Assembly: GCA_965242855.1 (NCBI GenBank)
Contig: OZ251509.1
Coordinates: 337,648 to 401,647, forward strand
DNA from: Alphaproteobacteria bacterium
GTDB lineage: Bacteria > Pseudomonadota > Alphaproteobacteria > UBA828
Direction: 5' to 3'
DNA: 64,000 nt
Below the pieces are notes generated by a model, which saw only the letters and a list, made by a program, of their open reading frames with translations, was not told where the DNA came from and made no database searches. Of the stretch, positions 1 to 64,000 are shown piece after piece; positions within the stretch are counted from its first letter, which is position 1; each line of letters starts with the position of its first letter. The position numbers and the translations under genes were made by a program.

Positions 1-287
1 TCCCCCATGAGGGGAGGCATATTCTTGTTTTATTCTTGCTCCCGCGTTTGCACCGCCTCGCCCTCGCGTCGCGCCCATACCTCATCGCATGGTGCGTATG
101 GCGCAGTTCAGGCGCTACTCTGGCGCATATCGGGGGGAGACGTCAAGTTCATGTCCCGGTTCACGATATACGAGATGCCGGGTGGGCCGTGGGGAGCGGC
201 GCGTCAGGCCGCTTCGCGGCTCCTTCGCTGCGCTCCCGGCCCTGCGGGTGACCCGCCTCTCCCCACGGCTCCGAGAGCGATGAGGAC

Positions 288-719
288 ATGATGGCGAAAG
301 CGGAGGTCGGGCAAACGGTGCGCGTGCACTATTCCGGGACGCTCGAGGACGGAACCGAATTCGACTCATCCGTCGGTGACGGGCCGATGAAGCTCACCAT
401 CGGCGAGGGCGCCGCCCTGCCCGCGTTCGAGCAGGCGCTGGTCGGCATGGCACCTGGCGACACCAAGACCGTGTGCGTGCCGGCGATGGAGGCTCACGGT
501 CTCCATTTTCAAGAATTGGTGCGGACCGTGGACCGTTCGCGGATCCCCGCATCCGAGGACCTGACCGTCGGCACGCGGATTAGCGCGACCCTCATGGGCG
601 GTGTCCGCGCCTATCTGAGAATCGTCGACATCTCGGACGAGAGGGTGACGGTCGACCTCAACCATCCCCTGGCCGGCAAGGACCTGACCTACGAGATAAC
701 GATGGTCGAGTTCGCTTGA
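288..719 (+). CDS. FKBP-type peptidyl-prolyl cis-trans isomerase (SlyD/FkpB-like, FKBP domain with inserted IF/flap domain)
   Basis: Translation 'VRVHYSGTLEDGTEFDSS...' is the classic FKBP signature. The C-terminal part 'VDLNHPLAGKDLTYEITMVEF' resembles the SlyD IF domain. Confidence 0.8.
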   Translation: MMAKAEVGQTVRVHYSGTLEDGTEFDSSVGDGPMKLTIGEGAALPAFEQALVGMAPGDTKTVCVPAMEAHGLHFQELVRTVDRSRIPASEDLTVGTRISATLMGGVRAYLRIVDISDERVTVDLNHPLAGKDLTYEITMVEFA

Positions 720-746
720 TCCCCTGGGAGCCTGCGGCACAGGCTC

Positions 747-1292
747 CTAGGTGTCTCGCGCACGGATCAGCACGACCGCGCCGGCCTCGGTGTGCCCGCC
801 ACTGTGAATGACGCTGTTGGGCGCATGATGATCGTCACCGGCCCCGAGGGTCACGTCGCCCAGGGAGAAATCACCCGAGACCAACAAGCACTCTTCGGGT
901 GATCCGGCGTCGGCCACGGGGCAGCGGGCGCCGGGCTCCATGCGAACGATATAGACCATGGACCCGACCTGGTGATCGTAGTGCAGCACCATCCCTGCCA
1001 CGCCCGGCGCGATCGTGGACCAGGCCCTCGGTCTCTCTTCCGGCGTCGGCCCGCTCCGCCCCGACTCGGTGGAGGCACTTCGGCCTTCGCGGGCTGCACG
1101 CAAGGCGTCGCTCGCATTGCTGCCGAGGAAGCCCGCCATTCGCGTTTCCCATTGATCGACGGCCTTCTTCGCCGCCGGCTCCTCGAGCATCCGCGCTTCG
1201 AAGCGACGAAGGACGTCGTCCGGCAGCGTTCCGGCCAGGAATTCGCCGGCGAGCTCTACGAGAGGCCGCTCCTCGCCCATGCGCGGCATCAT
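747..1292 (-). CDS. ChrR-like cupin domain protein (possible anti-sigma factor cupin domain); start uncertain among M40/M41/M44 of the listed ORF
   Basis: ORF 747..1409(-) has a C-terminal cupin-like segment 'GVAGMVLHYDHQ...LLVSGDFSLGDVTLGAGD'. The N-terminal 40 aa of the ORF are R-rich high-GC read-through. The N-terminal Zn motif of true ChrR is absent. Confidence 0.35.
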   Translation of the reverse strand: MMPRMGEERPLVELAGEFLAGTLPDDVLRRFEARMLEEPAAKKAVDQWETRMAGFLGSNASDALRAAREGRSASTESGRSGPTPEERPRAWSTIAPGVAGMVLHYDHQVGSMVYIVRMEPGARCPVADAGSPEECLLVSGDFSLGDVTLGAGDDHHAPNSVIHSGGHTEAGAVVLIRARDT

Positions 1293-1476
1293 ACAGATTC
1301 GCGATCCGACGACACCGGAATTCGGCAAGCGGGTGGTTTTGGCTGGACCGTCGGATCGAGCGGGCCCCGCAGCCAGACATGCGTATCGAAGCGAACGGAT
1401 CGGCCGCAACGCGCGTCCTCGAAATCCATCCGACGACAGGGGCGAGCGTCACGGCCGCCCGCCGGCGCTTCGCCCG

Positions 1477-2340
1477 TCAGAACCGCGTCGCCGCGCGCGC
1501 GCCGCTGCGGCGGCGGAGCCACTCCACCGTGCCCAGCAACAGCAGCGCGAAGGCGACCAGGAAGGTCGCGACCGCGAGGATCTCCGGGCTGATCTCTTCG
1601 CGGATGCCGGACCACATCTGCCGCGGGATGGTGCGCTGCTCCAGGCCGCCCATGAAGAGCACGGTGACCACCTCGTCGAGCGAGATGGCGAAGGCGAAGA
1701 GCGCGCCGGCGCTCACGCCGGGGGCGATCGCCGGCAGCTGGACGCGGCGGAAGACGACCAGCGGCCCCGCGCCCAGGCTGGCGGCGGCGCGGGCGAGGTT
1801 GCGGTCGAAGCCCGCGAGGGTCGCGGTCACGGTGATGACGACGAAGGGCGTGCCCAGGGCCGCGTGGGAGAGGATCAGGCTGAGATGCGTCTGCGCCAGC
1901 CCGAGATCGGCGTAGAAGAAGAACATCCCCGCCGCCGAGATGATGATCGGCGTGACCATCGGCGAGAGGAGCAGGCCCGTCACCGGCACGCGGGCGGGCA
2001 TGGCCGGGTTCGCCAGCCCGAGCGCGGCGAGGACGCCCAAGGTCGTGGCGATGGCGGTGGCGGCGATGCCGATGAGGAAGCTGTTGGCGAGCGCGCGCAG
2101 CCAGCCCTCGTCCTCGATGACGCCGCGATACCAGCGCAGCGACCAGGCGTCCGCGTCGAGGCGCAGCATGCCCTCGGTGAAGGTGAAATAGGGCTCGGCG
2201 TTGAAGCTGAGCGGCACCACCACCAGCATCGGCGCGATCAGGAAGACGAACACGGCGCCGCAGAACGCGAGATGAAGGCCGCGGCCCAGGCGGACGCCGC
2301 CCGGTCCAAGGAGGGGGCGGCGGAAGGCGCCGGGCGCCAT
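1477..2340 (-). CDS. ABC transporter permease (PotC-like, spermidine/putrescine family)
   Basis: Multi-TM hydrophobic protein with a permease loop 'LDEVVTVLFMGG'. Its stop overlaps the upstream permease gene. It is the last gene of an ATPase-SBP-permease-permease operon. Confidence 0.8.
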   Translation of the reverse strand: MAPGAFRRPLLGPGGVRLGRGLHLAFCGAVFVFLIAPMLVVVPLSFNAEPYFTFTEGMLRLDADAWSLRWYRGVIEDEGWLRALANSFLIGIAATAIATTLGVLAALGLANPAMPARVPVTGLLLSPMVTPIIISAAGMFFFYADLGLAQTHLSLILSHAALGTPFVVITVTATLAGFDRNLARAAASLGAGPLVVFRRVQLPAIAPGVSAGALFAFAISLDEVVTVLFMGGLEQRTIPRQMWSGIREEISPEILAVATFLVAFALLLLGTVEWLRRRSGARAATRF

Positions 2341-3536
2341 CAGGCGAGCCGCATCCGTTCGATGCCGACGAGGCGATCGTAAACCACGTAGAGGACCGCC
2401 ACGCAGGCGAGCAGGATGCCGCCCAGCGCCGCCGCCAGCCCCCAGTTCAGCGACTCCTGCATGTGGTAGGCGATCATGTTGGAGATGAGCTGCCCGGTGC
2501 GCCCGCCCACCAGCGCCGGCGTGATGTAGTAGCCGATGGCGAGGATGAAGACGAGCAGGGCGCCCGCCGCCGCGCCGGGCAGGGTCTGCGGCCAGTAGAC
2601 CCGCAGGAACGCCTGCCGCGGGGTCGCGCCCAGGCTCGCCGCCGCCCGCAGGTGCAGGGGCGGGATCGTGCGCATGACCGCGTAGAGCGGCAGGATCATG
2701 AACGGCAGCAGGACGTGGGTCATGGCGACCAGCGTGCCGGTCATGTTGTGGATCATCGCCAGCCGCCCGTTCTCGTCGATCAGGCCGACGGCGACCAGCA
2801 GGTCGTTGACGACGCCCTGGTTCTGGAGGAGGACGATCCAGGAGGTGGTGCGCACCAGGAGCGACGTCCAGAACGGCACCAGCACCAGCATGAGCAGCAG
2901 GTTCGACCGCGCCGGTGAAGCGTTCGCGATCAGATAGGCGAGGGGATAGCCGAGCGCCAGGCAGAGGGCGGTGACGGCGAGGGCCACGGCCAGGGTGCGC
3001 CCGAGGAGCGGCAGGTAGATGCGCCGCTCCGGCGGTTGGGCGGTCACGGCGCCGGCCTCGTCCCGGTCCAGGTCGAGGGCGTTCAGGTAATGGCGGATGG
3101 TGACGCGCTCGCCGGCGCGGCGGAGCGCCCGCCAGGCGGCGGCTTCGCTCCAGGCCGGGTCGGCGGCGATCATCGCCTCCCGCCAGGATTCGGGCGCGGC
3201 GCCGCGCAGCTTGCGGGCGGTCCGCATCATGGTGCTGCGCATCCCGCTTTCCAGCCGGTTGACGCGGGACGCCACGGCGCCGAGGGCGCGGCGCGCGCGC
3301 AGCGCCTCGATCTCCGCCGCCAGCGCGCGGAACGCCGCCTCGTCCGGCAGCGACCGGCCCTCCCAGGCCTCGAGCAGCGCCAGCGTCTCCGGCAGGGAGT
3401 CGGCCACCAGCGGCTCGTGGACGCCGCGGGCCAGCATCGTCCCGAGCGGGGCGAGGAAGGTCGCGCCGATGAAGGCGACGAGCGGCAGGGTGAGCAGCGC
3501 CGCCCGCAGGCGGGCCGCTACATGCGCGCGAGCCAC
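2340..3536 (-). CDS. ABC transporter permease (PotB-like) with an N-terminal extension
   Basis: 398-aa integral membrane protein with an ABC permease fold in its C-terminal two thirds. It overlaps the SBP gene by 19 bp. Confidence 0.8.
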   Translation of the reverse strand: MARAHVAARLRAALLTLPLVAFIGATFLAPLGTMLARGVHEPLVADSLPETLALLEAWEGRSLPDEAAFRALAAEIEALRARRALGAVASRVNRLESGMRSTMMRTARKLRGAAPESWREAMIAADPAWSEAAAWRALRRAGERVTIRHYLNALDLDRDEAGAVTAQPPERRIYLPLLGRTLAVALAVTALCLALGYPLAYLIANASPARSNLLLMLVLVPFWTSLLVRTTSWIVLLQNQGVVNDLLVAVGLIDENGRLAMIHNMTGTLVAMTHVLLPFMILPLYAVMRTIPPLHLRAAASLGATPRQAFLRVYWPQTLPGAAAGALLVFILAIGYYITPALVGGRTGQLISNMIAYHMQESLNWGLAAALGGILLACVAVLYVVYDRLVGIERMRLA

Positions 3537-4642
3537 GCGCTGAACCGCTCGTTCATCTCATCGGCGTTGTCGCTCCACCATTCCCAATCGTTGAACAGGG
3601 CGTTGGTCAGGTTCTCCGGGCTGGTCGGCATGTGCGGGCGCATGTCGATGCCGGTCTCGGCGTGGGTGGAAATCAGGCCGGCGCCCGAGCGCCGCGCCGG
3701 GCCGTAGGCGATGTAGCGCGCCACGGCGGCCATGGATTCGACGCGGGAGGCGAACATCAGGAAGCGCCGCGCCGCCTCCAGGTTGGGCGTCCCGGCGACG
3801 ATGGCGAGCGCGCTGCCGTCCAGCACCTGGCCATCCCAGACGATCGTGAAGGGCTGGTTCTCCAGCACCTGCGCGTTGAAGATGCGGCCGTTCCAGGCGG
3901 TGCTCATCGCCACTTCGCGGTCCGCCAGCATCTGCGGCGGCTGGGCGCCCGCCTCCCACCAGACGATGTGGTCCTTGATCGTGTCCAGCTTGCGGAACGC
4001 CCGGTCCACGCCTTCCGGCGTATCCAGGACCTCGTACACCCGGTCCGCCGGCACGCCGTCCGCCATCAGCGCGAATTCGAGATTGACGTCGGCCCGCCGC
4101 CGCATCCCGCGGCGTCCGGGGAACTTCTCGAGATCGAAGAAATCCGCGATGGTGGTGGGCTTCTCATCTGGAAAACTCTCGCGGTTGTAGGCGTAGATGG
4201 TGGAGAAGAGGATGCCGCCGCCGCTGCATCCCTCCAGCGGCGCGCCCTCGAAATAGTCCTCGCGCGCCGGCGTGCCGTCCGGCCCCGGCGGCAGGTCGTC
4301 CACGGCGACGGGCTCCAGCAGCCCTTCGTCGCACGCCCGCACCAATTCGGCGAAGTTGAGATCGACGACGTCCCAGTGGACGTTGCCGGTCTCCACCTGG
4401 GCGCGGATCTGGGCGAGGTCGCCGGTGAAGTCGTCGAGGCGCACCTCGATGCCGGTCTCGGCGGTGAAGGGCTCGTGATACGCCTTCTGGCAGGCCCTGG
4501 CGTAGGAGCCGCCGTAGGACACCGCGGTGATCGATTCGGCGTGCGCGAGGGAAGGGAGGGCGAAGGCCGCCAGCAGAACGGCGGCGAGGGCCCGTTTCGC
4601 GGCGCCCGCCGGCGCCGTTCGTGCGATCCGATGCATCGTCAT
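3518..4642 (-). CDS. ABC transporter periplasmic substrate-binding protein (PotD/PotF polyamine-binding family)
   Basis: Signal peptide 'MTMHRIARTAPAGAAKRALAAVLLAAFALPSLAHA', followed by an SBP fold such as 'ITAVSYGGSYARA'. Confidence 0.8.
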   Translation of the reverse strand: MTMHRIARTAPAGAAKRALAAVLLAAFALPSLAHAESITAVSYGGSYARACQKAYHEPFTAETGIEVRLDDFTGDLAQIRAQVETGNVHWDVVDLNFAELVRACDEGLLEPVAVDDLPPGPDGTPAREDYFEGAPLEGCSGGGILFSTIYAYNRESFPDEKPTTIADFFDLEKFPGRRGMRRRADVNLEFALMADGVPADRVYEVLDTPEGVDRAFRKLDTIKDHIVWWEAGAQPPQMLADREVAMSTAWNGRIFNAQVLENQPFTIVWDGQVLDGSALAIVAGTPNLEAARRFLMFASRVESMAAVARYIAYGPARRSGAGLISTHAETGIDMRPHMPTSPENLTNALFNDWEWWSDNADEMNERFSAWLARM

Positions 4643-4708
4643 GGGGCGGTTCCTCCCGTTGTCGGTTGCATTGCGCGTCGCCCGGTCCGCCGGCGCGGAC
4701 CGGCGCGG

Positions 4709-5857
<1,149 letters not shown>

Positions 5858-6011
5858 CGCAGGTCCGCCATGATACACGCAACCGCCCGCCTCCCGCCGT
5901 CCTCCTTCCGCCGCGGGTGGGCGTGCCCGCAAGGCTCGCGGCGGCCCCGCGGATGCGCTACTTATGGCGGGGAACGAAGAGCCCGGCCTCGCCCGGGCGC
6001 GGCGGCGGGCC

Positions 6012-6704
6012 ATGGAGACGGCGGAGCGCAAGGAGGACCGGTTCGCGACCCTGCGGCGGGCCATGGTCGAGCAGGTGGCGCATCATGCCGGCCAGACGGG
6101 CGCAGGCACCGGCCGGGGCGCGTTCGCCGAAGCGGTCATGGACGCGCTCGGGCGGGTTCCGCGCCACGCCTTCGTGCCCGTCGAGATGCAGCTCTACGCC
6201 TATGCCGATTCGCCGTTGCCGATCGGCTGCGGCAAGACGATCTCGCAGCCCTTCATCGTGGCCCTGATGACCGACCTCCTCGAGATCGGCCCCGGCGACC
6301 GGGTCCTCGAAATCGGCACGGGCCTGGGCTACCAGGCGGCCCTGCTGGCCGAGCTCGCGGGCGAGGTGTTCACCGTCGAGCGCATCGAGGAACTGGCGGC
6401 GAGCGCCCGCCGGCGGCTCGCCGAGCAGGGCTACGGCAACGTCCGCTTCCGCCGGGGCGACGGCGGCCTCGGCTGGCCGGACCACGCGCCCTACGACCGC
6501 ATCATCGCCACGGCCGCGCCCGATCTGATCCCGCCGGCGCTGTTGCAGCAGCTCAAGCCCGGCGGGCGCATGGTGCTGCCCGCGGGCCTCGAGGACGATC
6601 AGCGCCTGTTCCTGGTCACCAAGGACGACGGCGGACGGATCGAGACCGCCGAGCTCCTCCCGGTGCGCTTCTCCCGCCTCGAGAGCGGCGACCCGCCCGC
6701 CTGA
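6012..6704 (+). CDS. pcm: protein-L-isoaspartate(D-aspartate) O-methyltransferase
   Basis: AdoMet motif 'VLEIGTGLGYQAALLAEL' and 'ISQPFIVALMTDLL' are typical PCMT. ATG at 6012 lies within ORF 5964..6704. Confidence 0.85.
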   Translation: METAERKEDRFATLRRAMVEQVAHHAGQTGAGTGRGAFAEAVMDALGRVPRHAFVPVEMQLYAYADSPLPIGCGKTISQPFIVALMTDLLEIGPGDRVLEIGTGLGYQAALLAELAGEVFTVERIEELAASARRRLAEQGYGNVRFRRGDGGLGWPDHAPYDRIIATAAPDLIPPALLQQLKPGGRMVLPAGLEDDQRLFLVTKDDGGRIETAELLPVRFSRLESGDPPA

Positions 6705-6751
6705 ATCCGGGCGGTTACGCCGCGCCGTCCCGGCGGGCGCCGTCGCGCATC

Positions 6752-7036
6752 TCAGCCGTCGGCCCGCACCAAGCCCACGGTCAGCTGCGCGCCGGTCGCT
6801 TCGGCGTAGCGGCGCAGGGTGGCGAAGGACGGCGACACCCGGCCGCCCTCCAGCCGTGCGATCGCGGACTGGGTCGTGCCGAGCCGCCGGGCGACGTCCG
6901 CCTGCGTCAGCTTCGCCGCCGTGCGGGCGCGAACCAGCGCTTCGACCAGCGCGTACTCTTCGTCGACCCGCGCGTATTCCTCCCGGAATTCCGGGTCCTC
7001 CATGAAACGCTTCTTCAGCTCCTTCAGCTTCGCCAT
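6752..7036 (-). CDS. XRE-family HTH antitoxin (HigA-like)
   Basis: 94-aa protein with HTH 'LTQADVARRLGTTQSAIARLEGG'. It lies immediately downstream of, and overlaps by 13 nt, a RelE/HigB-family toxin gene. Confidence 0.75.
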   Translation of the reverse strand: MAKLKELKKRFMEDPEFREEYARVDEEYALVEALVRARTAAKLTQADVARRLGTTQSAIARLEGGRVSPSFATLRRYAEATGAQLTVGLVRADG

Positions 7037-7362
7037 GACGTCATCTGCCTCATCCGTTCTCTGGCGGTCGCGAGCACCCGGTGCGGCGTCTTGCGCGACT
7101 TCTTCGCGAAGACGTGTAGAATCACCATCCGCCGTCCGGGCGCCATCGCGTAGATCCCTCTGGCGATCCCACCTTCGGCCCTGACTCGAAGTTCCCAGAG
7201 CTTGCCGTCTAGATGCTTGACGTGCGGTGCGTGAAGCGCCTCCGGACCGACATTCTCCACCACCTCAAGCAACCGGGTCAGCCGGGCGCGCAACACCACT
7301 GGCAGAGCCTCGATTTCGGCCTCGGCGGCCGCGACGATTTCGACGTTGGTTTTCCCAGACAT
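7024..7362 (-). CDS. type II toxin-antitoxin system RelE/ParE-superfamily toxin (HigB-like, COG4679). The conserved toxin core starts at M54, while the listed ORF extends to 7521 with a repetitive low-GC N-terminal extension
   Basis: 'LPVVLRARLTRLLEVVENVGPEALHAPHVKHLDGKLWELRVRAEGGIARGIYAMAPGRRMVILHVFAKKSRKTPHRVLATARER' matches the phage Gp49/HigB-like toxin family. It sits upstream of an HTH antitoxin in the toxin-first arrangement. Confidence 0.7.
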   Translation of the reverse strand: MSGKTNVEIVAAAEAEIEALPVVLRARLTRLLEVVENVGPEALHAPHVKHLDGKLWELRVRAEGGIARGIYAMAPGRRMVILHVFAKKSRKTPHRVLATARERMRQMTSWRS

Positions 7363-7480
7363 CAGTTTCCCTTTCTTGATCTCGCCCTCGACGGCTCCGA
7401 CGTTGATTTCCTTAGACATCGGCTTTCCTTTGATTTTCATAGACACCAGCTTTCCCTTCCCTTTCTCGATTCCGGCCTCG
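7340..7480. repeat. Degenerate direct repeats (~45-55 bp units, 'agacatc(a/g)g(c)tttcc...ttgat(c/t)t...') of low GC inside the 5' extension of the toxin ORF
   Basis: Repeated 'gttggttttcccagacatcagtttccctttcttgatctcgcc' / 'gttgatttccttagacatcggctttcctttgattttcatagacaccagctttccc'. The translation gives repeated KGK-x-MS(G/K)K-x-NV motifs. Confidence 0.5.
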
Positions 7481-7608
7481 ATGGCCGCAACGGTTTCGAC
7501 CATCCAACCCACGCCCGTCATATAGCGTATTCGCTATGTGTATTCAAGCGCCGGAGACGATGGTCCCGGGATTGACGATGCCGACCCGTATTCTCCCCTC
7601 CGCCGCGC

Positions 7609-9060
7609 TTACCCGCCGGTCAGGAGGCGATCCAGGATGCGCGCGCCTTCCCCCCAGTCGTAGCGCGCGAAGCAGTGGGCCGTCGTCACGAAACTCGCGC
7701 CGGCGTAGAACATCTCGTATTGCGTGTGGCGCCCGGCGAACTCCGAGCCCACGGCGTCCCAGGCGAGCTTCATCAGCGCCATCCGCTCGGCCGCGCCCTC
7801 GCCCGGGCGGGCCGAGACCTGGATGCTGTCGAGGATGCGCGCGACCTCGGCGTTGTCCAGGTCCGCGGCGGACGACGGCAGCATGATCAGGCCGCCGCCG
7901 GCGAGCGAACGAATCTCCTCGATGAAGCGGGGATAGAGCGCCTGGGTGTGCACCTGGGCCGCGTACAACATGCCGGCGTCGGGCAGGAAGTACCCGCCGG
8001 CCGTCGGCGCGCCCGCGCTCTCCATCCCGTAAAGCAGCCCCTCGACGGTCGCGGCCTGGGCCGCCATCCGCCCGAGCCGCTCGCGCACCGGCGCCATGCC
8101 GATGGTCCCGATGGTCTCGGCGATGCGGCGGGCCACGGCCAGCAGGAACTTGAGCTTGACCACTAGGCGGATCTGCGACTGGTAGTTCTGGAAGACATGC
8201 CCCGGCGTGTCGTGGAACTGGGCGCGGCACATGTCCGTGTCGCCGCGCAGGAAGACCCGCTCCCACGGCACCTTGACATCGTCGAAATAGACCACCGAGT
8301 CGTTCTCGTCGAAGCGGTGGGAGAGCGGGTTGTCCCACGGGCCGGCGGCGCTCGCCTCGTAGCTCTTGCGCGAGAGGACCTTGAGCCCCCGGGCCTCCAG
8401 CGGGACGGCGAAGGAAACGGCGAACCGCTCCTCCCCCGGCTGGAGGGGTTGCAGGTTGGCGACGAAGAGCTCCTCCGCCATGACGGCGCCCGTCCCCAGC
8501 ATCTTCGCGCCCCGCACCGTCACGCCCGCGCCGTCCTCGTCGACGACCCGCATGGCGAGGTCCTCGTTCGACTGCGCGGCCTGCGCCCTGGAGCGGTCGC
8601 CCTGGGGATTGACGATGACGTAGCTCAGGTAGAGGTCGTTGTCGCGGGCGTATTCGTAATAGGCGCGCAGGGCCTCGGCGAACCGCGCCCCGTGGCGCTC
8701 GAACACCTCGATCCCCATCATCTGCCCGGCGAGCGCGGAGGCGAGATGGTCGGGCGAGCGCCCGAGGAAGCCCCCGTGGAGCGCGGCCCAAGCGGTGAGC
8801 GCCTCGCGCCGCGCGACGAGTTCCGCGCGGCTCCGCGGCATCTGCCAGGCGCGGTTGACGCGGCGGCCGGTATCGGTCTCGAAGGTCATCCGTTCGACGT
8901 TGCCGGGCGCCGCCTGGAAGTCGTAGAGCGCCGCCGCCGAGCGGCAGGAATTGGCGAACGCCGGATGGTCGGCGACTCGCGCGATCCGCTCGCCGTCCAG
9001 ATAGACTTCGCGATCCTTGTCGAGGGCGCGCAGGTGGGCCGCGCCGTCCTTCACCGCCAT
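7609..9060 (-). CDS. 4-hydroxyphenylacetate 3-monooxygenase oxygenase component family protein (HpaB-like flavin-dependent monooxygenase)
   Basis: 483-aa protein with an N-terminus 'LDGERIARVADHPAFANSCRSAAALYDF' and overall HpaB-family architecture. The overlapping 555-aa ORF 7544..9211 is an artefact. Confidence 0.75.
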   Translation of the reverse strand: MAVKDGAAHLRALDKDREVYLDGERIARVADHPAFANSCRSAAALYDFQAAPGNVERMTFETDTGRRVNRAWQMPRSRAELVARREALTAWAALHGGFLGRSPDHLASALAGQMMGIEVFERHGARFAEALRAYYEYARDNDLYLSYVIVNPQGDRSRAQAAQSNEDLAMRVVDEDGAGVTVRGAKMLGTGAVMAEELFVANLQPLQPGEERFAVSFAVPLEARGLKVLSRKSYEASAAGPWDNPLSHRFDENDSVVYFDDVKVPWERVFLRGDTDMCRAQFHDTPGHVFQNYQSQIRLVVKLKFLLAVARRIAETIGTIGMAPVRERLGRMAAQAATVEGLLYGMESAGAPTAGGYFLPDAGMLYAAQVHTQALYPRFIEEIRSLAGGGLIMLPSSAADLDNAEVARILDSIQVSARPGEGAAERMALMKLAWDAVGSEFAGRHTQYEMFYAGASFVTTAHCFARYDWGEGARILDRLLTGG

Positions 9061-9306
9061 GTCGGGTCGCTCCTCGCGTCGCCGCCGCCGCGCCCCGGCC
9101 CATCATAGCCCGGATTCCCCACACGGCGCGCGAGGCGGTCGGGCGCCGGACGGAATCGCCACGGCGGAACGGTGACACGAATCCGTCACATGATCGCATT
9201 CTCCGAGTCACACGCGGCGCCTAGGGTTCCCGCGCCCAACGGCCTCCCGCGTGGAGGCCGCCGGGGCGTGATCGGGAGAGAATCAGGAGAGCCAAAGGGG
9301 GCCACG

Positions 9307-10614
9307 ATGGGTCTTGTGCAGAATCGGCGTCGTTTGCGGGGCCGACCGTTCGTATCGGCGTTGCTGGGGACGACGTTCATGGCCGGGGTCGCGTGCCTCG
9401 CGGGTCCGGCGCTGGCCGACGGCCATCTCGAGGAGGAGAACGCCGCGCTCAGGTCCATGATCGAGGACCTGCAGCAGGAGGTCGATATCCTCAAGGGGAT
9501 GGTGATCAGGCAGAACGAGAAGATCGCCGAGGCGGTGGAGCCCAGGGCGCCGGCGAAGATGGTGAAATCCGGCAAGGACAAGGTGAGCCTGTCCGTCTCC
9601 GGCCAGGTCAACCGCATGCTGCTCTACGCCAGCGACGGCCGGGATTCGCGCTTTTTCCACGCCGACAACGACCAGTCCTCGACTCGCGTGCGCTTCAAGG
9701 GCAAGGCGAAGCTCGACGACGAATGGTCGGCGGGCGCCACCTTCGAGGCCGAGCTCGAGTCGAACTCGTCGGGCAGCGTGACGATCGAAGACACCGGGGT
9801 CGGGGGCGACAGCAACAAGGCCTCGCTCAAGGAGCGCAAGCTGGAGCTCTTCTTCAAGAGCAAGAGGCTCGGCAAGCTCTCGCTCGGCCAGGGCAGCACC
9901 GCTTCCGACGGCTCCGTCGAGGAGGACCTCTCGGGCACCGGCGTGATCACCAGCGCCGGCTTCGGCGGCACCGGCAACTCGCTCGCATTCGTGGAGTCGA
10001 ATTCGGCGACACGGGAAGCGTCCGACATCAAGGTCGGCAACCTGTTCAGCAACTACGACGGCCTGAGTCGGAAGGACCGGGTGCGCTACGACACGCCGGG
10101 CTTCGGCGGCGTCAAGCTTTCGACCTCCTTCCTCGGCGGCAAGTGGACCGGCGACAGCGTCGACAGCGGCGCCTGGGACGCGGCGCTGCGCTACGGCCGC
10201 GAGTTCGACGGCGTCGAGGTCGCGGCGGCGGCGGCCACCTGGAAGAAGGACAAGGACACGGAAGGCCGCGGCGGCTCCCTCTCCGTCCTGGCGCCCTCGG
10301 GCACGAGCCTTTCCCTGAGCTATTCGACCCAGGACGAGAAGGGCCAGGACTCGACCTTCCAATACGCGAAGCTGGGCCAGATCTTCGACGCCACCTCCGC
10401 CGGCAAGACGGCGGTCTCCATCGGCTACGGCCGAACCGAAGACCAGGGCGGCACGGGCAACGAGGGCACCTATTACGACCTCGCCGCGGTCCAGAAGATC
10501 AAGAATCTCGGAGCCGAGCTCTACGCCGTCTGGGGCGTCTACAAGGCCGAGATCGTCGCCCAACCGACCGAGGACATCACCATCTTCGGCACCGGCGCGC
10601 GCATCAAGTTCTGA
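9307..10614 (+). CDS. outer-membrane porin (beta-barrel) with signal peptide and N-terminal coiled-coil segment
   Basis: ATG at 9307 is preceded by GGAGAG. The signal peptide '...AGVACLAGPALA' is followed by a coiled coil 'EEENAALRSMIEDLQQEVDILKG', then alternating amphipathic beta strands rich in G/S/T/D/Y. The protein ends in a C-terminal Phe ('ARIKF'). Confidence 0.65.
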   Translation: MGLVQNRRRLRGRPFVSALLGTTFMAGVACLAGPALADGHLEEENAALRSMIEDLQQEVDILKGMVIRQNEKIAEAVEPRAPAKMVKSGKDKVSLSVSGQVNRMLLYASDGRDSRFFHADNDQSSTRVRFKGKAKLDDEWSAGATFEAELESNSSGSVTIEDTGVGGDSNKASLKERKLELFFKSKRLGKLSLGQGSTASDGSVEEDLSGTGVITSAGFGGTGNSLAFVESNSATREASDIKVGNLFSNYDGLSRKDRVRYDTPGFGGVKLSTSFLGGKWTGDSVDSGAWDAALRYGREFDGVEVAAAAATWKKDKDTEGRGGSLSVLAPSGTSLSLSYSTQDEKGQDSTFQYAKLGQIFDATSAGKTAVSIGYGRTEDQGGTGNEGTYYDLAAVQKIKNLGAELYAVWGVYKAEIVAQPTEDITIFGTGARIKF

Positions 10615-10645
10615 CCGCCGCCCCGTCGGGGCGGAACGACGCATC

Positions 10646-10675
10646 GGGGCGGCCGCGGTTCTTCGCGGCCGCCCT
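10646..10675 (+). terminator. Rho-independent terminator-like hairpin downstream of the porin gene
   Basis: Perfect inverted repeat GGGCGGCCGCG-gttcttc-CGCGGCCGCCC, followed by a pyrimidine-rich 'ttctccttcc'. Confidence 0.5.
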
Positions 10676-10791
10676 TCTCCTTCCGCGGCTCGCCGAGAGC
10701 GGAAGCGAGCCGGACCAACGGCCGGCAAAGTCCTCGCGGGCAACCCTCTCCCCGACACGAACCACGGAGAGCCCAGCCACAAAGCCGGGCG

Positions 10792-11874
10792 TCAGGGGTG
10801 GATTTTCGGCGGCGGCGCGGCTTCGCTCTTTTCGCGTCGTCGTGTCCTGCCTCCGTCGCGCGGCAGCGGCGCGTCGACGGCGCCGTTCCACAGGATGCCG
10901 GGGCGGGGCAGTCGGTAGTAATTGGACGGGCTGGCGGGGGCGCCGGCGGGCTTCGCCGCTCCCTGCGGCGCGCGGACGAAGCGCCCGAGGGCCGCCTCGC
11001 AGTAGTCGCGCACGCGCTCGATACATATCCAACGGCGCTCCAGGCGTTCGCAGACCTCGCCGGTCACGCAACTGCCGGCGAAGGGATCGACGACGAGATC
11101 GCCGGGTTCCGTCAACATGCGGATGAAGTATTCCGGAAGTTCCGCCGGATAACGGGCAGGGTGCGGCTTGAGGCCCTTCTCCTCGCAGTAGCGCAGATAG
11201 AAGCTGTTGCTCTCCGTATTGGGAATCGCGATGAGGTTGGGTGGGATCGCGGCGCCGTTGTCCGTCTTGAATTTCTCACTGATGTCGTGGCCGGACGGGC
11301 GCTTGCTGGCCTTGTAGCCCTTGGCCAGAAGGTCCTGCATACTCGGACTGTAGGGTTGAAGGACCCGCCGGTTGCTTGCCTTCGGCCAGGGTGTCTTGGA
11401 CAGCCACCATACGGTATTCACGGCATCCTTGACGCGAATCCGGCGCACCGTGACCCACTCCGCCGGCGTCGGGAGTTTCGACGGATTCCACCAGTAAAAA
11501 TCCTGCGCCAAGTGGAATTCCAGCTCCTCGCACAGCATGATCAGGAGCTTGAAGTGATAGAGATTACGGGTGGGGGAGCCCTTGTTCCATGTGCCGCCGA
11601 TGTCGATGACCAGGCTGCCGCCGCTCTTGAGGACACGCCGGAACGCGGTGCCGAACGGCTTGAACCATTCGACGTATTCGTTCGCCGCGACGTTGCCGTA
11701 ATCCTTCTTGCGGACCAGCCCGAAGGGCGGGCTCGTCACGATCAGATCGACCGATTCGCCCGGCTGTTCCGCAAGCATATCGATACTGTCGCCATGCACG
11801 ATCTGCCCGAAGCGCGTTTCGTGAAAGCTCTTGAAGGGCAGCTTTGTTTCTCTTGTCCCACTTCCCTCCTCCAT
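10792..11874 (-). CDS. site-specific DNA methyltransferase, beta-class N4/N6 amino-MTase (motif IV 'TSPPF' precedes motif I 'DPFAGSCVTG'); start at internal M34
   Basis: 'DLIVTSPPFG' (DPPY-type motif IV, the Ser variant typical of N4C enzymes) and 'HPARYPAELPEYFIRMLTEPGDLVVDPFAGSCVTG' (AdoMet motif I). The gene body is high-GC, but the first ~45 codons (11830-11973) are low-GC. Confidence 0.8.
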   Translation of the reverse strand: MEEGSGTRETKLPFKSFHETRFGQIVHGDSIDMLAEQPGESVDLIVTSPPFGLVRKKDYGNVAANEYVEWFKPFGTAFRRVLKSGGSLVIDIGGTWNKGSPTRNLYHFKLLIMLCEELEFHLAQDFYWWNPSKLPTPAEWVTVRRIRVKDAVNTVWWLSKTPWPKASNRRVLQPYSPSMQDLLAKGYKASKRPSGHDISEKFKTDNGAAIPPNLIAIPNTESNSFYLRYCEEKGLKPHPARYPAELPEYFIRMLTEPGDLVVDPFAGSCVTGEVCERLERRWICIERVRDYCEAALGRFVRAPQGAAKPAGAPASPSNYYRLPRPGILWNGAVDAPLPRDGGRTRRREKSEAAPPPKIHP

Positions 11875-11891
11875 ATCTATAACCGCCTTCA

Positions 11892-13136
11892 CTACTTCCG
11901 ATCGATCCACCGCGCCGACACATCGAATTCGAATAGCTCTTTCTTTGAATTTCTCTTGCGGATCACGCGGCATTCAACATTTTCAAATCCAAGGCGATTC
12001 AACATCACCAGATAAAGTTTTTCCACAGACAAAAGCACATCATAAAATGTTGAATTTCCGACTATGTAGTGAAGTTCTGCATTTTCACTCAGAACGGATA
12101 CCAACGAATTGAAATGCTCCCACATGTCATCGAAATATTTGGCTACATATTTTGCCAATATCTCCCCGCTCTTGTTGTCGTGTCGTGCTATCCCTTCCAG
12201 CGCACCATCAAGCAGCGGGTGTTGGAACGGCTCTGTAGGACGTTTCCAACCGATTAACCGGCTAGTCGCCGCACCCCATGTGCCACCAATTGCTGACCAG
12301 TCCAGCTCACCGGCATCGCGTCCATTGTCCAGAAATGAAAGCCAATACATATACGGCCGCAATTCACGAATATACGACATCCGGTTCGCGTATGGCGGAG
12401 ATGTGATCACCAAGTTAAAAGGACCATCTACCGCTTCGGACAATTTTCTTGCGTCACCAAGGACCACATACCCCACTCCTTTCGGTTTCTGCTTCGCTCC
12501 TGCCACAACAAATTCCACGTTCTCGTTGAATACTCGTCTCATATCGATATTGAGTGGGATGTGCAACAGCTGATCATCCTTGAAAGACATGGACTGATGA
12601 TTGAAGGCCGCGTTTGACAACCCGATCAGTGTTCTACAAAATGCTACCAACAGAAGATTCCGTTCCGGCGCGTCCTCTATAGTTTCTGCTTCAATAGCGG
12701 CCCTTAGCGTGCACAGGAATTCCAATGCATTGGGGCACCACCACCTTTCAATATTATGAATAGGTGGCGCCTCCACCGGTATAATCGTGTTTCGTTTCAC
12801 TGCTTCGACTACCCGAGTACATGCGTCGCGAGTCGAAGCTATCGAAGCGTCGGAATATTGTGCTGTCTTCGCTTTTCCAAGCCAGATCAAAAAGGGATTA
12901 ATATCCGTCGTTACGCCTTCGTGTCCATGATAAGCCGCACTCAGTGCTGTTGTTGCCATCCCACAAAACGGGTCAAGTATGCGCAGCGGATATTTACATT
13001 GACCCATCAATTCTTCAACAACTTTCACCGAGTACGCCGGCGTCAAACGCAGCCACCCATACCGACCGGATTTCGCGTTAAACTTATGCGTGTAATCTGC
13101 CCTTTGGCGCGGTTTTTCTTTAGCAAAAATGCTCAT
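11892..13136 (-). CDS. site-specific DNA methyltransferase (alpha-like order: motif I 'DPFCGMATT' then TRD then motif IV 'ITSPPY'), low-GC
   Basis: 'RILDPFCGMATTALSAAYHGHEGVTTDINP' and 'FNLVITSPPYANRMSY'. GC is ~45%, versus ~69% in the flanks. It overlaps the downstream gene by 4 nt. Confidence 0.8.
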   Translation of the reverse strand: MSIFAKEKPRQRADYTHKFNAKSGRYGWLRLTPAYSVKVVEELMGQCKYPLRILDPFCGMATTALSAAYHGHEGVTTDINPFLIWLGKAKTAQYSDASIASTRDACTRVVEAVKRNTIIPVEAPPIHNIERWWCPNALEFLCTLRAAIEAETIEDAPERNLLLVAFCRTLIGLSNAAFNHQSMSFKDDQLLHIPLNIDMRRVFNENVEFVVAGAKQKPKGVGYVVLGDARKLSEAVDGPFNLVITSPPYANRMSYIRELRPYMYWLSFLDNGRDAGELDWSAIGGTWGAATSRLIGWKRPTEPFQHPLLDGALEGIARHDNKSGEILAKYVAKYFDDMWEHFNSLVSVLSENAELHYIVGNSTFYDVLLSVEKLYLVMLNRLGFENVECRVIRKRNSKKELFEFDVSARWIDRK

Positions 13137-13948
13137 TTCATCTCCGCGGATAGGAGGGTCGATAGAATCACCTCTATCTCCTTACACAGCGTAGATCTAT
13201 TCCGTTCGAAAAACGCCTCTAAGTCATAGAGAACGACATTTCTCATGAAGTCATAAGTTGATACAAGCGGATCATTTCTGCCAGTAATTCCGGTGATCAC
13301 AGACCATTTCTCTGCTCGGTAACGTGTAAGTACATCGCCGTCTATCTGTCCCGACAAGATTACCGCGCATGGGAAGTAACCTTTCGTATACGCTACTGCC
13401 GCGTTCGCGATGTCGGCGTTCTGCCGCTTCGAATCCTTACTTTTATAGCCCTGCCGTATTTCGAAAACCACACCTGTCAAACTTTTAAACACTTCTGGAT
13501 CAACATCTAACATTTTCGCAGAATCCTTCATCCATTTGTAAAACCGATCTTGTTTACTTTTGTTGTTAATCTTCTCAAGCGAAACTCGTCCGTCCAGATG
13601 CAGTGTCCGCATTCGTCCACTTGGCAACGGAATTTTATAGGACCAGATTACATCCTCCTCCGACAAATCAAAGGCATCTTTTAATATCTTTTGAAACAAC
13701 CTCTCACAGCCAATCCCGATCTGCCGATATACGCTTGTCATGCCGCCAGCCGCTTTGTGAGCAGCGTACATCATCGGATTGTCTAAGCCGAACCAACTGT
13801 AAAACACGTCTCTCCGATAAAGATCTTGGAACTGCGCAAGCGTTAGTCCGCCGCCTTTTGCGCCCTGGCCAAACTTCGGTTTATAGTGCGCACAGACCCT
13901 GATCGCATCCAGGATGATCTGTAGGTATTCCTCGTCAGTTGCACTCAT
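13133..13948 (-). CDS. putative type II restriction endonuclease (cognate to the adjacent methyltransferases); no family recognised
   Basis: 271-aa low-GC protein co-directional and translationally coupled (ATGA overlap) with the alpha-class MTase. Candidate catalytic residues are 'HLDGR...VVFEIRQGYKSK'. The call rests on context only. Confidence 0.4.
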   Translation of the reverse strand: MSATDEEYLQIILDAIRVCAHYKPKFGQGAKGGGLTLAQFQDLYRRDVFYSWFGLDNPMMYAAHKAAGGMTSVYRQIGIGCERLFQKILKDAFDLSEEDVIWSYKIPLPSGRMRTLHLDGRVSLEKINNKSKQDRFYKWMKDSAKMLDVDPEVFKSLTGVVFEIRQGYKSKDSKRQNADIANAAVAYTKGYFPCAVILSGQIDGDVLTRYRAEKWSVITGITGRNDPLVSTYDFMRNVVLYDLEAFFERNRSTLCKEIEVILSTLLSAEMK

Positions 13949-14003
13949 ACTGTTCTCTTTTCTCCATTGTGAACAGAGTCTTTAAAAATAACCAGCTGGA
14001 GAT

Positions 14004-14837
14004 CTATTCATGGTTGTTCTCATCAATTTTCACTCTAGCTGTCGTAAGGATGCTCTCTTTCACACTCTTATAGTGACTGTTCTTCATCGTCACGGTCTCC
14101 GCGTGGAAGCTGTGTCGGCGGACGAGCACGACGATCTCGTCCGAGTAGTCATAGGTCATCATGAAATTGACGCCGCTCTCCGCGAGCGTGGAGAACAGCG
14201 CGGCGTGATCGACCGTGTGGTGGGCATAGAGCCGTGCGCCGGCGCGCTTGCCGCCGCCCGCCGTGTAGGGGGGATCGATGAAGAAGCGGGCGCCCGCGTC
14301 ATCCCCCGCCATGTCGCGCAGCTCCCTCACCCCGTCGCCCTCCCGGAACGTGATCTGGTCGGCGTGCTGCTGTATCGCGCGCAACCGCTCGATGAGCGTG
14401 TCGGGATACCAGCGGGACGCGACGCCGTTGCCGTTCTCGCCCCGCTTGATCAGCGCCGCGCCGGGGGCCAGCACGCCGCCGCGCCGCGTCCGGTTCAGAA
14501 CCAGTGTGCGGAAGCCGCGTTCGATGGTGTCGGCCGGCGCCTGGTTCGCCATCCGCTCCACCGCCTCCCGTGTGGGCGTGAAATCGCGGACGCGGGCCAT
14601 GAGCGCGTCGCCGTACTTCAGGGCCGCGAACCAGAAGGCGGCCACGTCGGGGTCCCGCTCGACCATGATCGCGCGTTTGGCCAGCCCCTCCATGACCGCC
14701 GTGAGGGACACGACAGCGCCGCCGGCGAACGGCTCCACGATCAGCTGGTGTGGCGCGCCCGTGGCCAGCCATGCGCGGACGTGCGGGATCAGCCACGTCT
14801 TGCCGCCTGGATAGCGTAAGGGGCTGCGCTGCGGCAC
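14004..14837 (-). CDS. Dam-family (D12 class, alpha) N6-adenine DNA methyltransferase. The likely start is GTG at 14835-14837, and upstream ORF sequence to 15086 is probably not translated
   Basis: 'PLRYPGGKTWLIPHV' (Dam motif), 'IVEPFAGGAVVSL' (motif I) and 'FFIDPPYTAGG' (motif IV DPPY). The body is high-GC, but the last ~35 codons (14004-14110) are low-GC. Confidence 0.75.
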   Translation of the reverse strand: MPQRSPLRYPGGKTWLIPHVRAWLATGAPHQLIVEPFAGGAVVSLTAVMEGLAKRAIMVERDPDVAAFWFAALKYGDALMARVRDFTPTREAVERMANQAPADTIERGFRTLVLNRTRRGGVLAPGAALIKRGENGNGVASRWYPDTLIERLRAIQQHADQITFREGDGVRELRDMAGDDAGARFFIDPPYTAGGGKRAGARLYAHHTVDHAALFSTLAESGVNFMMTYDYSDEIVVLVRRHSFHAETVTMKNSHYKSVKESILTTARVKIDENNHE

Positions 14838-14945
14838 CGTAGCGACGTTGGCAGCGGGGATCGGGGAGATGGGGAATTCGGTGGTATCTCGCTTGGGGGC
14901 ACGGATGCCTCGTGGAGCGTCAACCGATTCGTACTCCGCCTCGCG

Positions 14946-14987
14946 CACGCTCCGCTCCCTGCCCCGCACGCTCCGCTCCCCGCCCCG
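14946..14987. repeat. 2 x 21-bp near-perfect tandem direct repeat (gcacgctccgctccc[t/c]gcccc) in the divergent intergenic region between the Dam-family MTase and the acyl-CoA synthetase
   Basis: Read directly: 14946-14966 and 14967-14987 differ at one position. Confidence 0.6.
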
Positions 14988-15072
14988 TCGAATCCACCAC
15001 AGGATAGCACGGCGGCCACGATTGAAGAGCCGCCGGGCGGACGGCATGATCGGACCGCGCGGGGAGGCGCCC

Positions 15073-16710
15073 ATGCACGCGACCATGATGGACTATCCGC
15101 TCACCCTCACCCACCTCCTGGAGAGGGCCGGCACGCTGCTGCGCGACGGCGAGATCGTCACGCGCCTGCCCGACCGATCGACGCACCTCTATCGCTTCGG
15201 AGACTTCGCCCGGCGCGCCCGCAGGCTCGCCTCGGCGCTGCGGCGGGCCGGGCTCCGGCGCGGCGAGCCGGTGGCCACCATGATGTGGAACACCCATCCC
15301 CACCTCGAGGCCTATTTCGGCATCCCCTGCGCCGGCGGCGTGCTGCATACGCTCAACTTCCGTCTCCACCCGCGCGACATCGCCTATGTCGCGAACCACG
15401 CCGGGGACCGGTTCTTCATCGTGGACGACACGCTCCTGCCGGCGTTCGAGGAGATCAGGCCGCACATCGCGCCCGAGCGGGTCTTCGTGACGGCGCTCTC
15501 CGGTGCCCCGGTGCCGGACGGCTACGAGAGCTACGAAGCCCTGCTCGCCTCCGGCGCCCCGGAGGACGATCCGCCCCGGCTGGAGGAGACGGAACCCTGC
15601 GGCGTCTGCTACACCTCCGGCACCACCGGCCGGCCCAAGGGCGTGGTCTATTCCCACCGCGCCATGGTGCTGCACACCTTCGCGCTCTGCATGACCGAGC
15701 CCTTCGGCATCCGCCAGCGGGACCGCGTCATGCCGGTGGTGCCCATGTTCCATGCAAACGCCTGGGGGCTGGCCCACGCCGTCGCCATGGCCGGCGCGCG
15801 CTGCGTCCTGCCCGGGCCCCATCTCGACCCGGCGAGCCTGCTCGACCTCTGCGCGGCCGAGCGGGTGACCCTGGCGGCCGGCGTGCCCACGATCTGGAAC
15901 GGGGTCCTCCAGGCGCTGGACGCGGAGCCCGGCAGGTGGAGCCTGGACCCGGCCTTGCGCACGGTGGTCGGCGGCTCGGCGGCGAGCGAAGCGATGATCC
16001 GCGGCTTCGACAGGCACGGCATCCGCACCATCCATGCCTGGGGCATGACGGAGATGACCCCGATCGGCACGGCCTCCGTTCTCAAGGCGTCGATGGACGA
16101 TCTCGATCGGGACACGCAGTACGCATATCGGGCGAAGCAGGGGCCGGCCATGCCCTTCGTCGAGATGCGGCTGGTCAACGACGCCGGCGTCGCGCCGTGG
16201 GACGGCGAGACCATGGGCGAATTGCAGGTGCGCGGGCCGTGGGTCGCCGCCGGCTACTACCGCCCGGACGAGCCGGGCGACCGCTGGACCGACGACGGCT
16301 GGTTCGGCACCGGCGACGTCGCCACGGTCGACTCCGAAGGGTTCATGAAGATCACCGACCGCACCAAGGACCTGATCAAATCCGGCGGCGAGTGGATCAG
16401 CTCGGTCGATCTCGAGAACGCGCTGATGGGCCATCCCGCCGTCCGCGAGGCGGCGGTGATCGGAGCGCGCCACGAGAAGTGGGACGAACGCCCGCTCGCC
16501 GTCGTCGCCCTGATGGAGGGTGCGGCGGCCGACGCGGGCGCGCTCCACGCCCATCTCGCGGAGCGGTTCGCCAAATGGTGGCTCCCCGACGACTACGTCT
16601 TCGTCGACGAGATCCCGCGCAATTCCACCGGCAAGTTCCTCAAATCCGCCCTCCGCGAACGCTACGGAGAGCGGCCCTGGCCGAGGGCCGCCGCCGCGCA
16701 AGCGCCGTAG
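15073..16710 (+). CDS. AMP-dependent synthetase/ligase (fatty-acid--CoA ligase family)
   Basis: ATG at 15073 ('[12 protein letters not shown]') is preceded by GGGGAGG. AMP-binding motifs are '[12 protein letters not shown]', 'GWFGTGD' and 'KSGGEWISS'. The N-terminal 75 aa of ORF 14848..16710 are artefact. Confidence 0.85.
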
Positions 16711-16844
16711 CCGCGCTTTCGCGCGAGGCGAGCCGGGAGGCCCGCGCGCCAAGGGCAGCGCCGGCCCTTGCCGGGGGCATGAGCGGCGGGGCACCCTGTC
16801 GAAGGCACCCGGAATCATGCGGCGGCGCGACAAGGCGGACGGAC

Positions 16845-17789
16845 ATGAAGGAACTCGGACGTTTTTGCGCCACGGCCGGGCTGGTTATGCTTGTGCTTAC
16901 CGCGTGCGCGGCAGACCTCACGCCTTTGCACAAAGCGGCCGTATCGGGCGACATCGAAGCGGTTCGCTCTCTGCTCGCGGGCGGTGCGAATGTCAACGCG
17001 CGTGCCGAGGACAAGGTCACGCCACTGCACTTCGCGGCGATGATCAGCGACGCCGCGACGGTCCGCGCCCTGATCGAGGACGGTGCGATCGTCAACGCGC
17101 GCGCCAAGGGCAAGTTCACGCCACTGCACGGTGCAGCGCAGGCTGGCAACGCCGCGACGGTCCGCGTTCTGCTCGCGGGCGGTGCGGACGTCAATGCGCC
17201 CGCCGAAGGCAAGCTCACGCCCCTGCATTATGCAACAGCGGCAGGGATATATCTCGCGCTCAAGGGCGTCGACGTGGAAAAGGCCGAGGTTCACGAAGTG
17301 ATGACGCGCATTGAAGAAATACCCGGGTCCAACTCTCTCAATACTCTCGATCTAAGCGAGATGGCCGCCATGGCGAATCTGATCGGCACCGTTCACCGGG
17401 CAGCAACGATCCGCGCTTTGCTTGCGGGTGGCGCGGACGTCAATGCGCGTGCCAAGCACAAACTCACGCCCCTGCACCTCGCGGCGACGTACGACGACAT
17501 CGTGGCGGTCCGCGCCCTGATCGAGGGTGGCGCGAACGTTAATGCGCGCGCCGAAGGCAAGGCCACGCCCCTGCATGTCGCGGCGCTCTTCGGCAACGCC
17601 GGGGCGATCGAGGCCCTGCTTGAGGCGGGCGGCAACCCGAACGCGGTGGCCTTCGGCTGCGGGCCGATGGATGTGGCCCGGCTTCGCATGAAAGCGACCG
17701 AGAGGTCCATCGCGCCGTTTCGGGAGGCCGTCGAGCGATTGCTCGCGGCAGGCGCCCAACCCCGGAATGGGTGCAAGAAGCTCCCCTGA
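16845..17789 (+). CDS. ankyrin-repeat lipoprotein (signal peptide with lipobox 'LTAC'); about 6 ANK repeats with an atypical lower-GC insertion between repeats 4 and 5
   Basis: 'MKELGRFCATAGLVMLVLTAC' is followed by repeated 'TPLH.AA..G....V..LL..GA.VNA'. The ORF 15285..17789 upstream of 16845 is high-GC read-through. Confidence 0.75.
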   Translation: MKELGRFCATAGLVMLVLTACAADLTPLHKAAVSGDIEAVRSLLAGGANVNARAEDKVTPLHFAAMISDAATVRALIEDGAIVNARAKGKFTPLHGAAQAGNAATVRVLLAGGADVNAPAEGKLTPLHYATAAGIYLALKGVDVEKAEVHEVMTRIEEIPGSNSLNTLDLSEMAAMANLIGTVHRAATIRALLAGGADVNARAKHKLTPLHLAATYDDIVAVRALIEGGANVNARAEGKATPLHVAALFGNAGAIEALLEAGGNPNAVAFGCGPMDVARLRMKATERSIAPFREAVERLLAAGAQPRNGCKKLP

Positions 17790-17849
17790 AGACGCCCGCT
17801 TCGAGAAGGAGCGCGTCGGGCGGAACCGGGTTGGGGCGGCAGGCGCGGC

Positions 17850-18113
17850 CTAGAAGGCGCCGAAGAGGCGGGCGGCCATGGCGAGGGTAAGCGCCGCCAG
17901 GAAGCCGAGAACCCATTTGATGTTGGTGATCTCGGTCTTGAGGTCACGGACGTCCGCCTTGAGGTCGCGGACATCCGCCTTGGTCGCGACGCCTTCCGTG
18001 ACCGCGTCGCGCACGGCCTCGGCATGGGCTTCGGCCTGAGCTTCGTCGACTCCGGCGGCCTTGAGCTTGCGCGCATAGGCCAGAGTATCGAAGGCTGGCA
18101 CGGTCGTGGCCAT
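17850..18113 (-). CDS. DUF1640-like small membrane-anchored coiled-coil protein
   Basis: 87 aa with a duplicated 'ADVRDLK' heptad and a C-terminal hydrophobic helix 'WVLGFLAALTLAMAARLFGAF'. Confidence 0.45.
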   Translation of the reverse strand: MATTVPAFDTLAYARKLKAAGVDEAQAEAHAEAVRDAVTEGVATKADVRDLKADVRDLKTEITNIKWVLGFLAALTLAMAARLFGAF

Positions 18114-18228
18114 GCGCCGAGGCTATGCCGGGGCGGCGGCGGGCGCAAGCGCTCCGGTGCGCGCACCCTTGCCGGGAGGAGGGGCGGGCGCATAATCGGC
18201 GCGCCGGCGGCAGCGGGGGAAGGAGGCC

Positions 18229-19284
18229 ATGGCGCGTTATCGGATCGCGGCGATTCCGGGGGACGGCATCGGCAACGAGGTCCTGCCCGAGGCGATGCGC
18301 GTTCTGGAGGCCGCGGGGCGGCGCTTCGACATCGCGTTCGACTGGGAACATTTCGGCTGGAGCTGCGAGGCCTACGGCAAGACCGGCCGGATGATGCCGG
18401 AAGACGGAATCGAGACGCTGCGCGGGTTCGACGCGATCCTGCTCGGCGCCGTCGGATTCCCCGGCGTCCCGGATCACGTGTCGCTCTGGGGCCTGCTGAT
18501 CCCGCTGCGCCGAACCTTTCGGCAATACGTCAACCTGCGCCCGATCAAGCTCCTCGAAGGCGTCGCCTCGCCGCTGGCCGGGCGCGCCCCCGGCGACATC
18601 GACTTCTGCATCGTCCGCGAGAACAACGAAGGTGAATATTCGGAAATGGGGGGGCGCATCTACGCCGGCACCGAGCAGGAGGCCGTGGTGCAGGAAAGCG
18701 TGTTCACCCGCCAAGGCGTCGACAGGGTGATGGACTACGCCTTCGCGCTGGCGCGGCGGCGGAAGCGGCGGGTCGTCTCGGCCACCAAGTCGAACGGCAT
18801 CATCCACACCATGCCCTATTGGGACGAGCGCTTCGCCGCCGCCGCCGCGCGGCACGCGGACGTCGAGACCGACCAGTTCCACATCGACATCCTGAGCGCC
18901 CATTTCGTGCAGCATCCGGACTGGTTCGACGTGGTGGTCGGCAGCAACCTGTTCGGCGACATCCTCTCCGATCTCGGCGCGGCCGTGGCGGGGGGCATGG
19001 GCCTCGCGCCGGCCGCCAACATCAACCCGGAGCGCGATCATCCCTCGATGTTCGAGCCCGTGCACGGCTCGGCGCCCGACATCGCCGGGCGCGGCGTCGC
19101 CAACCCGGTGGCGATGATCTGGACCGGCGCGATGATGGTGGACCATCTCGGCCACGCAGACGCGGCGCGGGCCATCGAAGGCGCCATCCAGGCCGTGCTG
19201 GCCGGCGGCGGGCCACTCACCCCCGACCTGGGCGGCACGGCTTCGACCGAATCCGTGGGCCGAGCCATCGCGGAGGCATTATGA
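18229..19284 (+). CDS. tartrate dehydrogenase/decarboxylase / D-malate dehydrogenase (isopropylmalate/isocitrate dehydrogenase family, TtuC-like)
   Basis: 'IAAIPGDGIGNEV', 'NLRPIK', 'VRENNEGEY' and 'GSAPDIAGRGVANPVA' are IMDH-family motifs. Overall similarity fits the TtuC subgroup. Confidence 0.75.
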   Translation: MARYRIAAIPGDGIGNEVLPEAMRVLEAAGRRFDIAFDWEHFGWSCEAYGKTGRMMPEDGIETLRGFDAILLGAVGFPGVPDHVSLWGLLIPLRRTFRQYVNLRPIKLLEGVASPLAGRAPGDIDFCIVRENNEGEYSEMGGRIYAGTEQEAVVQESVFTRQGVDRVMDYAFALARRRKRRVVSATKSNGIIHTMPYWDERFAAAAARHADVETDQFHIDILSAHFVQHPDWFDVVVGSNLFGDILSDLGAAVAGGMGLAPAANINPERDHPSMFEPVHGSAPDIAGRGVANPVAMIWTGAMMVDHLGHADAARAIEGAIQAVLAGGGPLTPDLGGTASTESVGRAIAEAL

Positions 19285-20714
19285 GCGCGCTCCCGCCCGC
19301 GCGGCGGAGCCACTGGCTCGGCGAGGCGGCGGTCGACGGCGCCCCGGCGCCGCCGCTGGAAGGCGACGCGACGGCCGACGTCTGCATCGTCGGCGGCGGC
19401 TTCACCGGCCTCTGGACCGCGCTGCGGCTCAAGGAGCTGGAGCCTTCGGCGGACGTGGTGCTGATCGAGAAGGACGTCTGCGGCGCGGGCGCGAGCGGGC
19501 GCAACGGCGGCTTCGTGCTGAGCTGGTGGGCGAAGTTCCAGACCCTGGAAAAGATTTGCGGCGGCGAGGAAGCGGTGCGCCTCGCCAAGGCGTCGGCCGA
19601 CTCGGTGGAAGCCATCGGGCGCTTCTGCGCCGACCACGGGATCGACGCGCACTATCGCGGCGACGGCTGGCTGTGGGCCGCCACCGGCGAACGCCAGCGC
19701 GGCTCCTGGGAAGGCACGCTCGACGCCATCGGCAAATACCAGATCGCCCCGTTCGAGCGCTGGGACGACGCGCGGGTCGCGGCGCGGGCGGGTTCGCCCG
19801 TGCATTGCGCCGGCGTCTTCGAGCCGACCGCGGCGAGCGTGCAGCCGGCCCGGCTCGCCCGCGGCCTCCGGCGCGTCGCGCGTGCGCGCGGAGTCCGCAT
19901 CCACGAGAACACGCCGCTCCGGCGCCTGCGTCGCGACGGCAAGCCCTGCGCGGTGACGCCGCGCGGCACGGTCCGGGCGGACAAGGTGATCCTCGCGCTC
20001 AACGCCTGGGGCATCCGCTTCGCCGAGATCCGCCAGTCGATCGTCGTGGTGTCCAGCGACATCGTCGCCACCGCGCCGGCGCCGGAGCGCCTCGCGGCCA
20101 TCGGCTGGGACGACGGCATGACGATCTCGGACAGCCGTATGATGGTCCACTACTACCGGACGACGACCGATGGCCGCATCGTCTTCGGCAAGGGCGGGAT
20201 GAACGGCCTGATGCCCTTCGGCGGGCGGGTCGGCGCGGCCTTCGACGGCCCCTCGCGCATCGCCGGCGGCGTCGAGCGCTGGTTCCGCCGCACCTACCCC
20301 GCGCTCGACGACGTGCCCGTCGAATCGAGCTGGACGGGGCCGATCGACCGCTCCAAGGCCGGGTTGCCGTTTTTCGGCCCCATCGACGGCCGCGGCGACG
20401 TGCTGACCGGCGTCGGCTATTCCGGCAACGGGGTCGGCCCCTGCCACAGCGGCGGACGCATCCTCGCGTCGCTCGCCCTGGGGCGCCGCGACGAATGGTC
20501 CGAATGCGGCCTGGTCCGCCCGCTGGGGCGGGATTTCCCGCGGGAGCCGGTCCGCTATGTCGGCGGGCAGCTGGTCCGCCGCGCCGTGGCCCGCAAGGAC
20601 GACGCGACGGACCGCGGGGAAGACGCAGGCCCCGTCACGGAATTCCTGGCCTCCTTCGCCCCTGCCGGCCTCTCCCCCTTCAAGGGACAGAAGGCCGGCC
20701 TGACGGATTCGTGA
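19281..20714 (+). CDS. FAD-dependent oxidoreductase (DadA/PuuB-like)
   Basis: ATG at 19281 overlaps the upstream stop (ATGA). Rossmann motif 'DVCIVGGGFTGLWTALRL'. Confidence 0.75.
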   Translation: MSALPPARRSHWLGEAAVDGAPAPPLEGDATADVCIVGGGFTGLWTALRLKELEPSADVVLIEKDVCGAGASGRNGGFVLSWWAKFQTLEKICGGEEAVRLAKASADSVEAIGRFCADHGIDAHYRGDGWLWAATGERQRGSWEGTLDAIGKYQIAPFERWDDARVAARAGSPVHCAGVFEPTAASVQPARLARGLRRVARARGVRIHENTPLRRLRRDGKPCAVTPRGTVRADKVILALNAWGIRFAEIRQSIVVVSSDIVATAPAPERLAAIGWDDGMTISDSRMMVHYYRTTTDGRIVFGKGGMNGLMPFGGRVGAAFDGPSRIAGGVERWFRRTYPALDDVPVESSWTGPIDRSKAGLPFFGPIDGRGDVLTGVGYSGNGVGPCHSGGRILASLALGRRDEWSECGLVRPLGRDFPREPVRYVGGQLVRRAVARKDDATDRGEDAGPVTEFLASFAPAGLSPFKGQKAGLTDS

Positions 20715-20751
20715 ACCGCCGCGCGCGCCGCGCCCGGCCAGGAAACGCGCC

Positions 20752-22209
20752 ATGGAACACTCGTGGAAACCGATACGCGACTACACGGTCGCGCCGGAGA
20801 CGCTCGCACAGGACGAACTCCGGACCCTCGAGAGCGTATGGAGCGAACAACGCGGCCGACTGGAGACATTGGATGCGTTCCAGGAATTCAACGAGCGTCT
20901 GAAGCGCGAGTGGGCGATCGAAACAGGCCTGATCGAGCGCCTGTACGTCCTCGATCGCGGCATAACGCAGCTGCTGATCGAGCGCGGCATCGATGCATCT
21001 CTGATCCCGCACGGCGCGGCGAGCGACCCCCGGACCGTGGCGTCCATGATCGGCGATCATGAGGCGGTCGTGGACGGCATCTTCGCGTTCGTAAAAGGGC
21101 GACGCCCTCTGACCACGGGTTACGTCAAGGAGATCCACGCCCTCATTACCCGTCATCAGAACACCGTGGAAGGCATGGACCAATTCGGCAGGACGACCCA
21201 AGTCGACCTGATCCGCGGCGATTACAAAAAACAACCGAACAACCCTCTAACGCCCGACGGCGAAATCCACCCGTACTGCCCGCCGGAACACGTCGCCTCC
21301 GAAATGGACCGCCTGATCGACATGCATCGGAGGCACACGACCGTCCCGCCGGAGGTCGAAGCCGCCTGGCTGCATCACCGGTTCACGCAAATCCACCCGT
21401 TCCAGGACGGAAACGGACGTGTCGCGCGGGCGCTCGCGACGCTGATTTTCGTGAAAAGCGGCTGGTTTCCGCTGGTCGTGCGGGATCGGGAACGCGGAAC
21501 ATATATCGACGCCCTGGAAGTCGCGGACGGCGGCGATCTCGCCCCCTTAGTCACGTATTTCGTGGGCATCCAGAAGGACGAATTCGTCAAGGCGCTGAGC
21601 ATCGCACGTAGTGTTCTACAATCCACCCGAGCCGAAGACGCGATTCGCGCCGTGCGGAGAGAACTGCAGAGAAGAAAGGACTCGTTGATCGAAGAATGGC
21701 AAACCGCATGTGACACCGCCGACAGACTCCGGGAAAGGGCCCAACATCGGTTGCAGCAGGTCTCTTCCGCCTTGCAACAGGAGATGGAAGGGTTGTTCGA
21801 TAGCAATACATTCTTTACCGACGGCGCGGGAAATGGAGATTTCAACAGCCATTACTACCGGTTCCAGATCATCGCTACGGCGAAAAGGCTTGGTTATTTC
21901 GCCAATACCGACACCTATCGCTCCTGGGTGCGGTTGGTCACAAAGAACGACAGCCAGAGCGAACTTCTGATTGCGTTCCATGGCATCGGGCATGAATTTC
22001 AGGGCGTGCTCGTCTGTTCAGCTTGCTGGTTTCAGCGAGTCGAGACAGAGCACGGAGAACGCGAGATCGGCGGCATCGAACCGATGGCCGACAGGGTGTT
22101 CCAGATCAACTACAAGGAAACTCTGGAGCGGACCGAGGAGCGCTTCCTTCCCTGGCTCGAGGAATGCATCGTGCGGGCGATCGGGCTCTGGCAGGCGACG
22201 GCGCTTTGA
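20752..22209 (+). CDS. Fic (filamentation induced by cAMP) family protein with a ~190-aa C-terminal extension of unknown function; lower GC (~58%)
   Basis: Canonical Fic active-site motif 'HPFQDGNGRVARAL'. The N-terminal helix 'EWAIETGLIE' is a degenerate version of the inhibitory SxAIEGN motif. Confidence 0.85.
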   Translation: MEHSWKPIRDYTVAPETLAQDELRTLESVWSEQRGRLETLDAFQEFNERLKREWAIETGLIERLYVLDRGITQLLIERGIDASLIPHGAASDPRTVASMIGDHEAVVDGIFAFVKGRRPLTTGYVKEIHALITRHQNTVEGMDQFGRTTQVDLIRGDYKKQPNNPLTPDGEIHPYCPPEHVASEMDRLIDMHRRHTTVPPEVEAAWLHHRFTQIHPFQDGNGRVARALATLIFVKSGWFPLVVRDRERGTYIDALEVADGGDLAPLVTYFVGIQKDEFVKALSIARSVLQSTRAEDAIRAVRRELQRRKDSLIEEWQTACDTADRLRERAQHRLQQVSSALQQEMEGLFDSNTFFTDGAGNGDFNSHYYRFQIIATAKRLGYFANTDTYRSWVRLVTKNDSQSELLIAFHGIGHEFQGVLVCSACWFQRVETEHGEREIGGIEPMADRVFQINYKETLERTEERFLPWLEECIVRAIGLWQATAL

Positions 22210-22331
22210 GCCCGCGCACCCCGCCGCGTGCTCCCCCGTGCCGGGCGGCGTTGACACCCGCCGCCGGTCTCTCCACACTCTAGCCCAGAGGGAGACCGCG
22301 CCGGAGCGGCGGGAGATCGAGGTAAGGTGGC

Positions 22332-22547
22332 ATGCGCTTTTCCGACAACGGCTACTACATTGAGCGCTACGTGAAATGCGACAACTGCGGCGTGCTGATC
22401 TACGACGACGGGATCACCGCCGCGGTCGAAGGTACCGACCGCCTGTTCTGCTCGGACTGGTGCGTGAAATGGTTCACGGCCCGCGCCGAGGGCGTCGAGC
22501 AACCCCGGATTCCGCTGCCGAAACAGGGCATCCACGAAACCGGCTGA
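22332..22547 (+). CDS. small zinc-ribbon protein (CxxC...CxxxC) carrying a TxxxEG motif; candidate Fic antitoxin/regulator
   Basis: 71 aa with 'CDNCG...CSDWC' and 'GITAAVEGTD', which matches the (S/T)xxxE(G/N) Fic inhibitory motif. RBS 'gaggtaagg' sits upstream. It shares the Fic gene's ~58% GC. Confidence 0.45.
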   Translation: MRFSDNGYYIERYVKCDNCGVLIYDDGITAAVEGTDRLFCSDWCVKWFTARAEGVEQPRIPLPKQGIHETG

Positions 22548-22599
22548 GCCGGCGGGCGGCATTCGGCGCGCCGCCGCACGGCGGACGGGAGCGCGAGGC

Positions 22600-24639
22600 G
22601 TGAGCGGTCTGGTCGGAATCGACGTGGGCGGCACGTTCACCGACTTCGTGCGCTACGATCCCGAGACCCGCGCGGTCGACGTCTGGAAGACCCTCTCCAC
22701 CCCGGCCGACCCGATCGACGGAATCCTCGAGGGCCTGGGCCGCGCCGGCGACCCGGGGGCGATCGACAACATCCGCTTCGGCACCACGATCGCGACCAAC
22801 GCGATCCTCGAGCGCAAGGGCGCCACGGTCGCTTACGTGACCACCGCGGGCTTTCGCGACGTGCCGTTCATCCAGCGGGGCAAGCGCAAGAGCCATTACG
22901 ACATCACCTGGATCAAGGCGAAGCCCCTGGTCAAGCGGCGCCACTGCTACGAGGTCGACGAACGCATCCTGGCCCGCGGCGAGGTGTCCCGGCCGCTCGA
23001 CCGGGAGCGGCTCCGGGCGATCGCCCGCACGATCGCGGCGGAGGGGCGCATCGAGGCGATCGCGATCAACTTCCTGTTCTCCTTCGTCGCGCCGGACCAC
23101 GAGCGGGAGGCGCGGGCGCTCTTCGCCGAGGCATGCCCGGACCTGCCCGTGAGTATTTCCTACGAGGTCCTGCCCAAGTGGAAGGAGTTCGAGCGCGCGT
23201 CCACCACCATCGCGGACGCCTACATCAAGCCGCTCGTGGGCAGCCACCTGCGCGCCATGCGGCGCCGGCTGGACGAGAGGGGCGTCACCCGGCGCGTCGC
23301 CGCGATCAAGTCGAACGGCGGGGAGATGACCCTCGAAGCGGCGGCCGAGCGGCCCGTCCAGATGACCCTTTCGGGGCCGACGGGCGGCGTCGTCGGCGCC
23401 AGGCAACTCGCCCGCAGCGTCGGGGTCGACCACCTCGTCACCCTCGACATGGGCGGCACCTCCACCGACGTCTCCACCGTGGTCGGCGGCAACGAGAGCT
23501 TCACGACGAGTTTCGAGATCGAGTTCGGCCTGCCGATCCAGATCCCGATGATCGACATACGCACCATGGGCGCCGGCGGCGGGTCGCTCGCCTGGATCGA
23601 CAAGGGCGGGATGCTGCGCGTCGGCCCCGAGAGCGCCGGCGCGGCGCCCGGCCCCGCCTGCTACGGCCTGGGCGGAAGCAGAGCCACGGTGACGGACGCG
23701 AACGTCGTCATCGGCCGAATCAACCCGCGGAATTTCCTCGGCGGCGTCATGGACCTGGACAAGGACGCCGCGACGGCGGCGGTCTCGGCGGTCGCGGCGG
23801 CGATCGACAAGCCGGTCGAGGAGACCGCCCTCGCCATGGTGCGGATTGCCAACAACAACATGATCGGCGCGCTGCGCTCGGTCCTGACCGAGCGCGGCCT
23901 CGACCCGCGCGACTTCACGCTGCTCGCCTTCGGCGGCGCAGGCCCGGTTCACGCCGCCGACCTGATGGCGGACGCCAACATCCCCAACGGCATCGTGCCG
24001 AACCATCCGGGCCAGTTCTCCGCCTTCGGCTTCCTGATGACCGACGCGCGCGTCGACCTGGAGCGCACGGCCCAGATGACGTCGGCGGCGTTCGACCGGG
24101 AGCATGCCGACAGGGTGCTCTCCGACCTGACCGGCGAAGGCGTCGCCGCGCTCGAGGGCCAGGGCTACGGTGGGGACATCGCCATCCATCGCTCGATCGA
24201 GATGCGCTACCTGGGGCAGAACCACGAACTCGACGTGCCGATCGCCTTCGACCGCTTCGACGACACGACCCTGGCCGGGCTGTGGGAGGCCTTCCACCGC
24301 GCCCACCGCGACCGCTTCAACTTCGACATCCCGGGCGAGAAGATCGAGATGACCTCGATCAAGATCACCGCCGTTTCGGTAACCGGCAAGCCGCGCCTCG
24401 CCGAAATCGCCGCCGCCGACGGGCCGCCCCGCCCGGCGGGCGGGCGCAAGGTCCTGTTCGAGGAGGGCTGGGCGGAAACGCCGGTCTATGACCGCGCCGC
24501 GCTCCGCCGGGACCATCGCTTCGAGGGGCCGGCGTTGATCGAGGAGCCGGCCTCCGTCACCGTGATCCGCCCCGGGCTGCCGGTGCGGATCGACCGTTAC
24601 GGCAACGTCCTGGTCGGCGCAATCGCGCGCGAACGCTGA
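22600..24639 (+). CDS. hyuA: hydantoinase/oxoprolinase family protein, A subunit (HyuA-like)
   Basis: GTG start. 'MSGLVGIDVGGTFTDFV' N-terminus. 679 aa. Confidence 0.85.
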   Translation: MSGLVGIDVGGTFTDFVRYDPETRAVDVWKTLSTPADPIDGILEGLGRAGDPGAIDNIRFGTTIATNAILERKGATVAYVTTAGFRDVPFIQRGKRKSHYDITWIKAKPLVKRRHCYEVDERILARGEVSRPLDRERLRAIARTIAAEGRIEAIAINFLFSFVAPDHEREARALFAEACPDLPVSISYEVLPKWKEFERASTTIADAYIKPLVGSHLRAMRRRLDERGVTRRVAAIKSNGGEMTLEAAAERPVQMTLSGPTGGVVGARQLARSVGVDHLVTLDMGGTSTDVSTVVGGNESFTTSFEIEFGLPIQIPMIDIRTMGAGGGSLAWIDKGGMLRVGPESAGAAPGPACYGLGGSRATVTDANVVIGRINPRNFLGGVMDLDKDAATAAVSAVAAAIDKPVEETALAMVRIANNNMIGALRSVLTERGLDPRDFTLLAFGGAGPVHAADLMADANIPNGIVPNHPGQFSAFGFLMTDARVDLERTAQMTSAAFDREHADRVLSDLTGEGVAALEGQGYGGDIAIHRSIEMRYLGQNHELDVPIAFDRFDDTTLAGLWEAFHRAHRDRFNFDIPGEKIEMTSIKITAVSVTGKPRLAEIAAADGPPRPAGGRKVLFEEGWAETPVYDRAALRRDHRFEGPALIEEPASVTVIRPGLPVRIDRYGNVLVGAIARER

Positions 24640-24665
24640 ACCCACCACCGCGAGAGGAACCCGTC

Positions 24666-26408
24666 ATGGACATGGTCACGATGAACATCGTCGAATCCGC
24701 CATGGTCGCGATCTGCCGCGAGATGGGCGTCAACGTGCAGAAGACCGCCTATTCCACCATCTTCTCAGAGGCGGAGGACTTCACCTGCGCCCTCGCCAAC
24801 ACCGAGGGCGAGATGATCGCCGTCGCCGAATTCTGCCCGGCGCAGATCGGCGGCGTGCCGCTCCTCGTGCGCTCCATGGTGAAGGAGATATCGCTCTCCG
24901 AGATTCACGAGGGCGACGTCATCGTGCACAACGACCCCTACCGGGGCGGGCTGCACACGCCCGAGCACACCATGTTCAAGCCCATCTTCGTGGACGGTGA
25001 ATTGATGGGGTTCGCCGTCGCCATCGGGCATTTCGTCGAGGTCGGCGGCATGGTGCCCGGCGGCTTCCCCGGCGAAGCGACCGAGATTTTCCACGAGGGC
25101 CTCCGCGTGCCGCCGGTCAAGATCAAGAAGGCCGGCAAGGACGTGGTCGAGGTCTGGAAGCTGATGCTCGCCAACGTGCGCACCCCGCGCCAGAACTACG
25201 GCGACATCCGCGCCCTGATCTCCGCGGTCGATCTCGGCGAGGCGCGCATGAAGGAGCTGATCGGGAAGTACGGCGCCGACTCGTTCCGCCGCACCGTCGC
25301 CGACCTCATGGATTATTCCGAGGCGCGGATGCGCGCGGAGATCGCGGCCTTCCCCGACGGCCGCTACGCCTTCGAGGACGGGCTGGAGGACGACGGCATC
25401 GAGGACAAGGAGTTCACCATCCGCTGCGCCGTCAACGTCCAGGGCGACGAGGTGGTGATCGACTACACCGGCTCCTCGCCGCAGGCCAGGGGGCCGATCA
25501 ACGCCACGCTGGGCGTCGCCTGGTCGGCCTCCTACAACGCCATGCTCCACCTGACCGACCAGACGATCCCGAAGAACTCGGGCTGCTTCCGCCCGATCCG
25601 CGTGATCGCGCCCGCCGGCACGGTGATGAACGTGGATTATCCCGGCTCCGAGGTCGGCGGCAACACGGAGACCCATCCGCTGATCGTCGCCGTCATCCTG
25701 GGCGCGATGGCTCCGGCGGCGCCGGACCGGGTGATGGCCTCCGAGGGCACCACCCATGGCTGCTTCGTCTTCGGCGGCTACGACGCGCGCAACGACGAGC
25801 CGATCGGCGCCTTCGACTTCTCCTATGTCGGCTACGGCGCGCGCAGCTTCGCGGACGGCAACGACGCGACCGATTCGATCAACGGCAATTGCGCCAACAC
25901 GCCGACCGAGGTGTTCGAGACGCGCTTCCCCTGGATCGTGGAAGAATACGCGCTGCGCCCCGATTCCGGCGGCGCCGGCGCCCATCGCGGGGGCTTGAGC
26001 ATCTCCAAGACGATGCTGTGCACCGGCGATGTGACGATCAGCCAGATGACCAACAAGCACCGGAAGGTCGCCTGGGGCCTGGGCGGCGGCGGCGCCGGGA
26101 TTCCGGGCGCGACGCTCTTCCGGCGGGACGGCGCGAACGACTGGACCACCGTGGGCCAGGCGTTCGGCAAAATTTCCACCAGCAAGTATTCGAACGTGCC
26201 GATCCGGCCGGGGGAGCGGGTCTCGGTCAAGGCGCCGGGCGGCGGCGGCTACGGCAACCCGCGCGACCGCGACCCCCGCGCCGTCGTCGAGGACGTCCTC
26301 GAAGGCTATGTGAGCGCCGAGGCGGCGCGCCGGGATTACGGCTACGACGAGGGCTGGATCGCCCGCCACGGCGCCGCGGCCACGCCGCTCCCCGAAGCGG
26401 CGGAATAG
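24666..26408 (+). CDS. hyuB: hydantoinase B/oxoprolinase family protein (HyuB-like)
   Basis: 'MDMVTMNIVESAMVAICREMGVNVQKTAYSTIFSEAEDFTCAL' is the typical HyuB N-terminus. 580 aa. Confidence 0.85.
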   Translation: MDMVTMNIVESAMVAICREMGVNVQKTAYSTIFSEAEDFTCALANTEGEMIAVAEFCPAQIGGVPLLVRSMVKEISLSEIHEGDVIVHNDPYRGGLHTPEHTMFKPIFVDGELMGFAVAIGHFVEVGGMVPGGFPGEATEIFHEGLRVPPVKIKKAGKDVVEVWKLMLANVRTPRQNYGDIRALISAVDLGEARMKELIGKYGADSFRRTVADLMDYSEARMRAEIAAFPDGRYAFEDGLEDDGIEDKEFTIRCAVNVQGDEVVIDYTGSSPQARGPINATLGVAWSASYNAMLHLTDQTIPKNSGCFRPIRVIAPAGTVMNVDYPGSEVGGNTETHPLIVAVILGAMAPAAPDRVMASEGTTHGCFVFGGYDARNDEPIGAFDFSYVGYGARSFADGNDATDSINGNCANTPTEVFETRFPWIVEEYALRPDSGGAGAHRGGLSISKTMLCTGDVTISQMTNKHRKVAWGLGGGGAGIPGATLFRRDGANDWTTVGQAFGKISTSKYSNVPIRPGERVSVKAPGGGGYGNPRDRDPRAVVEDVLEGYVSAEAARRDYGYDEGWIARHGAAATPLPEAAE

Positions 26409-26453
26409 GACCGCCGCAGGCGGGCGCGGAGCGCCGCAGGCGCGAGTCACCGC

Positions 26454-27230
26454 ATGGCGCGCGCCGGCGGGGCGGTCGGGACGGCGGAGGCGCGCGAGCG
26501 TGTTTCCCGGGTGGAACGGCAGGCCCGGCGCGAGCTCGCCGCGTGCTACCGGATGTTCTACCGGCGGGGCATGGACGACCTGATCTACACCCATCTCTCG
26601 GTCCGCATCCCCGACCGGCGCGACCGTTATCTCTTCATCGGCTTCGGCGATTTGTTCGACGACGTCACGGCATCAAGCCTGCTGACCGTGGACATCGAGG
26701 GCGAGAACGCCGGCTCGACGCCGGGCGCGGTGAACCCGGCGGGCTGGATCGTGCATCGGACGGTGTTCGAGGCCGTCCCGGAGGCGGAGAGCGTCATGCA
26801 CCTGCACACGGTGCCGGGCGTGGCGGTTTCCGCGCAGAAATGCGGGCTGCTGCCGGTCAACCAATTCGCGATCACCCATGCCGGTCGGATCGCCTACCAC
26901 GATTACGCCGGCCCGGGCCTGCCCCCGGCCGAGCGCAAGACCTTCATCCGCGACCTGGACGCCTGCCCCATGATGTTCCTGCGCAACCACGGCACCTTGA
27001 CCTGGGGCCGCTCGATCGCCGAGGCCTTCACGCTGATGCACTATCTGGAGCGCAGCTGCGAGATCCAGATCGCCGCGCAGGCGGGCGGCCCCCTCACCCT
27101 GCCGCCGAAGCGGGTGATCGAACGGACGGCGCAGGCCGGCCAGGGCACCGGCGACCCGGAATGGGCCCGGATCGGCTTCGAAGCCCTCCTCCGCCGCCTC
27201 GACCGCGAGGATTCCTCCTACCGTCGTTAG
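26454..27230 (+). CDS. class II aldolase/adducin family protein
   Basis: 'HLHTVPGVAVSAQKCGLLPVNQ' and 'FLRNHGTLTWG' class II aldolase motifs. It forms an operon with hyuAB. Confidence 0.7.
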   Translation: MARAGGAVGTAEARERVSRVERQARRELAACYRMFYRRGMDDLIYTHLSVRIPDRRDRYLFIGFGDLFDDVTASSLLTVDIEGENAGSTPGAVNPAGWIVHRTVFEAVPEAESVMHLHTVPGVAVSAQKCGLLPVNQFAITHAGRIAYHDYAGPGLPPAERKTFIRDLDACPMMFLRNHGTLTWGRSIAEAFTLMHYLERSCEIQIAAQAGGPLTLPPKRVIERTAQAGQGTGDPEWARIGFEALLRRLDREDSSYRR

Positions 27231-27234
27231 CCCA

Positions 27235-27263
27235 TTGACAAGTCCGTTTAATCACAGTATACG
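27235..27263 (+). promoter_or_regulatory. sigma70-like promoter (TTGACA-17nt-TATACG) upstream of the GmrSD-like gene
   Basis: Read directly as 'ttgacaagtccgtttaatcacagtatacg'. It lies at the left edge of the low-GC island. Confidence 0.3.
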
Positions 27264-27301
27264 TTACGATAGTGGGACATTCATCCGAGGGAGCACCAGC
27301 T

Positions 27302-29129
27302 ATGAAGACCGACATCCTTACTCTTACTGATGTATTCCACAGGGAGATCCACTACATAATCCCACCATTTCAGCGCCCGTATGTATGGACCCAAGAAGAA
27401 CAATGGGAACCTTTGTGGGAGGATGTTCGTAACACTGCCGAAAGCTATCTCGAAACACTGAGGGATTGCAAAGGAAACGAGGTGGAGGCCAAAAGCCAAG
27501 TTCCACCCCATTTTCTAGGTGCCATTGTTAATCAACAGATCTCCACCCCAACAAAAGCAATCTCTCAGCGACGAGTCATTGACGGTCAACAGAGGTTAAC
27601 CACGCTACAACTTCTTCTTGGTGCACTTCGACAAGTTTGTGGAGAGTTCGACCTAGAAGCTGATGCCGAGTTTCTGTCAGGATTCGTTATCAACCCGAAA
27701 CCCCGAGTTGGCAACGACGAAGAACATATCTTCAAGTTATGGCCGACGAGTCTTGATCGAGAAGCGTTTAAACACGCCATGTATAATGGCTCGCCTACCA
27801 ACGCCTTCGAAAATTCTCGAATCGTTCAGGCTCACGAATACTTCCGATTGCAAATGGAAGAATGGCTCAAGGGCCAGTCAGACACTAGTTGCGGCATGGA
27901 TGCATTGACAACCGCGACAGTTAGTTTGTTTCAGCTAGTTGTTATCGATCTGGATCATCAGGAAGATCCGCATATCATTTTTGAATATCATTTTTGAAAC
28001 CCTAAACGCGCGCGGTACCCCGCTTTTGCAGTCCGAACTCATCAAAAATTATGTAATGTCCAAGACTGACGAAGCGACCGTTTGGGGTGATTTGGGAACT
28101 GGGTGGTGGCGGGAAGAAGTCGGACGAGGGCGGCGCCGACTTCCACGCATAGACTGGCTATTTTATTACTGGATATCGATGCGCAAGGCCGAGGCGTCTG
28201 CGGAAGACGCCGCCAACATACCACCTCCCCGCGTGTTCAGCGCTTTTCAAGCTTACTCGAAAGAGCGTCCGTCGATAGATGATGTCATGTCCGAAGTCAA
28301 GCGCGACTTGGCAAATTATCGACGCTTTGAAATCGGCGAAGAGACAACGGCCGACGAACGTCAACTCCGAGACCGCTTTGAAGTTATGCAAGTGGGTGCA
28401 GTAACTCCTACTCTGCTGCTTCTCCTATCGGCACCCTATGAGCAGCGAATGAAGGGCTTGCACGCCATGGAAAGTTTTTTGGTAAGGCGGATGATTTGCC
28501 GCGATACTGCCAAGGATTACAATCGGCTAACTCTTTCCCTGGCTGGTGAATTGCAGAAACGAGACCTGAACGATGCTGGGGCGGTCGTTTTCGATTTTCT
28601 AAAGCGTCAGACTGCAGACGCCAGGGAATGGCCAAACGACAAAACTCTGAAGGACAGCTTGGTCCAGTCTCCTCTCTACCGTCTACTGACACGCGGGAGG
28701 CTGCGTCTTATCCTGGAGGGTGTGGAGAAGCAACTGCGCCAGGAATCAAAGGCGGAGTGCTCCGATGTCCCACGAGGCCTCCCGATAGAGCATGTGATGC
28801 CCCAGAGCTGGGAGTCGAATTGGCCAATTCCCGTCGATTCTGACCTGGAAACGGCAACCGATGAACGAAATCGCCTCATCCACACGATCGGTAATCTGAC
28901 GCTGGTCAACGATCGCCTTAACTCGGCTATGTCTAACGATGCATGGGAATCCAAACGCAAGATTCTAAACGATCACAGCGTTCTGTTTCTGAACAAAACC
29001 CTGTTGACTGAAACCGAAGAAAGGGATTGGGACACCGAGTCGATCCAAGCCCGCGGCAGACGCTTGGCTAATATCGTCGCACGAGTTTGGCCGGGTCCGG
29101 ACTCTGACATATGGTCAAACAAACTGTGA
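27302..29129 (+). pseudogene. GmrSD-like type IV (modification-dependent) restriction endonuclease (DUF262 + DUF1524), disrupted by a frameshift
   Basis: The N-terminal ORF (27302..27997) has DUF262 motifs 'IPPFQRPYVW' and 'IDGQQRLTT'. The C-terminal ORF (27939..29129, other frame) has DUF1524/HNH-like 'IEHVMPQSW...NLTLVNDRLNS'. The reading frames join exactly if one copy of a 13-bp tandem duplication is removed ('DPHIIFETLNARGTPL'). GC is ~47%. Confidence 0.8.
27971..27998 (+). repeat. exact 13-bp tandem duplication (atatcatttttga x2) causing the frameshift in the GmrSD-like gene
   Basis: Read directly: 'atatcatttttgaatatcatttttgaaaccc'. Confidence 0.85.
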
Positions 29130-29166
29130 CTCGGTCCTATAAAGTGCCGTGCGCTATTCTGGAGCG

Positions 29167-30555
29167 ATGGAAATGGCAGCGAAGAATCTCTCCGACGCCC
29201 TCGCCGCGCTGGGCGCCCTTCTCGGCGAGCGGCTTTCGACGGCGCGCGCCGTGTGCGAACACCACGCGACCGGCGAGACCTACCACGCGCCGCGCCCGCC
29301 GGATGCGGTGGCCTTCCCCGAAAGCACCGGGGAGGTGAGCGAGATCGTCCGCATCTGCGCCGCGAACCGCGTGCCCATGGTTCCCTTCGGCGTCGGCACC
29401 TCCGTCGAGGGCAACGTCTGCGCGCTGGAAGGCGGCGTCACCCTCGACATGGGGCGGATGAACGCGGTGCTCCGAGTGAGCCAGGAGGATCTCGACGCCA
29501 CCGTCCAGGCCGGCGTGACGCGCAAGCAGCTCAACACCCACCTGCGCGACACCGGGCTGTTCTTCCCCATCGATCCGGGCGCCGACGCGACGCTGGGCGG
29601 CATGTCGGCCACCCGCGCCTCCGGCACCAACGCGGTGCGCTACGGCACGCTCAAGGAGAACGTGCTCGGCCTCACCGTCGTCCTGCCCGACGGCGCGGTC
29701 ATCACCACCGGCGGGCGGGCGCGGAAGTCGGCGGCCGGATACGACCTGACCCGCCTCTTCGTCGGCTCCGAAGGGACGCTCGGCGTGATGACCGAGATCA
29801 CGCTCAAGCTCTACGGCATCCCCGAAGCGATCTCGGCGGCGGTGTGCTCCTTCCCCTCGCTCGAGGCTGCGGTCGACACGGTGATCCTCACCATCCAGTC
29901 GGGCATCCCCATCGCCCGAGTGGAGCTGCTCGACGACATCCAGATGGACGCCTGCAACAAGTTCTCGAAGCTCGACTACCCGCCCAGAAACACGCTCTTC
30001 TTCGAGTTCCACGGCACCGAGCGGGGCGTCGTCGAACAGGTCGAGCAGATGCGCGGGATCGTCCGGGAGTTCGGCGGCTCGGATTTCCGCTGGGCGACCA
30101 GGCCGGAGGAACGGAGCGCCCTCTGGCAGGCGCGCCACGACGTCTACTACGCCTGCCTCGCCCTGCAACCCGGCAAGCAGGGCTGGGCGACGGACGTCTG
30201 CGTGCCGATCTCGCACCTGTCCGAATGCCTGATCGAGACCAGGAAAGACCTAGACGCCTCGCCGCTGCTCGCGCCCATCGTCGGCCATGTGGGGGATGGC
30301 AATTTCCACGTCTGCTTCCTCATCGACCCGGACGATCCCGCCGAGATGGCCGAGGCCGAGCGCCTCAACGGACGCATGATCGACCGCGCCCTCGCCATGG
30401 GCGGCACCTGCACCGGTGAGCACGGCATCGGCTGCGGCAAGCTGGACCACCTCGAGGCCGAGCACGGCGCCGGCGCCGTCGCCCTGATGCGCTCGATCAA
30501 ACGAACGCTCGACCCGCACAACCTGATGAATCCGGGAAAGGTGGTCGTCGTCTGA
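29167..30555 (+). CDS. FAD-linked oxidase (GlcD/D-lactate dehydrogenase family)
   Basis: FAD-binding PCMH-type N-terminal domain 'VPMVPFGVGTSVEGN'. C-terminal 'GTCTGEHGIGCGK'. Confidence 0.8.
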   Translation: MEMAAKNLSDALAALGALLGERLSTARAVCEHHATGETYHAPRPPDAVAFPESTGEVSEIVRICAANRVPMVPFGVGTSVEGNVCALEGGVTLDMGRMNAVLRVSQEDLDATVQAGVTRKQLNTHLRDTGLFFPIDPGADATLGGMSATRASGTNAVRYGTLKENVLGLTVVLPDGAVITTGGRARKSAAGYDLTRLFVGSEGTLGVMTEITLKLYGIPEAISAAVCSFPSLEAAVDTVILTIQSGIPIARVELLDDIQMDACNKFSKLDYPPRNTLFFEFHGTERGVVEQVEQMRGIVREFGGSDFRWATRPEERSALWQARHDVYYACLALQPGKQGWATDVCVPISHLSECLIETRKDLDASPLLAPIVGHVGDGNFHVCFLIDPDDPAEMAEAERLNGRMIDRALAMGGTCTGEHGIGCGKLDHLEAEHGAGAVALMRSIKRTLDPHNLMNPGKVVVV

Positions 30556-30609
30556 CGGCCGGGGCCGGGCGACGACTGGAAGCGGGCGCGAGCGAGGCAG
30601 AAGCGAACG

Positions 30610-31374
30610 ATGGATTTCACCGACCGGGCGGCGGTCGTGACCGGCGGGGCGAGCGGCATCGGCCGCGCGGTCGCGCGGGCGTTGGCGACACGCGGCGCGG
30701 CGGTCGCCGTCGCCGACCTGGACCGGAAGGGCGCCGAGGAGGTCGCCCGGGCGTTGACCGAGGACGGCGCCAGGGCCGTCTCCGTGGAGGTCGACGTGAG
30801 CCGGCCGGAGCAGGCCGAAGCCATGATCGGGCAGGCGGCGGCCGCGTTCGGCAGCGTCGACGTCCTGGTGCACAGCGCCGGGGTCGGCGTCGAGCGCCGC
30901 TTCCTCGACACCACGCCGGAGGAATGGCGCCGGATTCTCGACATCGACCTCTCCGGCACGTTCTTCTGCGGCCAGGCCGCGGCGCGGCACATGGCGGAGC
31001 GCGGCTACGGTCGGATCGTCAACCTCGCCTCGGTTGCCGGCCTGCGCGGCGGGACGGCGCGCGCCGCCTACGGCGCCGCCAAGGGCGGCGTCGTCGCCCT
31101 GACCAAGGTGATGGCGGTCGAACTCGCCCCGCACGGCGTCACCGTGAACGCCCTCGCGCCCGGCGGCATCGACACCGAGCTGGTCGCCCGCATGCATTCG
31201 CCCGAAACCCGACGGGTCTATTGCGCCGGCACCCCGCTCGATCGCTACGGCACGCCGGAGGAAACCGCGTCCGCCGCGCTGTTCCTCGCGAGCGAGGAGG
31301 CCCGCTACGTCACCGGCGAGGTGCTCGCCGTCGACGGCGGCTTCCTCGCGGCGGGCATCATTCTCCGCGGCTGA
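30610..31374 (+). CDS. SDR family oxidoreductase (FabG-like)
   Basis: 'AAVVTGGASGIGRAVA' and a YxxxK catalytic region 'YGAAKGGVVALTK'. Confidence 0.8.
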   Translation: MDFTDRAAVVTGGASGIGRAVARALATRGAAVAVADLDRKGAEEVARALTEDGARAVSVEVDVSRPEQAEAMIGQAAAAFGSVDVLVHSAGVGVERRFLDTTPEEWRRILDIDLSGTFFCGQAAARHMAERGYGRIVNLASVAGLRGGTARAAYGAAKGGVVALTKVMAVELAPHGVTVNALAPGGIDTELVARMHSPETRRVYCAGTPLDRYGTPEETASAALFLASEEARYVTGEVLAVDGGFLAAGIILRG

Positions 31375-32269
31375 GCGCCCGCCCCGGACGGGAGCGCCCG
31401 GCGCGCGGGCGGGCGGCGAGCAGACCCGGCAGGGCGTTGGCCGCGACCGAGACCAGGATCGCCCCGGCGCCGATGAGGACGAAGGTGCCGGGCACCTCGG
31501 CGAAACCGAGCCACACCCACAGCGGCGCGAAGACCGCGTCGATCAGCACGACGAAGATCAGCGTCGGCGCAGGCAGGTAGCGCGCCGCGTAGAAGTAGAG
31601 CGTGAGCGCCCCCGCCAGCTGCACGATGCCGAGGGCCGCCATCAGGCCGACCTCGCGCGCCGTCGCTTCGAACGGCAGGCCGAAGGGCAGGGAAACGACT
31701 CCCGCGAGCACGGCCGCGACCAGCACCGCCGGCTCCATGCGGGCCGCCCGGAAGCGCCGCACGATCAGTGTCTGAAAGGCGATCGCGACGGCGATCGAGA
31801 GCGCCAGAAGGTTGCCGACGACGCCCCCTTCCCCCATCGCGCTCCAGAACATGACGGCGACGCCGCCGAGGCTCCCCAGCAGCGCCAGCCACGTCCGCGC
31901 CGGCACGGGCTCGCCCAGCACCGGCCGCGCCAGAAGGGCCACGATGACGGTGGAGGTCGTCATGATCGCGATGACGTTGGCGACCAGGGTGTATTGCATG
32001 GCGAGCACATAGGCGATGATCGCCCATCCGGTGACCGCGCCGACCGCGAGCGACGGCCATCCCGCCCCGCGCAGGATCGCGAACGTCCGCCCCCGCTCGG
32101 CGATGAAGAGGACGGCGAGCACGGCGAGCGCCGCGAAGAAGCAACGGACTGCGATGATCTCCCAGGGATCGACCGACACCGAGCGGACAAAGAAACCGCC
32201 GGAGCTGAAGAAGAGCCCGGCCGCCGCCGCGAGGGCGGCCCCGAGGAGGGGGCGGGGGAGATGGGCCAT
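31358..32269 (-). CDS. EamA/DMT family transporter; start at internal M64 with GGGAG RBS
   Basis: Ten hydrophobic helices and duplicated EamA domains. Upstream ORF sequence to 32458 is artefact. Confidence 0.7.
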   Translation of the reverse strand: MAHLPRPLLGAALAAAAGLFFSSGGFFVRSVSVDPWEIIAVRCFFAALAVLAVLFIAERGRTFAILRGAGWPSLAVGAVTGWAIIAYVLAMQYTLVANVIAIMTTSTVIVALLARPVLGEPVPARTWLALLGSLGGVAVMFWSAMGEGGVVGNLLALSIAVAIAFQTLIVRRFRAARMEPAVLVAAVLAGVVSLPFGLPFEATAREVGLMAALGIVQLAGALTLYFYAARYLPAPTLIFVVLIDAVFAPLWVWLGFAEVPGTFVLIGAGAILVSVAANALPGLLAARPRAGRSRPGRALSRGE

Positions 32270-32423
32270 GACGAACTCCCGTGACGACGGCGCCATGTTA
32301 GCCCGTCTTTCCCGCACGCCCTTCCGGCGGGAGGGACTCCCCGAAGGGAGGGACTCCCCGGAGGGAGGGACACCGTCGAACGCCGCCCGGTGACACGGGC
32401 CGCCCGCTCTGGCATGGAGAGGC

Positions 32424-33668
32424 ATGGCAGACGATCCGCGCGCCCTCCTGCGCCGCATGTTCGACGCCGCGCTCGCCAGCGCTCAACCCGCGCGCTGCCT
32501 GCCCGCGCAGCTGCCGGCCCCGCCTGCCGGGCGCACCGTCGTCGTCGGCGCCGGCAAGGCGGCCGCGGCCATGGCGCGGGCTGTGGAAGACCATTGGGAC
32601 GGCCCGCTCGGGGGCTTGGTCGTGACGCGCTACGGCCACCGCGTGCCGACGCGGTCCGTCGCGGTCGTCGAAGCGGCGCACCCCGTCCCCGACGCCGCCG
32701 GGCGGCAGGCGGCGAGCGACATCCTGGCGGCGGTCTCCGGCCTCGGCGCCGACGATCTCGTCCTCTGCCTGATCTCCGGCGGCGCCTCGGCGCTCCTCGC
32801 CCTCCCCGCCCCGGGGCTCGCCCTCGCCGACAAGCAGGCGGTCACGGGCGCCCTGCTCCGCTCCGGCGCGGCCATCGGCGAGATCAACTGCGTGCGCAAG
32901 CATCTCTCCGCGATCAAGGGAGGGCGCCTCGCCGCGGCCTGCCATCCGGCCCCGGTCGCGACCCTCTCGATCTCGGACGTGCCGGGCGACGATCCCGCCG
33001 TCATCGGTTCCGGCCCGACCGTGCCCGACCCGACCACGTTCGCCGACGCCCGCGCCGTGCTTCGGAAGTACCGCATCGCCGGCCCCGCGGCGGTGCTCCG
33101 CCACCTCGAGCGCGGCGCCGAGGAAACGCCGAAGCCCGGCGACCCGCGGCTCGCCCGCGCGCGGACGCGGCTCGTCGCGGCGCCCGCGATGGCCCTCGCC
33201 GCGGCGGCGGACGTGGCGCGCAAGGCCGGCTACGCGCCCCGCATCCTGGGCGACGCGCTGGAGGGCGAGGCGCGGACCCTCGCCCGCGCCCATGCCGAAC
33301 GCGCCCGTGCGGCGGCGCCCGGCACGGCGCTGCTCTCCGGCGGGGAGGCGACGGTGACCGTGACCGGCGACGGCCGCGGCGGCCCCAACGCCGAATACGC
33401 CCTCGCCCTGGCCCTCGCCCTCGACGACGCGCCCGGCGTCTTCGCCATGGCCTGCGATACCGACGGGATCGACGGCACCGAGGACAACGCCGGCGCCCTG
33501 GTGACGCCGGACACCCTGGCGCGGGCGCGCGCCGCCGGCGAAGATGCGGCCGCCCGCCTCGCCGCCAACGACGCCTACGGCTTCTTCGCCGCGCTCGACG
33601 ATCTGGTGACGACCGGGCCCACCCTCACCAACGTGAACGACTTCCGCGCCATCGTCGCCGGCCGTTGA
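32424..33668 (+). CDS. glycerate kinase (MOFRL family; TtuD-like)
   Basis: 'VVGAGKAAAAMARAVE' and the C-terminal MOFRL domain 'LSGGEATVTVTGDGRGGPNAEYALA'. Confidence 0.8.
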   Translation: MADDPRALLRRMFDAALASAQPARCLPAQLPAPPAGRTVVVGAGKAAAAMARAVEDHWDGPLGGLVVTRYGHRVPTRSVAVVEAAHPVPDAAGRQAASDILAAVSGLGADDLVLCLISGGASALLALPAPGLALADKQAVTGALLRSGAAIGEINCVRKHLSAIKGGRLAAACHPAPVATLSISDVPGDDPAVIGSGPTVPDPTTFADARAVLRKYRIAGPAAVLRHLERGAEETPKPGDPRLARARTRLVAAPAMALAAAADVARKAGYAPRILGDALEGEARTLARAHAERARAAAPGTALLSGGEATVTVTGDGRGGPNAEYALALALALDDAPGVFAMACDTDGIDGTEDNAGALVTPDTLARARAAGEDAAARLAANDAYGFFAALDDLVTTGPTLTNVNDFRAIVAGR

Positions 33669-33724
33669 CCGGCGCCCCCGCCTTTCGGATAAGGGAGGGC
33701 GCGAAACCGGAGGAGGCTCGCGCC

Positions 33725-35185
33725 GTGCGCCGCCACCGTTGCGCCAAGATCGTCGCGACCCTGGGGCCGGCCAGCCCGGACGCGGCGGCCGTCCGCGCGT
33801 TGTTCGAGACCGGCGCCGACGTGTTCCGCCTCAATTTCAGCCACGGCAACCACGCCGACCACCGCGCGCGCCATGCCATGGTTCGCGCGATCGAGGCGAA
33901 GATCGGCCGGCCGATCGGGGTCCTGGCCGATCTCCAGGGGCCGAAGCTTAGGATCGGCGCATTCGCCGGCGGCCGGGCCGAACTCGCGCGCGGCCAGCGC
34001 TTCCGACTCGACCTCGACCGGGCGCCGGGCGATGCCGCGCGCGTCGGCGTCCCGCATCCCGAGATCTTCGGCGTGCTCGACCGCCACGCCGCGATCCTGC
34101 TGGACGACGGGAAGGTGCGGCTGCGCGTCGCGGGCGGCGGCCCCGGCCACGCCGATACCGAGGTGGTGACGCCGGGCGTCCTCTCGGATCACAAGGGCCT
34201 CAACCTGCCGGGCCTGACGCTGCCGATCGACGCGATCACCGACAAGGACCGGGAGGACCTCGCCTTCGCCCTCGATCTCGGCGTCGACTGGGTGGCCCTC
34301 TCCTTCGTCCAGGGGCCGGACGACGTGGCGGCCGCGCGCCGCGCCGTCGGGCGCCGGGCGGCGATCATGACCAAGCTGGAGAAACCGGAGGCGCTGGAGC
34401 GGCTGGAGGAGATCGTCGAACTCTCGGACGCGATCATGGTGGCGCGGGGCGACCTGGGCGTCGAACTGGCGCCGGAGGACGTGCCGGCCGAGCAGAAGCG
34501 GATCGTGCGCGCGGCGCGCCAGGCGGGCAAGCCGGTGGTGATCGCGACACAGATGCTGGAATCGATGATGACCGCGCCGGCGCCGACCCGCGCCGAGGCC
34601 TCCGACGTGGCGACGGCGGTCTATGACGGCGCCGACGCGCTCATGCTTTCCGGCGAATCGGCGGCCGGGAACTATCCGCGCGAAGCGGTCGCGATCATGA
34701 ACCGCATCATCGAGCACGTGGAGCGCGACCCGGCCTACCGGCGCTACGTCCACTGGCAGCAGCAGGACCCGGAGGCGACCCCGGCCGACGCGATCACCGC
34801 GGCGGCGCGGCAGGTCGCCGAGACCCTGGGCGCCGCCAGCATCGTGACCTACACCACTTCGGGCTCGACCGCGCTGCGGGCGGCGCGCGAGCGGCCGCTG
34901 GTGCCGCTCCTGGTGCTCACGCCGAGCCTCGCCACGGCGCGGCGGCTCGCCGCTCTCTGGGGCGTCCACTGCGTGCACACCGACGACGCCATCGGCTTCA
35001 CCGACATGGTGGAGAAGGCCTGCGCCCACGCGCGCGACGCCGGCTATGCCGCGAACGGCGACCGCATCGTGATCACCGCCGGCGTCCCCTTCGGCACCCC
35101 CGGCACGACCAACGTACTCAGGATCGCGCGGGTCGGCGCCGGCCCCGCCGAGCGCACGGCCGCGCCCGGGGAGGCGCGCCCGTGA
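33725..35185 (+). CDS. pyk: pyruvate kinase; GTG start with GGAGGAGG RBS
   Basis: 'KIVATLGPAS', 'FRLNFSHG' and 'MVARGDLGVE' are canonical PK motifs. The ORF 32390..35185 upstream of 33725 is read-through. Confidence 0.85.
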   Translation: MRRHRCAKIVATLGPASPDAAAVRALFETGADVFRLNFSHGNHADHRARHAMVRAIEAKIGRPIGVLADLQGPKLRIGAFAGGRAELARGQRFRLDLDRAPGDAARVGVPHPEIFGVLDRHAAILLDDGKVRLRVAGGGPGHADTEVVTPGVLSDHKGLNLPGLTLPIDAITDKDREDLAFALDLGVDWVALSFVQGPDDVAAARRAVGRRAAIMTKLEKPEALERLEEIVELSDAIMVARGDLGVELAPEDVPAEQKRIVRAARQAGKPVVIATQMLESMMTAPAPTRAEASDVATAVYDGADALMLSGESAAGNYPREAVAIMNRIIEHVERDPAYRRYVHWQQQDPEATPADAITAAARQVAETLGAASIVTYTTSGSTALRAARERPLVPLLVLTPSLATARRLAALWGVHCVHTDDAIGFTDMVEKACAHARDAGYAANGDRIVITAGVPFGTPGTTNVLRIARVGAGPAERTAAPGEARP

Positions 35186-35316
35186 GACGATGCCCTGCCG
35201 GATGCCGGGAGATTGGTCGCCAACGAAGATTATGGCAACGACTGCGTTGACATGATCGCCGCTACCGCTGTTCTTCAGTGATGAACCATGCGTCTGCAAA
35301 GACGAAGGAGAACACT

Positions 35317-35685
35317 ATGCTGATCAACATAGACTCTCGCAAGGAAATCACGAGAATTCCACACCCTGAAACATTCAAACTCATACAGGACAGATTGAGC
35401 CCAGGTGATTTCAACGGTGTCATGGGTGAAATCAACAAGCGAATCGACGAGGCCGGCGGAGAAATCGTTACCGCAGGGTTCCTGCCGAGCCCGGATTGGT
35501 CGAATACCCCTTTTCAATGCATCCACGATACCGCCGCCAGGAAGGATAAGGAGCTCTCGGCGAAAATGTTTGGCCTTATGGTCTGGTATACGGTCATGCA
35601 GCGCTCGGAGCGCTGGGGATGCGGTCGATACAATATAGGTGATCGGGAGATCGAGAGCCTTACGTATTTCCGATTGGGGGACTGA
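35317..35685 (+). CDS. hypothetical protein, low-GC single-gene insertion (122 aa)
   Basis: AAGGAG RBS 7 nt upstream of ATG. GC is ~48% in a ~70% background. No recognisable domain; 'RWGCGRYNIGD' near the C-terminus. Confidence 0.5.
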   Translation: MLINIDSRKEITRIPHPETFKLIQDRLSPGDFNGVMGEINKRIDEAGGEIVTAGFLPSPDWSNTPFQCIHDTAARKDKELSAKMFGLMVWYTVMQRSERWGCGRYNIGDREIESLTYFRLGD

Positions 35686-35815
35686 GAATTCGGCGCGGCG
35701 CATCACTCCCTTGGCTTTCCATGTGAGAAAGCAAGCCGCCAAGCGCTCGTACTCCCGTCACGGTATGACGGCGCAGGGCGAAAGGAAGCGCGCGCTCCGC
35801 TCGCGTGCGGGCCGG

Positions 35816-37123
35816 CTACGCGCCGAATGAGGCCTCCGGCAGGGCAGGTGGGCAGGGGCCGCCGGTCGCCCAGTCGAGAAGCTCGACCGTGTGCACCACC
35901 GGCAGCGCGGTGTGGGCCGCGATCTGCACCATGCAGCCGATGTTGCCGGCGGCCACGACGGCCGCGCCGGTGCTCTCGATCGCGGCCGCCTTGCGCGCGC
36001 CCAACTCGCCGGCCAGCGCCGGCTGGAGCAGGTTGTAGGTGCCGGCGGAGCCGCAGCAGAAATGCCCGTCCGGGACGGCGCGCACGGCGAAGCCTGCGGC
36101 TTCGAGGAGCGCCGCCGGCAGCGCGTCGATCTTCTGGCCGTGCTGGAGCGAACACGCCGAGTGGTAGGCGACCGTCGGCGCGGGCGCCGCCGCCGGGCCG
36201 CGGCCCGCGAAGCCGAGCCGCTCCAACACCTCGCTCACGTCGCGCGCCAAGCCGGCGACCCGCGCCGCGTCCGTGGCGAAAGCCGGATCGTCCGCGAGCA
36301 GGTGGCCGTAATCCTTGAGCATCGTGCCGCAGCCCGAGGCGTTGGCCACGATCGCGTCGAGGCCGCCGCCTTCGCTCTCGCGGGCGAACGCCGCCACGTT
36401 GCGCCGGGCGCGTTCGCGTGCTTCGCCCCCGAGATGGTGCGTGAGTGCGCCGCAGCAGCCGGCGCCGCGCGCGACGACGACCTCGCAGCCGTGGCGGACG
36501 AGCAGCCGGACCGTGGCTTCGTTGATCGACGGCGCCAGCACGCATTGTACGCAACCGGTGAGCAGCGCGACCCGCAGGCGGCGGGGGCCGGCGGCCGGGA
36601 TCACCTGCGGCCGCTCGACCCAGCTCGGGCCGTGGACGGCGGCGCGCGCGAGCCGCAACAGGGCGCGCGTGCGGCCGCCGAACAGCGGCGCGAACGGCGC
36701 TACCGGGCGCGCGGCCAGCAGCGCGAGCCGCACCAGGCCGGGACGCGGCAGGACACGCCCGAGCAGGGCGCGCAGCAGGCGTTCGCCGCGCGGCCGTTCG
36801 TAAGTCCGCGCGATGTGGGCGCGCGCGTGATCCACCAGATGCATGTAATCGACGCCCGCCGGGCAGGTCGTCATGCAGGAGAGGCAGGACAGGCAGCGGT
36901 CGATATGGCGGGTGACCGTCGCGTCGGCGGGGCCGCCTTCCTCGAGCAGGTCCTTGATCAGGTAGATGCGCCCGCGCGGGCTGTCCCTTTCATCGCCGAG
37001 CAGCGCGTAGGTCGGGCAGGTCGAAAGGCAGAGCCCGCAATGCACGCAGGTCCGCAGCACGTCGTTGGCCTGGGCGAGAGCAGGGCGCGCCGCGAGCAGG
37101 CTTTCCGAAAAGCGCGTCTGCAC
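35816..37123 (-). CDS. glcF: glycolate oxidase iron-sulfur subunit
   Basis: 'CVHCGLCLSTCPTY' and 'CLSCMTTCPAGV' ferredoxin motifs plus CCG domains. It lies downstream of glcD and glcE. Confidence 0.85.
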   Translation of the reverse strand: MQTRFSESLLAARPALAQANDVLRTCVHCGLCLSTCPTYALLGDERDSPRGRIYLIKDLLEEGGPADATVTRHIDRCLSCLSCMTTCPAGVDYMHLVDHARAHIARTYERPRGERLLRALLGRVLPRPGLVRLALLAARPVAPFAPLFGGRTRALLRLARAAVHGPSWVERPQVIPAAGPRRLRVALLTGCVQCVLAPSINEATVRLLVRHGCEVVVARGAGCCGALTHHLGGEARERARRNVAAFARESEGGGLDAIVANASGCGTMLKDYGHLLADDPAFATDAARVAGLARDVSEVLERLGFAGRGPAAAPAPTVAYHSACSLQHGQKIDALPAALLEAAGFAVRAVPDGHFCCGSAGTYNLLQPALAGELGARKAAAIESTGAAVVAAGNIGCMVQIAAHTALPVVHTVELLDWATGGPCPPALPEASFGA

Positions 37124-37127
37124 CGGT

Positions 37128-38345
37128 TCAGACGCCCGCGTACATGCGACCCGGATTGAGCACGCCGGCCGGATCGAACGCGCGCTTGATCCGCGCGGTC
37201 AGCGCCGCGAGGCCCGGCGGCTGGGGCTGGAACACCTCGCGGGCAGCCCGCGTCGGCGAGTCGGCGCGCACCAGGGTGGCGTGCCCGCCGGCCGCCGCAA
37301 CCGCCGCGCGCACCGCGGACTCGCCGGCATCCGGCGCGTCGTCGATGGCGAGCCAGACGAGGCCGCCGCCCCAGTCGAAGAGCGCGCGAAGGGCGGCGTC
37401 GTTCGCGACCCGCGCGGCCACGGCGGCGCCCGAGGCCGGCGGCACCGAAAGGCGCCAGAGCAGCGCGGCTTCGTCGGCGAAGGCCCGGACGTCGCGAATC
37501 TCGCGCCACAGCGCCGCCGAATTCCGGGAGTGCAGCTCCTCGACCGCGCCGAAGCGACCGAGCAGCGCGCGCAGCGCCTCGCAGCGCGCCCGGGCCGACG
37601 CGGGAAACCCCTCGACCCGGACGGCCGTGACCGCGCCGCCGGCGCCCGCGACGTAAGGGACGGCCGAGCGCGCGGCGGCGGCGGCCGGCATGTGCGCCGC
37701 CCCCGAGACCTCGTGCGGGCTCGCGAGGGCCGCGCCGAGTGCCTCGACGGCGGCCTCCGCCTCCAGGCCGTACAGCAGGACGGTGCGGGTGCGCTCCGGC
37801 GCCGGCAGGACCTTGAGCGTCACCTCGTGCATGACGGCGAGCGTGCCGTAGGAGCCGGCCAACAGCTTGCAGACGTCGTAGCCCGTCACGTTCTTGACCA
37901 CGCGGCCGCCGGCCTTGAAACGCGCGCCGCGGCCGCTCACCGCGTGCACGCCGAGGAAGTGGTCGCGCGCCGCGCCCGCCTTGATCCGGCGCGGCCCGGA
38001 GAGGTTGCAGGCGAGCGCACCGCCGATGGTGGCGCTCCCGCCGCCGCCCAGCAGCGGCCCGTAGTCCGCCGGCTCGAAGGCCAGCATCTGCCGCTCCGCG
38101 CCGGTCGCGGCCTCGATGGCGGCCAGCGGAGTCGCCGCCTGCGCGGTCAGGACCAGTTCCGACGGCTGGTAGTCGACGATGCCGTCGAACGCCGAAAGCG
38201 AGAGGGTGGCCGCGCCTTGCGCGGGCCGGCCGAGGCCGCGCTTGCTGCCGCCCGCGACCGCCTCCAGCGGCCGTTCGTGGGAGACCGCCCAGGCGACGGC
38301 GTCCGCCAGGCCGTCGGCATCCGCCGGGCGCAGGCGTTCCGCCAT
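37128..38345 (-). CDS. glcE: glycolate oxidase FAD-binding subunit
   Basis: ATG overlaps the glcD stop (cTGATGg). It has an FAD-binding PCMH domain. The long ORF 37128..39710 is read-through. Confidence 0.8.
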   Translation of the reverse strand: MAERLRPADADGLADAVAWAVSHERPLEAVAGGSKRGLGRPAQGAATLSLSAFDGIVDYQPSELVLTAQAATPLAAIEAATGAERQMLAFEPADYGPLLGGGGSATIGGALACNLSGPRRIKAGAARDHFLGVHAVSGRGARFKAGGRVVKNVTGYDVCKLLAGSYGTLAVMHEVTLKVLPAPERTRTVLLYGLEAEAAVEALGAALASPHEVSGAAHMPAAAAARSAVPYVAGAGGAVTAVRVEGFPASARARCEALRALLGRFGAVEELHSRNSAALWREIRDVRAFADEAALLWRLSVPPASGAAVAARVANDAALRALFDWGGGLVWLAIDDAPDAGESAVRAAVAAAGGHATLVRADSPTRAAREVFQPQPPGLAALTARIKRAFDPAGVLNPGRMYAGV

Positions 38346-39835
38346 CAGAAGCGGGGCAGATCGGGGAACGGCACCCGCCCCCGATGCACGTGCATCCGGC
38401 CGAGCTCGGCGCAACGGTGAAGCGTCGGGAAGACCTTGCCCGGATTGAGGAGCTGATCCGGGTCGAAGGCGCATTTGATCCGCTGCTGCTGCTTGAGATC
38501 TTCTTCGCCGAACATCTCGCCCATCAGGTCGCGCTTCTCGACGCCGACGCCGTGCTCGCCCGTCAGCACGCCGCCCACATCGACGCACAGCTTGAGGATT
38601 TTCGCGCCCATCTCCTCGGTCCGCCGGAGCGCGCCGGGGACGTTGGAATCGTACATGATCAGCGGGTGCAGATTGCCGTCGCCGGCGTGGAAGACGTTGG
38701 CGACGGGCAGGTCGTATTCCCGCGACAGTTCGCCGATCCGGGTCAGCACCTCGGGCAGCCGCGCGCGCGGAATCGTCCCGTCCATGACGTAATAGTCGGG
38801 CGCCATGCGCCCGGCCGCGGCGAAGGCCGACTTGCGCCCGAGCCAGAAGCGCTGGCGTTCGGCCTCGTCCGCGCTGGCGCGGACGGTGGTCGCGCCCGAC
38901 CGTTCGGCGATGCCGCCGACCCGGGCCACGAGCTCGTCGACCTCGACGCCGGGGCCATCCAGTTCGCAGATGAGGATCGCTTCCGCGTCCCGAGGATAGC
39001 CGGGACGGCAGAAGCTCTCCGCCGCTTCGATCGCCGGCCGGTCCATCATTTCGAGCCCGGCGGGGACGATCCCGGCGGCGATGATGTCGCGGACGCAGGT
39101 CCCCGCCGATTCGTTGTCGGGGAAGCCCATGAGGAGCGCCCGGACGGTCGCCGGTTTGGGCAGGAGCCGCACCGTGACCTCGGTGATCACGCCGAGAAGC
39201 CCCTCGGAGCCGGTGACTGCGCCGAGCAGATCGTAGCCCTCGGCGTCGAACTGCTTGCCGCCCAGACGAAGGACCTCGCCGCCCATGAGCACCATCTCGA
39301 CGCCGAGCAGGTTGTTGGTCGTGAGGCCGTATTTGAGGCAGTGCACGCCGCCCGAATTCTCCGCGACGTTGCCGCCGATGGAGCAGGCGATCTGGCTCGA
39401 CGGATCCGGCGCATAGTAGAAGCCGTGGGGGCCCACGGCCGTGCTGATGGCGAGATTGGCGACTCCGGGCTGGACCACGGCGCAGCGGTTGGCGATGTCG
39501 ATATCGAGGATGCGGTTGAGCTTGCCGAAGCCCACGGTCACCCCGTCGGCGAGGGGCAGTGCGCCGCCCGAAAGCCCGGTGCCGGCGCCGCGCGGCACCA
39601 CCTTGACGCCGCGCGCACAGCAAAGCGCGAGGATGCGGCTCACCTCGCCGGTGCTGCGCGGCAGGACGACGATCATCGGCAGCGCCCGGTAGGCGCTGAG
39701 ACCATCGCATTCGAAAGCACGCAGCGCGCGCTCGTCGTCGATGACGTCGTCGTCCGGGAGGATGTCGCGCAACGCGGCGACGAGGGCTTCCCGCCGTCCG
39801 ATCACGCCCGCGTCGGGCTCGGGCATCGCGATCAT
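38345..39835 (-). CDS. glcD: glycolate oxidase subunit GlcD (FAD-linked oxidase)
   Basis: 496 aa with 'PRGAGTGLSGGALP' and 'LTGEHGVGVEKRDLM'. Confidence 0.85.
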   Translation of the reverse strand: MIAMPEPDAGVIGRREALVAALRDILPDDDVIDDERALRAFECDGLSAYRALPMIVVLPRSTGEVSRILALCCARGVKVVPRGAGTGLSGGALPLADGVTVGFGKLNRILDIDIANRCAVVQPGVANLAISTAVGPHGFYYAPDPSSQIACSIGGNVAENSGGVHCLKYGLTTNNLLGVEMVLMGGEVLRLGGKQFDAEGYDLLGAVTGSEGLLGVITEVTVRLLPKPATVRALLMGFPDNESAGTCVRDIIAAGIVPAGLEMMDRPAIEAAESFCRPGYPRDAEAILICELDGPGVEVDELVARVGGIAERSGATTVRASADEAERQRFWLGRKSAFAAAGRMAPDYYVMDGTIPRARLPEVLTRIGELSREYDLPVANVFHAGDGNLHPLIMYDSNVPGALRRTEEMGAKILKLCVDVGGVLTGEHGVGVEKRDLMGEMFGEEDLKQQQRIKCAFDPDQLLNPGKVFPTLHRCAELGRMHVHRGRVPFPDLPRF

Positions 39836-39896
39836 GGCGAAACGGCCTCCCGCCCGCGCTTCTCCGCCACCTCGCGCGCGATGGCGGGCGACCCCG

Positions 39897-40022
39897 TCAG
39901 CCCTGGCGCGCCTTGAACCGCGGGTTGCGCTTGTTGATGATCAGCACCCGGCCCTTGCGCCGCACGATCCGGCAATCCTTGTGGCGCTTCTTGGCCGCGC
40001 GGAGCGAGTTGAGAACCTTCAT
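39897..40022 (-). CDS. rpmJ: 50S ribosomal protein L36 (bL36), zinc-independent type B (YkgO-like) form
   Basis: '[41 protein letters not shown]' (41 aa) matches the YkgO-type L36 almost motif for motif. It has only one Cys, so it cannot form a zinc ribbon. Confidence 0.85.
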
Positions 40023-40146
40023 GGCACCCTCTCGAAAGGCCGGCGCACCATAGGAAGCCGGCGCGCGCCTGTCAAACCGCGGCTTGAACGCATCCCCGCC
40101 GGAGGGATAGCGTGGGCGGCGGCCAGGAACGAGGCGGGAGGCGCCG

Positions 40147-40794
40147 ATGGCGGGCACGGCGGCGGAAGAGATCGCGGCGGCCCTTCTTGACGCCGGCGCC
40201 TTCCTGGTGCGCCCGGCGGCGCCGTTTCGTCTCGCCTCCGGGCTGCGGGCGCCGTTCTACGTCAATTGCCGGCTGCTCCTTTCCCATCCCGACGCCCGGA
40301 CGCGGGCGGCGGCGGCGCTGGCGGCCGTCGTGCCGCTGCCGGCCACCACCGTGGTCGCCGGCGGCGTCACGGCCGGCGTGCCCTTCGCGGCGCTGGTCGC
40401 CGACCGCCTCTCCCTGCCGCTGGTCTATGTCCGCGCCGCGCCGAAGGACCACGGCACGGCAGGGCGGATCGAAGGCGGCGCCGTCGCCGGCGAGACCGTC
40501 TTCCTGATCGAGGACCTGATCACCACGGCCGGCAGCATCCTCGCCTTCGCCGGCGCGCTGCGCGCGGCGGGCGCGCGGGTGGACGGCGCAGGCGTGCTGT
40601 TCTCCCGCGCCGGCGCGGCGGCGCGGCGCGCCCTGGGCGACGCGGGCCTCGGCCTCGCGGCGCTCTGCGACCTCGACACCCTGCTCGCGACGGCGCGCGC
40701 CTCCGGGCGCCTCGACGCCGCGGCGCTGGCCGAGATCCGCGCCTTCCTCGCGGACCCGGAGGGATGGTCCGCCCACGCCCCGACGCGGCCCTGA
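40147..40794 (+). CDS. pyrE: orotate phosphoribosyltransferase
   Basis: '[16 protein letters not shown]' and the PRPP-binding '[13 protein letters not shown]'. Confidence 0.8.
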
Positions 40795-40861
40795 CCCGGA
40801 TTCCCCGCATCCGTCGTTCAGGCCTCGCGTCGTCCGGTGCGCGGGCGGGGAATCCTCCCGG

Positions 40862-41851
40862 TCAACCGGCGGGATCGAGGACGCGGTCCGGCGGGGCGTG
40901 CCCGTCGGCGAAGGTCTGGATGTTGATGAGGACCTTCTCGCCCATGTCGAGGCGCCCTTCGATGGTGGCGGAGCCGATGTGGGGCAGGGCCACTACGTTG
41001 TCCAGCGTGAGCAGCTTCGGCGTGACCAGGGGCTCGTTCTCGTACACGTCCAGCCCGGCGCCGGCGATGCGGGCGGCTTCGAGCAGGCGCACCAGGGCGG
41101 CCTCGTCGATGGCGTGGCCGCGCGAGGTGTTGATCACGTAGGCCTGCGGACGCAGCAGGGAGAGTCGCCGGGCCGAGAGCAGGTGATAGGTCGCCGGCGT
41201 GCTCGGGCAGTGGATCGAGACGAAATCCATATGCGCCAGCATCTGGTCCAGGCTCTGCCACCAGGTCGCCTCGAGCGCGGCCTCGGTCTCCTCGTCCAGG
41301 CGGTTGCGGTTGTGGTAGTGGATGGAGAGGCCGAAGCCGCGGGCGCGACGGGCGACGGCCTGGCCGATCCGCCCCATGCCGACGATGCCGAGCCGCTTAC
41401 CCCAGATACGATGGCCCAGCATCGTGGTCGGCGCCCAGCCCCGCCAGTCGCCGCCGCGCAGCAGCCGCTCCCCCTCCGAGAGCCGGCGCGGCACCGCGAG
41501 GATGAGGGCCATGGTCATGTCCGCCGTGTCCTCCGTGAGGACGCCCGGCGTGTTGGTCACCAGGATGCCGCGCGCCCGCGCCGCCGCGAGGTCGATGTGG
41601 TCGACGCCCGTACCGAAGCTCGCGATCAGCTTGAGAGCGGAGCCGGCGCGTTCGAGGAGGGCGCCGTCGATGGCGTCCGTCACCGTCGGCACCAGGACGT
41701 CGGCCTCTCCCGCCGCACGCGCCAGGGCCTCGCGGTCGAGCGGGCGGTCGTCTTCGTTGAGCCGCGTGTCGAAGAGCTCCATCATGCGCGCCTCGATCTC
41801 CCGAGGGAGACGGCGCGTCACGATCACCCTGAGCCTTCTGCCCGGCGTCAT
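40862..41851 (-). CDS. D-isomer-specific 2-hydroxyacid dehydrogenase (glyoxylate/hydroxypyruvate reductase-like)
   Basis: NAD-binding 'LGIVGMGRIGQAVARRA' and catalytic 'INTSRG...VALPHIGSAT'. Confidence 0.8.
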   Translation of the reverse strand: MTPGRRLRVIVTRRLPREIEARMMELFDTRLNEDDRPLDREALARAAGEADVLVPTVTDAIDGALLERAGSALKLIASFGTGVDHIDLAAARARGILVTNTPGVLTEDTADMTMALILAVPRRLSEGERLLRGGDWRGWAPTTMLGHRIWGKRLGIVGMGRIGQAVARRARGFGLSIHYHNRNRLDEETEAALEATWWQSLDQMLAHMDFVSIHCPSTPATYHLLSARRLSLLRPQAYVINTSRGHAIDEAALVRLLEAARIAGAGLDVYENEPLVTPKLLTLDNVVALPHIGSATIEGRLDMGEKVLINIQTFADGHAPPDRVLDPAG

Positions 41852-41947
41852 CGCCCCTCCGACCGCGGCCGGCCGGTTGTTTAGCAAACGCCCCGCGGCG
41901 ACTCAATTGACCGGCCCGGCGCCGAAACCCTGTATGATCGCGGCCCC

Positions 41948-42460
41948 GTGACGCTCCCGCGCCTCTCCCCCACCCGTTTGCACCGCGCCGCCATTCTGCC
42001 GGTGCTGGCGCTCGCGCTGGCCTGCGCCGCCCCGGCCCCGGCCCAGGAAGGGGCGAAGCGCGCGGACGAGCTGCCGCGGTTCCTCTCGCTCAAGTCGGCC
42101 CAGGTGAACCTCCGGGTCGGTCCCGGACGGCGCTTCCCGATCGACTGGGTTTACAAACGCCACGGCCTGCCGGTGCTGGTGGTCGATAGCCACGACCAGT
42201 GGCGCCGGGTGCGCGACCACGAGGACACGCTCGGCTGGGTGCACCAGTCGCTGCTGTCCGCGCGCCGCACCGTGCTCACGGTGGGGGGCAGGCACACGAT
42301 GCGGCGGCGGCCGGCGCCGGGCGAGACGGCACTGCTCCGCGTCGAGCCGGGAGTGGTCGCCGCCCTCCGCGAATGCGAGGGCGACTGGTGTCGCGTCTCG
42401 CTGGCCGGCGAGACCGGGTGGCTGCCGCGCGACGCGCTCTGGGGCACCGCCCCGCCTTGA
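41948..42460 (+). CDS. bacterial SH3-like domain protein (DUF1058) with signal peptide
   Basis: Signal 'AILPVLALALACAAPAPA'. Two SH3b-like segments, 'NLRVGPGRRFPIDWVYKR' and 'CEGDWCRVSLAGETGWLPRDALWG'. Confidence 0.65.
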   Translation: MTLPRLSPTRLHRAAILPVLALALACAAPAPAQEGAKRADELPRFLSLKSAQVNLRVGPGRRFPIDWVYKRHGLPVLVVDSHDQWRRVRDHEDTLGWVHQSLLSARRTVLTVGGRHTMRRRPAPGETALLRVEPGVVAALRECEGDWCRVSLAGETGWLPRDALWGTAPP

Positions 42461-42481
42461 GGCGGCATCCCGCCGGACGGG

Positions 42482-43090
42482 TCACGAGGCGGAGTCGAGG
42501 TCCTGGGCGAGGGCGGCGCGGACTTCCTCCGGCATGACCGCCATGTGGCCGTAGGCCGGGTGCGCGCAGGCGAGCACGACGCGGGCGCCGGGCGCGCGGA
42601 AACGGGCGGCCTCGGGCGCCGGGAACGGGAAGCGCAGGAAATGGATCGACGACGTCCGTCCGTCCTCCGCCGTGCGCGCGACGTCGTCCTCGATCGGCAG
42701 CGCGTCGATCGTGCTCTCGCCGACTTCCATGCGGAGGGCGTTTTCGATCCCCGCCAGGCGATAGAGTTCGCGCTCCCGCCGCGGCGGGTCGTCGATCTCG
42801 ATCATGAACGTCGCCACCAGCGCGTCGCCGCGCGGGATCAACGGGTTGTAGGCCTCGAGCTCGCCCGCGATCTGCGCCTCGCCGCCGCCCTCGGCGTAGA
42901 GCATCTCGTGCACCTGCATCCACATCGTCTCGTAGCACTCGAAGTGGAGCGTGGCGAAGGGGCCGAGGGCGAGACGGCGGCGGCGCTTGAGCGCCGCGAT
43001 CGCAGCGCGTTTCCTGGCGCGGACGCGGGCGTAATCCGCCATGTCCATGACGTCGGCCCGCGCCAACGGACGGCGGCGCGCATCCGCCAT
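42482..43090 (-). CDS. DUF3501 family protein
   Basis: 'ALGPFATLHFECYETMWMQVHEMLYAE' resembles the DUF3501 N-terminus. It is translationally coupled to the upstream Fe-S protein. Confidence 0.5.
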   Translation of the reverse strand: MADARRRPLARADVMDMADYARVRARKRAAIAALKRRRRLALGPFATLHFECYETMWMQVHEMLYAEGGGEAQIAGELEAYNPLIPRGDALVATFMIEIDDPPRRERELYRLAGIENALRMEVGESTIDALPIEDDVARTAEDGRTSSIHFLRFPFPAPEAARFRAPGARVVLACAHPAYGHMAVMPEEVRAALAQDLDSAS

Positions 43091-43091
43091 C

Positions 43092-44450
43092 TCAGGCGAG
43101 ACCGTAGGCGCGCGCCACGAGTTCGATCGGGTGGTGGGCGCGCCCGGCGGCCGGCAAACCCGCGCCGGGATCGTCCTTCCCTTCCGCAAGGCGCTCCATG
43201 CCGTTCACGATGTGGACGCCGGCAAGCGGGCACTCCGAGGCGAGGTAGCGGCGTCCCGCCTCGCGCGCCTTGCGGGCGACCGGGCGGCCGACCCTCAGCG
43301 CCGTCTCGTGGAAGCCCCTGGTGACGCCGAGCGCGCCGCCATGGCCGGAGCAGCGCTCGATGACCGTGACTTCCGTGTCCGGCAGCAACGCCAGCATGTC
43401 GGCCGACTTGCGGCCGACGTTCTGGGCGCGCTCGTGGCACGGCAGGTGCAGCGTGATCCCGCCTTCGAGCGGCGCCAGCCCCGGCGCCAGCCCGGCGTCG
43501 CGGGCGAGGCCGACGACATATTCGCAAATGCCGTTGGCGTGTTTCGCGAGGCGCGCGATCGCCGGCTCCTCGGGCAGGACGAGCGGCCACTCGAGCTTCA
43601 GCATCAGGGCACAGCTCGCCACCGGCGCGATTACGTCGTAGCCGCGGTCGATCCATTCCCCGAGCGCCGCCGCGACGCGACGCGCGCCCTCGGCGACGCG
43701 CGCCACGTCGCCCTCCTCGAGCTGCGGCATCCCGCAGCAGCCGGAATAGGCGACGGCGGTCTCGACGCCGTTCCGCGCCAGCACGGCCCGCGCGGCCTCG
43801 CCGATCTCGGGCCGGTTGTAGTTGGCGAAGCAGGTGGCGTAGAGCACCGCCTTGCGGCCGAAGCCCGGCGCTTCGCGGTTCACCACCGGCGCCTCCGCGG
43901 CGGCGCGGTCGAGCAGCGTGCGCCGGTGGTAGCGCGGCAGCAGCGCCTCCCTGTGGACGCCGGCGACGGCCTCCAGCGCCGCCCGCGCCGGGCGGTTGCC
44001 CCGCGCCGCACCCCAGTTCATGAGCGGCGCCAGGGCGCGCCCCAACCTGCCGTTCCGGTCGGTTTCGCCGAGCCGCCGCGTGGCCTTCGTGTGGCGCCGT
44101 CCCTCGTGCCGGCCGGCCGCCCGGTAGCGCAGCATGAGATGGGGCACGTCGACGTTCCACTCGTGCGGCGGCGTGTAGGGGCACATCGTCATGAAGCACA
44201 TGTCGCAGAGCGTGCAGGCGTCGGCGACCGTCTTGAAGTCGGCGGAATCGACCGACTCGAGTTCGCCCGTCTCGGACTCGTCGATCAGGTCGAAGAGACG
44301 GGGGAAGGAGTCGCAGAGGTTGAAGCAGCGCCGGCAGCCATGGCAGATGTCAAAAACCCGCCGCATCTCCCGCTCGAGCGGCGCGCGGGCATGGAAGTCC
44401 GGGTTCCGCCAGTCGAGCGGATGGCGGAACGGCGCGCCATCGTCGCTCAT
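43092..44450 (-). CDS. (Fe-S)-binding protein, heterodisulfide reductase subunit D/GlpC-like (CCG domains)
   Basis: 'CHGCRRCFNLCDSFP', 'CTLCDMCFMTMCPY' and two Cys-rich CCG regions ('ATCFANYNRPEIG', 'LPCHERAQN'). Confidence 0.7.
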   Translation of the reverse strand: MSDDGAPFRHPLDWRNPDFHARAPLEREMRRVFDICHGCRRCFNLCDSFPRLFDLIDESETGELESVDSADFKTVADACTLCDMCFMTMCPYTPPHEWNVDVPHLMLRYRAAGRHEGRRHTKATRRLGETDRNGRLGRALAPLMNWGAARGNRPARAALEAVAGVHREALLPRYHRRTLLDRAAAEAPVVNREAPGFGRKAVLYATCFANYNRPEIGEAARAVLARNGVETAVAYSGCCGMPQLEEGDVARVAEGARRVAAALGEWIDRGYDVIAPVASCALMLKLEWPLVLPEEPAIARLAKHANGICEYVVGLARDAGLAPGLAPLEGGITLHLPCHERAQNVGRKSADMLALLPDTEVTVIERCSGHGGALGVTRGFHETALRVGRPVARKAREAGRRYLASECPLAGVHIVNGMERLAEGKDDPGAGLPAAGRAHHPIELVARAYGLA

Positions 44451-44460
44451 CGCCGCCGGG

Positions 44461-44595
44461 CTACCGGCAGGCGCCGCACAACCGGTTGCCGGGCCCGGCG
44501 CTGTCGAAGACACGGCCGCAGCGCAGGCAGCTGCGTTTGCTTTCCTGCGCCTCCAGGCGATCCAGCTCCGCGAGCTCGTCGGAGAGCGAGATCAT
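44461..44595 (-). CDS. small zinc-ribbon protein (44 aa, CxxC...CxxC)
   Basis: 'MISLSDELAELDRLEAQESKRSCLRCGRVFDSAGPGNRLCGACR'. GAGGA RBS 8 nt upstream. It lies immediately upstream of the Fe-S protein gene. Confidence 0.4.
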   Translation of the reverse strand: MISLSDELAELDRLEAQESKRSCLRCGRVFDSAGPGNRLCGACR

Positions 44596-44929
44596 GCCCG
44601 GTCCTCGGTCGACGTTCTTGGCGGCTTCGCGCCGCGCTTCCCATTTGGTTCGTCTCTGAGTGGCGACAGTCATCGTCGTGCGAAGGTCTCGTGAGACATC
44701 TCCCGGCGGCCCCGCGGCCGCCCGCTCCGTGCCCATCATATCCGATCGCGGCGCTCGTTCTAAGCCGAATCTTCGCCCGCTCCTGGAGCGATCGCTTCTC
44801 GATGCTCCCGGCGTCTCGCCGGCCGGCGTGCGCCCAAACGATGCCGGCGTTCCCGGCGGCCGTGAGCGACGCGAGGTCCGGCGGGCGGACGCTGGACCTG
44901 CGGGACGGCCTCCGCCATGCTGCCGCGCC

Positions 44930-45892
44930 ATGGCGACCCGCCCGGCACCGCGTGGCGTCTCCACGCTCGGCGTTCACGCCACGGTGGTGATCGCCATGCT
45001 CCTCATCTCGGGCAGCTATCCGGTCGGCGAGGCGATCGCCAACGAACTCGATACCGGCACGCTGTTGTTCCTCCGCTTCCTCCTGGCGCTGGCGGTCTTC
45101 GGCCCCGTGGTCGCCTGGCGCCACGGCATCGCCTGGCCGGGCTGGCGGGCACTGGCAGGCTACGCGGCGATCAGCGCCTCGCTGGTGGCGTTCTTCTGGT
45201 GCATGTTCGCCGGCCTGCGGACGACGAGCGCGCTCAACGCCGGGGCCGTTTCGACCCTGATCCCCGGGTTCACCGCGATCGTCGGCGCCGCGCTGGTCGG
45301 CGAGCGGCTCGGCCGGCATCGCCTGGCCGCCCTCGGCATCGGCCTGGTCGGGGCGCTGTGGGTGGTGTTCCGCGGCGACTGGAGCCGCTTCGTCGCGCTC
45401 GAACTGAACACGGGCGACCTGATCGTCTTCGCGGGATGCGTGGCGATGGGTTTCTACAGCCCGCTGGTCATGCGCTTCCACCGCGGCGAGCCGGTGGCGG
45501 TCATGACCTTCTGGGTCATGGCCCTGAACACCGTCTGGTGCCTGCCGATCGCCAACGCCGCGCTGTGGACCACGGACTGGGCCTCGGTGCCGGCGTTCGT
45601 CCATGGCGGCATCGCCTATGTCGCGATCGGCTCCACGGTGATCGCGTTCTTCCTGATGCAATCGGGGGCAATCAGGATCGGCCCGACCCGCGTGCAATCC
45701 TACAGTTACTTCCTGCCGACCTTCGTGCTGCTGATCGACTGGGCGGCCGGCAAGGGCTTGCCGACGTTGATCACCATCCCGGGCATCGCCATTGTCCTCG
45801 CGGCGAGCTTGGTGATCCAGCGCGGCGAAATCTTCGCGGGGAAGCCCGCCGGCGCGGCGCGCGGACGGCGGCTCGCCGGAAAAGAGGCGTGA
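44930..45892 (+). CDS. EamA/DMT family transporter
   Basis: ATG at 44930. Ten predicted TM helices and duplicated EamA domains. The ORF 44660..45892 upstream of 44930 is read-through. Confidence 0.7.
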   Translation: MATRPAPRGVSTLGVHATVVIAMLLISGSYPVGEAIANELDTGTLLFLRFLLALAVFGPVVAWRHGIAWPGWRALAGYAAISASLVAFFWCMFAGLRTTSALNAGAVSTLIPGFTAIVGAALVGERLGRHRLAALGIGLVGALWVVFRGDWSRFVALELNTGDLIVFAGCVAMGFYSPLVMRFHRGEPVAVMTFWVMALNTVWCLPIANAALWTTDWASVPAFVHGGIAYVAIGSTVIAFFLMQSGAIRIGPTRVQSYSYFLPTFVLLIDWAAGKGLPTLITIPGIAIVLAASLVIQRGEIFAGKPAGAARGRRLAGKEA

Positions 45893-45904
45893 AAGGAGAC
45901 AGGG

Positions 45905-46405
45905 ATGGACACGCGGGAATGGCTGATGAGCGAGCGCAACCTGATCGACGGGCCGCTCGAAGGCTTTGAGGATGCGACGGACGACGAGCGGGCCAATCTG
46001 ATGCTCCTCGTCGAACAGTGTCGGGGCTGGTCGAACGGGGACATCGACAGGGTGGTCTCCGTGATGGCGGAGGACGGCGTCTATCACGACATCACCCTGC
46101 CGCCGGCCGTAGGCCACGCCGCGATCCGGTCGTTCGGCGCCGGCTGGCTCGCCGCGGTGCCGGACCTCTCGCTCCATATCGAGGCGCTCTGCGTCCGGGG
46201 AAACACGGTGTGGGACATGGGCCGCATGAGCGGCACCATTACGAAGGCGTATTTCGGCCTCCCCGCCACGGGTCGCAAATTCGACTGCCTGTTTTCCCAG
46301 ACCTGTTTCGTCGAGAACGGCAAGATCCAGTATTTGCGCGGCCTCTGGAACGCGGCCGACATGTACAATCAGGTCGGGTGGGACTTGGCAGGTTTGAAGC
46401 GTTAG
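45905..46405 (+). CDS. SnoaL-like/NTF2-family protein
   Basis: 166 aa with an NTF2-like fold signature ('DRVVSVMAEDGVYHDI', 'YLRGLWN'). Confidence 0.5.
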   Translation: MDTREWLMSERNLIDGPLEGFEDATDDERANLMLLVEQCRGWSNGDIDRVVSVMAEDGVYHDITLPPAVGHAAIRSFGAGWLAAVPDLSLHIEALCVRGNTVWDMGRMSGTITKAYFGLPATGRKFDCLFSQTCFVENGKIQYLRGLWNAADMYNQVGWDLAGLKR

Positions 46406-46435
46406 AGGGAGCCGTTCTTCCACCGAAACGCGACG

Positions 46436-47272
46436 CTACGCTTCGGGCTCCATGACGAAGTCGTAATCGACGCGGAGGCCGTCGTCCGCCGGCGCGTAGT
46501 GGACGACCAGGGAGTCCTTGACGCCGAACACGGCGTCGGATTCGAGATAGGGGTCGTCGTCGGTGAAGAGCTGGGTCACGAGGGTCCGGTAGCCCGTGGC
46601 CGACACCTTGAAATGGATGTGGGCGGGACGCCAGTTGTGGCGGCCGGCGGCCTTCAGCATGGCGCCCACCGGGCCGTCGCCGGGGATGGTGTAGCTCACC
46701 GGCTTGCGGGTGCGGAAGGAATAGCGCCCGTCCGCGCCGGTCTCGATCCGACCGCACAGGTTGAACTCGGGCTGGCCCGGGTCCATCGCCGCGTACTCGG
46801 CGTTGGGCGCGGTCTGCCAGACGTCGAGGGTGGCGCCCGCGATCGGCGCCCCGTCCAGGGCGGTCACCCGGCCGGAGACCAGCACGCGCGCGCCCTCCGC
46901 CGCCCCGTCCGCCAAGTCGGCACCGTTCGCGCGGGCAGGTGCACCCTCGCGGTAGAACGGCCCGAGGACGCTGCTTTCCGTGGCGCCGGCGGGCTTCCGG
47001 TTGTTGATCGCGTCGATCAGCATGGTGGCGCCCAGCGTGTCGGAGAGAAGGATGAATTCCTGCCGCCTGTCGTCGCATTTGCGGCCGGTCTCGGTGAGGA
47101 AGCGGATGGCGGCGCGCCATTCCGGCTCCGACGGCTCGATCTCGCGGATGAAGGCATGGAGATGGCGGGTCAGGGCGCACAGGACCTCCCGAGTCCGATC
47201 CTGTGCCCCTTCCTCCAAGCGCTTGAGCGCCGCCCGGGTGATCGCGTCTTCGGGATTCGCCGTGTTCGTCAT
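46436..47272 (-). CDS. intradiol ring-cleavage dioxygenase (hydroxyquinol/catechol 1,2-dioxygenase family)
   Basis: 'LGPFY', 'GRVTALDGAPIAGATLDVWQ' and 'RPAHIHFKV' (His ligand) are typical of intradiol dioxygenases. Confidence 0.8.
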   Translation of the reverse strand: MTNTANPEDAITRAALKRLEEGAQDRTREVLCALTRHLHAFIREIEPSEPEWRAAIRFLTETGRKCDDRRQEFILLSDTLGATMLIDAINNRKPAGATESSVLGPFYREGAPARANGADLADGAAEGARVLVSGRVTALDGAPIAGATLDVWQTAPNAEYAAMDPGQPEFNLCGRIETGADGRYSFRTRKPVSYTIPGDGPVGAMLKAAGRHNWRPAHIHFKVSATGYRTLVTQLFTDDDPYLESDAVFGVKDSLVVHYAPADDGLRVDYDFVMEPEA

Positions 47273-47305
47273 CGCGACCCGCCCCCATCGGCGGGCGAAA
47301 GGCGC

Positions 47306-48415
47306 CTAATTCCCGATCCGGCGTCCGGTGGCAGGATCGAAGAAGAGGAGCGTCTCGGTGTCGAGATGCAGCTCGACCCGGTCGCCGTCGTTGAACTCCT
47401 GCACGCCCGCCACCGTCAGGGCGAGATTGATGCCCGAGAGATCGACACCGACCGTCGTGTGCATCCCGAGGGGCTCGAGGTCGTTCACGACCCCCGTGCG
47501 GTGTGATTCGCCCGAGGTCGAGGGGACGATCCGCACGTGCTCGGGCCGCAACCCGACTTCGACCTCGCTCACATGCGCCGGCAAGCCGTGTTCCATGCGC
47601 TTCGGCAAAGGGAGAATCATGGAACCGATGGCGAGGCGGACCTCGCCGTTTTCGCGCGAGAGCCGCCCGGGGACGATGTTGATCTTCGGGTTGCCGACGA
47701 AGCGCGCGACCTCCCGGTCGGCGGGTTCGTCGTAGAGCTCCTGCGCCTTGGCGACTTGGCGCACCTCGCCTTCGAGTAACACGCAGACGGTATCGGCGAG
47801 GGCCAGCGCCTCGGTGTAGTCCGGGGTCGCGAAGACGAAGGTCCGCCCGAGATCGCGTTGCAGGCGCTTCAGCTCCGTCCTGAGCTCGATTCGCAGCATG
47901 AAGTCGAGGCTGGAGAGCGGCTCGTCCAGGAGGAAGAAACGCGGCTCCCGCACCATGGCGCGGCCGAGGGCGACGCGCTGCCGTTCGCCGCCGCTGAAGG
48001 TCGCCGGCAGACGATCGAGGATGTGGCCGATCTTCAGCAGCTTCGCCATCTCGTCGACCCGCTTCTTGATCTCGGCCTTCGGCATCCTGGCGAGTCTGAG
48101 CGGGGAGGCGACGTTCTCGTAACCCGTCTTGTTGGGATAGAGTGCGAGATTGTCGAAGATCATCGCGATGTCGCGCTGGTTGGGCTGCAACCGGGTGAAG
48201 TTCTGGCCTTCGACCCAGACCTCGCCGGAAGACGGCGCCTCGAGGCCGGCGACGATCCGCAAGGTGGTGGTCTTGCCCGCCCCGGCGGGGCCGAGCAGCA
48301 CGATCAGCGAGCCGCGCGGGACCTCCAGGCTCAGTTCCTTGACTGCCTGGGTGGCGCCGAAATTCTTGGAGACGGAGCGAAGCTCCAGGAGAGGATCGGC
48401 CATGGCCCGGCTCAT
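47306..48415 (-). CDS. ABC transporter ATP-binding protein (MalK/UgpC-like, with TOBE domain)
   Basis: 'GPAGAGKTT', 'FSGGERQRVALGRAM' and 'FLLDEPLSSLD'. Confidence 0.85.
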   Translation of the reverse strand: MSRAMADPLLELRSVSKNFGATQAVKELSLEVPRGSLIVLLGPAGAGKTTTLRIVAGLEAPSSGEVWVEGQNFTRLQPNQRDIAMIFDNLALYPNKTGYENVASPLRLARMPKAEIKKRVDEMAKLLKIGHILDRLPATFSGGERQRVALGRAMVREPRFFLLDEPLSSLDFMLRIELRTELKRLQRDLGRTFVFATPDYTEALALADTVCVLLEGEVRQVAKAQELYDEPADREVARFVGNPKINIVPGRLSRENGEVRLAIGSMILPLPKRMEHGLPAHVSEVEVGLRPEHVRIVPSTSGESHRTGVVNDLEPLGMHTTVGVDLSGINLALTVAGVQEFNDGDRVELHLDTETLLFFDPATGRRIGN

Positions 48416-49506
48416 GCCTTCAAGCGGACGCCCGATTCGGCGTCGAACAACGCCAGCACCTCGGCGTCGGGCAGGATGGTGACCTCGCCGCCTTCGCGCG
48501 CCTGCGTGCCCGTTTCCACGATCATCTTCATGTCGGTCGCGCCCACCCGTGCCGTCAACACGGTTTCCGGCCCCTGCGGCTCGACCGCGATAACGGCGGC
48601 GGCGAAGCCGTCCGGGTTCCCGGCCTCGACCACGGCCATCGTCTCCGGGCGCATACCGACGACCACATCGGCGCCTTCGTCCAGGCCGGCAGCACCGCCC
48701 GCCGGCAGCGGAATCGTGGCACCGTCCTGCGGCGCCACACCGGGGCGGCCGCCGTCAAGGCTCAACCGCCCGCGCACGAAGTTCATCGGCGGGTTGCCGA
48801 GGAAGCTCCCGACGAAGGTGTTGTCGGGGTAGTGGTAGACATTGTGGGCGGTGTCGTACTGCTTGAGCTGGCCGAAATCCATGACCGCGATCCGATGGGC
48901 GAGGGACAGCGCCTCGATCTGATCGTGGGTCACGTAGATGATGGTCTGACCGGTCTCGGCCTGGATGCGCCGGAGCTCGCGGCGCATCTGGTTGCGCATC
49001 TCCGCCTCGAGATTGCTGAGCGGCTCGTCGAGGAGGAGAATGTCCGGGTTGGTCACCAGGGTTCGCCCGATGGCGACGCGCTGGAGCTCGCTCGCGCCGA
49101 GCTCCATGGGCTTGTTGTCCAGCTGGCCGGCGAGATTGAGGAACTCGGCGACTTTGGCGACCTCGCGGTCGATGTCGGGCCGGCTCATGCCACGGACGCG
49201 GAGCCCGTATTCCAGATTGTGCCGGACGTTCATGTGGGTGAAGACCGCGTAATCCTGGAACACCAGCCCGACGTTCCGCTGACCCGGCGGAGTCTCGAGG
49301 ACCGACCGTCCGTCGATCAGGATGTCGCCCGAGGTCGGCGATTCGAGACCCACAATCATGTTGAGGGTGGTGGACTTGCCGCAGCCGGAGGGCCCGAGCA
49401 AGGCCATGGTCTCGCCCTCCTCGACGCCGAGGGACACATCGTCCACGGCGATGAGGTCTCCGAACTCCTTACGGAGCTTGACCAGTTCGAGTTTGATCGT
49501 CGCCAT
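48412..49506 (-). CDS. ABC transporter ATP-binding protein (second MalK-like ATPase); start 'MATIKLEL' at 49506
   Basis: 'GPSGCGKST', 'LGASELQRVAIGRTL' and 'LLLDEPLSNLE'. The upstream 141 aa of ORF 48412..49929 are artefact. Confidence 0.85.
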   Translation of the reverse strand: MATIKLELVKLRKEFGDLIAVDDVSLGVEEGETMALLGPSGCGKSTTLNMIVGLESPTSGDILIDGRSVLETPPGQRNVGLVFQDYAVFTHMNVRHNLEYGLRVRGMSRPDIDREVAKVAEFLNLAGQLDNKPMELGASELQRVAIGRTLVTNPDILLLDEPLSNLEAEMRNQMRRELRRIQAETGQTIIYVTHDQIEALSLAHRIAVMDFGQLKQYDTAHNVYHYPDNTFVGSFLGNPPMNFVRGRLSLDGGRPGVAPQDGATIPLPAGGAAGLDEGADVVVGMRPETMAVVEAGNPDGFAAAVIAVEPQGPETVLTARVGATDMKMIVETGTQAREGGEVTILPDAEVLALFDAESGVRLKA

Positions 49507-49511
49507 GGCCA

Positions 49512-50459
49512 CTAGCGCTTGATCGCGCCGAGGGTGAGGCCGCGCACCAGATGCCGCTGGATGAAGAAGCCGACGATGACCAGCGGAATGATGGAGACGA
49601 CCGCAAGCGCCGCCTGGATACCGTATTGCTGCCCCGAGGTGGCGCTGAAGTATTTCGACAGCTTGACCGGGATGGTCTCGACGTTGGTGTAGGTAAGCAC
49701 CAGGGCGAACAGGAACTCGCTCCAGTTCAGGATGAAGATGAAGAGCGCCGTGGCGATCAGGCCGCCCTTGATCAGAGGCACGGTGACCTTGAGGTGGGCC
49801 TCCCACCGAGACATGCCGTCCATCATCGCCGCCTCCTCGATCTCCTGGGGCAGCTCGTCGATGAAGCTCTTCAGCATCCAGGTGGAGAAGGGGACGGTCA
49901 CCGCCGCATAGGCGAGGATCAGGCCCCAATAGGTGTCCGTCGCCTCGATTCCGGGTGCGCTAAACATCACGACGAACGGAATCGCGATGGCGATGGGCGG
50001 GAACATCCGCCCCGATAATATGAAGAAGGGCGTGACGTTGCCGCCGAATCGGTATCGCGCGATGGCGACCGCAGCCATAAAGCCGACCACGATGGAGAGG
50101 ATGGTCGAGAACACCGAGATGATGACCGAGCCCCGGATCGACTGCCATGCCGACTTGGTCAGGAAGTCGGCAACGGCGCCGCTCACCGACGATGACTGCG
50201 TCGCGCGCTGCTGCGTGACCTCACCTTCCTCGGTGTACTGGCCGAGGCCGCCGCGCTCCTCGAGCAGGAGGGACGGCCACAGGATCACGAGATAGTTGGT
50301 GACGGTTCCGTTCTCCGACACCCACACTGGCGGCGTCGTAACCCACTCGTTGGACGGCTTGAAGGAGGTCGAAACCATCCAGAACAGCGGGAACACCGCG
50401 AAAAGGAGCCCGAAGGCAAGCCCTATCGCGCTGCCTGGGCCGAATTTCCTCGCGGACAT
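49512..50459 (-). CDS. carbohydrate ABC transporter permease (MalG-like)
   Basis: EAA-type loop 'EEAAMMDGMSRWEAHLKVTVPL'. Six TM helices. Confidence 0.8.
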   Translation of the reverse strand: MSARKFGPGSAIGLAFGLLFAVFPLFWMVSTSFKPSNEWVTTPPVWVSENGTVTNYLVILWPSLLLEERGGLGQYTEEGEVTQQRATQSSSVSGAVADFLTKSAWQSIRGSVIISVFSTILSIVVGFMAAVAIARYRFGGNVTPFFILSGRMFPPIAIAIPFVVMFSAPGIEATDTYWGLILAYAAVTVPFSTWMLKSFIDELPQEIEEAAMMDGMSRWEAHLKVTVPLIKGGLIATALFIFILNWSEFLFALVLTYTNVETIPVKLSKYFSATSGQQYGIQAALAVVSIIPLVIVGFFIQRHLVRGLTLGAIKR

Positions 50460-51446
50460 CTAGCGCTTCTCCAGCAACTGGTAGCGGATCGGACGCAGCA
50501 TCATGTTGATCATCACCACGGTGATCACCAGCACGATAAAGCCCGCCGAGCCCGCGTAGGCGAGCCGGAAATCGAGGAACCCGAGCTTGTACAGGTAGAG
50601 GCTCATGGTCTCCGTCGCCGTGCCCGGGCCGCCTCGGGTGAGGATGTATATCTCGTCGAAGAGCTTGATCACCTCCATGCCGCGGATTACGAAGGCGATG
50701 ATGATCACGCCGCGCATGTTCGGCATGATGACGGTCCAGAATATCCGCCAGTTGCTGGCGCCGAGCACGGTGGCGGCGCGCACCGGGTTCTCCGGCACCG
50801 CGTTGAGGCCGGAGAGCAGGATCAGAAAGAACAGCGGCGTCCAGTGCCAGACCTCGGTGATGACCACGGCGAAGAAGGCCAGTAGGCCGTTGTTGAGCCA
50901 CTGCAAGTCGGCCCCAGCGGAGCTGCCGCCGATCCAACCGAGCACCTGATTGACCGGTCCGGTGTACTGGAACAGCATGAACCACGTGTAGCCAACCACC
51001 ACCGGCATGATCATCATCGGGGTGAGCAGCGCGGTGAACCAGATACGCTTGCCCCAGAACGTCTTCAGGAAAATCGTCGCCAGCCCGAGCCCGATGACGA
51101 ATTCGAGACAGAGGCTCAAAACCGATATGGCGAGCGTCCGGCCCAGCGCCTCGAGGAAGCGCGGCTCGTCCGTCACCAGATAATAGTAATTGAGGCCAAG
51201 TTCGGTATCGCCGGAGAATATCGTGTCCACGGCCTGCCAGATGGAGGTTCCATAGGTCGGCTGCCATTCGGTCAGCGCGACGAGAAACTCCAGACCAAAC
51301 GGGAAAATCAGCATTGTTATCAAAAGAAGTTGAACAGGCGTGATGAAGAGCGCGCCGATGTAGCGCTTGTCGTTGGGGTCGAACAAGCGTGCCCGCGCCT
51401 GCAGTGCAGGCGCGGGCACGCCATCGTTTGCGGTCTTCGCAACCAC
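50460..51446 (-). CDS. carbohydrate ABC transporter permease (MalF/UgpA-like)
   Basis: GTG start. Permease loop 'AATVLGASNWRIFWTVIMP'. Confidence 0.8.
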   Translation of the reverse strand: MVAKTANDGVPAPALQARARLFDPNDKRYIGALFITPVQLLLITMLIFPFGLEFLVALTEWQPTYGTSIWQAVDTIFSGDTELGLNYYYLVTDEPRFLEALGRTLAISVLSLCLEFVIGLGLATIFLKTFWGKRIWFTALLTPMMIMPVVVGYTWFMLFQYTGPVNQVLGWIGGSSAGADLQWLNNGLLAFFAVVITEVWHWTPLFFLILLSGLNAVPENPVRAATVLGASNWRIFWTVIMPNMRGVIIIAFVIRGMEVIKLFDEIYILTRGGPGTATETMSLYLYKLGFLDFRLAYAGSAGFIVLVITVVMINMMLRPIRYQLLEKR

Positions 51447-51481
51447 GGTATCGGTAATCCGTCCGTGCAGCTACAGCCGGA

Positions 51482-53095
51482 CTACAGGGTCCAATTCTGG
51501 ACGCCAACGAGCTTCTGGAGAGGCTCCGGATACATCCTGGCGAGACCGTGCCAGCTCTCCTTCTGCTCTGCCTTGCCCAGGCGCCGCGTGATGCGGTTCT
51601 GCTCCTTGGCCGCGTCCTCCATCGCCTCTTCCGGCGACTTGTTACCATTGTAGGCCGCAGTCAGATTGACGTCGAGTGCGTTGAGGTACTCGGCCGCACC
51701 GCGCAGCTGAATCTCCGGCACCGCGTCCACGATCGCCTCAGCGTGGGTCGCCAGGAAGTCGCCCGGATAGGAGGCGAAGAACTCCGCCGACGGGGCGAAG
51801 AAGTGGTTGTCGCGCCACGGATCGAAGTAGCCGCCCTCGTTCGGGATCGACCGCATCGACATGGTCGGCCCGGTGATCCACTGCGAGTAGCAGTAGGCGG
51901 CCTCCTGGATCGGCGAGTAGTTGCTCACCACGAAGTCCCAGGCAAAGGCATGGATGCACGAGCGGATGAGCTCACCACCGTGCATGGTGCCCGGCACCTT
52001 CGAGACGGCGGTCTGCGAAGGTTCGCCATCCTCGCCCTTGGCAGCAATGATTGACTGCGAGCCCGCCGCGTCGTTGCTGTAGCGCCAGAGCGACGGCCAC
52101 CCGAACTCACAGAAACCACGGCCCTGCGCATAGTACTGCGCGTAGTTCTCGGTGAAGCCGTAGGTGAACTGCTCGGCCGGCATGATGTCCTGCAGCGCGA
52201 TCAGCTCCTTGACGGTCTCGATGCTCTCCGGCGAGCCGGCCATCGAGTTCATGTCCTCGTCGAAGTAGAAGTGACCCTTCGACTGAACGCGCGTCATCCA
52301 GTGGAATTTGTTCCAGAACGGCGAGCGATACTCGAGGGCACCGTAGAAGTTGTTGTCCGGGTCGTGCATCTCAGCGCAGAGGGCGTCGTACTCGGTCCAG
52401 GTATGGACCAGCTCCCGCTTCGACTTCGGCGCCAAGCCCTTCTCGCCGAGCTTGTCCTTGCGGTAGCTCAGATGCCACCAGTCGCCGTCGCAATAGAGCC
52501 CGTAGGTCTTGCCCTTGTACTTCTGCCCGAAGTCGGACACCGGGAACTGGAGCTTGTTGGGTCCTGAGTAGACCTCGGGATCGTACTTGTCCATGAGGTC
52601 GTCAAGGGGCCGCGCCACGCCCGACTCGGCAAGATCCGCAAGGCTCAGCGGCGCCGGGATCATGATGTCGTAGCGGCCGGTCTTCGCCACCGCTTCCTGC
52701 ATCGCCTTCTGGTGAGTCTCGGTGACCGGCACCTCGATCAATTCGACATCGAAGCCGGTCAGGCCCTTCCACTCCTCGGTGAAGGGCGACAGGTTGCCAC
52801 CCGAGCCCGACGGATACATGACGCTGATGGTCTTCTTCGGCGCATCGGCGAAGAGCGCCTTGGCACCGCTGATGGCACGGTCCTCAGGCGTGGCGCCTTC
52901 GGCCGCCCAGGCCTGCCTCACGCCGAAGGGCGCTTGGCTCATGAGCATCTTGATCGCGCCGGCGCCGAGGCCGAGGCCGGCCATGCCCTTGATCAGGTCC
53001 CGCCGCGAGACCTTGTGGTTCTTGCGATCGAGATGCATCGACCAGAGCCGGTAAAGCTCCTTCTTGAACCGCTCCTTCTTGTCGGTATGCGACAT
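51482..53095 (-). CDS. ABC transporter extracellular solute-binding protein (family 1) with Tat-type signal
   Basis: Start 'MSHTDKK' with GGAGGGAGG RBS. Tat signal 'SRRDLIKGMAGLGLGAGAIKM'. The remainder is a large SBP fold (~537 aa). Confidence 0.75.
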   Translation of the reverse strand: MSHTDKKERFKKELYRLWSMHLDRKNHKVSRRDLIKGMAGLGLGAGAIKMLMSQAPFGVRQAWAAEGATPEDRAISGAKALFADAPKKTISVMYPSGSGGNLSPFTEEWKGLTGFDVELIEVPVTETHQKAMQEAVAKTGRYDIMIPAPLSLADLAESGVARPLDDLMDKYDPEVYSGPNKLQFPVSDFGQKYKGKTYGLYCDGDWWHLSYRKDKLGEKGLAPKSKRELVHTWTEYDALCAEMHDPDNNFYGALEYRSPFWNKFHWMTRVQSKGHFYFDEDMNSMAGSPESIETVKELIALQDIMPAEQFTYGFTENYAQYYAQGRGFCEFGWPSLWRYSNDAAGSQSIIAAKGEDGEPSQTAVSKVPGTMHGGELIRSCIHAFAWDFVVSNYSPIQEAAYCYSQWITGPTMSMRSIPNEGGYFDPWRDNHFFAPSAEFFASYPGDFLATHAEAIVDAVPEIQLRGAAEYLNALDVNLTAAYNGNKSPEEAMEDAAKEQNRITRRLGKAEQKESWHGLARMYPEPLQKLVGVQNWTL

Positions 53096-53475
53096 GCGCA
53101 ACCTCCCTCCGCTCCGGGTCGAGACCGCCCCGGCCCCGTATCCCCTCGATGTTCCACGGAAAGGCACCACGCGCGCGGTGCCGGTAGACTCTCCCTTGGC
53201 GGCGCGCACAATAGCAGCAGCGCGCCCGTCATGCAAACAGGAAATGATCGCCCGGCTCCCGACCGCCCGTCCGCGCTATACTGCGCCGCGCGCCCCGGCG
53301 CGCCGGGGGAGGCCGATGAGTGCGGGCGTAGGAAAAATCGGCGGAGTGCTGCGGGAATTGCGGAGGGCCTCTGCCCTCCCGCCGGGCGGCGCCTGCGCCC
53401 GGGAGGAGAGCGGGGAGCGGGCGGTGCCGGCCGGCCCGAGCGCCCTCGGGAATACCCGCGGCTGACGCCTCGGTC

Positions 53476-54048
53476 ATGCGCTGGATCAGGGAATACACGC
53501 TCGACAGGCCCGCGCTCTGCGACGAGCTGATCGCGGGCTTCAAAAAGACCCGGCGGCTCGGCCTCACCCGGCCGGGAACGAGCGCCAGGGGCGTGGACAA
53601 ATCGTGGAAGGATTCGGAGGACGCGAGCCTGACCTGCTTCCCCTACGAGGTCTATGCCGGGGCCGTCCGCGCCTATCGCGGCCACGTCATGGCCTGCCTC
53701 AAGGCCTATCTCGCGGCGTTCCCCATCCTCGAGGAGGCGACCGCCAAGCTCGGTTTCCTGGAGCCGCCGCAGATGCAGTACTACAAGCCCGGCGGCGCCT
53801 TCCACGGCGCGCATTACGAGAGCAGCGGCCTCCACATCGCCCACCGGGTCCTCGCCTTCCAGACCTTCCTCAACGACATCGCCCAGGGCGGCGGCACCTA
53901 TTTCCTCTTCCAGGATCACACGGTCGCGCCGGCACGGGGCAAGACGGCGATCTGGCCGGCCGGCTTCACCCACACCCACCGGGGCGAGGTCGCGCCGCGC
54001 GAGGAGAAGTACATCGTCACCGGCTGGATCAGCTTCATGAGCATATAG
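53476..54048 (+). CDS. putative 2OG-Fe(II) oxygenase-like protein
   Basis: 190 aa with possible His ligands in 'GAHYESSG' and 'GFTHTHRGE'. The assignment is tentative. Confidence 0.35.
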   Translation: MRWIREYTLDRPALCDELIAGFKKTRRLGLTRPGTSARGVDKSWKDSEDASLTCFPYEVYAGAVRAYRGHVMACLKAYLAAFPILEEATAKLGFLEPPQMQYYKPGGAFHGAHYESSGLHIAHRVLAFQTFLNDIAQGGGTYFLFQDHTVAPARGKTAIWPAGFTHTHRGEVAPREEKYIVTGWISFMSI

Positions 54049-54338
54049 GCGAACGTCCGACGGGGCGCGCCCACGTCACGATGCGTCGCCTCGTCGCCTC
54101 ATACCGGCTTCGAGGTCGCGCGCTCCGTTGTCCATGTCGGGGGCGCAGCCCGGGCCTTGCCCGGCGCTTCGGGATCGGTGGCACCCTCGTTCCGAGCGAC
54201 GACCGCGCTGGCCCGGTCTTCACGCAATACACCGCCTCCGGAGAGTGCCGGACGGGAGTCCGTCATCCGCGCGGTCCCTTGTTTCCGCCTGCGCGATCTG
54301 AAACCCTTGGCTCCGCGACGGAAGCGGCGAGGGGCGCG

Positions 54339-54983
54339 ATGGACCGCCTGTTGGATCTCGGCACGCGGATCGAGCTGGTCTCGATGGACCCGCATTTCCA
54401 CGACATCAGCCTCTCCCTGTACCGGCGCGCGGGCACCGGCGGCGCTTGCGGCTTCCTCCCGCACAGCTACAGCGGCAGGGAAGGGGTCGAGGCGCGGCTT
54501 GCCTTCGTGGCGCGGGCGATGACCGCGCTCGGCGGGATGGGGCCGGCGCCCGGACAGCCGGGGCGGCTCGCCTTCCCGTGCGGCGCCGAGCACCGCGCGG
54601 CGGCGAAGCGGCTGTTCCTCGAAGCCTGCAAGCGGGCACCGGGTTCCGCACCCGCGGCGCAACCGATGCGCATCCACGACCGGAAGAACGACCTCGCTAT
54701 CGCCGCCGCGGGCCTGGGCGACGGGCGCTACCGGATCGCGGCCGAAGGCGGCGGCGCCAAGGCGGCCCGGCGCGCCGACGGCGTCGCCCGCGGCCTCGTC
54801 AGGCTCGCCGAAATGGAGCCGGGAGAGGCGGCGGAGGCGCGCTTCCCCTGCGGCCACGCGCACGACGCGCTGATCGGCCTGCTGCTCGGCCGGGCGCTCA
54901 ACGTCCGCACCGCCATGCGCGAGGCGGAGGCCGTCGCCGCCCGCGGCGTCCTCGCCGCGCCGAGCGCACAACAAGGGGCCTGA
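54339..54983 (+). CDS. hypothetical protein (214 aa) immediately upstream (19 bp) of the corrinoid methyltransferase cluster
   Basis: In-frame ATG at 54339 within ORF 53604..54983, with a purine-rich RBS. No recognisable domain. Confidence 0.4.
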   Translation: MDRLLDLGTRIELVSMDPHFHDISLSLYRRAGTGGACGFLPHSYSGREGVEARLAFVARAMTALGGMGPAPGQPGRLAFPCGAEHRAAAKRLFLEACKRAPGSAPAAQPMRIHDRKNDLAIAAAGLGDGRYRIAAEGGGAKAARRADGVARGLVRLAEMEPGEAAEARFPCGHAHDALIGLLLGRALNVRTAMREAEAVAARGVLAAPSAQQGA

Positions 54984-55001
54984 AGCCCGGGAGCGGAGAC
55001 G

Positions 55002-56045
55002 ATGACGGCAATGCCCTCCATGACCAGCCGCGCGCGCGTGCTCGCGGCGCTCCGGCGCGAGGCGGTGGACCGGACGCCGGTCTGCAACCCGACATCGGTG
55101 GCGACCGTCGAACTGATGGACCTGGTGGACGCGCCCTTCCCGCTCGCCAACCGGGATGCGGCGCTGATGGCCCGCCTCGCCGCCACCGGCCATACCGAGC
55201 TCGGGTTCGACAGCATCATGCCGGTATTCTCGATCATCCAGGAATCCTCGGCCCTCGGCTGCAAGATGCAGTGGGAGCAGAAGGACAATTGGCCGACCGT
55301 GCGCATGCGCGAGCCGATCTGGCGGGACGTGGACGACATCCGCATCCCCAACGACTTCCTCCTACATCCCGACATGCGCTGCGTGATCGAGGCGATCCGC
55401 CTCCTGCGCAGGGAATTCGGCGACGAGGTCGCGGTCATCGGCAAGACCATGGGGCCGTGGACGCTCGGCTACCACTGCTTCGGCGTCGAGCCCTTCCTCC
55501 TGATGTCGCTCGACGACCCGGGCCGGACCAAGCTCGCGCTCGATCGCATGAAGGAGGCGACCGTGCAGTTCGGCCTGGCGCAGATCGAGGCCGGCGCCGA
55601 CGCGCTGACGCTCCCCGACCACGCCACCGGCGATCTGGTGAGCGCCGATTACTACCGGCGCTACCTCAAGGACCTCCACATCGAATTCGTGGAGCGCCTG
55701 CCGGTGCCGCTCATCCTCCACATCTGCGGGCGCACCGTGGACCGCATGGGCTACATCGCCGAGACGGGGATCGCCGCCTTCCACTTCGATTCCAGGAACG
55801 AACCGGGCGAATCGATGGCGGCCATGGACGCCCGGGTGTCCCTGGTGGGCAACATCAACAACCCGGAGACGCTCTTCGCCAGGGGGCCGGAGGCGGTGCG
55901 CCGGGAGGTCTACGCGAATCTTGATGCCGGCGTGCAGGCGGTGGGCCCGGAATGCGCCATCCCCCTTCAGACCTCGGTCGAGAACCTGCGCGAGATCCCG
56001 CGGGCGGTGCGCGACTGGCACGAAGAGCATGGCCGCCCGCACTGA
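55002..56045 (+). CDS. uroporphyrinogen decarboxylase (URO-D) family methyltransferase (MtaA/MtbA-like; candidate substrate:corrinoid methyltransferase, MT1)
   Basis: 347 aa of the URO-D/MtaA family ('RTPVCNPTSVATVELMD', 'LPDHATGDLVS', 'ILHICGRT'). Confidence 0.75.
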   Translation: MTAMPSMTSRARVLAALRREAVDRTPVCNPTSVATVELMDLVDAPFPLANRDAALMARLAATGHTELGFDSIMPVFSIIQESSALGCKMQWEQKDNWPTVRMREPIWRDVDDIRIPNDFLLHPDMRCVIEAIRLLRREFGDEVAVIGKTMGPWTLGYHCFGVEPFLLMSLDDPGRTKLALDRMKEATVQFGLAQIEAGADALTLPDHATGDLVSADYYRRYLKDLHIEFVERLPVPLILHICGRTVDRMGYIAETGIAAFHFDSRNEPGESMAAMDARVSLVGNINNPETLFARGPEAVRREVYANLDAGVQAVGPECAIPLQTSVENLREIPRAVRDWHEEHGRPH

Positions 56046-56084
56046 TCGGCCATAGGATCGCCGGCTTTCACGGTCGAGTACGAC

Positions 56085-56834
56085 ATGGCCGAGCTGTCCG
56101 ACATCGCCAACGCGCGCATCCGCGCCGAGATCGAGGAGTTCCTCGAACGGCCGGACGAGATCGAGCGGAACGTCGCGCTCTTCGCGCGAATCCGCCCGCC
56201 GATGCAGGACATCGCGGCGGCGCTGATCGAGGGCGACAACGAGACCGTCGACGCGCTGACGGCGCGGGCGCTGGAGGAGGGCACCGACGCCCTCGAGATC
56301 ATGGACGACGCGCTGATCGCCGGGATGGGCATCGTCGGGATCAAGTTCCGCGAGAATTTCATCTTCGTGCCCGAGGTGCTGGCCTGCGCCCGGGCCATGA
56401 AGGCGGGAATGGCCCATATCGAGCCGATCCTCTCGGCCTCGGGCGTCGACCCGACGGGGACCGTGATCATGGGCACGGTGAAGGGCGACCTGCACGACAT
56501 CGGGAAGAACCTCTGCATCATGATGCTCTCCGGCGCGGGCTTCGAAGTGATCGACCTCGGCGTGGACACCTCGGAGGACGAGTTCATCGCGGCGCTCGAG
56601 GAGCACCGGGCGCCGATCCTGGGCATGTCGGCCCTGCTCACCACGACCATGCCGAACATGGGCAGGACGATCGAGGCGCTGATCGACGCCGACCTCCGCG
56701 ACGACGTGATGATCATGGTCGGCGGCGCGCCGGTGACCCAGGAGTTCGCCGACGACATGGGTGCGGACGGCTACGGCAAGGACGCGCTCTCCTGCGTCGC
56801 CCTCGCGAAGCGGCTGATGGAAGAGCGCGGGTAG
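56085..56834 (+). CDS. cobalamin-binding corrinoid protein (B12-binding domain, MtaC/MtbC-like)
   Basis: His-on B12 motif 'GDLHDIGKNL' and Rossmann-like 'MMLSGAGFEVIDLG'. The N-terminal cap is a helical domain. Confidence 0.85.
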   Translation: MAELSDIANARIRAEIEEFLERPDEIERNVALFARIRPPMQDIAAALIEGDNETVDALTARALEEGTDALEIMDDALIAGMGIVGIKFRENFIFVPEVLACARAMKAGMAHIEPILSASGVDPTGTVIMGTVKGDLHDIGKNLCIMMLSGAGFEVIDLGVDTSEDEFIAALEEHRAPILGMSALLTTTMPNMGRTIEALIDADLRDDVMIMVGGAPVTQEFADDMGADGYGKDALSCVALAKRLMEERG

Positions 56835-56841
56835 GCCGCCG

Positions 56842-58827
56842 TTGCGGAAAATCAGCCGGAGCGCCTACCAGGAGCGGCTGGACCGCCTCACCGAAATCTT
56901 CTCCGGCATCGTCGATCACGCCGACGCGCAGGCGCGGAATCGCTGCCCCTACCGCGACCGCGCCGACCGTTGCACCGCCGCCTTCGCCTGCCGCAACCGA
57001 ATCCCGCCGGAGGCCGACGGGGAGCGCCCGTCCTGCGGCCACGACGGCGCCTTCGATTACCGCCTGGCCTGGGAGACCGATCCGGGCGCCCGCGACCGGG
57101 CGAAGGCGCGGCTTGAACGAATCCGCCGGAGCGCGGCGGCGCGTCGCGGCGGCGCGGAACCGGCGGCCGGCCCGGGGACGATCGCCCACGGCGCCGCGAC
57201 GCGCCCGCTCGTCGCCGGCCTGACGCTGTTCGATCACGCCGACGCGCTCGCGGCCTGGGTGCCGACCTCCTGCCACCGCAACGGCCGCTGCCACGAATGC
57301 GTGGTCGAGGTGACCCGCGGCGAAGACGCGCTCGCCGCGCGGACGGAGGCGGAGAGCTTCCTGCGCGGACGCTACCGGCTGGCCTGCCAGGCGGTGGTCG
57401 CGCGCGCCGACCGGGACGTGGCGTTCGCGCCGCTGCACCGCCGCCCGCGCATCCTCGCCGCGCCCGACCGGGACGCGCCGCAGGCGTTCGATCCGCTCGT
57501 CACGCGGCGGGGGGAGGAGGTGCTCTACGACGGCGCGCCGATCGACCGCTATCGCGGGCGCATCCTGGGGCTCGCCGTCGATCTCGGCACGACGACGGTG
57601 GTGCTGGATTTCGTCGACCTCGAAAGCGGGCGCAGCGTCCACGGCGCCGCCTTCGAAAACCCGCAGGCCTTCGGCGGCAGCGACGTCATGCACCGCATCT
57701 CCTACGACCGGGAGGACGCCACCGGCGCGCTCCAGAAGGCCGCCGCCTCGGCGATCAACCGCGCGAGCGCCGAGGCCTGCGCGCGTCTCGGCGTCGGGCG
57801 CAACGCGCTCTATGAAATCGTGGTCGCGGGCAACCCGACCATGCGCGACGTCCTCTTCAAACTCGACGTCCAGGGGATCGGCCAGAGGCCGTACAAATCC
57901 CTGGTGGAGAAGGCGTTTCTGGCCGGCGAACGGGCCGATACCGCGCTCCGCGCGCAGGCCCGGCGGTTGGGCCTGCGGACCAACCCGCAGGCCCGCGCCT
58001 ACGGCCTGCCCCTGATCGCGAGCCATGTCGGCGGGGACACGGCGGCCGGCCTCGCGGCGCTGGAGGAGGCGTTCGCCGGCGCGGAGACGGCGATGCTCGT
58101 GGACATGGGCACCAACACCGAGGTCGTCCTCAAGCACCGGGGGCGGATGCTCGCCGCCTCCTGCCCCGCCGGGCCGGCCTTCGAGGGCGGGTTGGTGCGC
58201 TATGGAATGCCGGCCTGCGACGGCGCCATCGAAGCGGTGCGGCTCGGCGCCGACGGCGCCGCCGCGTGGGAAACCATCGGCGGCGGCGCGCCGGCGGGGC
58301 TCTGCGGCTCCGGCCTGATCGACCTGCTGGCGGAGTTGCGGTGCACCGGGCAGCTCACGGCCAAGGGTGCGTTCACGGCGGACCGCAAGCGGTTCGAGAT
58401 CGCGGTCGTGCCGGAGCACGGCATCACCTTCTCCAGGGAGGACGCGAGCAATCTCGGCCAGGCCAAGGCCGCGAACTATTGCGGCCAGTACATCGTCATG
58501 CGGGCCCTGGGCGTCGATCCGGCGTCGGTCGAGCGGCTCTATCTGGCCGGCGGCTTCGCCACCTATGTGAACGTCCGCAACGCGATCGCCATCGGCCTGC
58601 TGGCGCCGGTGCCCGAGGAGCGGGTGGTCAAGGTCGGCAACGCGGCGGCGCGGGGCGCGCGCGCGATCCTGCTCTCCGGCAGCCGGCGCCGGGCGCTCGA
58701 ACGCCGCGTCCAGGCCATCGCGCATGTCGAGCTCGAGACCACGCCGGATTTCTTCGACCTGTTCGTGGATGGCTGCCAGTTCAAGCCCATGCCGTCCGTC
58801 CTCGCGCCGCAGGGAGAACCCGCATGA
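56842..58827 (+). CDS. ASKHA-domain corrinoid activation/regeneration protein (RACo/RamA-like) with N-terminal [2Fe-2S] ferredoxin domain
   Basis: 2Fe-2S motif 'CHRNGRCHECVV'. ASKHA/DUF4445 core 'LGLAVDLGTTTVV' and 'MLVDMGTNTEVVL'. Confidence 0.75.
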   Translation: MRKISRSAYQERLDRLTEIFSGIVDHADAQARNRCPYRDRADRCTAAFACRNRIPPEADGERPSCGHDGAFDYRLAWETDPGARDRAKARLERIRRSAAARRGGAEPAAGPGTIAHGAATRPLVAGLTLFDHADALAAWVPTSCHRNGRCHECVVEVTRGEDALAARTEAESFLRGRYRLACQAVVARADRDVAFAPLHRRPRILAAPDRDAPQAFDPLVTRRGEEVLYDGAPIDRYRGRILGLAVDLGTTTVVLDFVDLESGRSVHGAAFENPQAFGGSDVMHRISYDREDATGALQKAAASAINRASAEACARLGVGRNALYEIVVAGNPTMRDVLFKLDVQGIGQRPYKSLVEKAFLAGERADTALRAQARRLGLRTNPQARAYGLPLIASHVGGDTAAGLAALEEAFAGAETAMLVDMGTNTEVVLKHRGRMLAASCPAGPAFEGGLVRYGMPACDGAIEAVRLGADGAAAWETIGGGAPAGLCGSGLIDLLAELRCTGQLTAKGAFTADRKRFEIAVVPEHGITFSREDASNLGQAKAANYCGQYIVMRALGVDPASVERLYLAGGFATYVNVRNAIAIGLLAPVPEERVVKVGNAAARGARAILLSGSRRRALERRVQAIAHVELETTPDFFDLFVDGCQFKPMPSVLAPQGEPA

Positions 58828-59855
58828 CCGCGACCGCCGCGCCGCCGTTCGTCGCCATCGGCGAGAACATCCACGCGACCCGCGTCGTGCTCCGCAAGGG
58901 CAAGCGCGTCGCCGTGCGCGACGGCGCGGAGGCCGTCCTCTACCGCGCGGCCGACGGCGCGGAGCGCGCCCTGCCCGTCCCCGAGGCGGCGAAGAAGACC
59001 AAGGATTACGAGGAGGGACGGGTCAAGCACGTCCAGATCGCGATCGAGACGGCGATGGAAACCGGCGACCCGGGCGAGGGCCGGCGCTACATCGAGGCCC
59101 TGGTCCGCCATCAGGAGCGGGCGGGCGCGGCCTTCCTTGATCTCAACGTGGACGAGATGTCGCCGAAGCTCGAAGTGCAGACCGCCGCCATGGCCTGGCT
59201 CGCCCGCACCGTCCAGGGCATGACGGCGCTGCCGCTCTCGATCGATTCCTCCAGCATCGACGTGATCCGCGCCGGGCTCGAGGCGCTGGCGCCCGGCGGC
59301 GCGCGGGCGATGCTCAACTCCGCCTCGCTGGAGCGCCTGGATGCGCTCGCCCTCGCGCGCACCCACGACTGCCGCGTGGTGGTGACGGCGGCCGGCGAGA
59401 AGGGAATGCCCGACGGCGCGGAGGCGCGCGTCGCCAACGCTTCGCGCATGATCGAGGCCGCAGGCGGCGCAGGCTTCGCGGAGGGCGACGTCTACGTCGA
59501 TCCGCTGGTCTTCCCGGTTTCCGTGGACGGTCGCTACGGCCGCCACTGCCTGGACGCGATCCGCGCCCTGCGCGCCGCGTTCGGCGCCGCGATCCACATC
59601 ACCGGCGGCATGAGCAACGTTTCGTTCGGCCTGCCGGCCCGCAGGCTCCTGAACGAGGCCTTCGCCCTGCTCGCGGTCGAGGCCGGCGCCGACGGCGGCA
59701 TCATGGACCCGGTCGCGAGCCCGCCGGCCGCCCTCTTCGCCCGCGACCGCGCCGCCCCGCGCCACCGCCTGGCCGAGGACGTCATCCTGGGCCGCGACGA
59801 ACACTGCATGGCCTGGATCCGCGCTTGGCGAAAGGGCGAACTTGCCGTAGGGTGA
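58824..59855 (+). CDS. pterin-binding methyltransferase (MtrH/AcsE/CmuB-like methylcorrinoid:tetrahydrofolate methyltransferase, MT2)
   Basis: ATG overlaps the upstream stop. The pterin-binding TIM-barrel family is indicated by 'FVAIGENIH', 'LDLNVDE' and 'ITGGMSNVSFGLP'. Confidence 0.7.
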   Translation: MTATAAPPFVAIGENIHATRVVLRKGKRVAVRDGAEAVLYRAADGAERALPVPEAAKKTKDYEEGRVKHVQIAIETAMETGDPGEGRRYIEALVRHQERAGAAFLDLNVDEMSPKLEVQTAAMAWLARTVQGMTALPLSIDSSSIDVIRAGLEALAPGGARAMLNSASLERLDALALARTHDCRVVVTAAGEKGMPDGAEARVANASRMIEAAGGAGFAEGDVYVDPLVFPVSVDGRYGRHCLDAIRALRAAFGAAIHITGGMSNVSFGLPARRLLNEAFALLAVEAGADGGIMDPVASPPAALFARDRAAPRHRLAEDVILGRDEHCMAWIRAWRKGELAVG

Positions 59856-59889
59856 CGCCAAGAATCGAAGACATCCGAGGCAACTGAGA

Positions 59890-60693
59890 ATGAGAGAGAA
59901 GCTGCATCCGGACATCGTCCGCATTTTTGAGGAGGAAATCCTCGCTCCGGTCGGAGCAGCGGAAGCAGACGGACCACATGACACCTTGACGGGTTTTTTA
60001 CCGATGAGGGGAGATTTATACGAGCCCGGTGGATTGATGGTTGTCGGACGAGCGACGCACGATTGGAGAATTCGCACCAAGTGGAATTATCTTGGCAGCG
60101 ACGAGTCACGCAAGGAGTACACTCAGGAGGTCGTCAGGGCAAACAGCGATAGCGAAGGAAAATGCTCCATGATATGGGTTAAGGAGCTATGGGGAAACAC
60201 CGAGTGTAACAAGAAGTACGGATCGAAGTACAACACCAAAAGCTCTGCTTTTTGGAGAGTTATTCAGAAAGTGACCACATACATACCCATAACTGAAGAC
60301 GAGTCGAACTTCTCTTCTTGGCTGGTGTACTCGAATCTGTACAAACTCTCTCCAATCAGCGGTAATCCCCGTGGGAAGCTTCGCCATCTTCAACTGAGAG
60401 GTTGCAAATCCTCATTCAAGCGCGAAATTGATGTTTTTCGCCCAGGTCGCCTACTTCTTCTCACCGGATTGCGGGGGTCGCAGTGGGCCGCCAAACCATT
60501 TCTCGAGAAGCTTTGCATTGATAGCAAAGACGATGGTGAGCTGGAACACGTCGAGCTCAAGGGGCGATTGCATTATCCGGAGGGAAACTCGGCGAGCCTC
60601 GTCGTCGCCAAGCATCCACGGGGGAAGAAAGAGGATATCTGGGTCGACCAGGTGGTGAAAGCTTTCAGCATGACCGGTGCCCCGACGAGATAA
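59890..60693 (+). CDS. hypothetical protein, low-GC single-gene insertion (267 aa)
   Basis: GC is ~48%. RBS 'gaggcaactgagaATG'. No recognisable domain. It sits between the MtrH-like gene and the LLM monooxygenase. Confidence 0.5.
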   Translation: MREKLHPDIVRIFEEEILAPVGAAEADGPHDTLTGFLPMRGDLYEPGGLMVVGRATHDWRIRTKWNYLGSDESRKEYTQEVVRANSDSEGKCSMIWVKELWGNTECNKKYGSKYNTKSSAFWRVIQKVTTYIPITEDESNFSSWLVYSNLYKLSPISGNPRGKLRHLQLRGCKSSFKREIDVFRPGRLLLLTGLRGSQWAAKPFLEKLCIDSKDDGELEHVELKGRLHYPEGNSASLVVAKHPRGKKEDIWVDQVVKAFSMTGAPTR

Positions 60694-60703
60694 TGGGAAG
60701 CAA

Positions 60704-61732
<1,029 letters not shown>

Positions 61733-61773
61733 GGGCGGTTTCGGGCGGGGCCTGTCCGGGTTGAGGCCGTCGT

Positions 61774-63945
<2,172 letters not shown>

Positions 63946-64000
63946 GGGCGCATTGTAGGGTCTCGGCGCCGCCGGACGCCAGAGAGCGGAGCCGGCAAGG

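Follow-up and report, generated by a model that had tools for sequence, protein, structure and literature searches.

Here we describe a locus of four co-directional minus-strand genes in a 64,000-nucleotide stretch of an Alphaproteobacteria bacterium genome (the window) that we read, at a probability of roughly 0.85, as a composite of three restriction-modification (R-M) systems arranged around a swappable nuclease slot. The two central genes, R and M2, would form one orthodox Type II pair, foreign and horizontally acquired, while the outer genes, M3 and M1, would be the surviving methylases of two other pairs, one consisting of an M3-type methylase followed by a NotI-family nuclease and the other of an Mrr_cat nuclease followed by M1. 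The lost nuclease genes would once have lain between M3 and M1, as they still do in sibling strains, in the place that R and M2 now occupy. What looks like a tidy three-methylase operon would then preserve successive layers of R-M turnover, the nucleases having been lost or exchanged and the methylases retained, and as such it bears on the origin of solitary methylases. Three R-M pairs also emerge from the comparison, all of them widespread, strongly conserved and uncharacterised. One is R (271 aa) and M2; the second joins an Mrr_cat nuclease of 456 aa to an M.PvuII-like methylase, and the third a D12-class methylase to a NotI-family nuclease of 284 aa.

The probable central nuclease and its partner methylase

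All four genes proposed by the initial annotation were recovered as intact-looking open reading frames, coordinates included. R (13133..13948, minus strand), which that annotation had taken for the endonuclease, very probably is one: it matches the REBASE-derived PADLOC family REase_II (PDLC03512) at 1.6e-78 over its full length (profile positions 8-275 of 276). Of the profile searches proposed for this product, those with REBASE-derived models thus returned a nuclease family and those with Pfam returned nothing (no match at E <= 0.1, PF04556 included); NCBIfam, PHROGs and PDB sequences likewise gave no match. The family is nonetheless large and very conserved, with more than 4000 homologues, the best 120 of them at least 69% identical. 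An exhaustive HMMER search with R yielded 357 clusters at 50% identity, often made up of fragments, and tied the protein to no named family, and tblastn of R against plasmid and phage collections found no match. The R/M2 family is without a Pfam or NCBIfam model and without a solved structure, and we know of no characterised member of this Type II family.

Residues D119, E163, R165, K169, K174 and D179 are invariant among the 30 homologues compared, and all are kept here. The AF2 model of R (pLDDT 88.9) has an alpha-beta-beta-beta-alpha-beta core that places D119 and E163-x-R165 on neighbouring strands, and its best Foldseek matches, though weak (E >= 9e-3, TM about 0.35), are PD-(D/E)XK nucleases, namely Card1, PspGI, Ecl18kI, EcoRII-C and AgeI. 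From these matches we tentatively infer a PD-(D/E)XK-type fold in which the Lys of (D/E)xK is replaced by Arg. Perhaps R is present yet inactive or silenced, leaving in effect three solitary methylases at the locus; several shortened tblastn matches of the R family elsewhere (L070-L073, L079 and L081) would agree with this, as would the lack of any conspicuous promoter-like site upstream of R. We consider it improbable, however, as R is full length and free of stops, retains every invariant residue and shares 92-94% identity with its counterparts in relatives.

M2 (11892..13136, minus strand; 414 aa) is an alpha-class amino-methyltransferase by the order of its motifs, with DPFCGMATT at aa 55 ahead of SPPY at aa 236. 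Its matches are to PADLOC MTase_II (1e-21) and to the DNA methyltransferase family phrog_18146 (3e-28), and its Pfam scores lie under the cut-off; PDLC03512 and the MTase_II family PDLC03306 are the REBASE-derived PADLOC families for pairs of the R-M2 type. The SPPY motif suggests N4-cytosine as the mark, with N6-adenine as the alternative. The R stop and the M2 start overlap by 4 nt (ATGA at 13133-13136), in line with the translational coupling to one methylase noted earlier, and this overlap would couple M2 translation to R. A homologue of M2 directly adjoins R in 73 of 75 other genome loci, which span more than 10 phyla, and so consistent a partner is most probably the cognate methylase of R.

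Taken with the match of R to an endonuclease family and the methylase motifs of M2, this conserved adjacency argues for a self-contained orthodox Type II pair, in which M2 would methylate the recognition site (amino-methylation from SAM) and R would cut that site when it is unmethylated. Such pairs share with R and M2 the adjacent, translationally coupled, conserved and horizontally mobile genes, methylase motifs I and IV and, for R, a putative PD-(D/E)XK-like nuclease core; they differ in that the catalytic strand of R reads E-x-R, not E-x-K. The outer methylases do not travel with the pair. Outside the lineage M1 is absent from all 75 loci and M3 adjoins R-M2 in none of them, M3-like genes being found near R-M2 at only three loci and then 2.7-4.7 kb off, and no remnant of an M3 tail or an M1 head was found beside R-M2 in these 75 genomes.

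The flanking methylases and their usual nucleases

M3 (14004..14969, minus strand; about 315-321 aa) carries DPPY and matches the D12-class methylase family PF02086 at 2.6e-7. Its likeliest start is GTG 14969 (the collection gene call, giving 321 aa) or GTG 14951; a start at 15086 is unlikely, since it would overrun the start, at 15073, of the divergent upstream neighbour, an acyl-CoA synthetase gene by Pfam calls on syntenic homologues. Homologues of M3 adjoin the NotI-family nuclease in genomes G016 and G009, in L101 and in 32 of 54 metagenome loci, and in the sister-species genome G016 this nuclease lies between the methylases (PF12183, 8.6e-43). The family name is that of the Pfam model, since the nuclease profile reached no PDB chain at E <= 0.01. 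No such gene was found in the window or in the whole complete host genome, which makes M3 a solitary survivor here.

M1 (10792..11874, minus strand; 360 aa) lies between M2 and a porin gene. Its likeliest start is ATG 11874, past the M2 stop at 11892, rather than 11973, and relatives begin at the equivalent place. It matches PF01555 (N6_N4_Mtase) at 1.5e-40, PADLOC MTase_II PDLC03323 at 4.6e-115 and M.PvuII (PDB 1BOO) at 5.3e-103 along nearly all of the chain (query 17-300, chain 9-295), and is of the beta class because SPPF precedes its FxGxG-type motif (DPFAGSCVTG). The near full-length similarity, the motif order and the SPPF point to an N4-cytosine methylase of the M.PvuII family. Unlike the PvuII system, there is no R.PvuII or C.PvuII gene beside M1, R has no match to R.PvuII in the PDB, and the conserved partner of M1 homologues is the 456-aa Mrr_cat nuclease. 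This nuclease is followed by an M1 homologue (78-82% identity) in three unrelated genomes (L098-L100), and it also precedes the M1 homologue (96% identity) of the same-species contigs L093 and L097; it was not found in the host's own complete genome, nor was any match found in 401 phylum-sampled genomes. M1 is intact in the present genome and broken in relatives that retain R and M2: L001 and L002 lack aa 32-205 through an in-frame deletion, and L095 has a nonsense codon and deletions.

With their nucleases gone and the slot holding R-M2, M3 and M1 would work as solitary methylases, continuing to modify the chromosome wherever the lost nucleases had their sites. In reading a methylome of this host, up to three motifs would be expected, one of them tied to restriction; for annotation more generally, adjacent methylases should not be attributed to the nearest nuclease.

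The initial annotation was right in assigning the three methylases to three different classes (beta SPPF, alpha SPPY and a DPPY type, D12-class by its Pfam match), and went on to treat the four genes as one system in which all three would protect against R, either as in MboI/DpnII or through M1 and M2 acting on opposite strands of an asymmetric site. The genes are indeed co-directional, tightly packed and all intact, the same four-gene order recurs in L095, L096 and L001, and in L001, a sister-species R-M2 allele that lacks about 40 nt of the spacer upstream of R, M3 reads into the R start. We nevertheless regard a single integrated system as very unlikely, and largely refuted already by the comparative data: R-M2 stands without M1 or M3 in nearly all of the genomes above, M1 and M3 have conserved nuclease partners of their own, and in sibling strains another nuclease lies between M3 and M1. 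Strand-by-strand marking in particular is unsupported, since M1 never accompanies R outside the lineage; and because M1 is both missing from the 75 loci and broken beside an intact R-M2 in L001/L002 and L095, it does not appear to be inherited with M2 and R as a unit.

GATC systems of the MboI/DpnII type consist of a Dam-like methylase, a nuclease and a second methylase. The locus resembles them in its methylase-nuclease-methylase order and in having one D12-class and one beta-class methylase nearby. It departs from them in that R has no DpnII-family match (PF04556), M3 scores far under the Dam cut-offs (28.6 bits against 114.85 for TIGR00571; 14.1 against 441 for PRK10904), its beta-class methylase falls in the M.PvuII (N4C) family, and the trio is not conserved elsewhere. 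GATC is also not avoided: its whole-genome observed/expected ratio is 1.03, as against 0.71 for CAGCTG and the depleted palindromes ACGCGT (0.11), CGTACG (0.26) and CTGCAG (0.27), none of these values being assignable to any of the four genes.

Alternative alleles and the low-GC segment

GC content is 0.36-0.59 across about 11800-14100, compared to about 0.70 outside, and the replaced low-GC segment proper (11856..14078, 2.2 kb) has both of its ends inside the flanking methylase genes. Besides R and M2 it carries a substitute M3 3' tail (14004..14079, minus strand), which after ..MKN reads SHYKSVKESILTTARVKIDENNHE and stops, in place of the native GHHDRLRELVITR, and a substitute M1 5' head (11830..11874, minus strand), in which MEEGSGTRETKLPFKS runs into FHET at the right-hand recombination boundary. 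Between M3 and R lies an AT-rich spacer (13949..14003, minus strand) that contains the likely ribosome-binding site of R, GGAGAAAAG.

Other strains hold other nucleases at this site. The same-species contigs L093 and L097, syntenic on both flanks and 97.5-99% identical in housekeeping genes, carry a 454-456-aa Mrr_cat nuclease here and no R-M2, and the sister species has the NotI-family nuclease allele in genome G016 and the R-M2 allele on contigs. Alignments with the alternative alleles (L093, L097 and G016) lose homology at window position 14079/14070 and regain it at 11855, and these breakpoints, 14079 and 11855, are identical in every comparison, across three allele types and two species. 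The first ~12 codons of M1 differ among the three types, all of which converge at ..SFHETRFG; the cassette-type M3 tail is confined to alleles with R-M2 and conforms to the family pattern S/G-H-x-x-x-hydrophobic-x-E-x-hydrophobic-hydrophobic-T. No sequence relationship links the three nucleases, hhalign probabilities being below 1% for R against either of the others.

A low-GC segment that ends inside M3 and M1, with its own versions of their ends, points to recombination within those genes, and the middle was probably swapped as a cassette by homologous recombination in the M3 3' end and the M1 5' end. A transposon or integron cassette was also considered and dropped, as the segment is bordered by neither direct nor inverted repeats, and promoter- and terminator-like sites do not exceed their frequency in shuffles. 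The M3-family tail and M1-family head carried by the cassette suggest that in the donor, too, R-M2 was flanked by methylases of these families; this would allow for a functional link of some kind and to that extent speaks against the composite reading. Two further observations were counted against it: the present genome keeps both M1 and M3 intact, and no ancestral M3-X-R2-M1 tandem was found among 54 loci.

M3 and M1 could form a functional frame rather than being leftovers, kept because the NotI-family or the Mrr_cat nuclease is present in siblings; common M3 and M1 marks would keep DNA exchange within the population open, while the nuclease varies under phage-driven balancing selection. Beyond the three allele types with identical breakpoints, this finds support in a locus that is more diverged within the species (M3 88-91%, R and M2 94% identity) than the flanking housekeeping genes, in an R-M2 allele that looks old, since its identity between species (88-92%) nearly reaches the 93.5% of a housekeeping gene, and in an M3 that is intact in every allele seen. 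Against it, M1 has decayed in two of three lineages with R-M2, suggesting that selection on this gene is relaxed, the sample is a handful of contigs, and the M3...M1 frame occurs only in G000 and G016 among 44 family genomes. We hold this account to be possible, with the odds against it. The same tentative standing applies to the corresponding proposal that the symbiont population maintains the M3...M1 bracket as a swap slot, with two constant methylases, recombination arms in the methylase genes and a variable nuclease between them (NotI-family, Mrr_cat or a whole R-M pair). If true, strains would share protective marks and could exchange DNA and yet differ in what they restrict, and the locus would represent a balanced, trans-species restriction polymorphism.

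Relation to the dpn locus and PD-lambda-5

The composite reading, with its exchangeable middle, has a close parallel in the dpn locus of Streptococcus pneumoniae, where DpnI, DpnII and DpnIII cassettes occupy one chromosomal site under what was termed an "intercellular cassette mechanism" (Lacks et al., 1986, cited in PMC4471560), unrelated restriction sets swapping between conserved flanks through flanking homology in close strains and species. By analogy, the present locus may be a natural example of dpn-like cassette exchange, apparently in environmental and host-associated bacteria. It differs in that its flanks are themselves the methylase genes of two further R-M pairs, with the boundaries inside those genes, and in that one allele is a full R-M pair, whereas the remaining alleles consist of one nuclease each, dependent on a methylase in the flank.

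A last likeness concerns M3, whose best PADLOC match is PD-Lambda-5_B (1.2e-42), a component of the PD-lambda-5 system (Vassallo et al., 2022; PMC9519451). Among the scanned locus proteins M3 alone matches PD-lambda-5, and no PD-Lambda-5_A-like gene occurs in or near the locus in the window. An M3 homologue in L012 is followed by a PD-Lambda-5_A-like protein, whereas M3 of the closest relatives pairs with the NotI-family nuclease.

Gene starts and composition of the locus

All four minus-strand open reading frames of the initial annotation were recovered as described, with M3, R, M2 and M1 transcribed in that order. M1, given as 10792..11973, matches PF01555 (1.5e-40) and carries its SPPF motif before DPFAGSCVTG, which places it in the beta class; its true start is most likely the ATG at 11874, 17 nt past the M2 stop, since homologues begin at the equivalent place. 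M2 (11892..13136), weak in Pfam, is matched by the PADLOC MTase_II model (1e-21) and by a PHROG DNA methyltransferase profile (3e-28), and its motifs DPFCGMATT (aa 55) and SPPY (aa 236) make it alpha class. R (13133..13948) is without a Pfam, NCBIfam, PHROG or PDB sequence match, and its stop overlaps the M2 start in an ATGA. M3, a D12-class DPPY methylase given as 14004..15086, most likely starts at GTG 14969 or GTG 14951; a start at 15086 is disfavoured because it would cross the start (15073) of the divergent acyl-CoA synthetase gene. Between these two genes lies a near-perfect 2 x 21-bp tandem repeat (CGCACGCTCCGCTCCC(T/C)GCCC, window 14944-14985), each copy of which supplies one in-frame GTG for M3, and gene calls in relatives use either copy (321/322 aa vs 315 aa). 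GC content falls from ~0.70 to 0.36-0.59 over window ~11800-14100.

The central R-M2 pair

The proposal that the 271-aa protein R is the restriction endonuclease was supported by a full-length match to PADLOC PDLC03512, a REBASE-derived Type II endonuclease model (1.6e-78), with a second, weaker match to a PADLOC REase_II model. R has more than 4000 homologues, of which the best 120 are all at least 69% identical and nearly all 271 aa long; the family is both large and unusually conserved, with only 357 clusters at 50% clustering. Genome matches span Gammaproteobacteria, Alphaproteobacteria, Chloroflexota, Acidobacteria, Nitrospira, Spirochaetia, Heliobacteria, Chlorobium, Planctomycetota, one candidate-phylum bacterium and others, many of them sponge-associated MAGs. 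An AlphaFold model of R built from 30 homologues (pLDDT 88.9) has an alpha-beta-beta-beta-alpha-beta core, with D119 on the second strand and E163-x-R165 on the next strand invariant among those homologues. Foldseek against the PDB gave weak matches only (best E 9e-3, TM ~0.35), the top ones being the PD-(D/E)XK nucleases Card1, PspGI, Ecl18kI, EcoRII-C and AgeI; from this model, a PD-(D/E)XK fold for R is probable but not proven.

A homologue of M2 directly adjoins R in 73 of 75 loci from other genomes, nearly always immediately downstream. Together with the endonuclease model match and the structural model, this leads us to regard R and M2 as an orthodox Type II pair, complete in itself. None of the 75 loci has an M1 homologue beside R, and M3-like genes occur near R in three only, 2.7-4.7 kb off. 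In L012, one of the three, a PD-Lambda-5_A-like protein comes after the M3-like gene, which thus belongs to a different system; as for PD-lambda-5 itself (PMC9519451), likeness to our locus is limited to the family resemblance of M3.

These results do not support a single system with three methylases. The idea that two methylases modify an asymmetric site strand by strand fails, as M1 and R are not inherited together. The alternative analogy drawn with MboI/DpnII (GATC) systems was likewise rejected: R has no DpnII-family match, the M3 score is well short of the Dam cut-off, the trio is not a conserved unit, and GATC shows no depletion in the whole genome (O/E 1.03). Palindromes of 6 bp that are strongly avoided across this genome include ACGCGT (O/E 0.11), CGTACG (0.26), CTGCAG (0.27) and AGGCCT (0.46); among 4-mers, CTAG stands at 0.15 and GTAC at 0.50. 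None of these depletions points to a particular gene.

The flanking methylases and their usual nucleases

M1 aligns over nearly its whole chain with M.PvuII (PDB 1BOO, 5.3e-103), by which we assign it to the M.PvuII family as a putative N4-cytosine methylase. In three unrelated genomes (L098-L100), an M1 homologue of 78-82% identity follows by 10 nt a 456-aa nuclease (5001-6371 in each locus) with an N-terminal ~300 aa of no assigned function and a C-terminal Mrr_cat domain. A search with the copy from sibling contigs showed this nuclease, for which there is no PADLOC model, to form a large and very conserved family of more than 2000 homologues (the best 120 at 76-98% identity); it always precedes an M.PvuII-like methylase in the loci compared. 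The two form a second mobile pair, in the order R then M, and represent an uncharacterised restriction-modification pair. In L098 an Eco29kI-family nuclease and its methylase (8606-10539) lie 1.2 kb from this pair, the two pairs together making a small restriction-modification island. Elsewhere, a lone M1-like methylase of 60% identity with an N-terminal extension (L092, G022:C12, 5000-8100) occupies a stretch of lower GC with a copy of an IS21-type istB fragment on either side, the two copies being inverted. The methylase looks like a solitary one on a composite element.

Homologues of M3 adjoin a ~284-aa NotI-family (PF12183) nuclease in the sister-species genome G016 (8.6e-43), in the genus-mate G009 and in the unrelated genome L101; the two are also adjacent in 32 of 54 metagenome loci, which were found with the NotI-family nuclease as query. 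They constitute a third pair, in the order M then R. Neither a NotI-family nuclease nor a match to the 456-aa nuclease is present in the window's own complete, one-contig genome, which leaves M1 and M3 as solitary methylases.

Probable exchange of the slot between M3 and M1

Two contigs of the same species as the window, L093 and L097 (housekeeping genes 97.5-99% identical), are completely syntenic on both sides, from the isocitrate/tartrate dehydrogenase-like gene, acyl-CoA synthetase gene and M3 to M1, the porin gene and hpaB, and carry the Mrr_cat nuclease (L093 5456-6826; L097 3249-4613) in place of R-M2. L095 and L096, also of this species, have the R-M2 allele as in the window. In the sister species, the slot of genome G016 is taken by the NotI-family nuclease, yet contigs L001-L003, with flanks 98-99% identical to those of G016, carry R-M2. 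We found no sequence relatedness among R, the Mrr_cat nuclease and the NotI-family nuclease.

In all comparisons homology stops at window 14079 (14070 against L097), within M3 just past the ..TMKN codons, and resumes at 11855, ~7-12 codons into M1. R-M2 alleles bring their own M1 head and their own M3 tail (SHYKSVKESILTT... vs the native GHHDRLRELVITR...), the latter still recognisable as M3 family. From this we infer that homologous methylase genes probably recombined to bring in the segment, and that its donor already carried R-M2 flanked by genes of this kind. No terminal repeats were found at the segment ends. R is 92% and M2 88% identical at the DNA level when the two species are compared, close to the 93.5% of a neighbouring housekeeping gene, so that the R-M2 allele is old rather than a fresh independent acquisition. 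Same-species comparisons show lower identity at the locus (M3 88-91%, R/M2 94%) than in its surroundings.

The spacer between M3 and R is ~40 nt longer in the window and L095 than in L001 (window 13961-14003 vs L001 5936-5958). The additional sequence brings the M3 stop; without it, M3 of L001 reads on into an overlap with the start codon of R. Relative to the M3-slot-M1 block, the acyl-CoA synthetase gene (window 15013-16711 vs L090 3556-5254 and L001 2972-4670) has opposite orientations in the window's genome and in the sister species (G016, L001), and unmatched sequence of ~136 nt in the window and ~400 nt in L001 lies at the joint.

A full-length M1 is found in the window, in G016, and in L093 and L097, both with the Mrr_cat nuclease. 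L001/L002 have lost aa 32-205 of M1, SPPF included, and the L095 gene carries a nonsense codon following ..AQDFY as well as deletions of 7 nt and 112 nt; R and M2 are intact in both cases, and hence M1 is not needed by R. Such decay in both lineages speaks for relaxed selection, at least on M1.

In the mechanism we propose, M2 would methylate the site of R, which would cut unmethylated copies, and the R/M2 overlap would couple translation of the two. M3 and M1 would continue methylating the sites of nucleases that once lay between them, and in siblings still do, the middle being swapped by homologous recombination within the methylase genes. On this reading the genome would bear up to three methylation motifs, one m6A motif due to M3 and m4C motifs due to M1 and probably M2; strains with the Mrr_cat or NotI-family allele would have the M3 and M1 motifs in common with it but not that of M2. 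It is speculation that the retained M3 and M1 could guard against re-invasion by those restriction-modification types and against sibling-strain nucleases. The closest known parallel to the whole locus is pneumococcal dpn, where the DpnI, DpnII and DpnIII cassettes occupy syntenic positions (PMC4471560), an "intercellular cassette mechanism" (Lacks et al., 1986, as cited in PMC4471560); unlike at dpn, the flanks here are methylase genes of other restriction-modification pairs.

At the R-M2 loci L005 and L006, from Gammaproteobacteria MAGs, the pair lies within or beside conjugative-element genes (TraE/K/L, TrbI, TraG/U and integrases), with Dnd-, GmrSD- and HNH-type defence genes also alongside, a setting that suggests how R-M2 may travel.

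What the first reader, a model, noticed from the sequence alone, without database searches (positions are those of the whole stretch)
27302..29129. GmrSD-like type IV restriction endonuclease inactivated by an exact 13-bp tandem duplication
A low-GC (~47%) island carries a DUF262 ('IPPFQRPYVW', 'DGQQRLTT') plus DUF1524 ('IEHVMPQSW') gene, split into two overlapping ORFs. At 27971-27996 the sequence 'atatcatttttga' occurs twice in tandem. Deleting one copy restores a continuous reading frame 'DPHIIFETLNARGTPLLQSELIKNY' that matches the conserved DUF262 linker. The result is either a recent slipped-strand inactivation of a modification-dependent restriction enzyme, or a reversible on/off switch. 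Loss of type IV restriction would suit a host acquiring foreign methylated DNA, and the neighbouring locus adds new methyltransferases.
Basis: seen in the sequence. Interest (0 to 1): 0.7.

Follow-up and report, generated by a model that had tools for sequence, protein, structure and literature searches.

The report
Frameshifted GmrSD-type restriction nuclease gene
A single-gene phage-defence nuclease of the GmrSD family is broken by a perfect 13-base tandem duplication that is absent from its five closest relatives; this is a recent and fairly ordinary gene inactivation, with no evidence that it acts as a switch.

Summary
It is the longest exact tandem duplication in the 64 kb; about 3e-5 are expected by chance in the gene. 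Removing one copy gives a 604-aa ORF (27302-29129) with full GmrSD_N and GmrSD_C domains and every published GmrSD motif. The break falls inside the invariant IFETLNARGT block, which contains the FxxxN motif.

The five closest homologues (79-92% aa) are intact. All sit in the same slot between the aldolase-II and FAD-oxidase genes, and each carries one copy of the region. The window allele shows no excess of amino-acid changes, so the lesion is recent.

The gene is not a recent arrival. It occupies a fixed defence slot in a population of about 96%-identical alphaproteobacteria, probably sponge-associated. One strain carries an unrelated GmrSD gene there in reverse orientation.

The "switch" idea has no support, because relatives have no repeat tract. 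The methyltransferase link is only anecdotal. Those genes lie 12 kb away in a variable R-M cassette, and one strain shows the reciprocal pattern of a broken methyltransferase with an intact GmrSD.

Substrate specificity is unknown. The nearest solved fold is DndI, then SspE, then BrxU. Read-level confirmation was not possible.

The parts
27235..27263 (+). Candidate promoter TTGACA (27235-27240), 17-nt spacer, TATACG (27258-27263), in the 71-nt spacer after the aldolase stop codon
   Evidence: Read directly from the sequence. The consensus scan did not call it, because it requires T at position 6 of the -10 hexamer. Inference only.
27287..27293 (+). Shine-Dalgarno-like GAGGGAG, 8 nt before the ATG at 27302
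   Evidence: Sequence.
27302..27997 (+). 5' fragment of the broken gene: 231 codons, then a premature TGA at 27995-27997. It encodes most of the GmrSD_N (DUF262, ParB/Srx-like NTPase) domain and ends ...DPHIIFEYHF*
   Evidence: Pfam GmrSD_N covers residues 9-247 of the repaired protein. The exact 241-aa GTG-start version is in the protein collection on one 3.56-Mb contig.
27581..27595 (+). DGQQR NTP-binding motif (residues 94-98)
   Evidence: Invariant in 121 sequences. Motif role taken from PMC4619093 and PMC11662687.
27972..27984 (+). 13-bp unit ATATCATTTTTGA, copy 1 (the ancestral position)
   Evidence: Orthologues L001 and L086 have exactly this 13-mer once.
27985..27997 (+). 13-bp unit, copy 2 (the duplication). 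It shifts the frame by +1 and its last three bases form the premature TGA stop
27998..29129 (+). 3' remainder of the gene in the +1 frame (mechanical ORF 27939..29129). It encodes the rest of the FxxxN motif, the helical linker and the GmrSD_C (DUF1524, His-Me/HNH) nuclease domain. No Shine-Dalgarno sequence precedes any internal start codon
   Evidence: Pfam GmrSD_C covers residues 439-586.
28785..28805 (+). IEHVMPQ: the (E/D)H motif of the HNH active site (residues 491-497 of the repaired protein)
   Evidence: E492, H493 and P496 are invariant. Motif defined in PMC4619093.
28890..28922 (+). GNLTLVNDRLN: the two Asn residues of the HNH motif (residues 526-536)
   Evidence: G526, N527, L528 and L530 are invariant; N536 is conserved in at least 90%.

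Best explanation
This is a chromosomal, single-gene GmrSD-family defence nuclease. It has an N-terminal DUF262 ParB/Srx-like NTPase, a helical linker and a C-terminal DUF1524 HNH nuclease. A one-off 13-bp tandem duplication inside the invariant IFETLN (FxxxN) block has recently knocked it out.

The duplication shifts the frame by +1 and creates a TGA within its own second copy. Translation from the native start therefore yields a 231-aa DUF262 stub with no nuclease domain. The downstream 1.1 kb has no ribosome-binding site of its own and is most likely untranslated.

Shown here: the lesion, the domain content, the intact single-copy state of the five closest homologues, the conserved genomic slot, and the lack of further decay.

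Inferred: that the intact protein restricts modified (or otherwise non-self) DNA, that the fragments are inactive, and that the duplication is present in the organism rather than only in the assembly.
For: - The duplication is exact and far beyond chance.
- The repaired ORF of 604 aa matches GmrSD_N (2e-35, profile positions 2-198 of 199) and GmrSD_C (2.4e-27, positions 1-137 of 138). PADLOC models match end to end: Orf5 2.5e-85, mREase_IV 1.3e-59, HEC-06 2.1e-59.
- All motifs listed in PMC4619093 are present: QR, VIDGQQRLTTLQLLL, FETLN, IEHVMPQ, IGNLTLV...N, NDAWESKRK, W..I..R...L......VW.
- 120 homologues show no indel in the block around the break, and I226, F227, E228, T229, N231, R233, G234 and T235 are invariant.
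- The five closest homologues (92, 89, 89, 81, 79% aa) are intact at 599-615 aa. Four lie between the aldolase-II and FAD-oxidase genes; the fifth contig (L086, 2.1 kb) holds the gene and aligns into both flanks. Each has one copy of the region.
- Window-specific changes are 15 synonymous and 12 non-synonymous, against 16/20, 28/28 and 19/26 in the relatives. Pairwise dN/dS is 0.19-0.41, so there is no sign of prolonged relaxed selection.
- There is no second copy of the gene in the window.
- The AF2 model (pLDDT 88.9) places the break in a short helix (224-230) directly after the core strand 210-217.
- Precedent for adaptive loss of such a gene: PFLU4242, a DUF262+DUF1524 protein of P. fluorescens (PMC8544851).
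Against: - No reads or population data could be examined. The allele is known from a single 3.56-Mb assembled contig, so a consensus or minority-variant artefact is not excluded.
- The N-frame ends ...CAT TTT TGA, a sequence on which a +1 slip of tRNA-Phe would restore the frame with a 4-aa insertion. Some full-length product therefore cannot be ruled out.
- A TTG at 27981 overlaps the stop and could in principle allow coupled re-initiation of a C-terminal piece.
- One window-specific substitution, D107G, lies at a position that is Asp in 98% of 120 homologues. The allele may already have been impaired before the duplication.
Confidence: 0.75

Rival explanations
1. The inactivation was selected because the nuclease conflicted with newly acquired DNA modification. 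The candidates are the two SPPF/SPPY-motif methyltransferases (probably N4-cytosine or N6-adenine) of the variable R-M cassette at 10792-13948. On this view, loss of the GmrSD gene relieved self-restriction. This is a causal add-on to the best explanation, not an alternative to it.
For: - The window has a low-GC R-M cassette: N6_N4_Mtase 393 aa (1.5e-40), a 414-aa MTase-like protein with DPFCG and SPPY motifs, a 271-aa ORF with no Pfam match, and a DPPY D12-class MTase.
- The cassette differs between strains. L089 has an Mrr_cat gene instead.
- Strain L088 shows the reciprocal state. It has the same cassette, but its N6_N4 MTase is broken by a 7-bp and a 112-bp deletion, while the GmrSD gene at the slot is intact.
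- Experimental precedent: loss of the DUF262/DUF1524 gene PFLU4242 removes the cost of incoming plasmids (PMC8544851).
Against: - This rests on n = 2 strains, and L088's GmrSD is a different gene, only 25% identical.
- The cassette is 12 kb away.
- The state of the cassette in strains with an intact orthologue (L001, L083, L085, L087) could not be retrieved.
- The modification type of the MTases and the specificity of the nuclease are both unknown.
Confidence: 0.15
2. The duplication is an assembly or consensus artefact, or a minority strain variant fixed in the consensus of a metagenome-assembled genome. The organism's gene would then be intact.
For: - The allele is found in one assembled contig only.
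- Thirty-eight N-terminal-only fragments of this wider family (215-395 aa), some with visibly out-of-frame C-terminal tails, occur in public assemblies. Some of these could be sequencing frameshifts.
Against: - Typical sequencing errors are 1-2-base homopolymer indels. An exact 13-bp tandem copy is a replication-slippage type of mutation and not a known systematic error (own knowledge).
- The flanking genes in the window read through cleanly.
Confidence: 0.1
3. The duplication acts as a reversible ON/OFF switch. Precise loss of one 13-bp copy by slippage would restore the gene, so the population hedges between restriction-proficient and restriction-deficient cells.
For: Perfect adjacent direct repeats are deleted precisely at elevated rates (own knowledge). 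The rest of the gene is undamaged, so a revertant would probably be functional.
Against: - There is no repeat tract at this site in five orthologues or in 120 homologues, so this is not an evolved contingency locus.
- Only two copies are present.
- No heterogeneity data are available.
- An adjacent hairpin that might promote slippage is not significant (z = 0.5).
Confidence: 0.07
4. The locus still makes active enzyme. One route is +1 ribosomal slippage at CAT-TTT-TGA, giving a full-length protein with an EYHF insertion. The other is two separately translated pieces, analogous to the separate GmrS and GmrD proteins.
For: - The TTT-TGA context allows perfect re-pairing of tRNA-Phe in the +1 frame at a stop codon (sequence; analogy with prfB CUU-UGA, own knowledge).
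- GmrS and GmrD exist as separate proteins in some systems (PMC4619093).
- Because of the duplication, IIFE is encoded in both pieces.
Against: - There is no Shine-Dalgarno-like stimulator at the right spacing.
- The site is not conserved, since it was created by the duplication.
- The split lies inside the DUF262 domain, within its most conserved block, and not at the natural domain boundary.
- No ribosome-binding site precedes any internal start codon.
Confidence: 0.04

Closest known systems
GmrSD family Type IV restriction enzymes (Eco94GmrSD, BrxU, V. cholerae TgvB-like; Pfam PF03235 + PF07510)
   Same: Same two-domain architecture in one polypeptide of about 600 aa. All family motifs are present: QR, DGQQR, FxxxN and the E/D-H-N-N HNH motif. 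It is a stand-alone gene.
   Different: - Sequence relation to the characterised members is remote: BrxU gives Foldseek E = 1e-3 at 10% identity and no phmmer hit.
- Substrate is unknown.
- The gene here is frameshifted.
DndI (PDB 9JFL) and SspE (6JIV/7DRS), phosphorothioate-sensing DUF262-DUF1524 effectors
   Same: These are the best structural matches: DndI at E = 3.9e-15, TM 0.53, aligned over nearly the full length; SspE at E = 3e-11. They share the DGQQR NTPase and the HNH nickase layout.
   Different: - Identity is only 15-16%.
- No dnd or ssp modification genes appear among the called genes of the syntenic loci, which span about -22 to +10 kb.
- The PT-sensing Tyr (DndI Y25, SspE Y30; PMC11662687) is Phe23 here, and is Phe in at least 90% of the family.
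PFLU4242 of Pseudomonas fluorescens SBW25 (DUF262 + DUF1524)
   Same: It is a chromosomal stand-alone gene of the same architecture. Loss-of-function mutations in it arise and are selected when new mobile DNA is acquired (PMC8544851).
   Different: That case has an experimentally shown fitness effect. Here nothing links the lesion to any acquired element.
Simple-sequence-repeat phase-variable restriction-modification genes (for example Haemophilus or Neisseria mod and hsd genes)
   Same: Frame-shifting change in repeat copy number within a restriction gene.
   Different: Those loci carry long tracts of 1-7-bp units that are conserved across strains. Here a unique 13-mer is duplicated once and relatives have no tract.

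Membership tests
GmrSD family (Type IV restriction, PF03235 + PF07510) | N-terminal DUF262/GmrSD_N (ParB/Srx-like) domain | tested here: met
   Pfam GmrSD_N E = 2e-35, residues 9-247, profile positions 2-198 of 199, on the repaired ORF.
GmrSD family (Type IV restriction, PF03235 + PF07510) | C-terminal DUF1524/GmrSD_C (His-Me/HNH) domain | tested here: met
   Pfam GmrSD_C E = 2.4e-27, residues 439-586, profile positions 1-137 of 138.
GmrSD family (Type IV restriction, PF03235 + PF07510) | Conserved motifs QR, (I/V)DGQQR, FxxxN, (E/D)H..PQ, GNLxL...N (PMC4619093) | tested here: met
   FQR, VIDGQQR, FETLN, IEHVMPQ and IGNLTLVNDRLN are present in the repaired ORF. In the actual sequence FxxxN is split by the duplication.
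GmrSD family (Type IV restriction, PF03235 + PF07510) | Uninterrupted coding sequence, or natural separate gmrS and gmrD genes split at the domain boundary | tested here: not met
   There is a +13-nt frameshift at codon 228, inside the DUF262 domain, with a premature TGA at 27995-27997.
GmrSD family (Type IV restriction, PF03235 + PF07510) | NTP-stimulated cleavage of modified DNA (hmC, glc-hmC or 5mC) | not testable with these tools
   This needs biochemistry or phage assays on the repaired allele.
Phosphorothioate-sensing effectors (DndI / SspE) | Fold similarity to DndI or SspE | tested here: met
   Foldseek: 9jfl E = 3.9e-15, TM 0.53; 7drs E = 3e-11. Profile search against PDB: 9jfl E = 7.4e-14.
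Phosphorothioate-sensing effectors (DndI / SspE) | Genetic linkage to dndBCDE or sspABCD modification genes | tested here: not met
   Called genes and Pfam hits of syntenic loci L001, L085, L087 and L088 show only metabolic genes, the R-M cassette and Fic. The rest of the genome was not examined.
Phosphorothioate-sensing effectors (DndI / SspE) | PT-sensing tyrosine before the QR motif (DndI Y25, SspE Y30; PMC11662687) | tested here: not met
   The aligned residue is Phe23. F23 is at least 90% conserved in 121 family members.
Phase-variable (contingency) restriction locus | Repeat tract of several units at the same site in related alleles | tested here: not met
   Five orthologues have one copy or a diverged single copy. 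No indel occurs in this block in 120 homologues.
Phase-variable (contingency) restriction locus | Copy-number heterogeneity within a population or within reads | not testable with these tools
   Raw reads are not available. The allele is on record from one contig only. Scans of the genome and metagenome collections found no further copy.
Programmed +1 frameshift site (prfB-like) | Slippery P-site codon followed by an in-frame stop, plus an upstream SD-like stimulator, conserved among homologues | tested here: not met
   TTT-TGA is present. There is no SD-like element at about 3-nt spacing, and the site is absent from all homologues because the duplication created it.

The most novel reading that the evidence does not exclude
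The frameshift may be the selected resolution of an autoimmune conflict between this GmrSD nuclease and the cytosine or adenine methylation laid down by the swappable R-M cassette 12 kb upstream. In this symbiont population the two loci would then decay reciprocally. The window has intact MTases and a broken GmrSD. Strain L088 has an MTase broken by a 7-bp deletion and an intact GmrSD. Because the lesion is a perfect tandem repeat, it would also be readily reversible if the cassette were lost.
Probability: 0.12. Interest if true: 0.55.

Novelty: new member of a known kind. Interest (0 to 1): 0.27.

Why it matters
On its own this is a routine pseudogene call. It is useful for annotation: the two ORFs should be merged and flagged as one disrupted GmrSD gene.

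The context is of more interest. A set of about 96%-identical symbiont genomes carries one fixed slot holding highly diverged, or even unrelated, GmrSD genes, and a second slot holding alternative R-M cassettes. Small indels knock out one component or the other. If the reciprocal pattern holds in more strains, it would be a natural example of conflict between Type IV restriction and acquired methyltransferases shaping a defence repertoire. It would parallel the experimentally evolved loss of PFLU4242.

Tried and rejected
- Exact-pattern scan for either allele in the species-representative genomes found 0 hits.
- The same scan in the JGI metagenomes found 0 hits.
- A relatives scan of the JGI metagenomes found nothing closer than 45%.
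- Exact-product look-ups of the window's HydB, FAD-oxidase and N-fragment (ATG and GTG starts) found nothing in the positional index. I therefore could not recover the window's own record name, its coverage or sister assemblies.
- I could not reach the R-M site in any strain with an intact orthologue.
- A hairpin (27951-27970) next to the duplication was considered as a slippage promoter and rejected: its folding energy is no better than shuffles (z = 0.5).
- The promoter scan did not call the TTGACA-17-TATACG element, so it remains a visual match only.
- NCBIfam gave no hit.
- The meaning of the PADLOC 'Orf5' model name could not be established, so I use it only as a score.
- Other lower-GC stretches (49-53 kb, 60 kb, 35.3 kb) are ABC-transporter genes or have no Pfam match, and are not defence genes.

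Full report
**1. Observation**

The sequence at 27960-28010 reads AGGAAGATCCGC-ATATCATTTTTGA-ATATCATTTTTGA-AACCCTAAACGCG.
- Tandem Repeats Finder reports period 13, 2.1 copies and 100% identity at 27972-27998.
The register is ambiguous by one base.
- An exhaustive search for exact tandem duplications of unit 8-39 in the 64 kb finds nothing longer; the next longest is a 12-mer at 43470.
- From base composition, 2.8e-5 such events are expected in the gene and 4.9e-3 in the window. None occurred in 5000 second-order Markov simulations of the gene.

The ORF list shows the two overlapping frames: 27272/27302..27997 and 27939..29129. Deleting one unit gives a 1815-nt ORF of 604 codons starting at the ATG at 27302. 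That ATG is preceded by GAGGGAG at an 8-nt distance and by a TTGACA-17-TATACG element. The scan tool does not call this element.

**2. What the gene is**

The repaired protein matches Pfam GmrSD_N (residues 9-247, 2e-35) and GmrSD_C (residues 439-586, 2.4e-27), both essentially end to end. It also matches full-length PADLOC models of GmrSD-like defence proteins: Orf5 2.5e-85, mREase_IV 1.3e-59, HEC-06 2.1e-59, with weaker hits to SspE.

Every motif tabulated for the family by Machnicka et al. (PMC4619093) is present:
- FQR
- VIDGQQRLTTLQLLL
- FETLN
- IEHVMPQ
- IGNLTLV..RLN
- NDAWESKRK
- the C-terminal W...I..R...L......VW

An AlphaFold2 model built on 121 sequences has mean pLDDT 88.9. Its best PDB matches are:
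- DndI (9JFL): E = 3.9e-15, TM 0.53
- SspE (7DRS, 6JIV)
- BrxU (7P9K): E = 1e-3

A sequence-profile search agrees. The protein is therefore a clear member of the GmrSD superfamily, but it is remote (10-16% identity) from every characterised member.

Its specificity is unknown. It lacks the phosphorothioate-sensing Tyr of DndI and SspE, having Phe23 at that position (PMC11662687). No dnd or ssp genes lie in the syntenic neighbourhoods. A stand-alone, modification-dependent (Type IV-like) role is therefore the most likely one, by inference.

**3. Where the break falls**

The duplication sits at codon 228, inside the block DPHIIFETLNARGTPL.
- In an alignment of 121 sequences, I226, F227, E228, T229, N231, R233, G234 and T235 are invariant. 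No sequence has an indel there.
- This block contains the FxxxN motif of DUF262.
- In the model it is a short helix (224-230) directly after the core strand 210-217.
- The native frame now ends ...IIFEYHF followed by TGA (27995-27997). This gives a 231-aa stub that keeps DGQQR but lacks the linker and the nuclease.
- The internal start candidates in the downstream frame (TTG 27939, 27981 and 28026; ATG 28056) have no Shine-Dalgarno sequence.

**4. Relatives**

The five closest proteins are 92, 89, 89, 81 and 79% identical and 599-615 aa long. Fetching their contigs shows the following.
- Four lie between the class-II aldolase and the FAD-linked oxidase genes, as in the window (L001/L002, L083/L084, L085, L087). 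The fifth contig (L086, 2.1 kb) holds little beyond the gene but aligns with the window across both gene boundaries.
- All five are intact, and each has a single copy of the region. L001 and L086 have exactly ATATCATTTTTGA once.
- The flanks are 91-97% identical to the window at the DNA level. These are therefore strains or sister species of one alphaproteobacterial lineage.
- L087 is the chromosome of "MAG: Alphaproteobacteria bacterium" OZ241738.1.
- More distant homologues (54-58%) lie in MAGs of Dehalococcoidia and Latescibacteria, and one at 44% in Candidatus Poriferisodalis. Related contigs also carry ankyrin-repeat genes. Together these point to a sponge-associated community. This is an inference from names only.

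**5. Age of the lesion**

In a codon alignment of the six alleles, changes unique to the window number 15 synonymous and 12 non-synonymous. The three nearest relatives show 16/20, 28/28 and 19/26. Pairwise dN/dS is 0.19-0.41.

The window allele deviates from positions that are at least 90% conserved as often as its intact sisters do: 20 times against 15-23. There are no other stops or frameshifts. The duplication is thus young relative to strain divergence (dS about 0.15).

One caveat is D107G, a change unique to the window at a position that is Asp in 98% of 120 homologues.

**6. Not a recent island**

GC3 of the gene is 0.53 against 0.91-0.94 for its neighbours, so it is compositionally foreign. 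Even so, it occupies the same slot in all relatives.

Its alleles are far more diverged than the flanks:
- GmrSD dS: 0.14-0.62
- HydB dS: 0.04-0.13
- FAD-oxidase dS: 0.09-0.18

In strain L088, homology with the window stops exactly at the aldolase stop codon (27231). A different GmrSD-family gene, 558 aa and only 25% identical, lies there on the opposite strand. The site is a defence-gene slot with allele turnover.

**7. The methyltransferase idea**

The only methyltransferases in the window are at 10792-15086 on the minus strand:
- an N6_N4_Mtase of 393 aa with an SPPF motif
- a 414-aa MTase-like protein with DPFCG and SPPY motifs
- a 271-aa ORF with no Pfam match, possibly the endonuclease
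- a D12-class MTase with a DPPY motif, lying in native-GC DNA

This cassette is itself variable. L089 carries an Mrr_cat gene in place of the 414- and 271-aa genes. L088 carries the same cassette as the window, but its N6_N4 MTase is disrupted by a 7-bp deletion between GGGA microhomologies and by a 112-bp deletion.

The window (intact MTases, broken GmrSD) and L088 (broken MTase, intact GmrSD) are therefore reciprocal. This is suggestive, but it is a single pair involving different GmrSD genes. I could not retrieve the cassette site for any strain carrying an intact orthologue.

The experimental precedent that loss of a DUF262/DUF1524 gene relieves conflict with incoming DNA is PFLU4242 (PMC8544851).

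**8. Switch, read-through and artefact**

*Switch.* Nothing marks the site as an evolved contingency locus. There is no tract in relatives, only two copies are present, and the adjacent hairpin is not significant. Precise reversion is mechanistically plausible but untested.

*Read-through.* The new stop context CAT-TTT-TGA would allow a +1 slip of tRNA-Phe that restores the frame with a 4-aa insertion. There is no stimulatory element, so I treat this as a low-probability leak.

*Artefact.* The duplicated allele is on record from a single 3.56-Mb contig. No other assembly with it could be found. Read-level verification therefore remains the decisive missing step.

A search with the N-terminal fragment returned 38 other N-terminal-only members of the wider family, some with visibly out-of-frame C-terminal tails. 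Disrupted copies, whether real or artefactual, are thus common for this family.

**9. Verdict**

The observation and the core of the interpretation hold: a GmrSD-family nuclease gene is inactivated by one exact 13-bp tandem duplication. The result is a recent pseudogene of a known kind. The switch reading and the methyltransferase-conflict reading are not supported by anything beyond plausibility and one reciprocal strain pair.

Noticed in passing
window 27231-29148; L088:19207-20899: The gap between the aldolase-II and FAD-oxidase genes is a defence-gene slot. Orthologous GmrSD alleles there are much more diverged (dS 0.14-0.62) than the flanking genes (dS 0.04-0.2). Strain L088 carries an unrelated GmrSD-family gene (25% identity, 558 aa) in the opposite orientation, with homology to the window ending exactly at the aldolase stop codon.
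   Followed up: partly
window 10792-15086 (minus strand); L088:4917-9157; L089:4760-8211: Variable restriction-modification cassette between a porin gene and an AMP-ligase gene. The window has an N6_N4 MTase (SPPF), a 414-aa MTase-like protein (SPPY), a 271-aa ORF with no Pfam match (GC 46%) and a D12-class MTase. L089 has an Mrr_cat gene in place of the middle two. In L088 the first MTase is frameshifted by a 7-bp deletion and also has a 112-bp deletion.
   Followed up: partly
window 20727-22220: A Fic/DOC-family gene (485 aa, HPFQDGNGR motif, GC 60%) is a presence/absence polymorphism. It is present in the window, L083 and L087, and cleanly absent from L001, L085 and L088.
   Followed up: partly
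window 27620-27622 (codon 107): The window allele has Gly at a position that is Asp in 98% of 120 homologues and Gly in none. This may be a second, earlier impairment of the protein.
   Followed up: partly
window 7058-7569 and 16859-17659: Two further segments break synteny with the related strains. A segment of about 510 bp is absent from L088 and L089. A stretch of about 800 bp after the AMP-ligase gene is replaced by, or diverged from, an ankyrin-repeat gene region in L083, L087 and L089.
   Followed up: no
proteins P0258-P0295: Thirty-eight N-terminal-only fragments (215-395 aa) of the same GmrSD subfamily (48-59% identity) occur in public assemblies. A few are on megabase contigs, and some have visibly out-of-frame C-terminal tails. 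P0263 ends at exactly the same motif (...NPHIIWT). Disruption of this family, real or from sequencing, is frequent.
   Followed up: partly
loci L003-L009: The nearest homologues outside the lineage (52-57% identity) are in MAGs of unrelated phyla (Dehalococcoidia, Latescibacteria, unclassified bacteria), with Candidatus Poriferisodalis at 44%. This suggests horizontal spread of the subfamily within one, probably sponge-associated, community.
   Followed up: no

Follow-up and report, generated by a model that had tools for sequence, protein, structure and literature searches.

A probably self-contained operon of five genes, encoding the partner protein fam1, the zinc methyltransferase MT1, a corrinoid protein, a four-Cys-RACo activase and the second methyltransferase MT2, was found in the window (the whole stretch of 64,000 nucleotides that was analysed), and it would probably serve to move a methyl group between tetrahydrofolate (H4folate) and a small substrate via protein-bound cobalamin. 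Our best guess for the direction is methyl harvest, which we consider probable and which would lead from the substrate through cobalamin to CH3-H4folate; as substrate we favour a compound with a soft leaving atom, for instance a methyl halide or a methylated sulfur compound, over methoxylated aromatics. The locus comprises the following features:

53476-54048, + strand: 2OG oxygenase (2OG-FeII_Oxy_3, E 5e-7)
54278-54303, + strand: upstream element CTTGTTTCC-N7-CGATCTGAAA, located by pattern matching, 36 nt before the first gene
54339-54983, + strand: fam1, 214 aa, first gene of the operon
55002-56045, + strand: MT1 (Pfam URO-D, E 4e-63)
56085-56834, + strand: corrinoid protein (Pfam B12-binding_2 and B12-binding)
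56842-58827, + strand: RACo-type activase (Pfam Fer2, Raco_middle, RACo_C_ter)
58824-59855, + strand: MT2 (Pfam Pterin_bind, PF00809)

All four components claimed in the initial annotation lie on the + strand at the positions above, and Pfam, NCBIfam and PDB searches bore out its view of a complete corrinoid methyl-transfer set (URO-D-type methyltransferase, His-on corrinoid protein, 2Fe-2S/ASKHA activase and folate-side methyltransferase). Its count of four has to be raised to five; the hypothetical protein and the 2OG oxygenase that it placed ahead of the set are both there, the former being fam1 and thus the first gene of the operon itself. The parts are coupled in one operon, with intergenic gaps from position 54339 on of 18, 39, 7 and -4 nt; the true MT2 start is at 58824, where its ATG overlaps the RACo stop (ATGA). 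GC at third position was 0.85-1.0 in the expected frames, which supports the 2OG oxygenase gene, fam1 and the four component genes. The 2OG oxygenase gene is separated from the operon by a gap of 290 nt that contains the conserved upstream motif. An exact match to this pattern was found 5' of fam1 in 10 related alphaproteobacterial loci and once within the window (0 expected from shuffles), and the element is probably a promoter or operator marking the operon start.

The operon is real and widespread, and is strongly conserved across phyla: relatives about 80% identical were found in Poribacteria, Latescibacterota, Gemmatimonadota and Acidobacteriota, the median identity to other phyla being 80% for MT1, 80% for the corrinoid protein, 61% for RACo and 55% for MT2. 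The gene order MT1, corrinoid protein, RACo was kept in approximately 53 of 80 related loci. In other phyla the core is often joined by genes for a fused MTHFR-MetV-like protein, a PF13769 protein, a homocysteine S-methyltransferase (PF02574) and a divergent GntR/FCD regulator, an extended layout that matches the MtgBCDE/MetF2/RamA hub studied by experiment in aerobes (PMC12478193). No publication describing the five-gene system was found. Neighbourhoods outside the core were housekeeping or variable, and uninformative on the substrate. At the present locus, an ABC importer of lower GC lies between the operon and the aromatic genes, which are encoded on the opposite strand. The SnoaL, intradiol dioxygenase, ABC importer and 2OG oxygenase genes adjoin the cluster in none of the 80 related loci, including the relative with a 97% identical MT1; since the upstream genes are not syntenic even in this closest relative, they give no clue to the substrate, and the link to methoxyaromatics drawn earlier from these neighbours is not supported.

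The most constant partner of MT1, and the most conserved accessory of the operon, is fam1. By clustering, it immediately precedes MT1 in no fewer than 77 of the 80 related loci, a lower bound because a frame artefact of the filter masked the remaining loci, and its start codon falls at one aligned column in all 77 clustered copies (76 ATG, 1 TTG). Its sequence is internally duplicated and carries two FPCGxxH motifs; C81, H85, C171 and H175 are invariant, and identity is 43-57%. No match to it was obtained in Pfam, NCBIfam or Atlas, and no fused forms were found; the family comprises 281 clusters among 1.84 billion representatives. The AF2 model has a confident fold (pLDDT 89, pTM 0.83), for which Foldseek returned no match in the PDB (best VIA-align Z 6.5). 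We infer that fam1 may be a substrate-side subunit, possibly metal-binding.

MT1 is predicted to be an MtaA-family zinc methyltransferase of the URO-D superfamily. Its zinc ligands (His240, Cys242, Cys318) align with the MtaA motif positions (LHICG, PGCGI), at least 74 of 80 homologues share its LHICGR and GPECAI motifs, and both zinc and B12 ligands are intact in the operon proteins. The best PDB match was 4ay7, M. mazei MtaA (E 3.6e-51, ~31% identity, full length); HemE structures reached 2e-13 at best, and no O-demethylase-type structure was among the PDB matches. The NCBIfam models TIGR01463 (mtaA_cmuA; 234.9, cut-off 235.4) and PRK06252 (238.5, cut-off 244) were narrowly missed, and the equivalog models were clearly under cut-off (MtaA 215 vs 400; MtbA 189 vs 600). 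Grouping with HemE had been set beforehand as a test of the assignment: MT1 scored 62 bits on the hemE model (cut-off 303), and the true HemE is encoded elsewhere in the genome (G000:C1:3442279-3443298; 375.7 bits vs 213.6 for MT1). Identity to the CmuA N-terminal domain was 24% (E 2e-6). Such a His-Cys-Cys coordination of zinc suggests a substrate with a soft atom (PMC10418091).

The corrinoid protein consists of a helical cap and a Rossmann domain, with the His-on DxHxxG motif present as D135-L-H137-D-I-G140 (DLHDIG in 57/57 homologues). It matched 1y80 (E 5e-59) and 7xcn in the PDB, its best NCBIfam model was MtgC_2 (corrin_MtgC_2; 204.8 bits, cut-off 370), and it shares 32% identity with the CmuA C-terminal domain. 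The activase, judged by its domains, is an ATP-dependent reductive activase of the RACo/RamA type (PDB match 3zyy, E 6e-65), with an N-terminal four-Cys module (~56842-57090) followed by 2Fe-2S ferredoxin, middle and ASKHA domains. This N-terminal module spans ~80 residues and is conserved in 55 loci; certain other phyla encode it as a small ORF of its own (loci L022 and L077).

Assigned to the pterin-binding MeTr/MetH type, MT2 would be a methyl-corrinoid:tetrahydrofolate methyltransferase. In the PDB it came closest to 4o0q (E 1.8e-30), a D. hafniense methyltransferase; this entry is titled "DHPS" but was solved with H4folate and CH3-H4folate bound, as used in PMC13222342. The MeTr structures 2yci and 2e7f ranked next. 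NCBIfam PRK07535 gave 191 bits, and the named matches were methyl-folate:corrinoid methyltransferases and MetH. The folate-side role proposed initially is thus retained, and the description as MtrH-like is replaced by PF00809 MeTr/MetH, the match to MtrH-type CmuB reaching E 0.002 over 99 residues. Nor is MT2 a dihydropteroate synthase: it is distinct from the MetH and the FolP of the genome, the latter being encoded separately at 2511357-2512079 (268 bits on Pterin_bind vs 80 for MT2).

The genome, which is 100% complete, contains a single copy each of RACo, MT1 (one MtaA-like gene) and fam1, and its only stand-alone corrinoid protein is that of the operon. The system is independent of methionine synthase: a complete MetH open frame of 1273 aa adjoins MetF, and PF02574 occurs only inside MetH, with no stand-alone homocysteine methyltransferase. 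MttB (PF06253) gave no match in the genome, in agreement with the earlier exclusion of an MttB-type system; DUF1638 was also absent. The COX1 cytochrome oxidase is present, as expected for the aerobic host proposed, and the suggested check for cobalamin functions returned, elsewhere in the genome, a single cobalamin riboswitch and CbiC, a marker of corrin-ring synthesis. With a full-length MetH and MetF, neither a stand-alone homocysteine methyltransferase nor MttB, and single copies of RACo, corrinoid protein, MT1 and fam1, the only possible net reaction would be between the MT1 substrate and folate.

In the proposed mechanism, RACo would use ATP and electrons from its own Fe-S domains to bring oxidised Co(II) back to Co(I); MT1, with fam1 as obligatory partner, would exchange the methyl group between a zinc-bound substrate heteroatom and cobalt; and MT2 would exchange it between cobalt and N5 of H4folate. 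A substrate-side and a folate-side enzyme are thus present as annotated, whereas fixed donor and acceptor sides for the two are not supported. If the direction is methyl harvest, the CH3-H4folate product would feed the separate MetH/MetF and the one-carbon pool. To our knowledge, the characterised bacterial corrinoid systems other than MetH are all catabolic demethylases (PMC13222342, PMC12478193), which counts for harvest. Several observations count against it: moving a methyl group from a simple thioether onto folate would cost ~30 kJ/mol (estimated by us from the reactions of Mtr and methionine synthase), no methanethiol oxidase or CDO-type thiol dioxygenase to handle thiol products was found in this genus, and the operon of this genome includes no dedicated MTHFR, FolD or PurU.

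The first two of these points leave room for the reverse flow, a B12-dependent S-methylation, which we regard as possible but doubtful. MT2 would load the corrinoid protein from CH3-H4folate, and MT1/fam1 would methylate a zinc-bound thiol or sulfide, as MtaA does coenzyme M, to give a methylthio compound, e.g. methanethiol from sulfide or MMPA from 3-mercaptopropionate. Folate-to-thiol transfer is, as generally known, thermodynamically favoured, and in other phyla the cluster lies beside MTHFR and homocysteine methyltransferase, a setting that consumes CH3-folate. The nearest characterised relatives of MT1, the soluble methylcobamide:coenzyme M methyltransferases of methanogens (MtaA, MtbA; thioether enzymes MtsA, MtpA), share its H-x-C...C zinc triad and run from methyl-cobalamin to thiol, and the ~31% identity of MT1 to M. 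mazei MtaA is as close as these enzymes are among themselves. In contrast to them, MT1 is under the MtaA and MtbA equivalog cut-offs and belongs to a bacterial aerobe, with a folate methyltransferase and fam1 alongside; use of coenzyme M is not indicated. Against the reverse flow, no bacterial corrinoid system but methionine synthase is known to be biosynthetic, such methylations are normally made by SAM enzymes, and GntR/FCD regulators, as found with the cluster in other phyla, usually govern catabolic operons; nor is there an evident need for a bulk methylthio product. In its favour, the Ruegeria MtgD is bidirectional (PMC12478193).

The operon is probably not a methoxy-aromatic demethylase. 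An aerobic counterpart of the anaerobic O-demethylases (OdmABCD, VdmABCD, MtvABC, MtoABCD), in which MT1 would demethylate a methoxylated aromatic and the neighbouring ring-cleavage genes process the product, is suggested by the shared four-part architecture (methyltransferase I, corrinoid protein, pterin-type methyltransferase II and RACE-type activase encoded together), by the origin of 4o0q, the best solved relative of MT2, in such an organism, and by the intradiol dioxygenase and SnoaL genes ~7 kb upstream. It is nevertheless improbable: in O-demethylase methyltransferase I the Cys zinc ligands are replaced by carboxylates or absent (PMC10418091), whereas MT1 has both, in a His-Cys-Cys sphere as in S/Se-type enzymes, and an O-demethylase type, one of the options named earlier, is not supported for it. 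MT1 falls in the SCMT branch of the UroD superfamily with a sulfur-type zinc site, and SCMT-type enzymes are ~17% identical to OdmB/VdmB; the extra partner protein and the aerobic host differ as well, and the aromatic genes, placed as described above, are absent from 80/80 related loci.

The aerobic CmuAB and the anaerobic CdmBCA (PMC13222342) chloromethane systems likewise pass the methyl group via a corrinoid to H4folate, and CmuA keeps the H-x-C...C motif. However, CmuA is a fused methyltransferase-corrinoid protein where separate genes occur here, CmuB is MtrH-type where MT2 is PF00809, and CdmB is without zinc and of the O-demethylase branch (PMC13222342). The zinc-free state of this halomethane enzyme, together with the low identity of CmuA to MT1, counts against the reading favoured above.

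Handling of methyl-selenium or methyl-arsenic is similarly unlikely, whether as demethylation of dimethylselenide or methylselenol (the role suggested for mlp/sdm clusters) or as arsenic methylation or demethylation for acquisition or detoxification. The His-Cys-Cys zinc site is compatible with both S and Se, and selenide is methylated in vitro by ClMlp2 (PMC10418091). The type 1 mlp clusters (Kountz and Balskus, PMC10418091), for which an S or Se substrate is suspected, also combine MtaA-like His-Cys-Cys enzymes with a corrinoid protein and a bacterial-type activase, but they are restricted to obligate anaerobes, carry two or three Mlp paralogues and lack a folate methyltransferase, whereas the present operon occurs in aerobes and combines a single MtaA-like gene with fam1 and a folate methyltransferase gene. 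Moreover, no selenophosphate synthetase (SelD) was found above cut-off in the genome, hence no known use for selenium, and no arsenic or selenium genes lie within the window.

A split methionine synthase or its remnant, with the corrinoid protein, RACo and MT2 serving methionine synthesis and MT1 as an alternative homocysteine-binding module, is very improbable: versions in other phyla do contain all split-MetH parts, and Phaeobacter and Ruegeria have an established split MetH with a RamA-like activase (PMC12478193), but this genome has its complete MetH beside MetF, full clusters elsewhere carry the PF02574 homocysteine methyltransferase besides MT1, and it is MT1/fam1 that the genome keeps, not the homocysteine module or MTHFR.

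Among known systems, a near counterpart of the operon is the MtgB-C-D-E/MetF2/RamA hub of the aerobic Alphaproteobacteria Ruegeria pomeroyi and Phaeobacter inhibens (PMC12478193). Both have aerobic hosts and share, at family level, a stand-alone corrinoid protein, a pterin-binding methyltransferase (bidirectional in the hub) and a RamA/RACo activase, to which versions of the cluster in other phyla add the MTHFR paralogue and the stand-alone homocysteine methyltransferase. They differ on the substrate side, where the MttB-family MtgB of the hub is replaced here by the MtaA/URO-D zinc enzyme and fam1. The present genome is also without DUF1638 and a stand-alone MtgE, its corrinoid protein is under the MtgC cut-offs, and methionine is made by the separate full-length MetH. 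The initial description of such a system as unusual for this organism holds for its occurrence, fam1 being present in 8 of the 401 sampled genomes of the class, but less so for its kind, as corrinoid methyl hubs of aerobes have been described (PMC12478193).

The gene set was established from frame-specific third-position GC, ORF listing and Pfam matches, which place six co-directional genes on the plus strand at 53476-59855:

53476-54048, plus strand: 2OG-Fe(II) oxygenase
54339-54983, plus strand: fam1, a 214-aa protein without assigned family
55002-56045, plus strand: MT1, URO-D-superfamily methyltransferase
56085-56834, plus strand: corrinoid protein
56842-58827, plus strand: RACo-type activase
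58824-59855, plus strand: MT2, pterin-binding methyltransferase

The intergenic gaps from 54339 onwards are 18, 39, 7 and -4 nt, the RACo stop codon being overlapped by the MT2 start codon. The oxygenase gene is separated from fam1 by 290 nt, and this gap contains a 26-nt element (54278-54303) that occurs only once in the window and is conserved 5' of the fam1 gene in ten related genomes. Given the short gaps within the group and the 290-nt gap with a conserved element preceding it, the genes from 54339 onwards were considered as a five-gene operon; the 2OG oxygenase lies outside it. An Rfam scan of the whole window returned no family at threshold, either riboswitch or other RNA, and promoter and terminator scans gave results at or below chance. 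Directly 3' of MT2, a 267-aa ORF of low GC (59890-60693, ~50%) has no Pfam or NCBIfam match and is kept (83%) only in L001, the closest relative. A terminator-like hairpin (59909-59921) is located just within its annotated start, so that either this start is wrong or the hairpin terminates the corrinoid operon.

MT1 was placed among characterised enzymes using PDB searches and NCBIfam model scores, together with a direct sequence comparison with the Cmu proteins of pCMU01. It matches M. mazei MtaA (PDB 4ay7) over its full length (E 3.6e-51, ~31% identity as counted from the alignment), while HemE structures reach 2e-13 at best. MT1 falls just under the cut-off of the MtaA/CmuA subfamily model (234.9 vs 235.4) and far under that of the hemE model (62 vs 303), and the genome encodes a separate true HemE; MT1 is therefore not HemE. 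The zinc triad of MtaA is intact and conserved in the family, with His240 and Cys242 in LHICGR and Cys318 in GPECAI. The corrinoid protein has cap and Rossmann domains and a DxHxxG motif, and RACo has 2Fe-2S, middle and ASKHA domains. The N-terminal ~80 residues of RACo form a four-Cys module (RCPY..CTA..FxC..CGxD) that is conserved in 55 loci and encoded as a separate small ORF in L022 and L077. MT2 has as its best match a D. hafniense methyltransferase (4o0q, E 1.8e-30), followed by MeTr and the folate domain of MetH, and is not a dihydropteroate synthase, since a true FolP is encoded separately, as is MetH. Pfam, PDB and NCBIfam searches thus confirmed the four-part corrinoid methyl-transfer set recognised in the initial annotation, whose interpretation is partly supported.

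Relatives of MT1 were found in metagenome-assembled genomes (MAGs) of Alphaproteobacteria, Poribacteria, Latescibacterota, Gemmatimonadota, Acidobacteriota, Acidimicrobiia and Opitutales, several with sponge-microbiome bin names, some from soil and one assigned to Gemmatimonas phototrophica. Median identity to the proteins of other phyla is 80% for MT1, 80% for the corrinoid protein, 61% for RACo and 55% for MT2. In the MT1 tree, the 19 alphaproteobacterial sequences group together with support (100/94), and the sequences of Gemmatimonadota, Acidobacteriota and Latescibacterota do not separate by phylum, a pattern suggestive of transfer among these three. Within the host's class, fam1 is present in 8 of 401 sampled genomes, including each of the three further members of the host's family in the sample. 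Two MT1 lineages occur in Poribacteria (loci L028, L033, L035, L038, L043 and L044, among others), one in a full cluster with corrinoid protein and RACo (12 loci), the other as a bare fam1-MT1 pair amid housekeeping genes (23 loci, own clade, 99/95 support). Some single MAGs carry two complete cluster copies (L004 and L007; L075 and L080); on one Acidobacteriota contig, the two are ~60 kb apart and encode identical MT1 proteins.

The fam1 family was recovered by clustering all ORFs of 80 related loci, 77 of which encode a homologue directly 5' of MT1. Two of the three others (L018 and L039) contain fam1 in another frame, masked by the overlap filter, and their apparent fam1-MT1 fusions are wrong-frame artefacts. 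The start codon falls at one and the same aligned position in each of the 77 clustered copies (76 ATG and one TTG, in L034). The protein is internally duplicated and carries two FPCGxxH motifs, C81, H85, C171 and H175 being invariant, and its AlphaFold2 model is a confident tandem alpha/beta structure (pLDDT 89, pTM 0.83). Foldseek comparison of this model with the PDB gave no match at E <= 0.001, and nothing was found in the ESM Atlas. The neighbours returned by VIA-align (a urea carboxylase domain best, Z 6.5, then BMC, HIT and ACT-like sandwiches) are in an uninformative range. A profile search of 1.84 billion representatives retrieved only 281 clusters, all of ~210 aa or fragments thereof, and no fused form was found among the longer proteins searched; the 345-aa representative P0206, in which a partial fam1 is joined to the beginning of a URO-D domain, is apparently a frameshifted gene call. 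In the 23 Poribacteria loci with the bare pair, fam1 stays with MT1 though the corrinoid protein and RACo are encoded elsewhere, which indicates that fam1 belongs to MT1 and not to the activation machinery. A literature search found no paper describing the fam1/MT1 module.

The clusters of other phyla contain, besides the core, a divergent GntR/FCD regulator and sometimes a PhyH dioxygenase, as well as an MTHFR-MetV-like fusion gene, a PF13769 protein and a homocysteine methyltransferase (PF02574). In two Poribacteria loci (L015:11804-12259 and L019:11953-12765), a PhyH-family 2OG dioxygenase and a 152-aa family-less protein lie between RACo and the MTHFR gene, whereas the window has an unrelated 2OG-FeII_Oxy_3 gene just 5' of the operon; the presence of two different 2OG oxygenases beside one core may be a coincidence. 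As a clue to the substrate, the neighbourhood was uninformative: the families recurring in the flanks of the core in the 80 loci (Pfam) are housekeeping or variable only (GFO/IDH oxidoreductases, HAD hydrolase, cytochrome bc, GlgC, IMPDH, Mur ligase, LipA, GidA), and the genes preceding the operon in the window lack synteny with related loci. The aromatic-catabolism genes that had been read as such a clue do exist, but on the opposite strand, behind a lower-GC ABC importer, and they are absent from all related loci. The region 46436-53236 (minus strand) comprises an intradiol dioxygenase gene and, after it, the genes of a MalK-type ABC importer (two ATPases, two permeases, family-1 SBP); its GC of 0.62-0.65 is below that of its surroundings, and as no relative has any of it beside the corrinoid cluster, the block has the appearance of an insertion. 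Only downstream does the gene order again match that of the closest relative (LLM monooxygenase, UvrB). In 15 loci of several phyla, a D-2-hydroxyacid dehydrogenase gene with ~35% identity to window 40862-41902 is found no more than a few kb from the cluster (~7070 in L025 and L040, ~13050 in L014, ~4000-4400 in L033, L044, L046 and L063); as the family is common, this may be chance, or it may reflect a connection with serine or glyoxylate metabolism.

The host genome was assembled as a single contig of 3.56 Mb with a completeness rating of 100%. RACo, the stand-alone corrinoid protein, the MtaA-like gene and fam1 occur exactly once in it. It also encodes a full-length MetH adjoining MetF, and a haem-copper oxidase; it lacks MttB, DUF1638, selenophosphate synthetase, a stand-alone homocysteine methyltransferase, the MTHFR-MetV fusion and the PF13769 gene. 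With a full-length MetH, single-copy parts and none of the split-MetH extras, the operon is not a split methionine synthase here, and the sole possible net reaction links the MT1 substrate with folate. The suggested check for B12 supply found a corrin-ring synthesis marker (CbiC) and one cobalamin riboswitch in the genome. A second, divergent 263-aa MTHFR-like gene (G000:C1:874104-874781 on the host contig; L103:8087-8878, minus strand) is located far from metF-metH, with a polyketide-cyclase-like gene on one side and recR/dnaX on the other; its neighbours RecR, DnaX and Fmt give no catabolic hint. Methanethiol oxidase and CDO-type thiol dioxygenase are absent from the host and eight congeners.

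According to Kountz and Balskus, a His-Cys-Cys zinc sphere in UroD-superfamily corrinoid methyltransferases indicates S or Se substrates, O-demethylases have carboxylates or no ligand at the zinc Cys positions, and MtaA-type enzymes share only ~17% identity with OdmB and VdmB (PMC10418091). By this rule MT1, its triad being intact, is not an O-demethylase. Nor is the system a Cmu orthologue, CmuA being 24% identical to MT1 and CmuB barely matched by MT2. The anaerobic chloromethane enzyme CdmB is without zinc and belongs to the O-demethylase branch.

The flow is somewhat more probably a methyl harvest: to our knowledge, all characterised bacterial corrinoid systems except MetH are demethylases, and regulators of the GntR/FCD type, as seen in other phyla, are usually catabolic. 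Both points count against the reverse flow, a folate-dependent S-methylation, which we consider rather unlikely even though the nearest relatives of MT1 methylate thiols, transfer from thioether to folate is energetically uphill by our estimate, and the thiol-product enzymes are missing. Under methyl harvest, fam1 and MT1 could form a new two-protein methyl-substrate:corrinoid methyltransferase passing methyl groups from methyl-S compounds or methyl halides to folate in aerobes of at least eight phyla (sponge symbionts, soil, freshwater), a speculative and quite improbable proposal. Such an enzyme could be a cmuA-independent methyl-halide sink, or the cobalamin-dependent aerobic "DMS methyltransferase" proposed in 1993, still to be identified (PMC6548844). 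For the latter, the fam1/MT1 family is a candidate, nothing more.

Corrinoid methyl-transfer systems have long been regarded as tools of anaerobes. In 2025 one such system was found to drive both the breakdown of glycine betaine and the synthesis of methionine in oxic seawater; this MtgBCDE/MetF2/RamA hub, whose roles in glycine betaine demethylation and methionine synthesis were shown genetically in Ruegeria pomeroyi, has the same layout as the fuller clusters of other phyla (PMC12478193). The present system shares this chassis and differs in its substrate module, an MtaA-type zinc enzyme with fam1 in place of the MttB-family MtgB. At ~80% identity across phyla, this module is among the most conserved enzymes without known substrate in those uncultured lineages. 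The host genome is a useful test case, since it has the minimal five-gene form, separate from methionine synthase, and its lack of selenium use and of known methanethiol and mercaptopropionate enzymes leaves fewer substrate options. If the substrate were identified, the marine and soil cycles of methyl compounds (sulfur, halogen or other) would gain a B12-dependent route, and the need of sponge symbionts for B12 would be accounted for in part.
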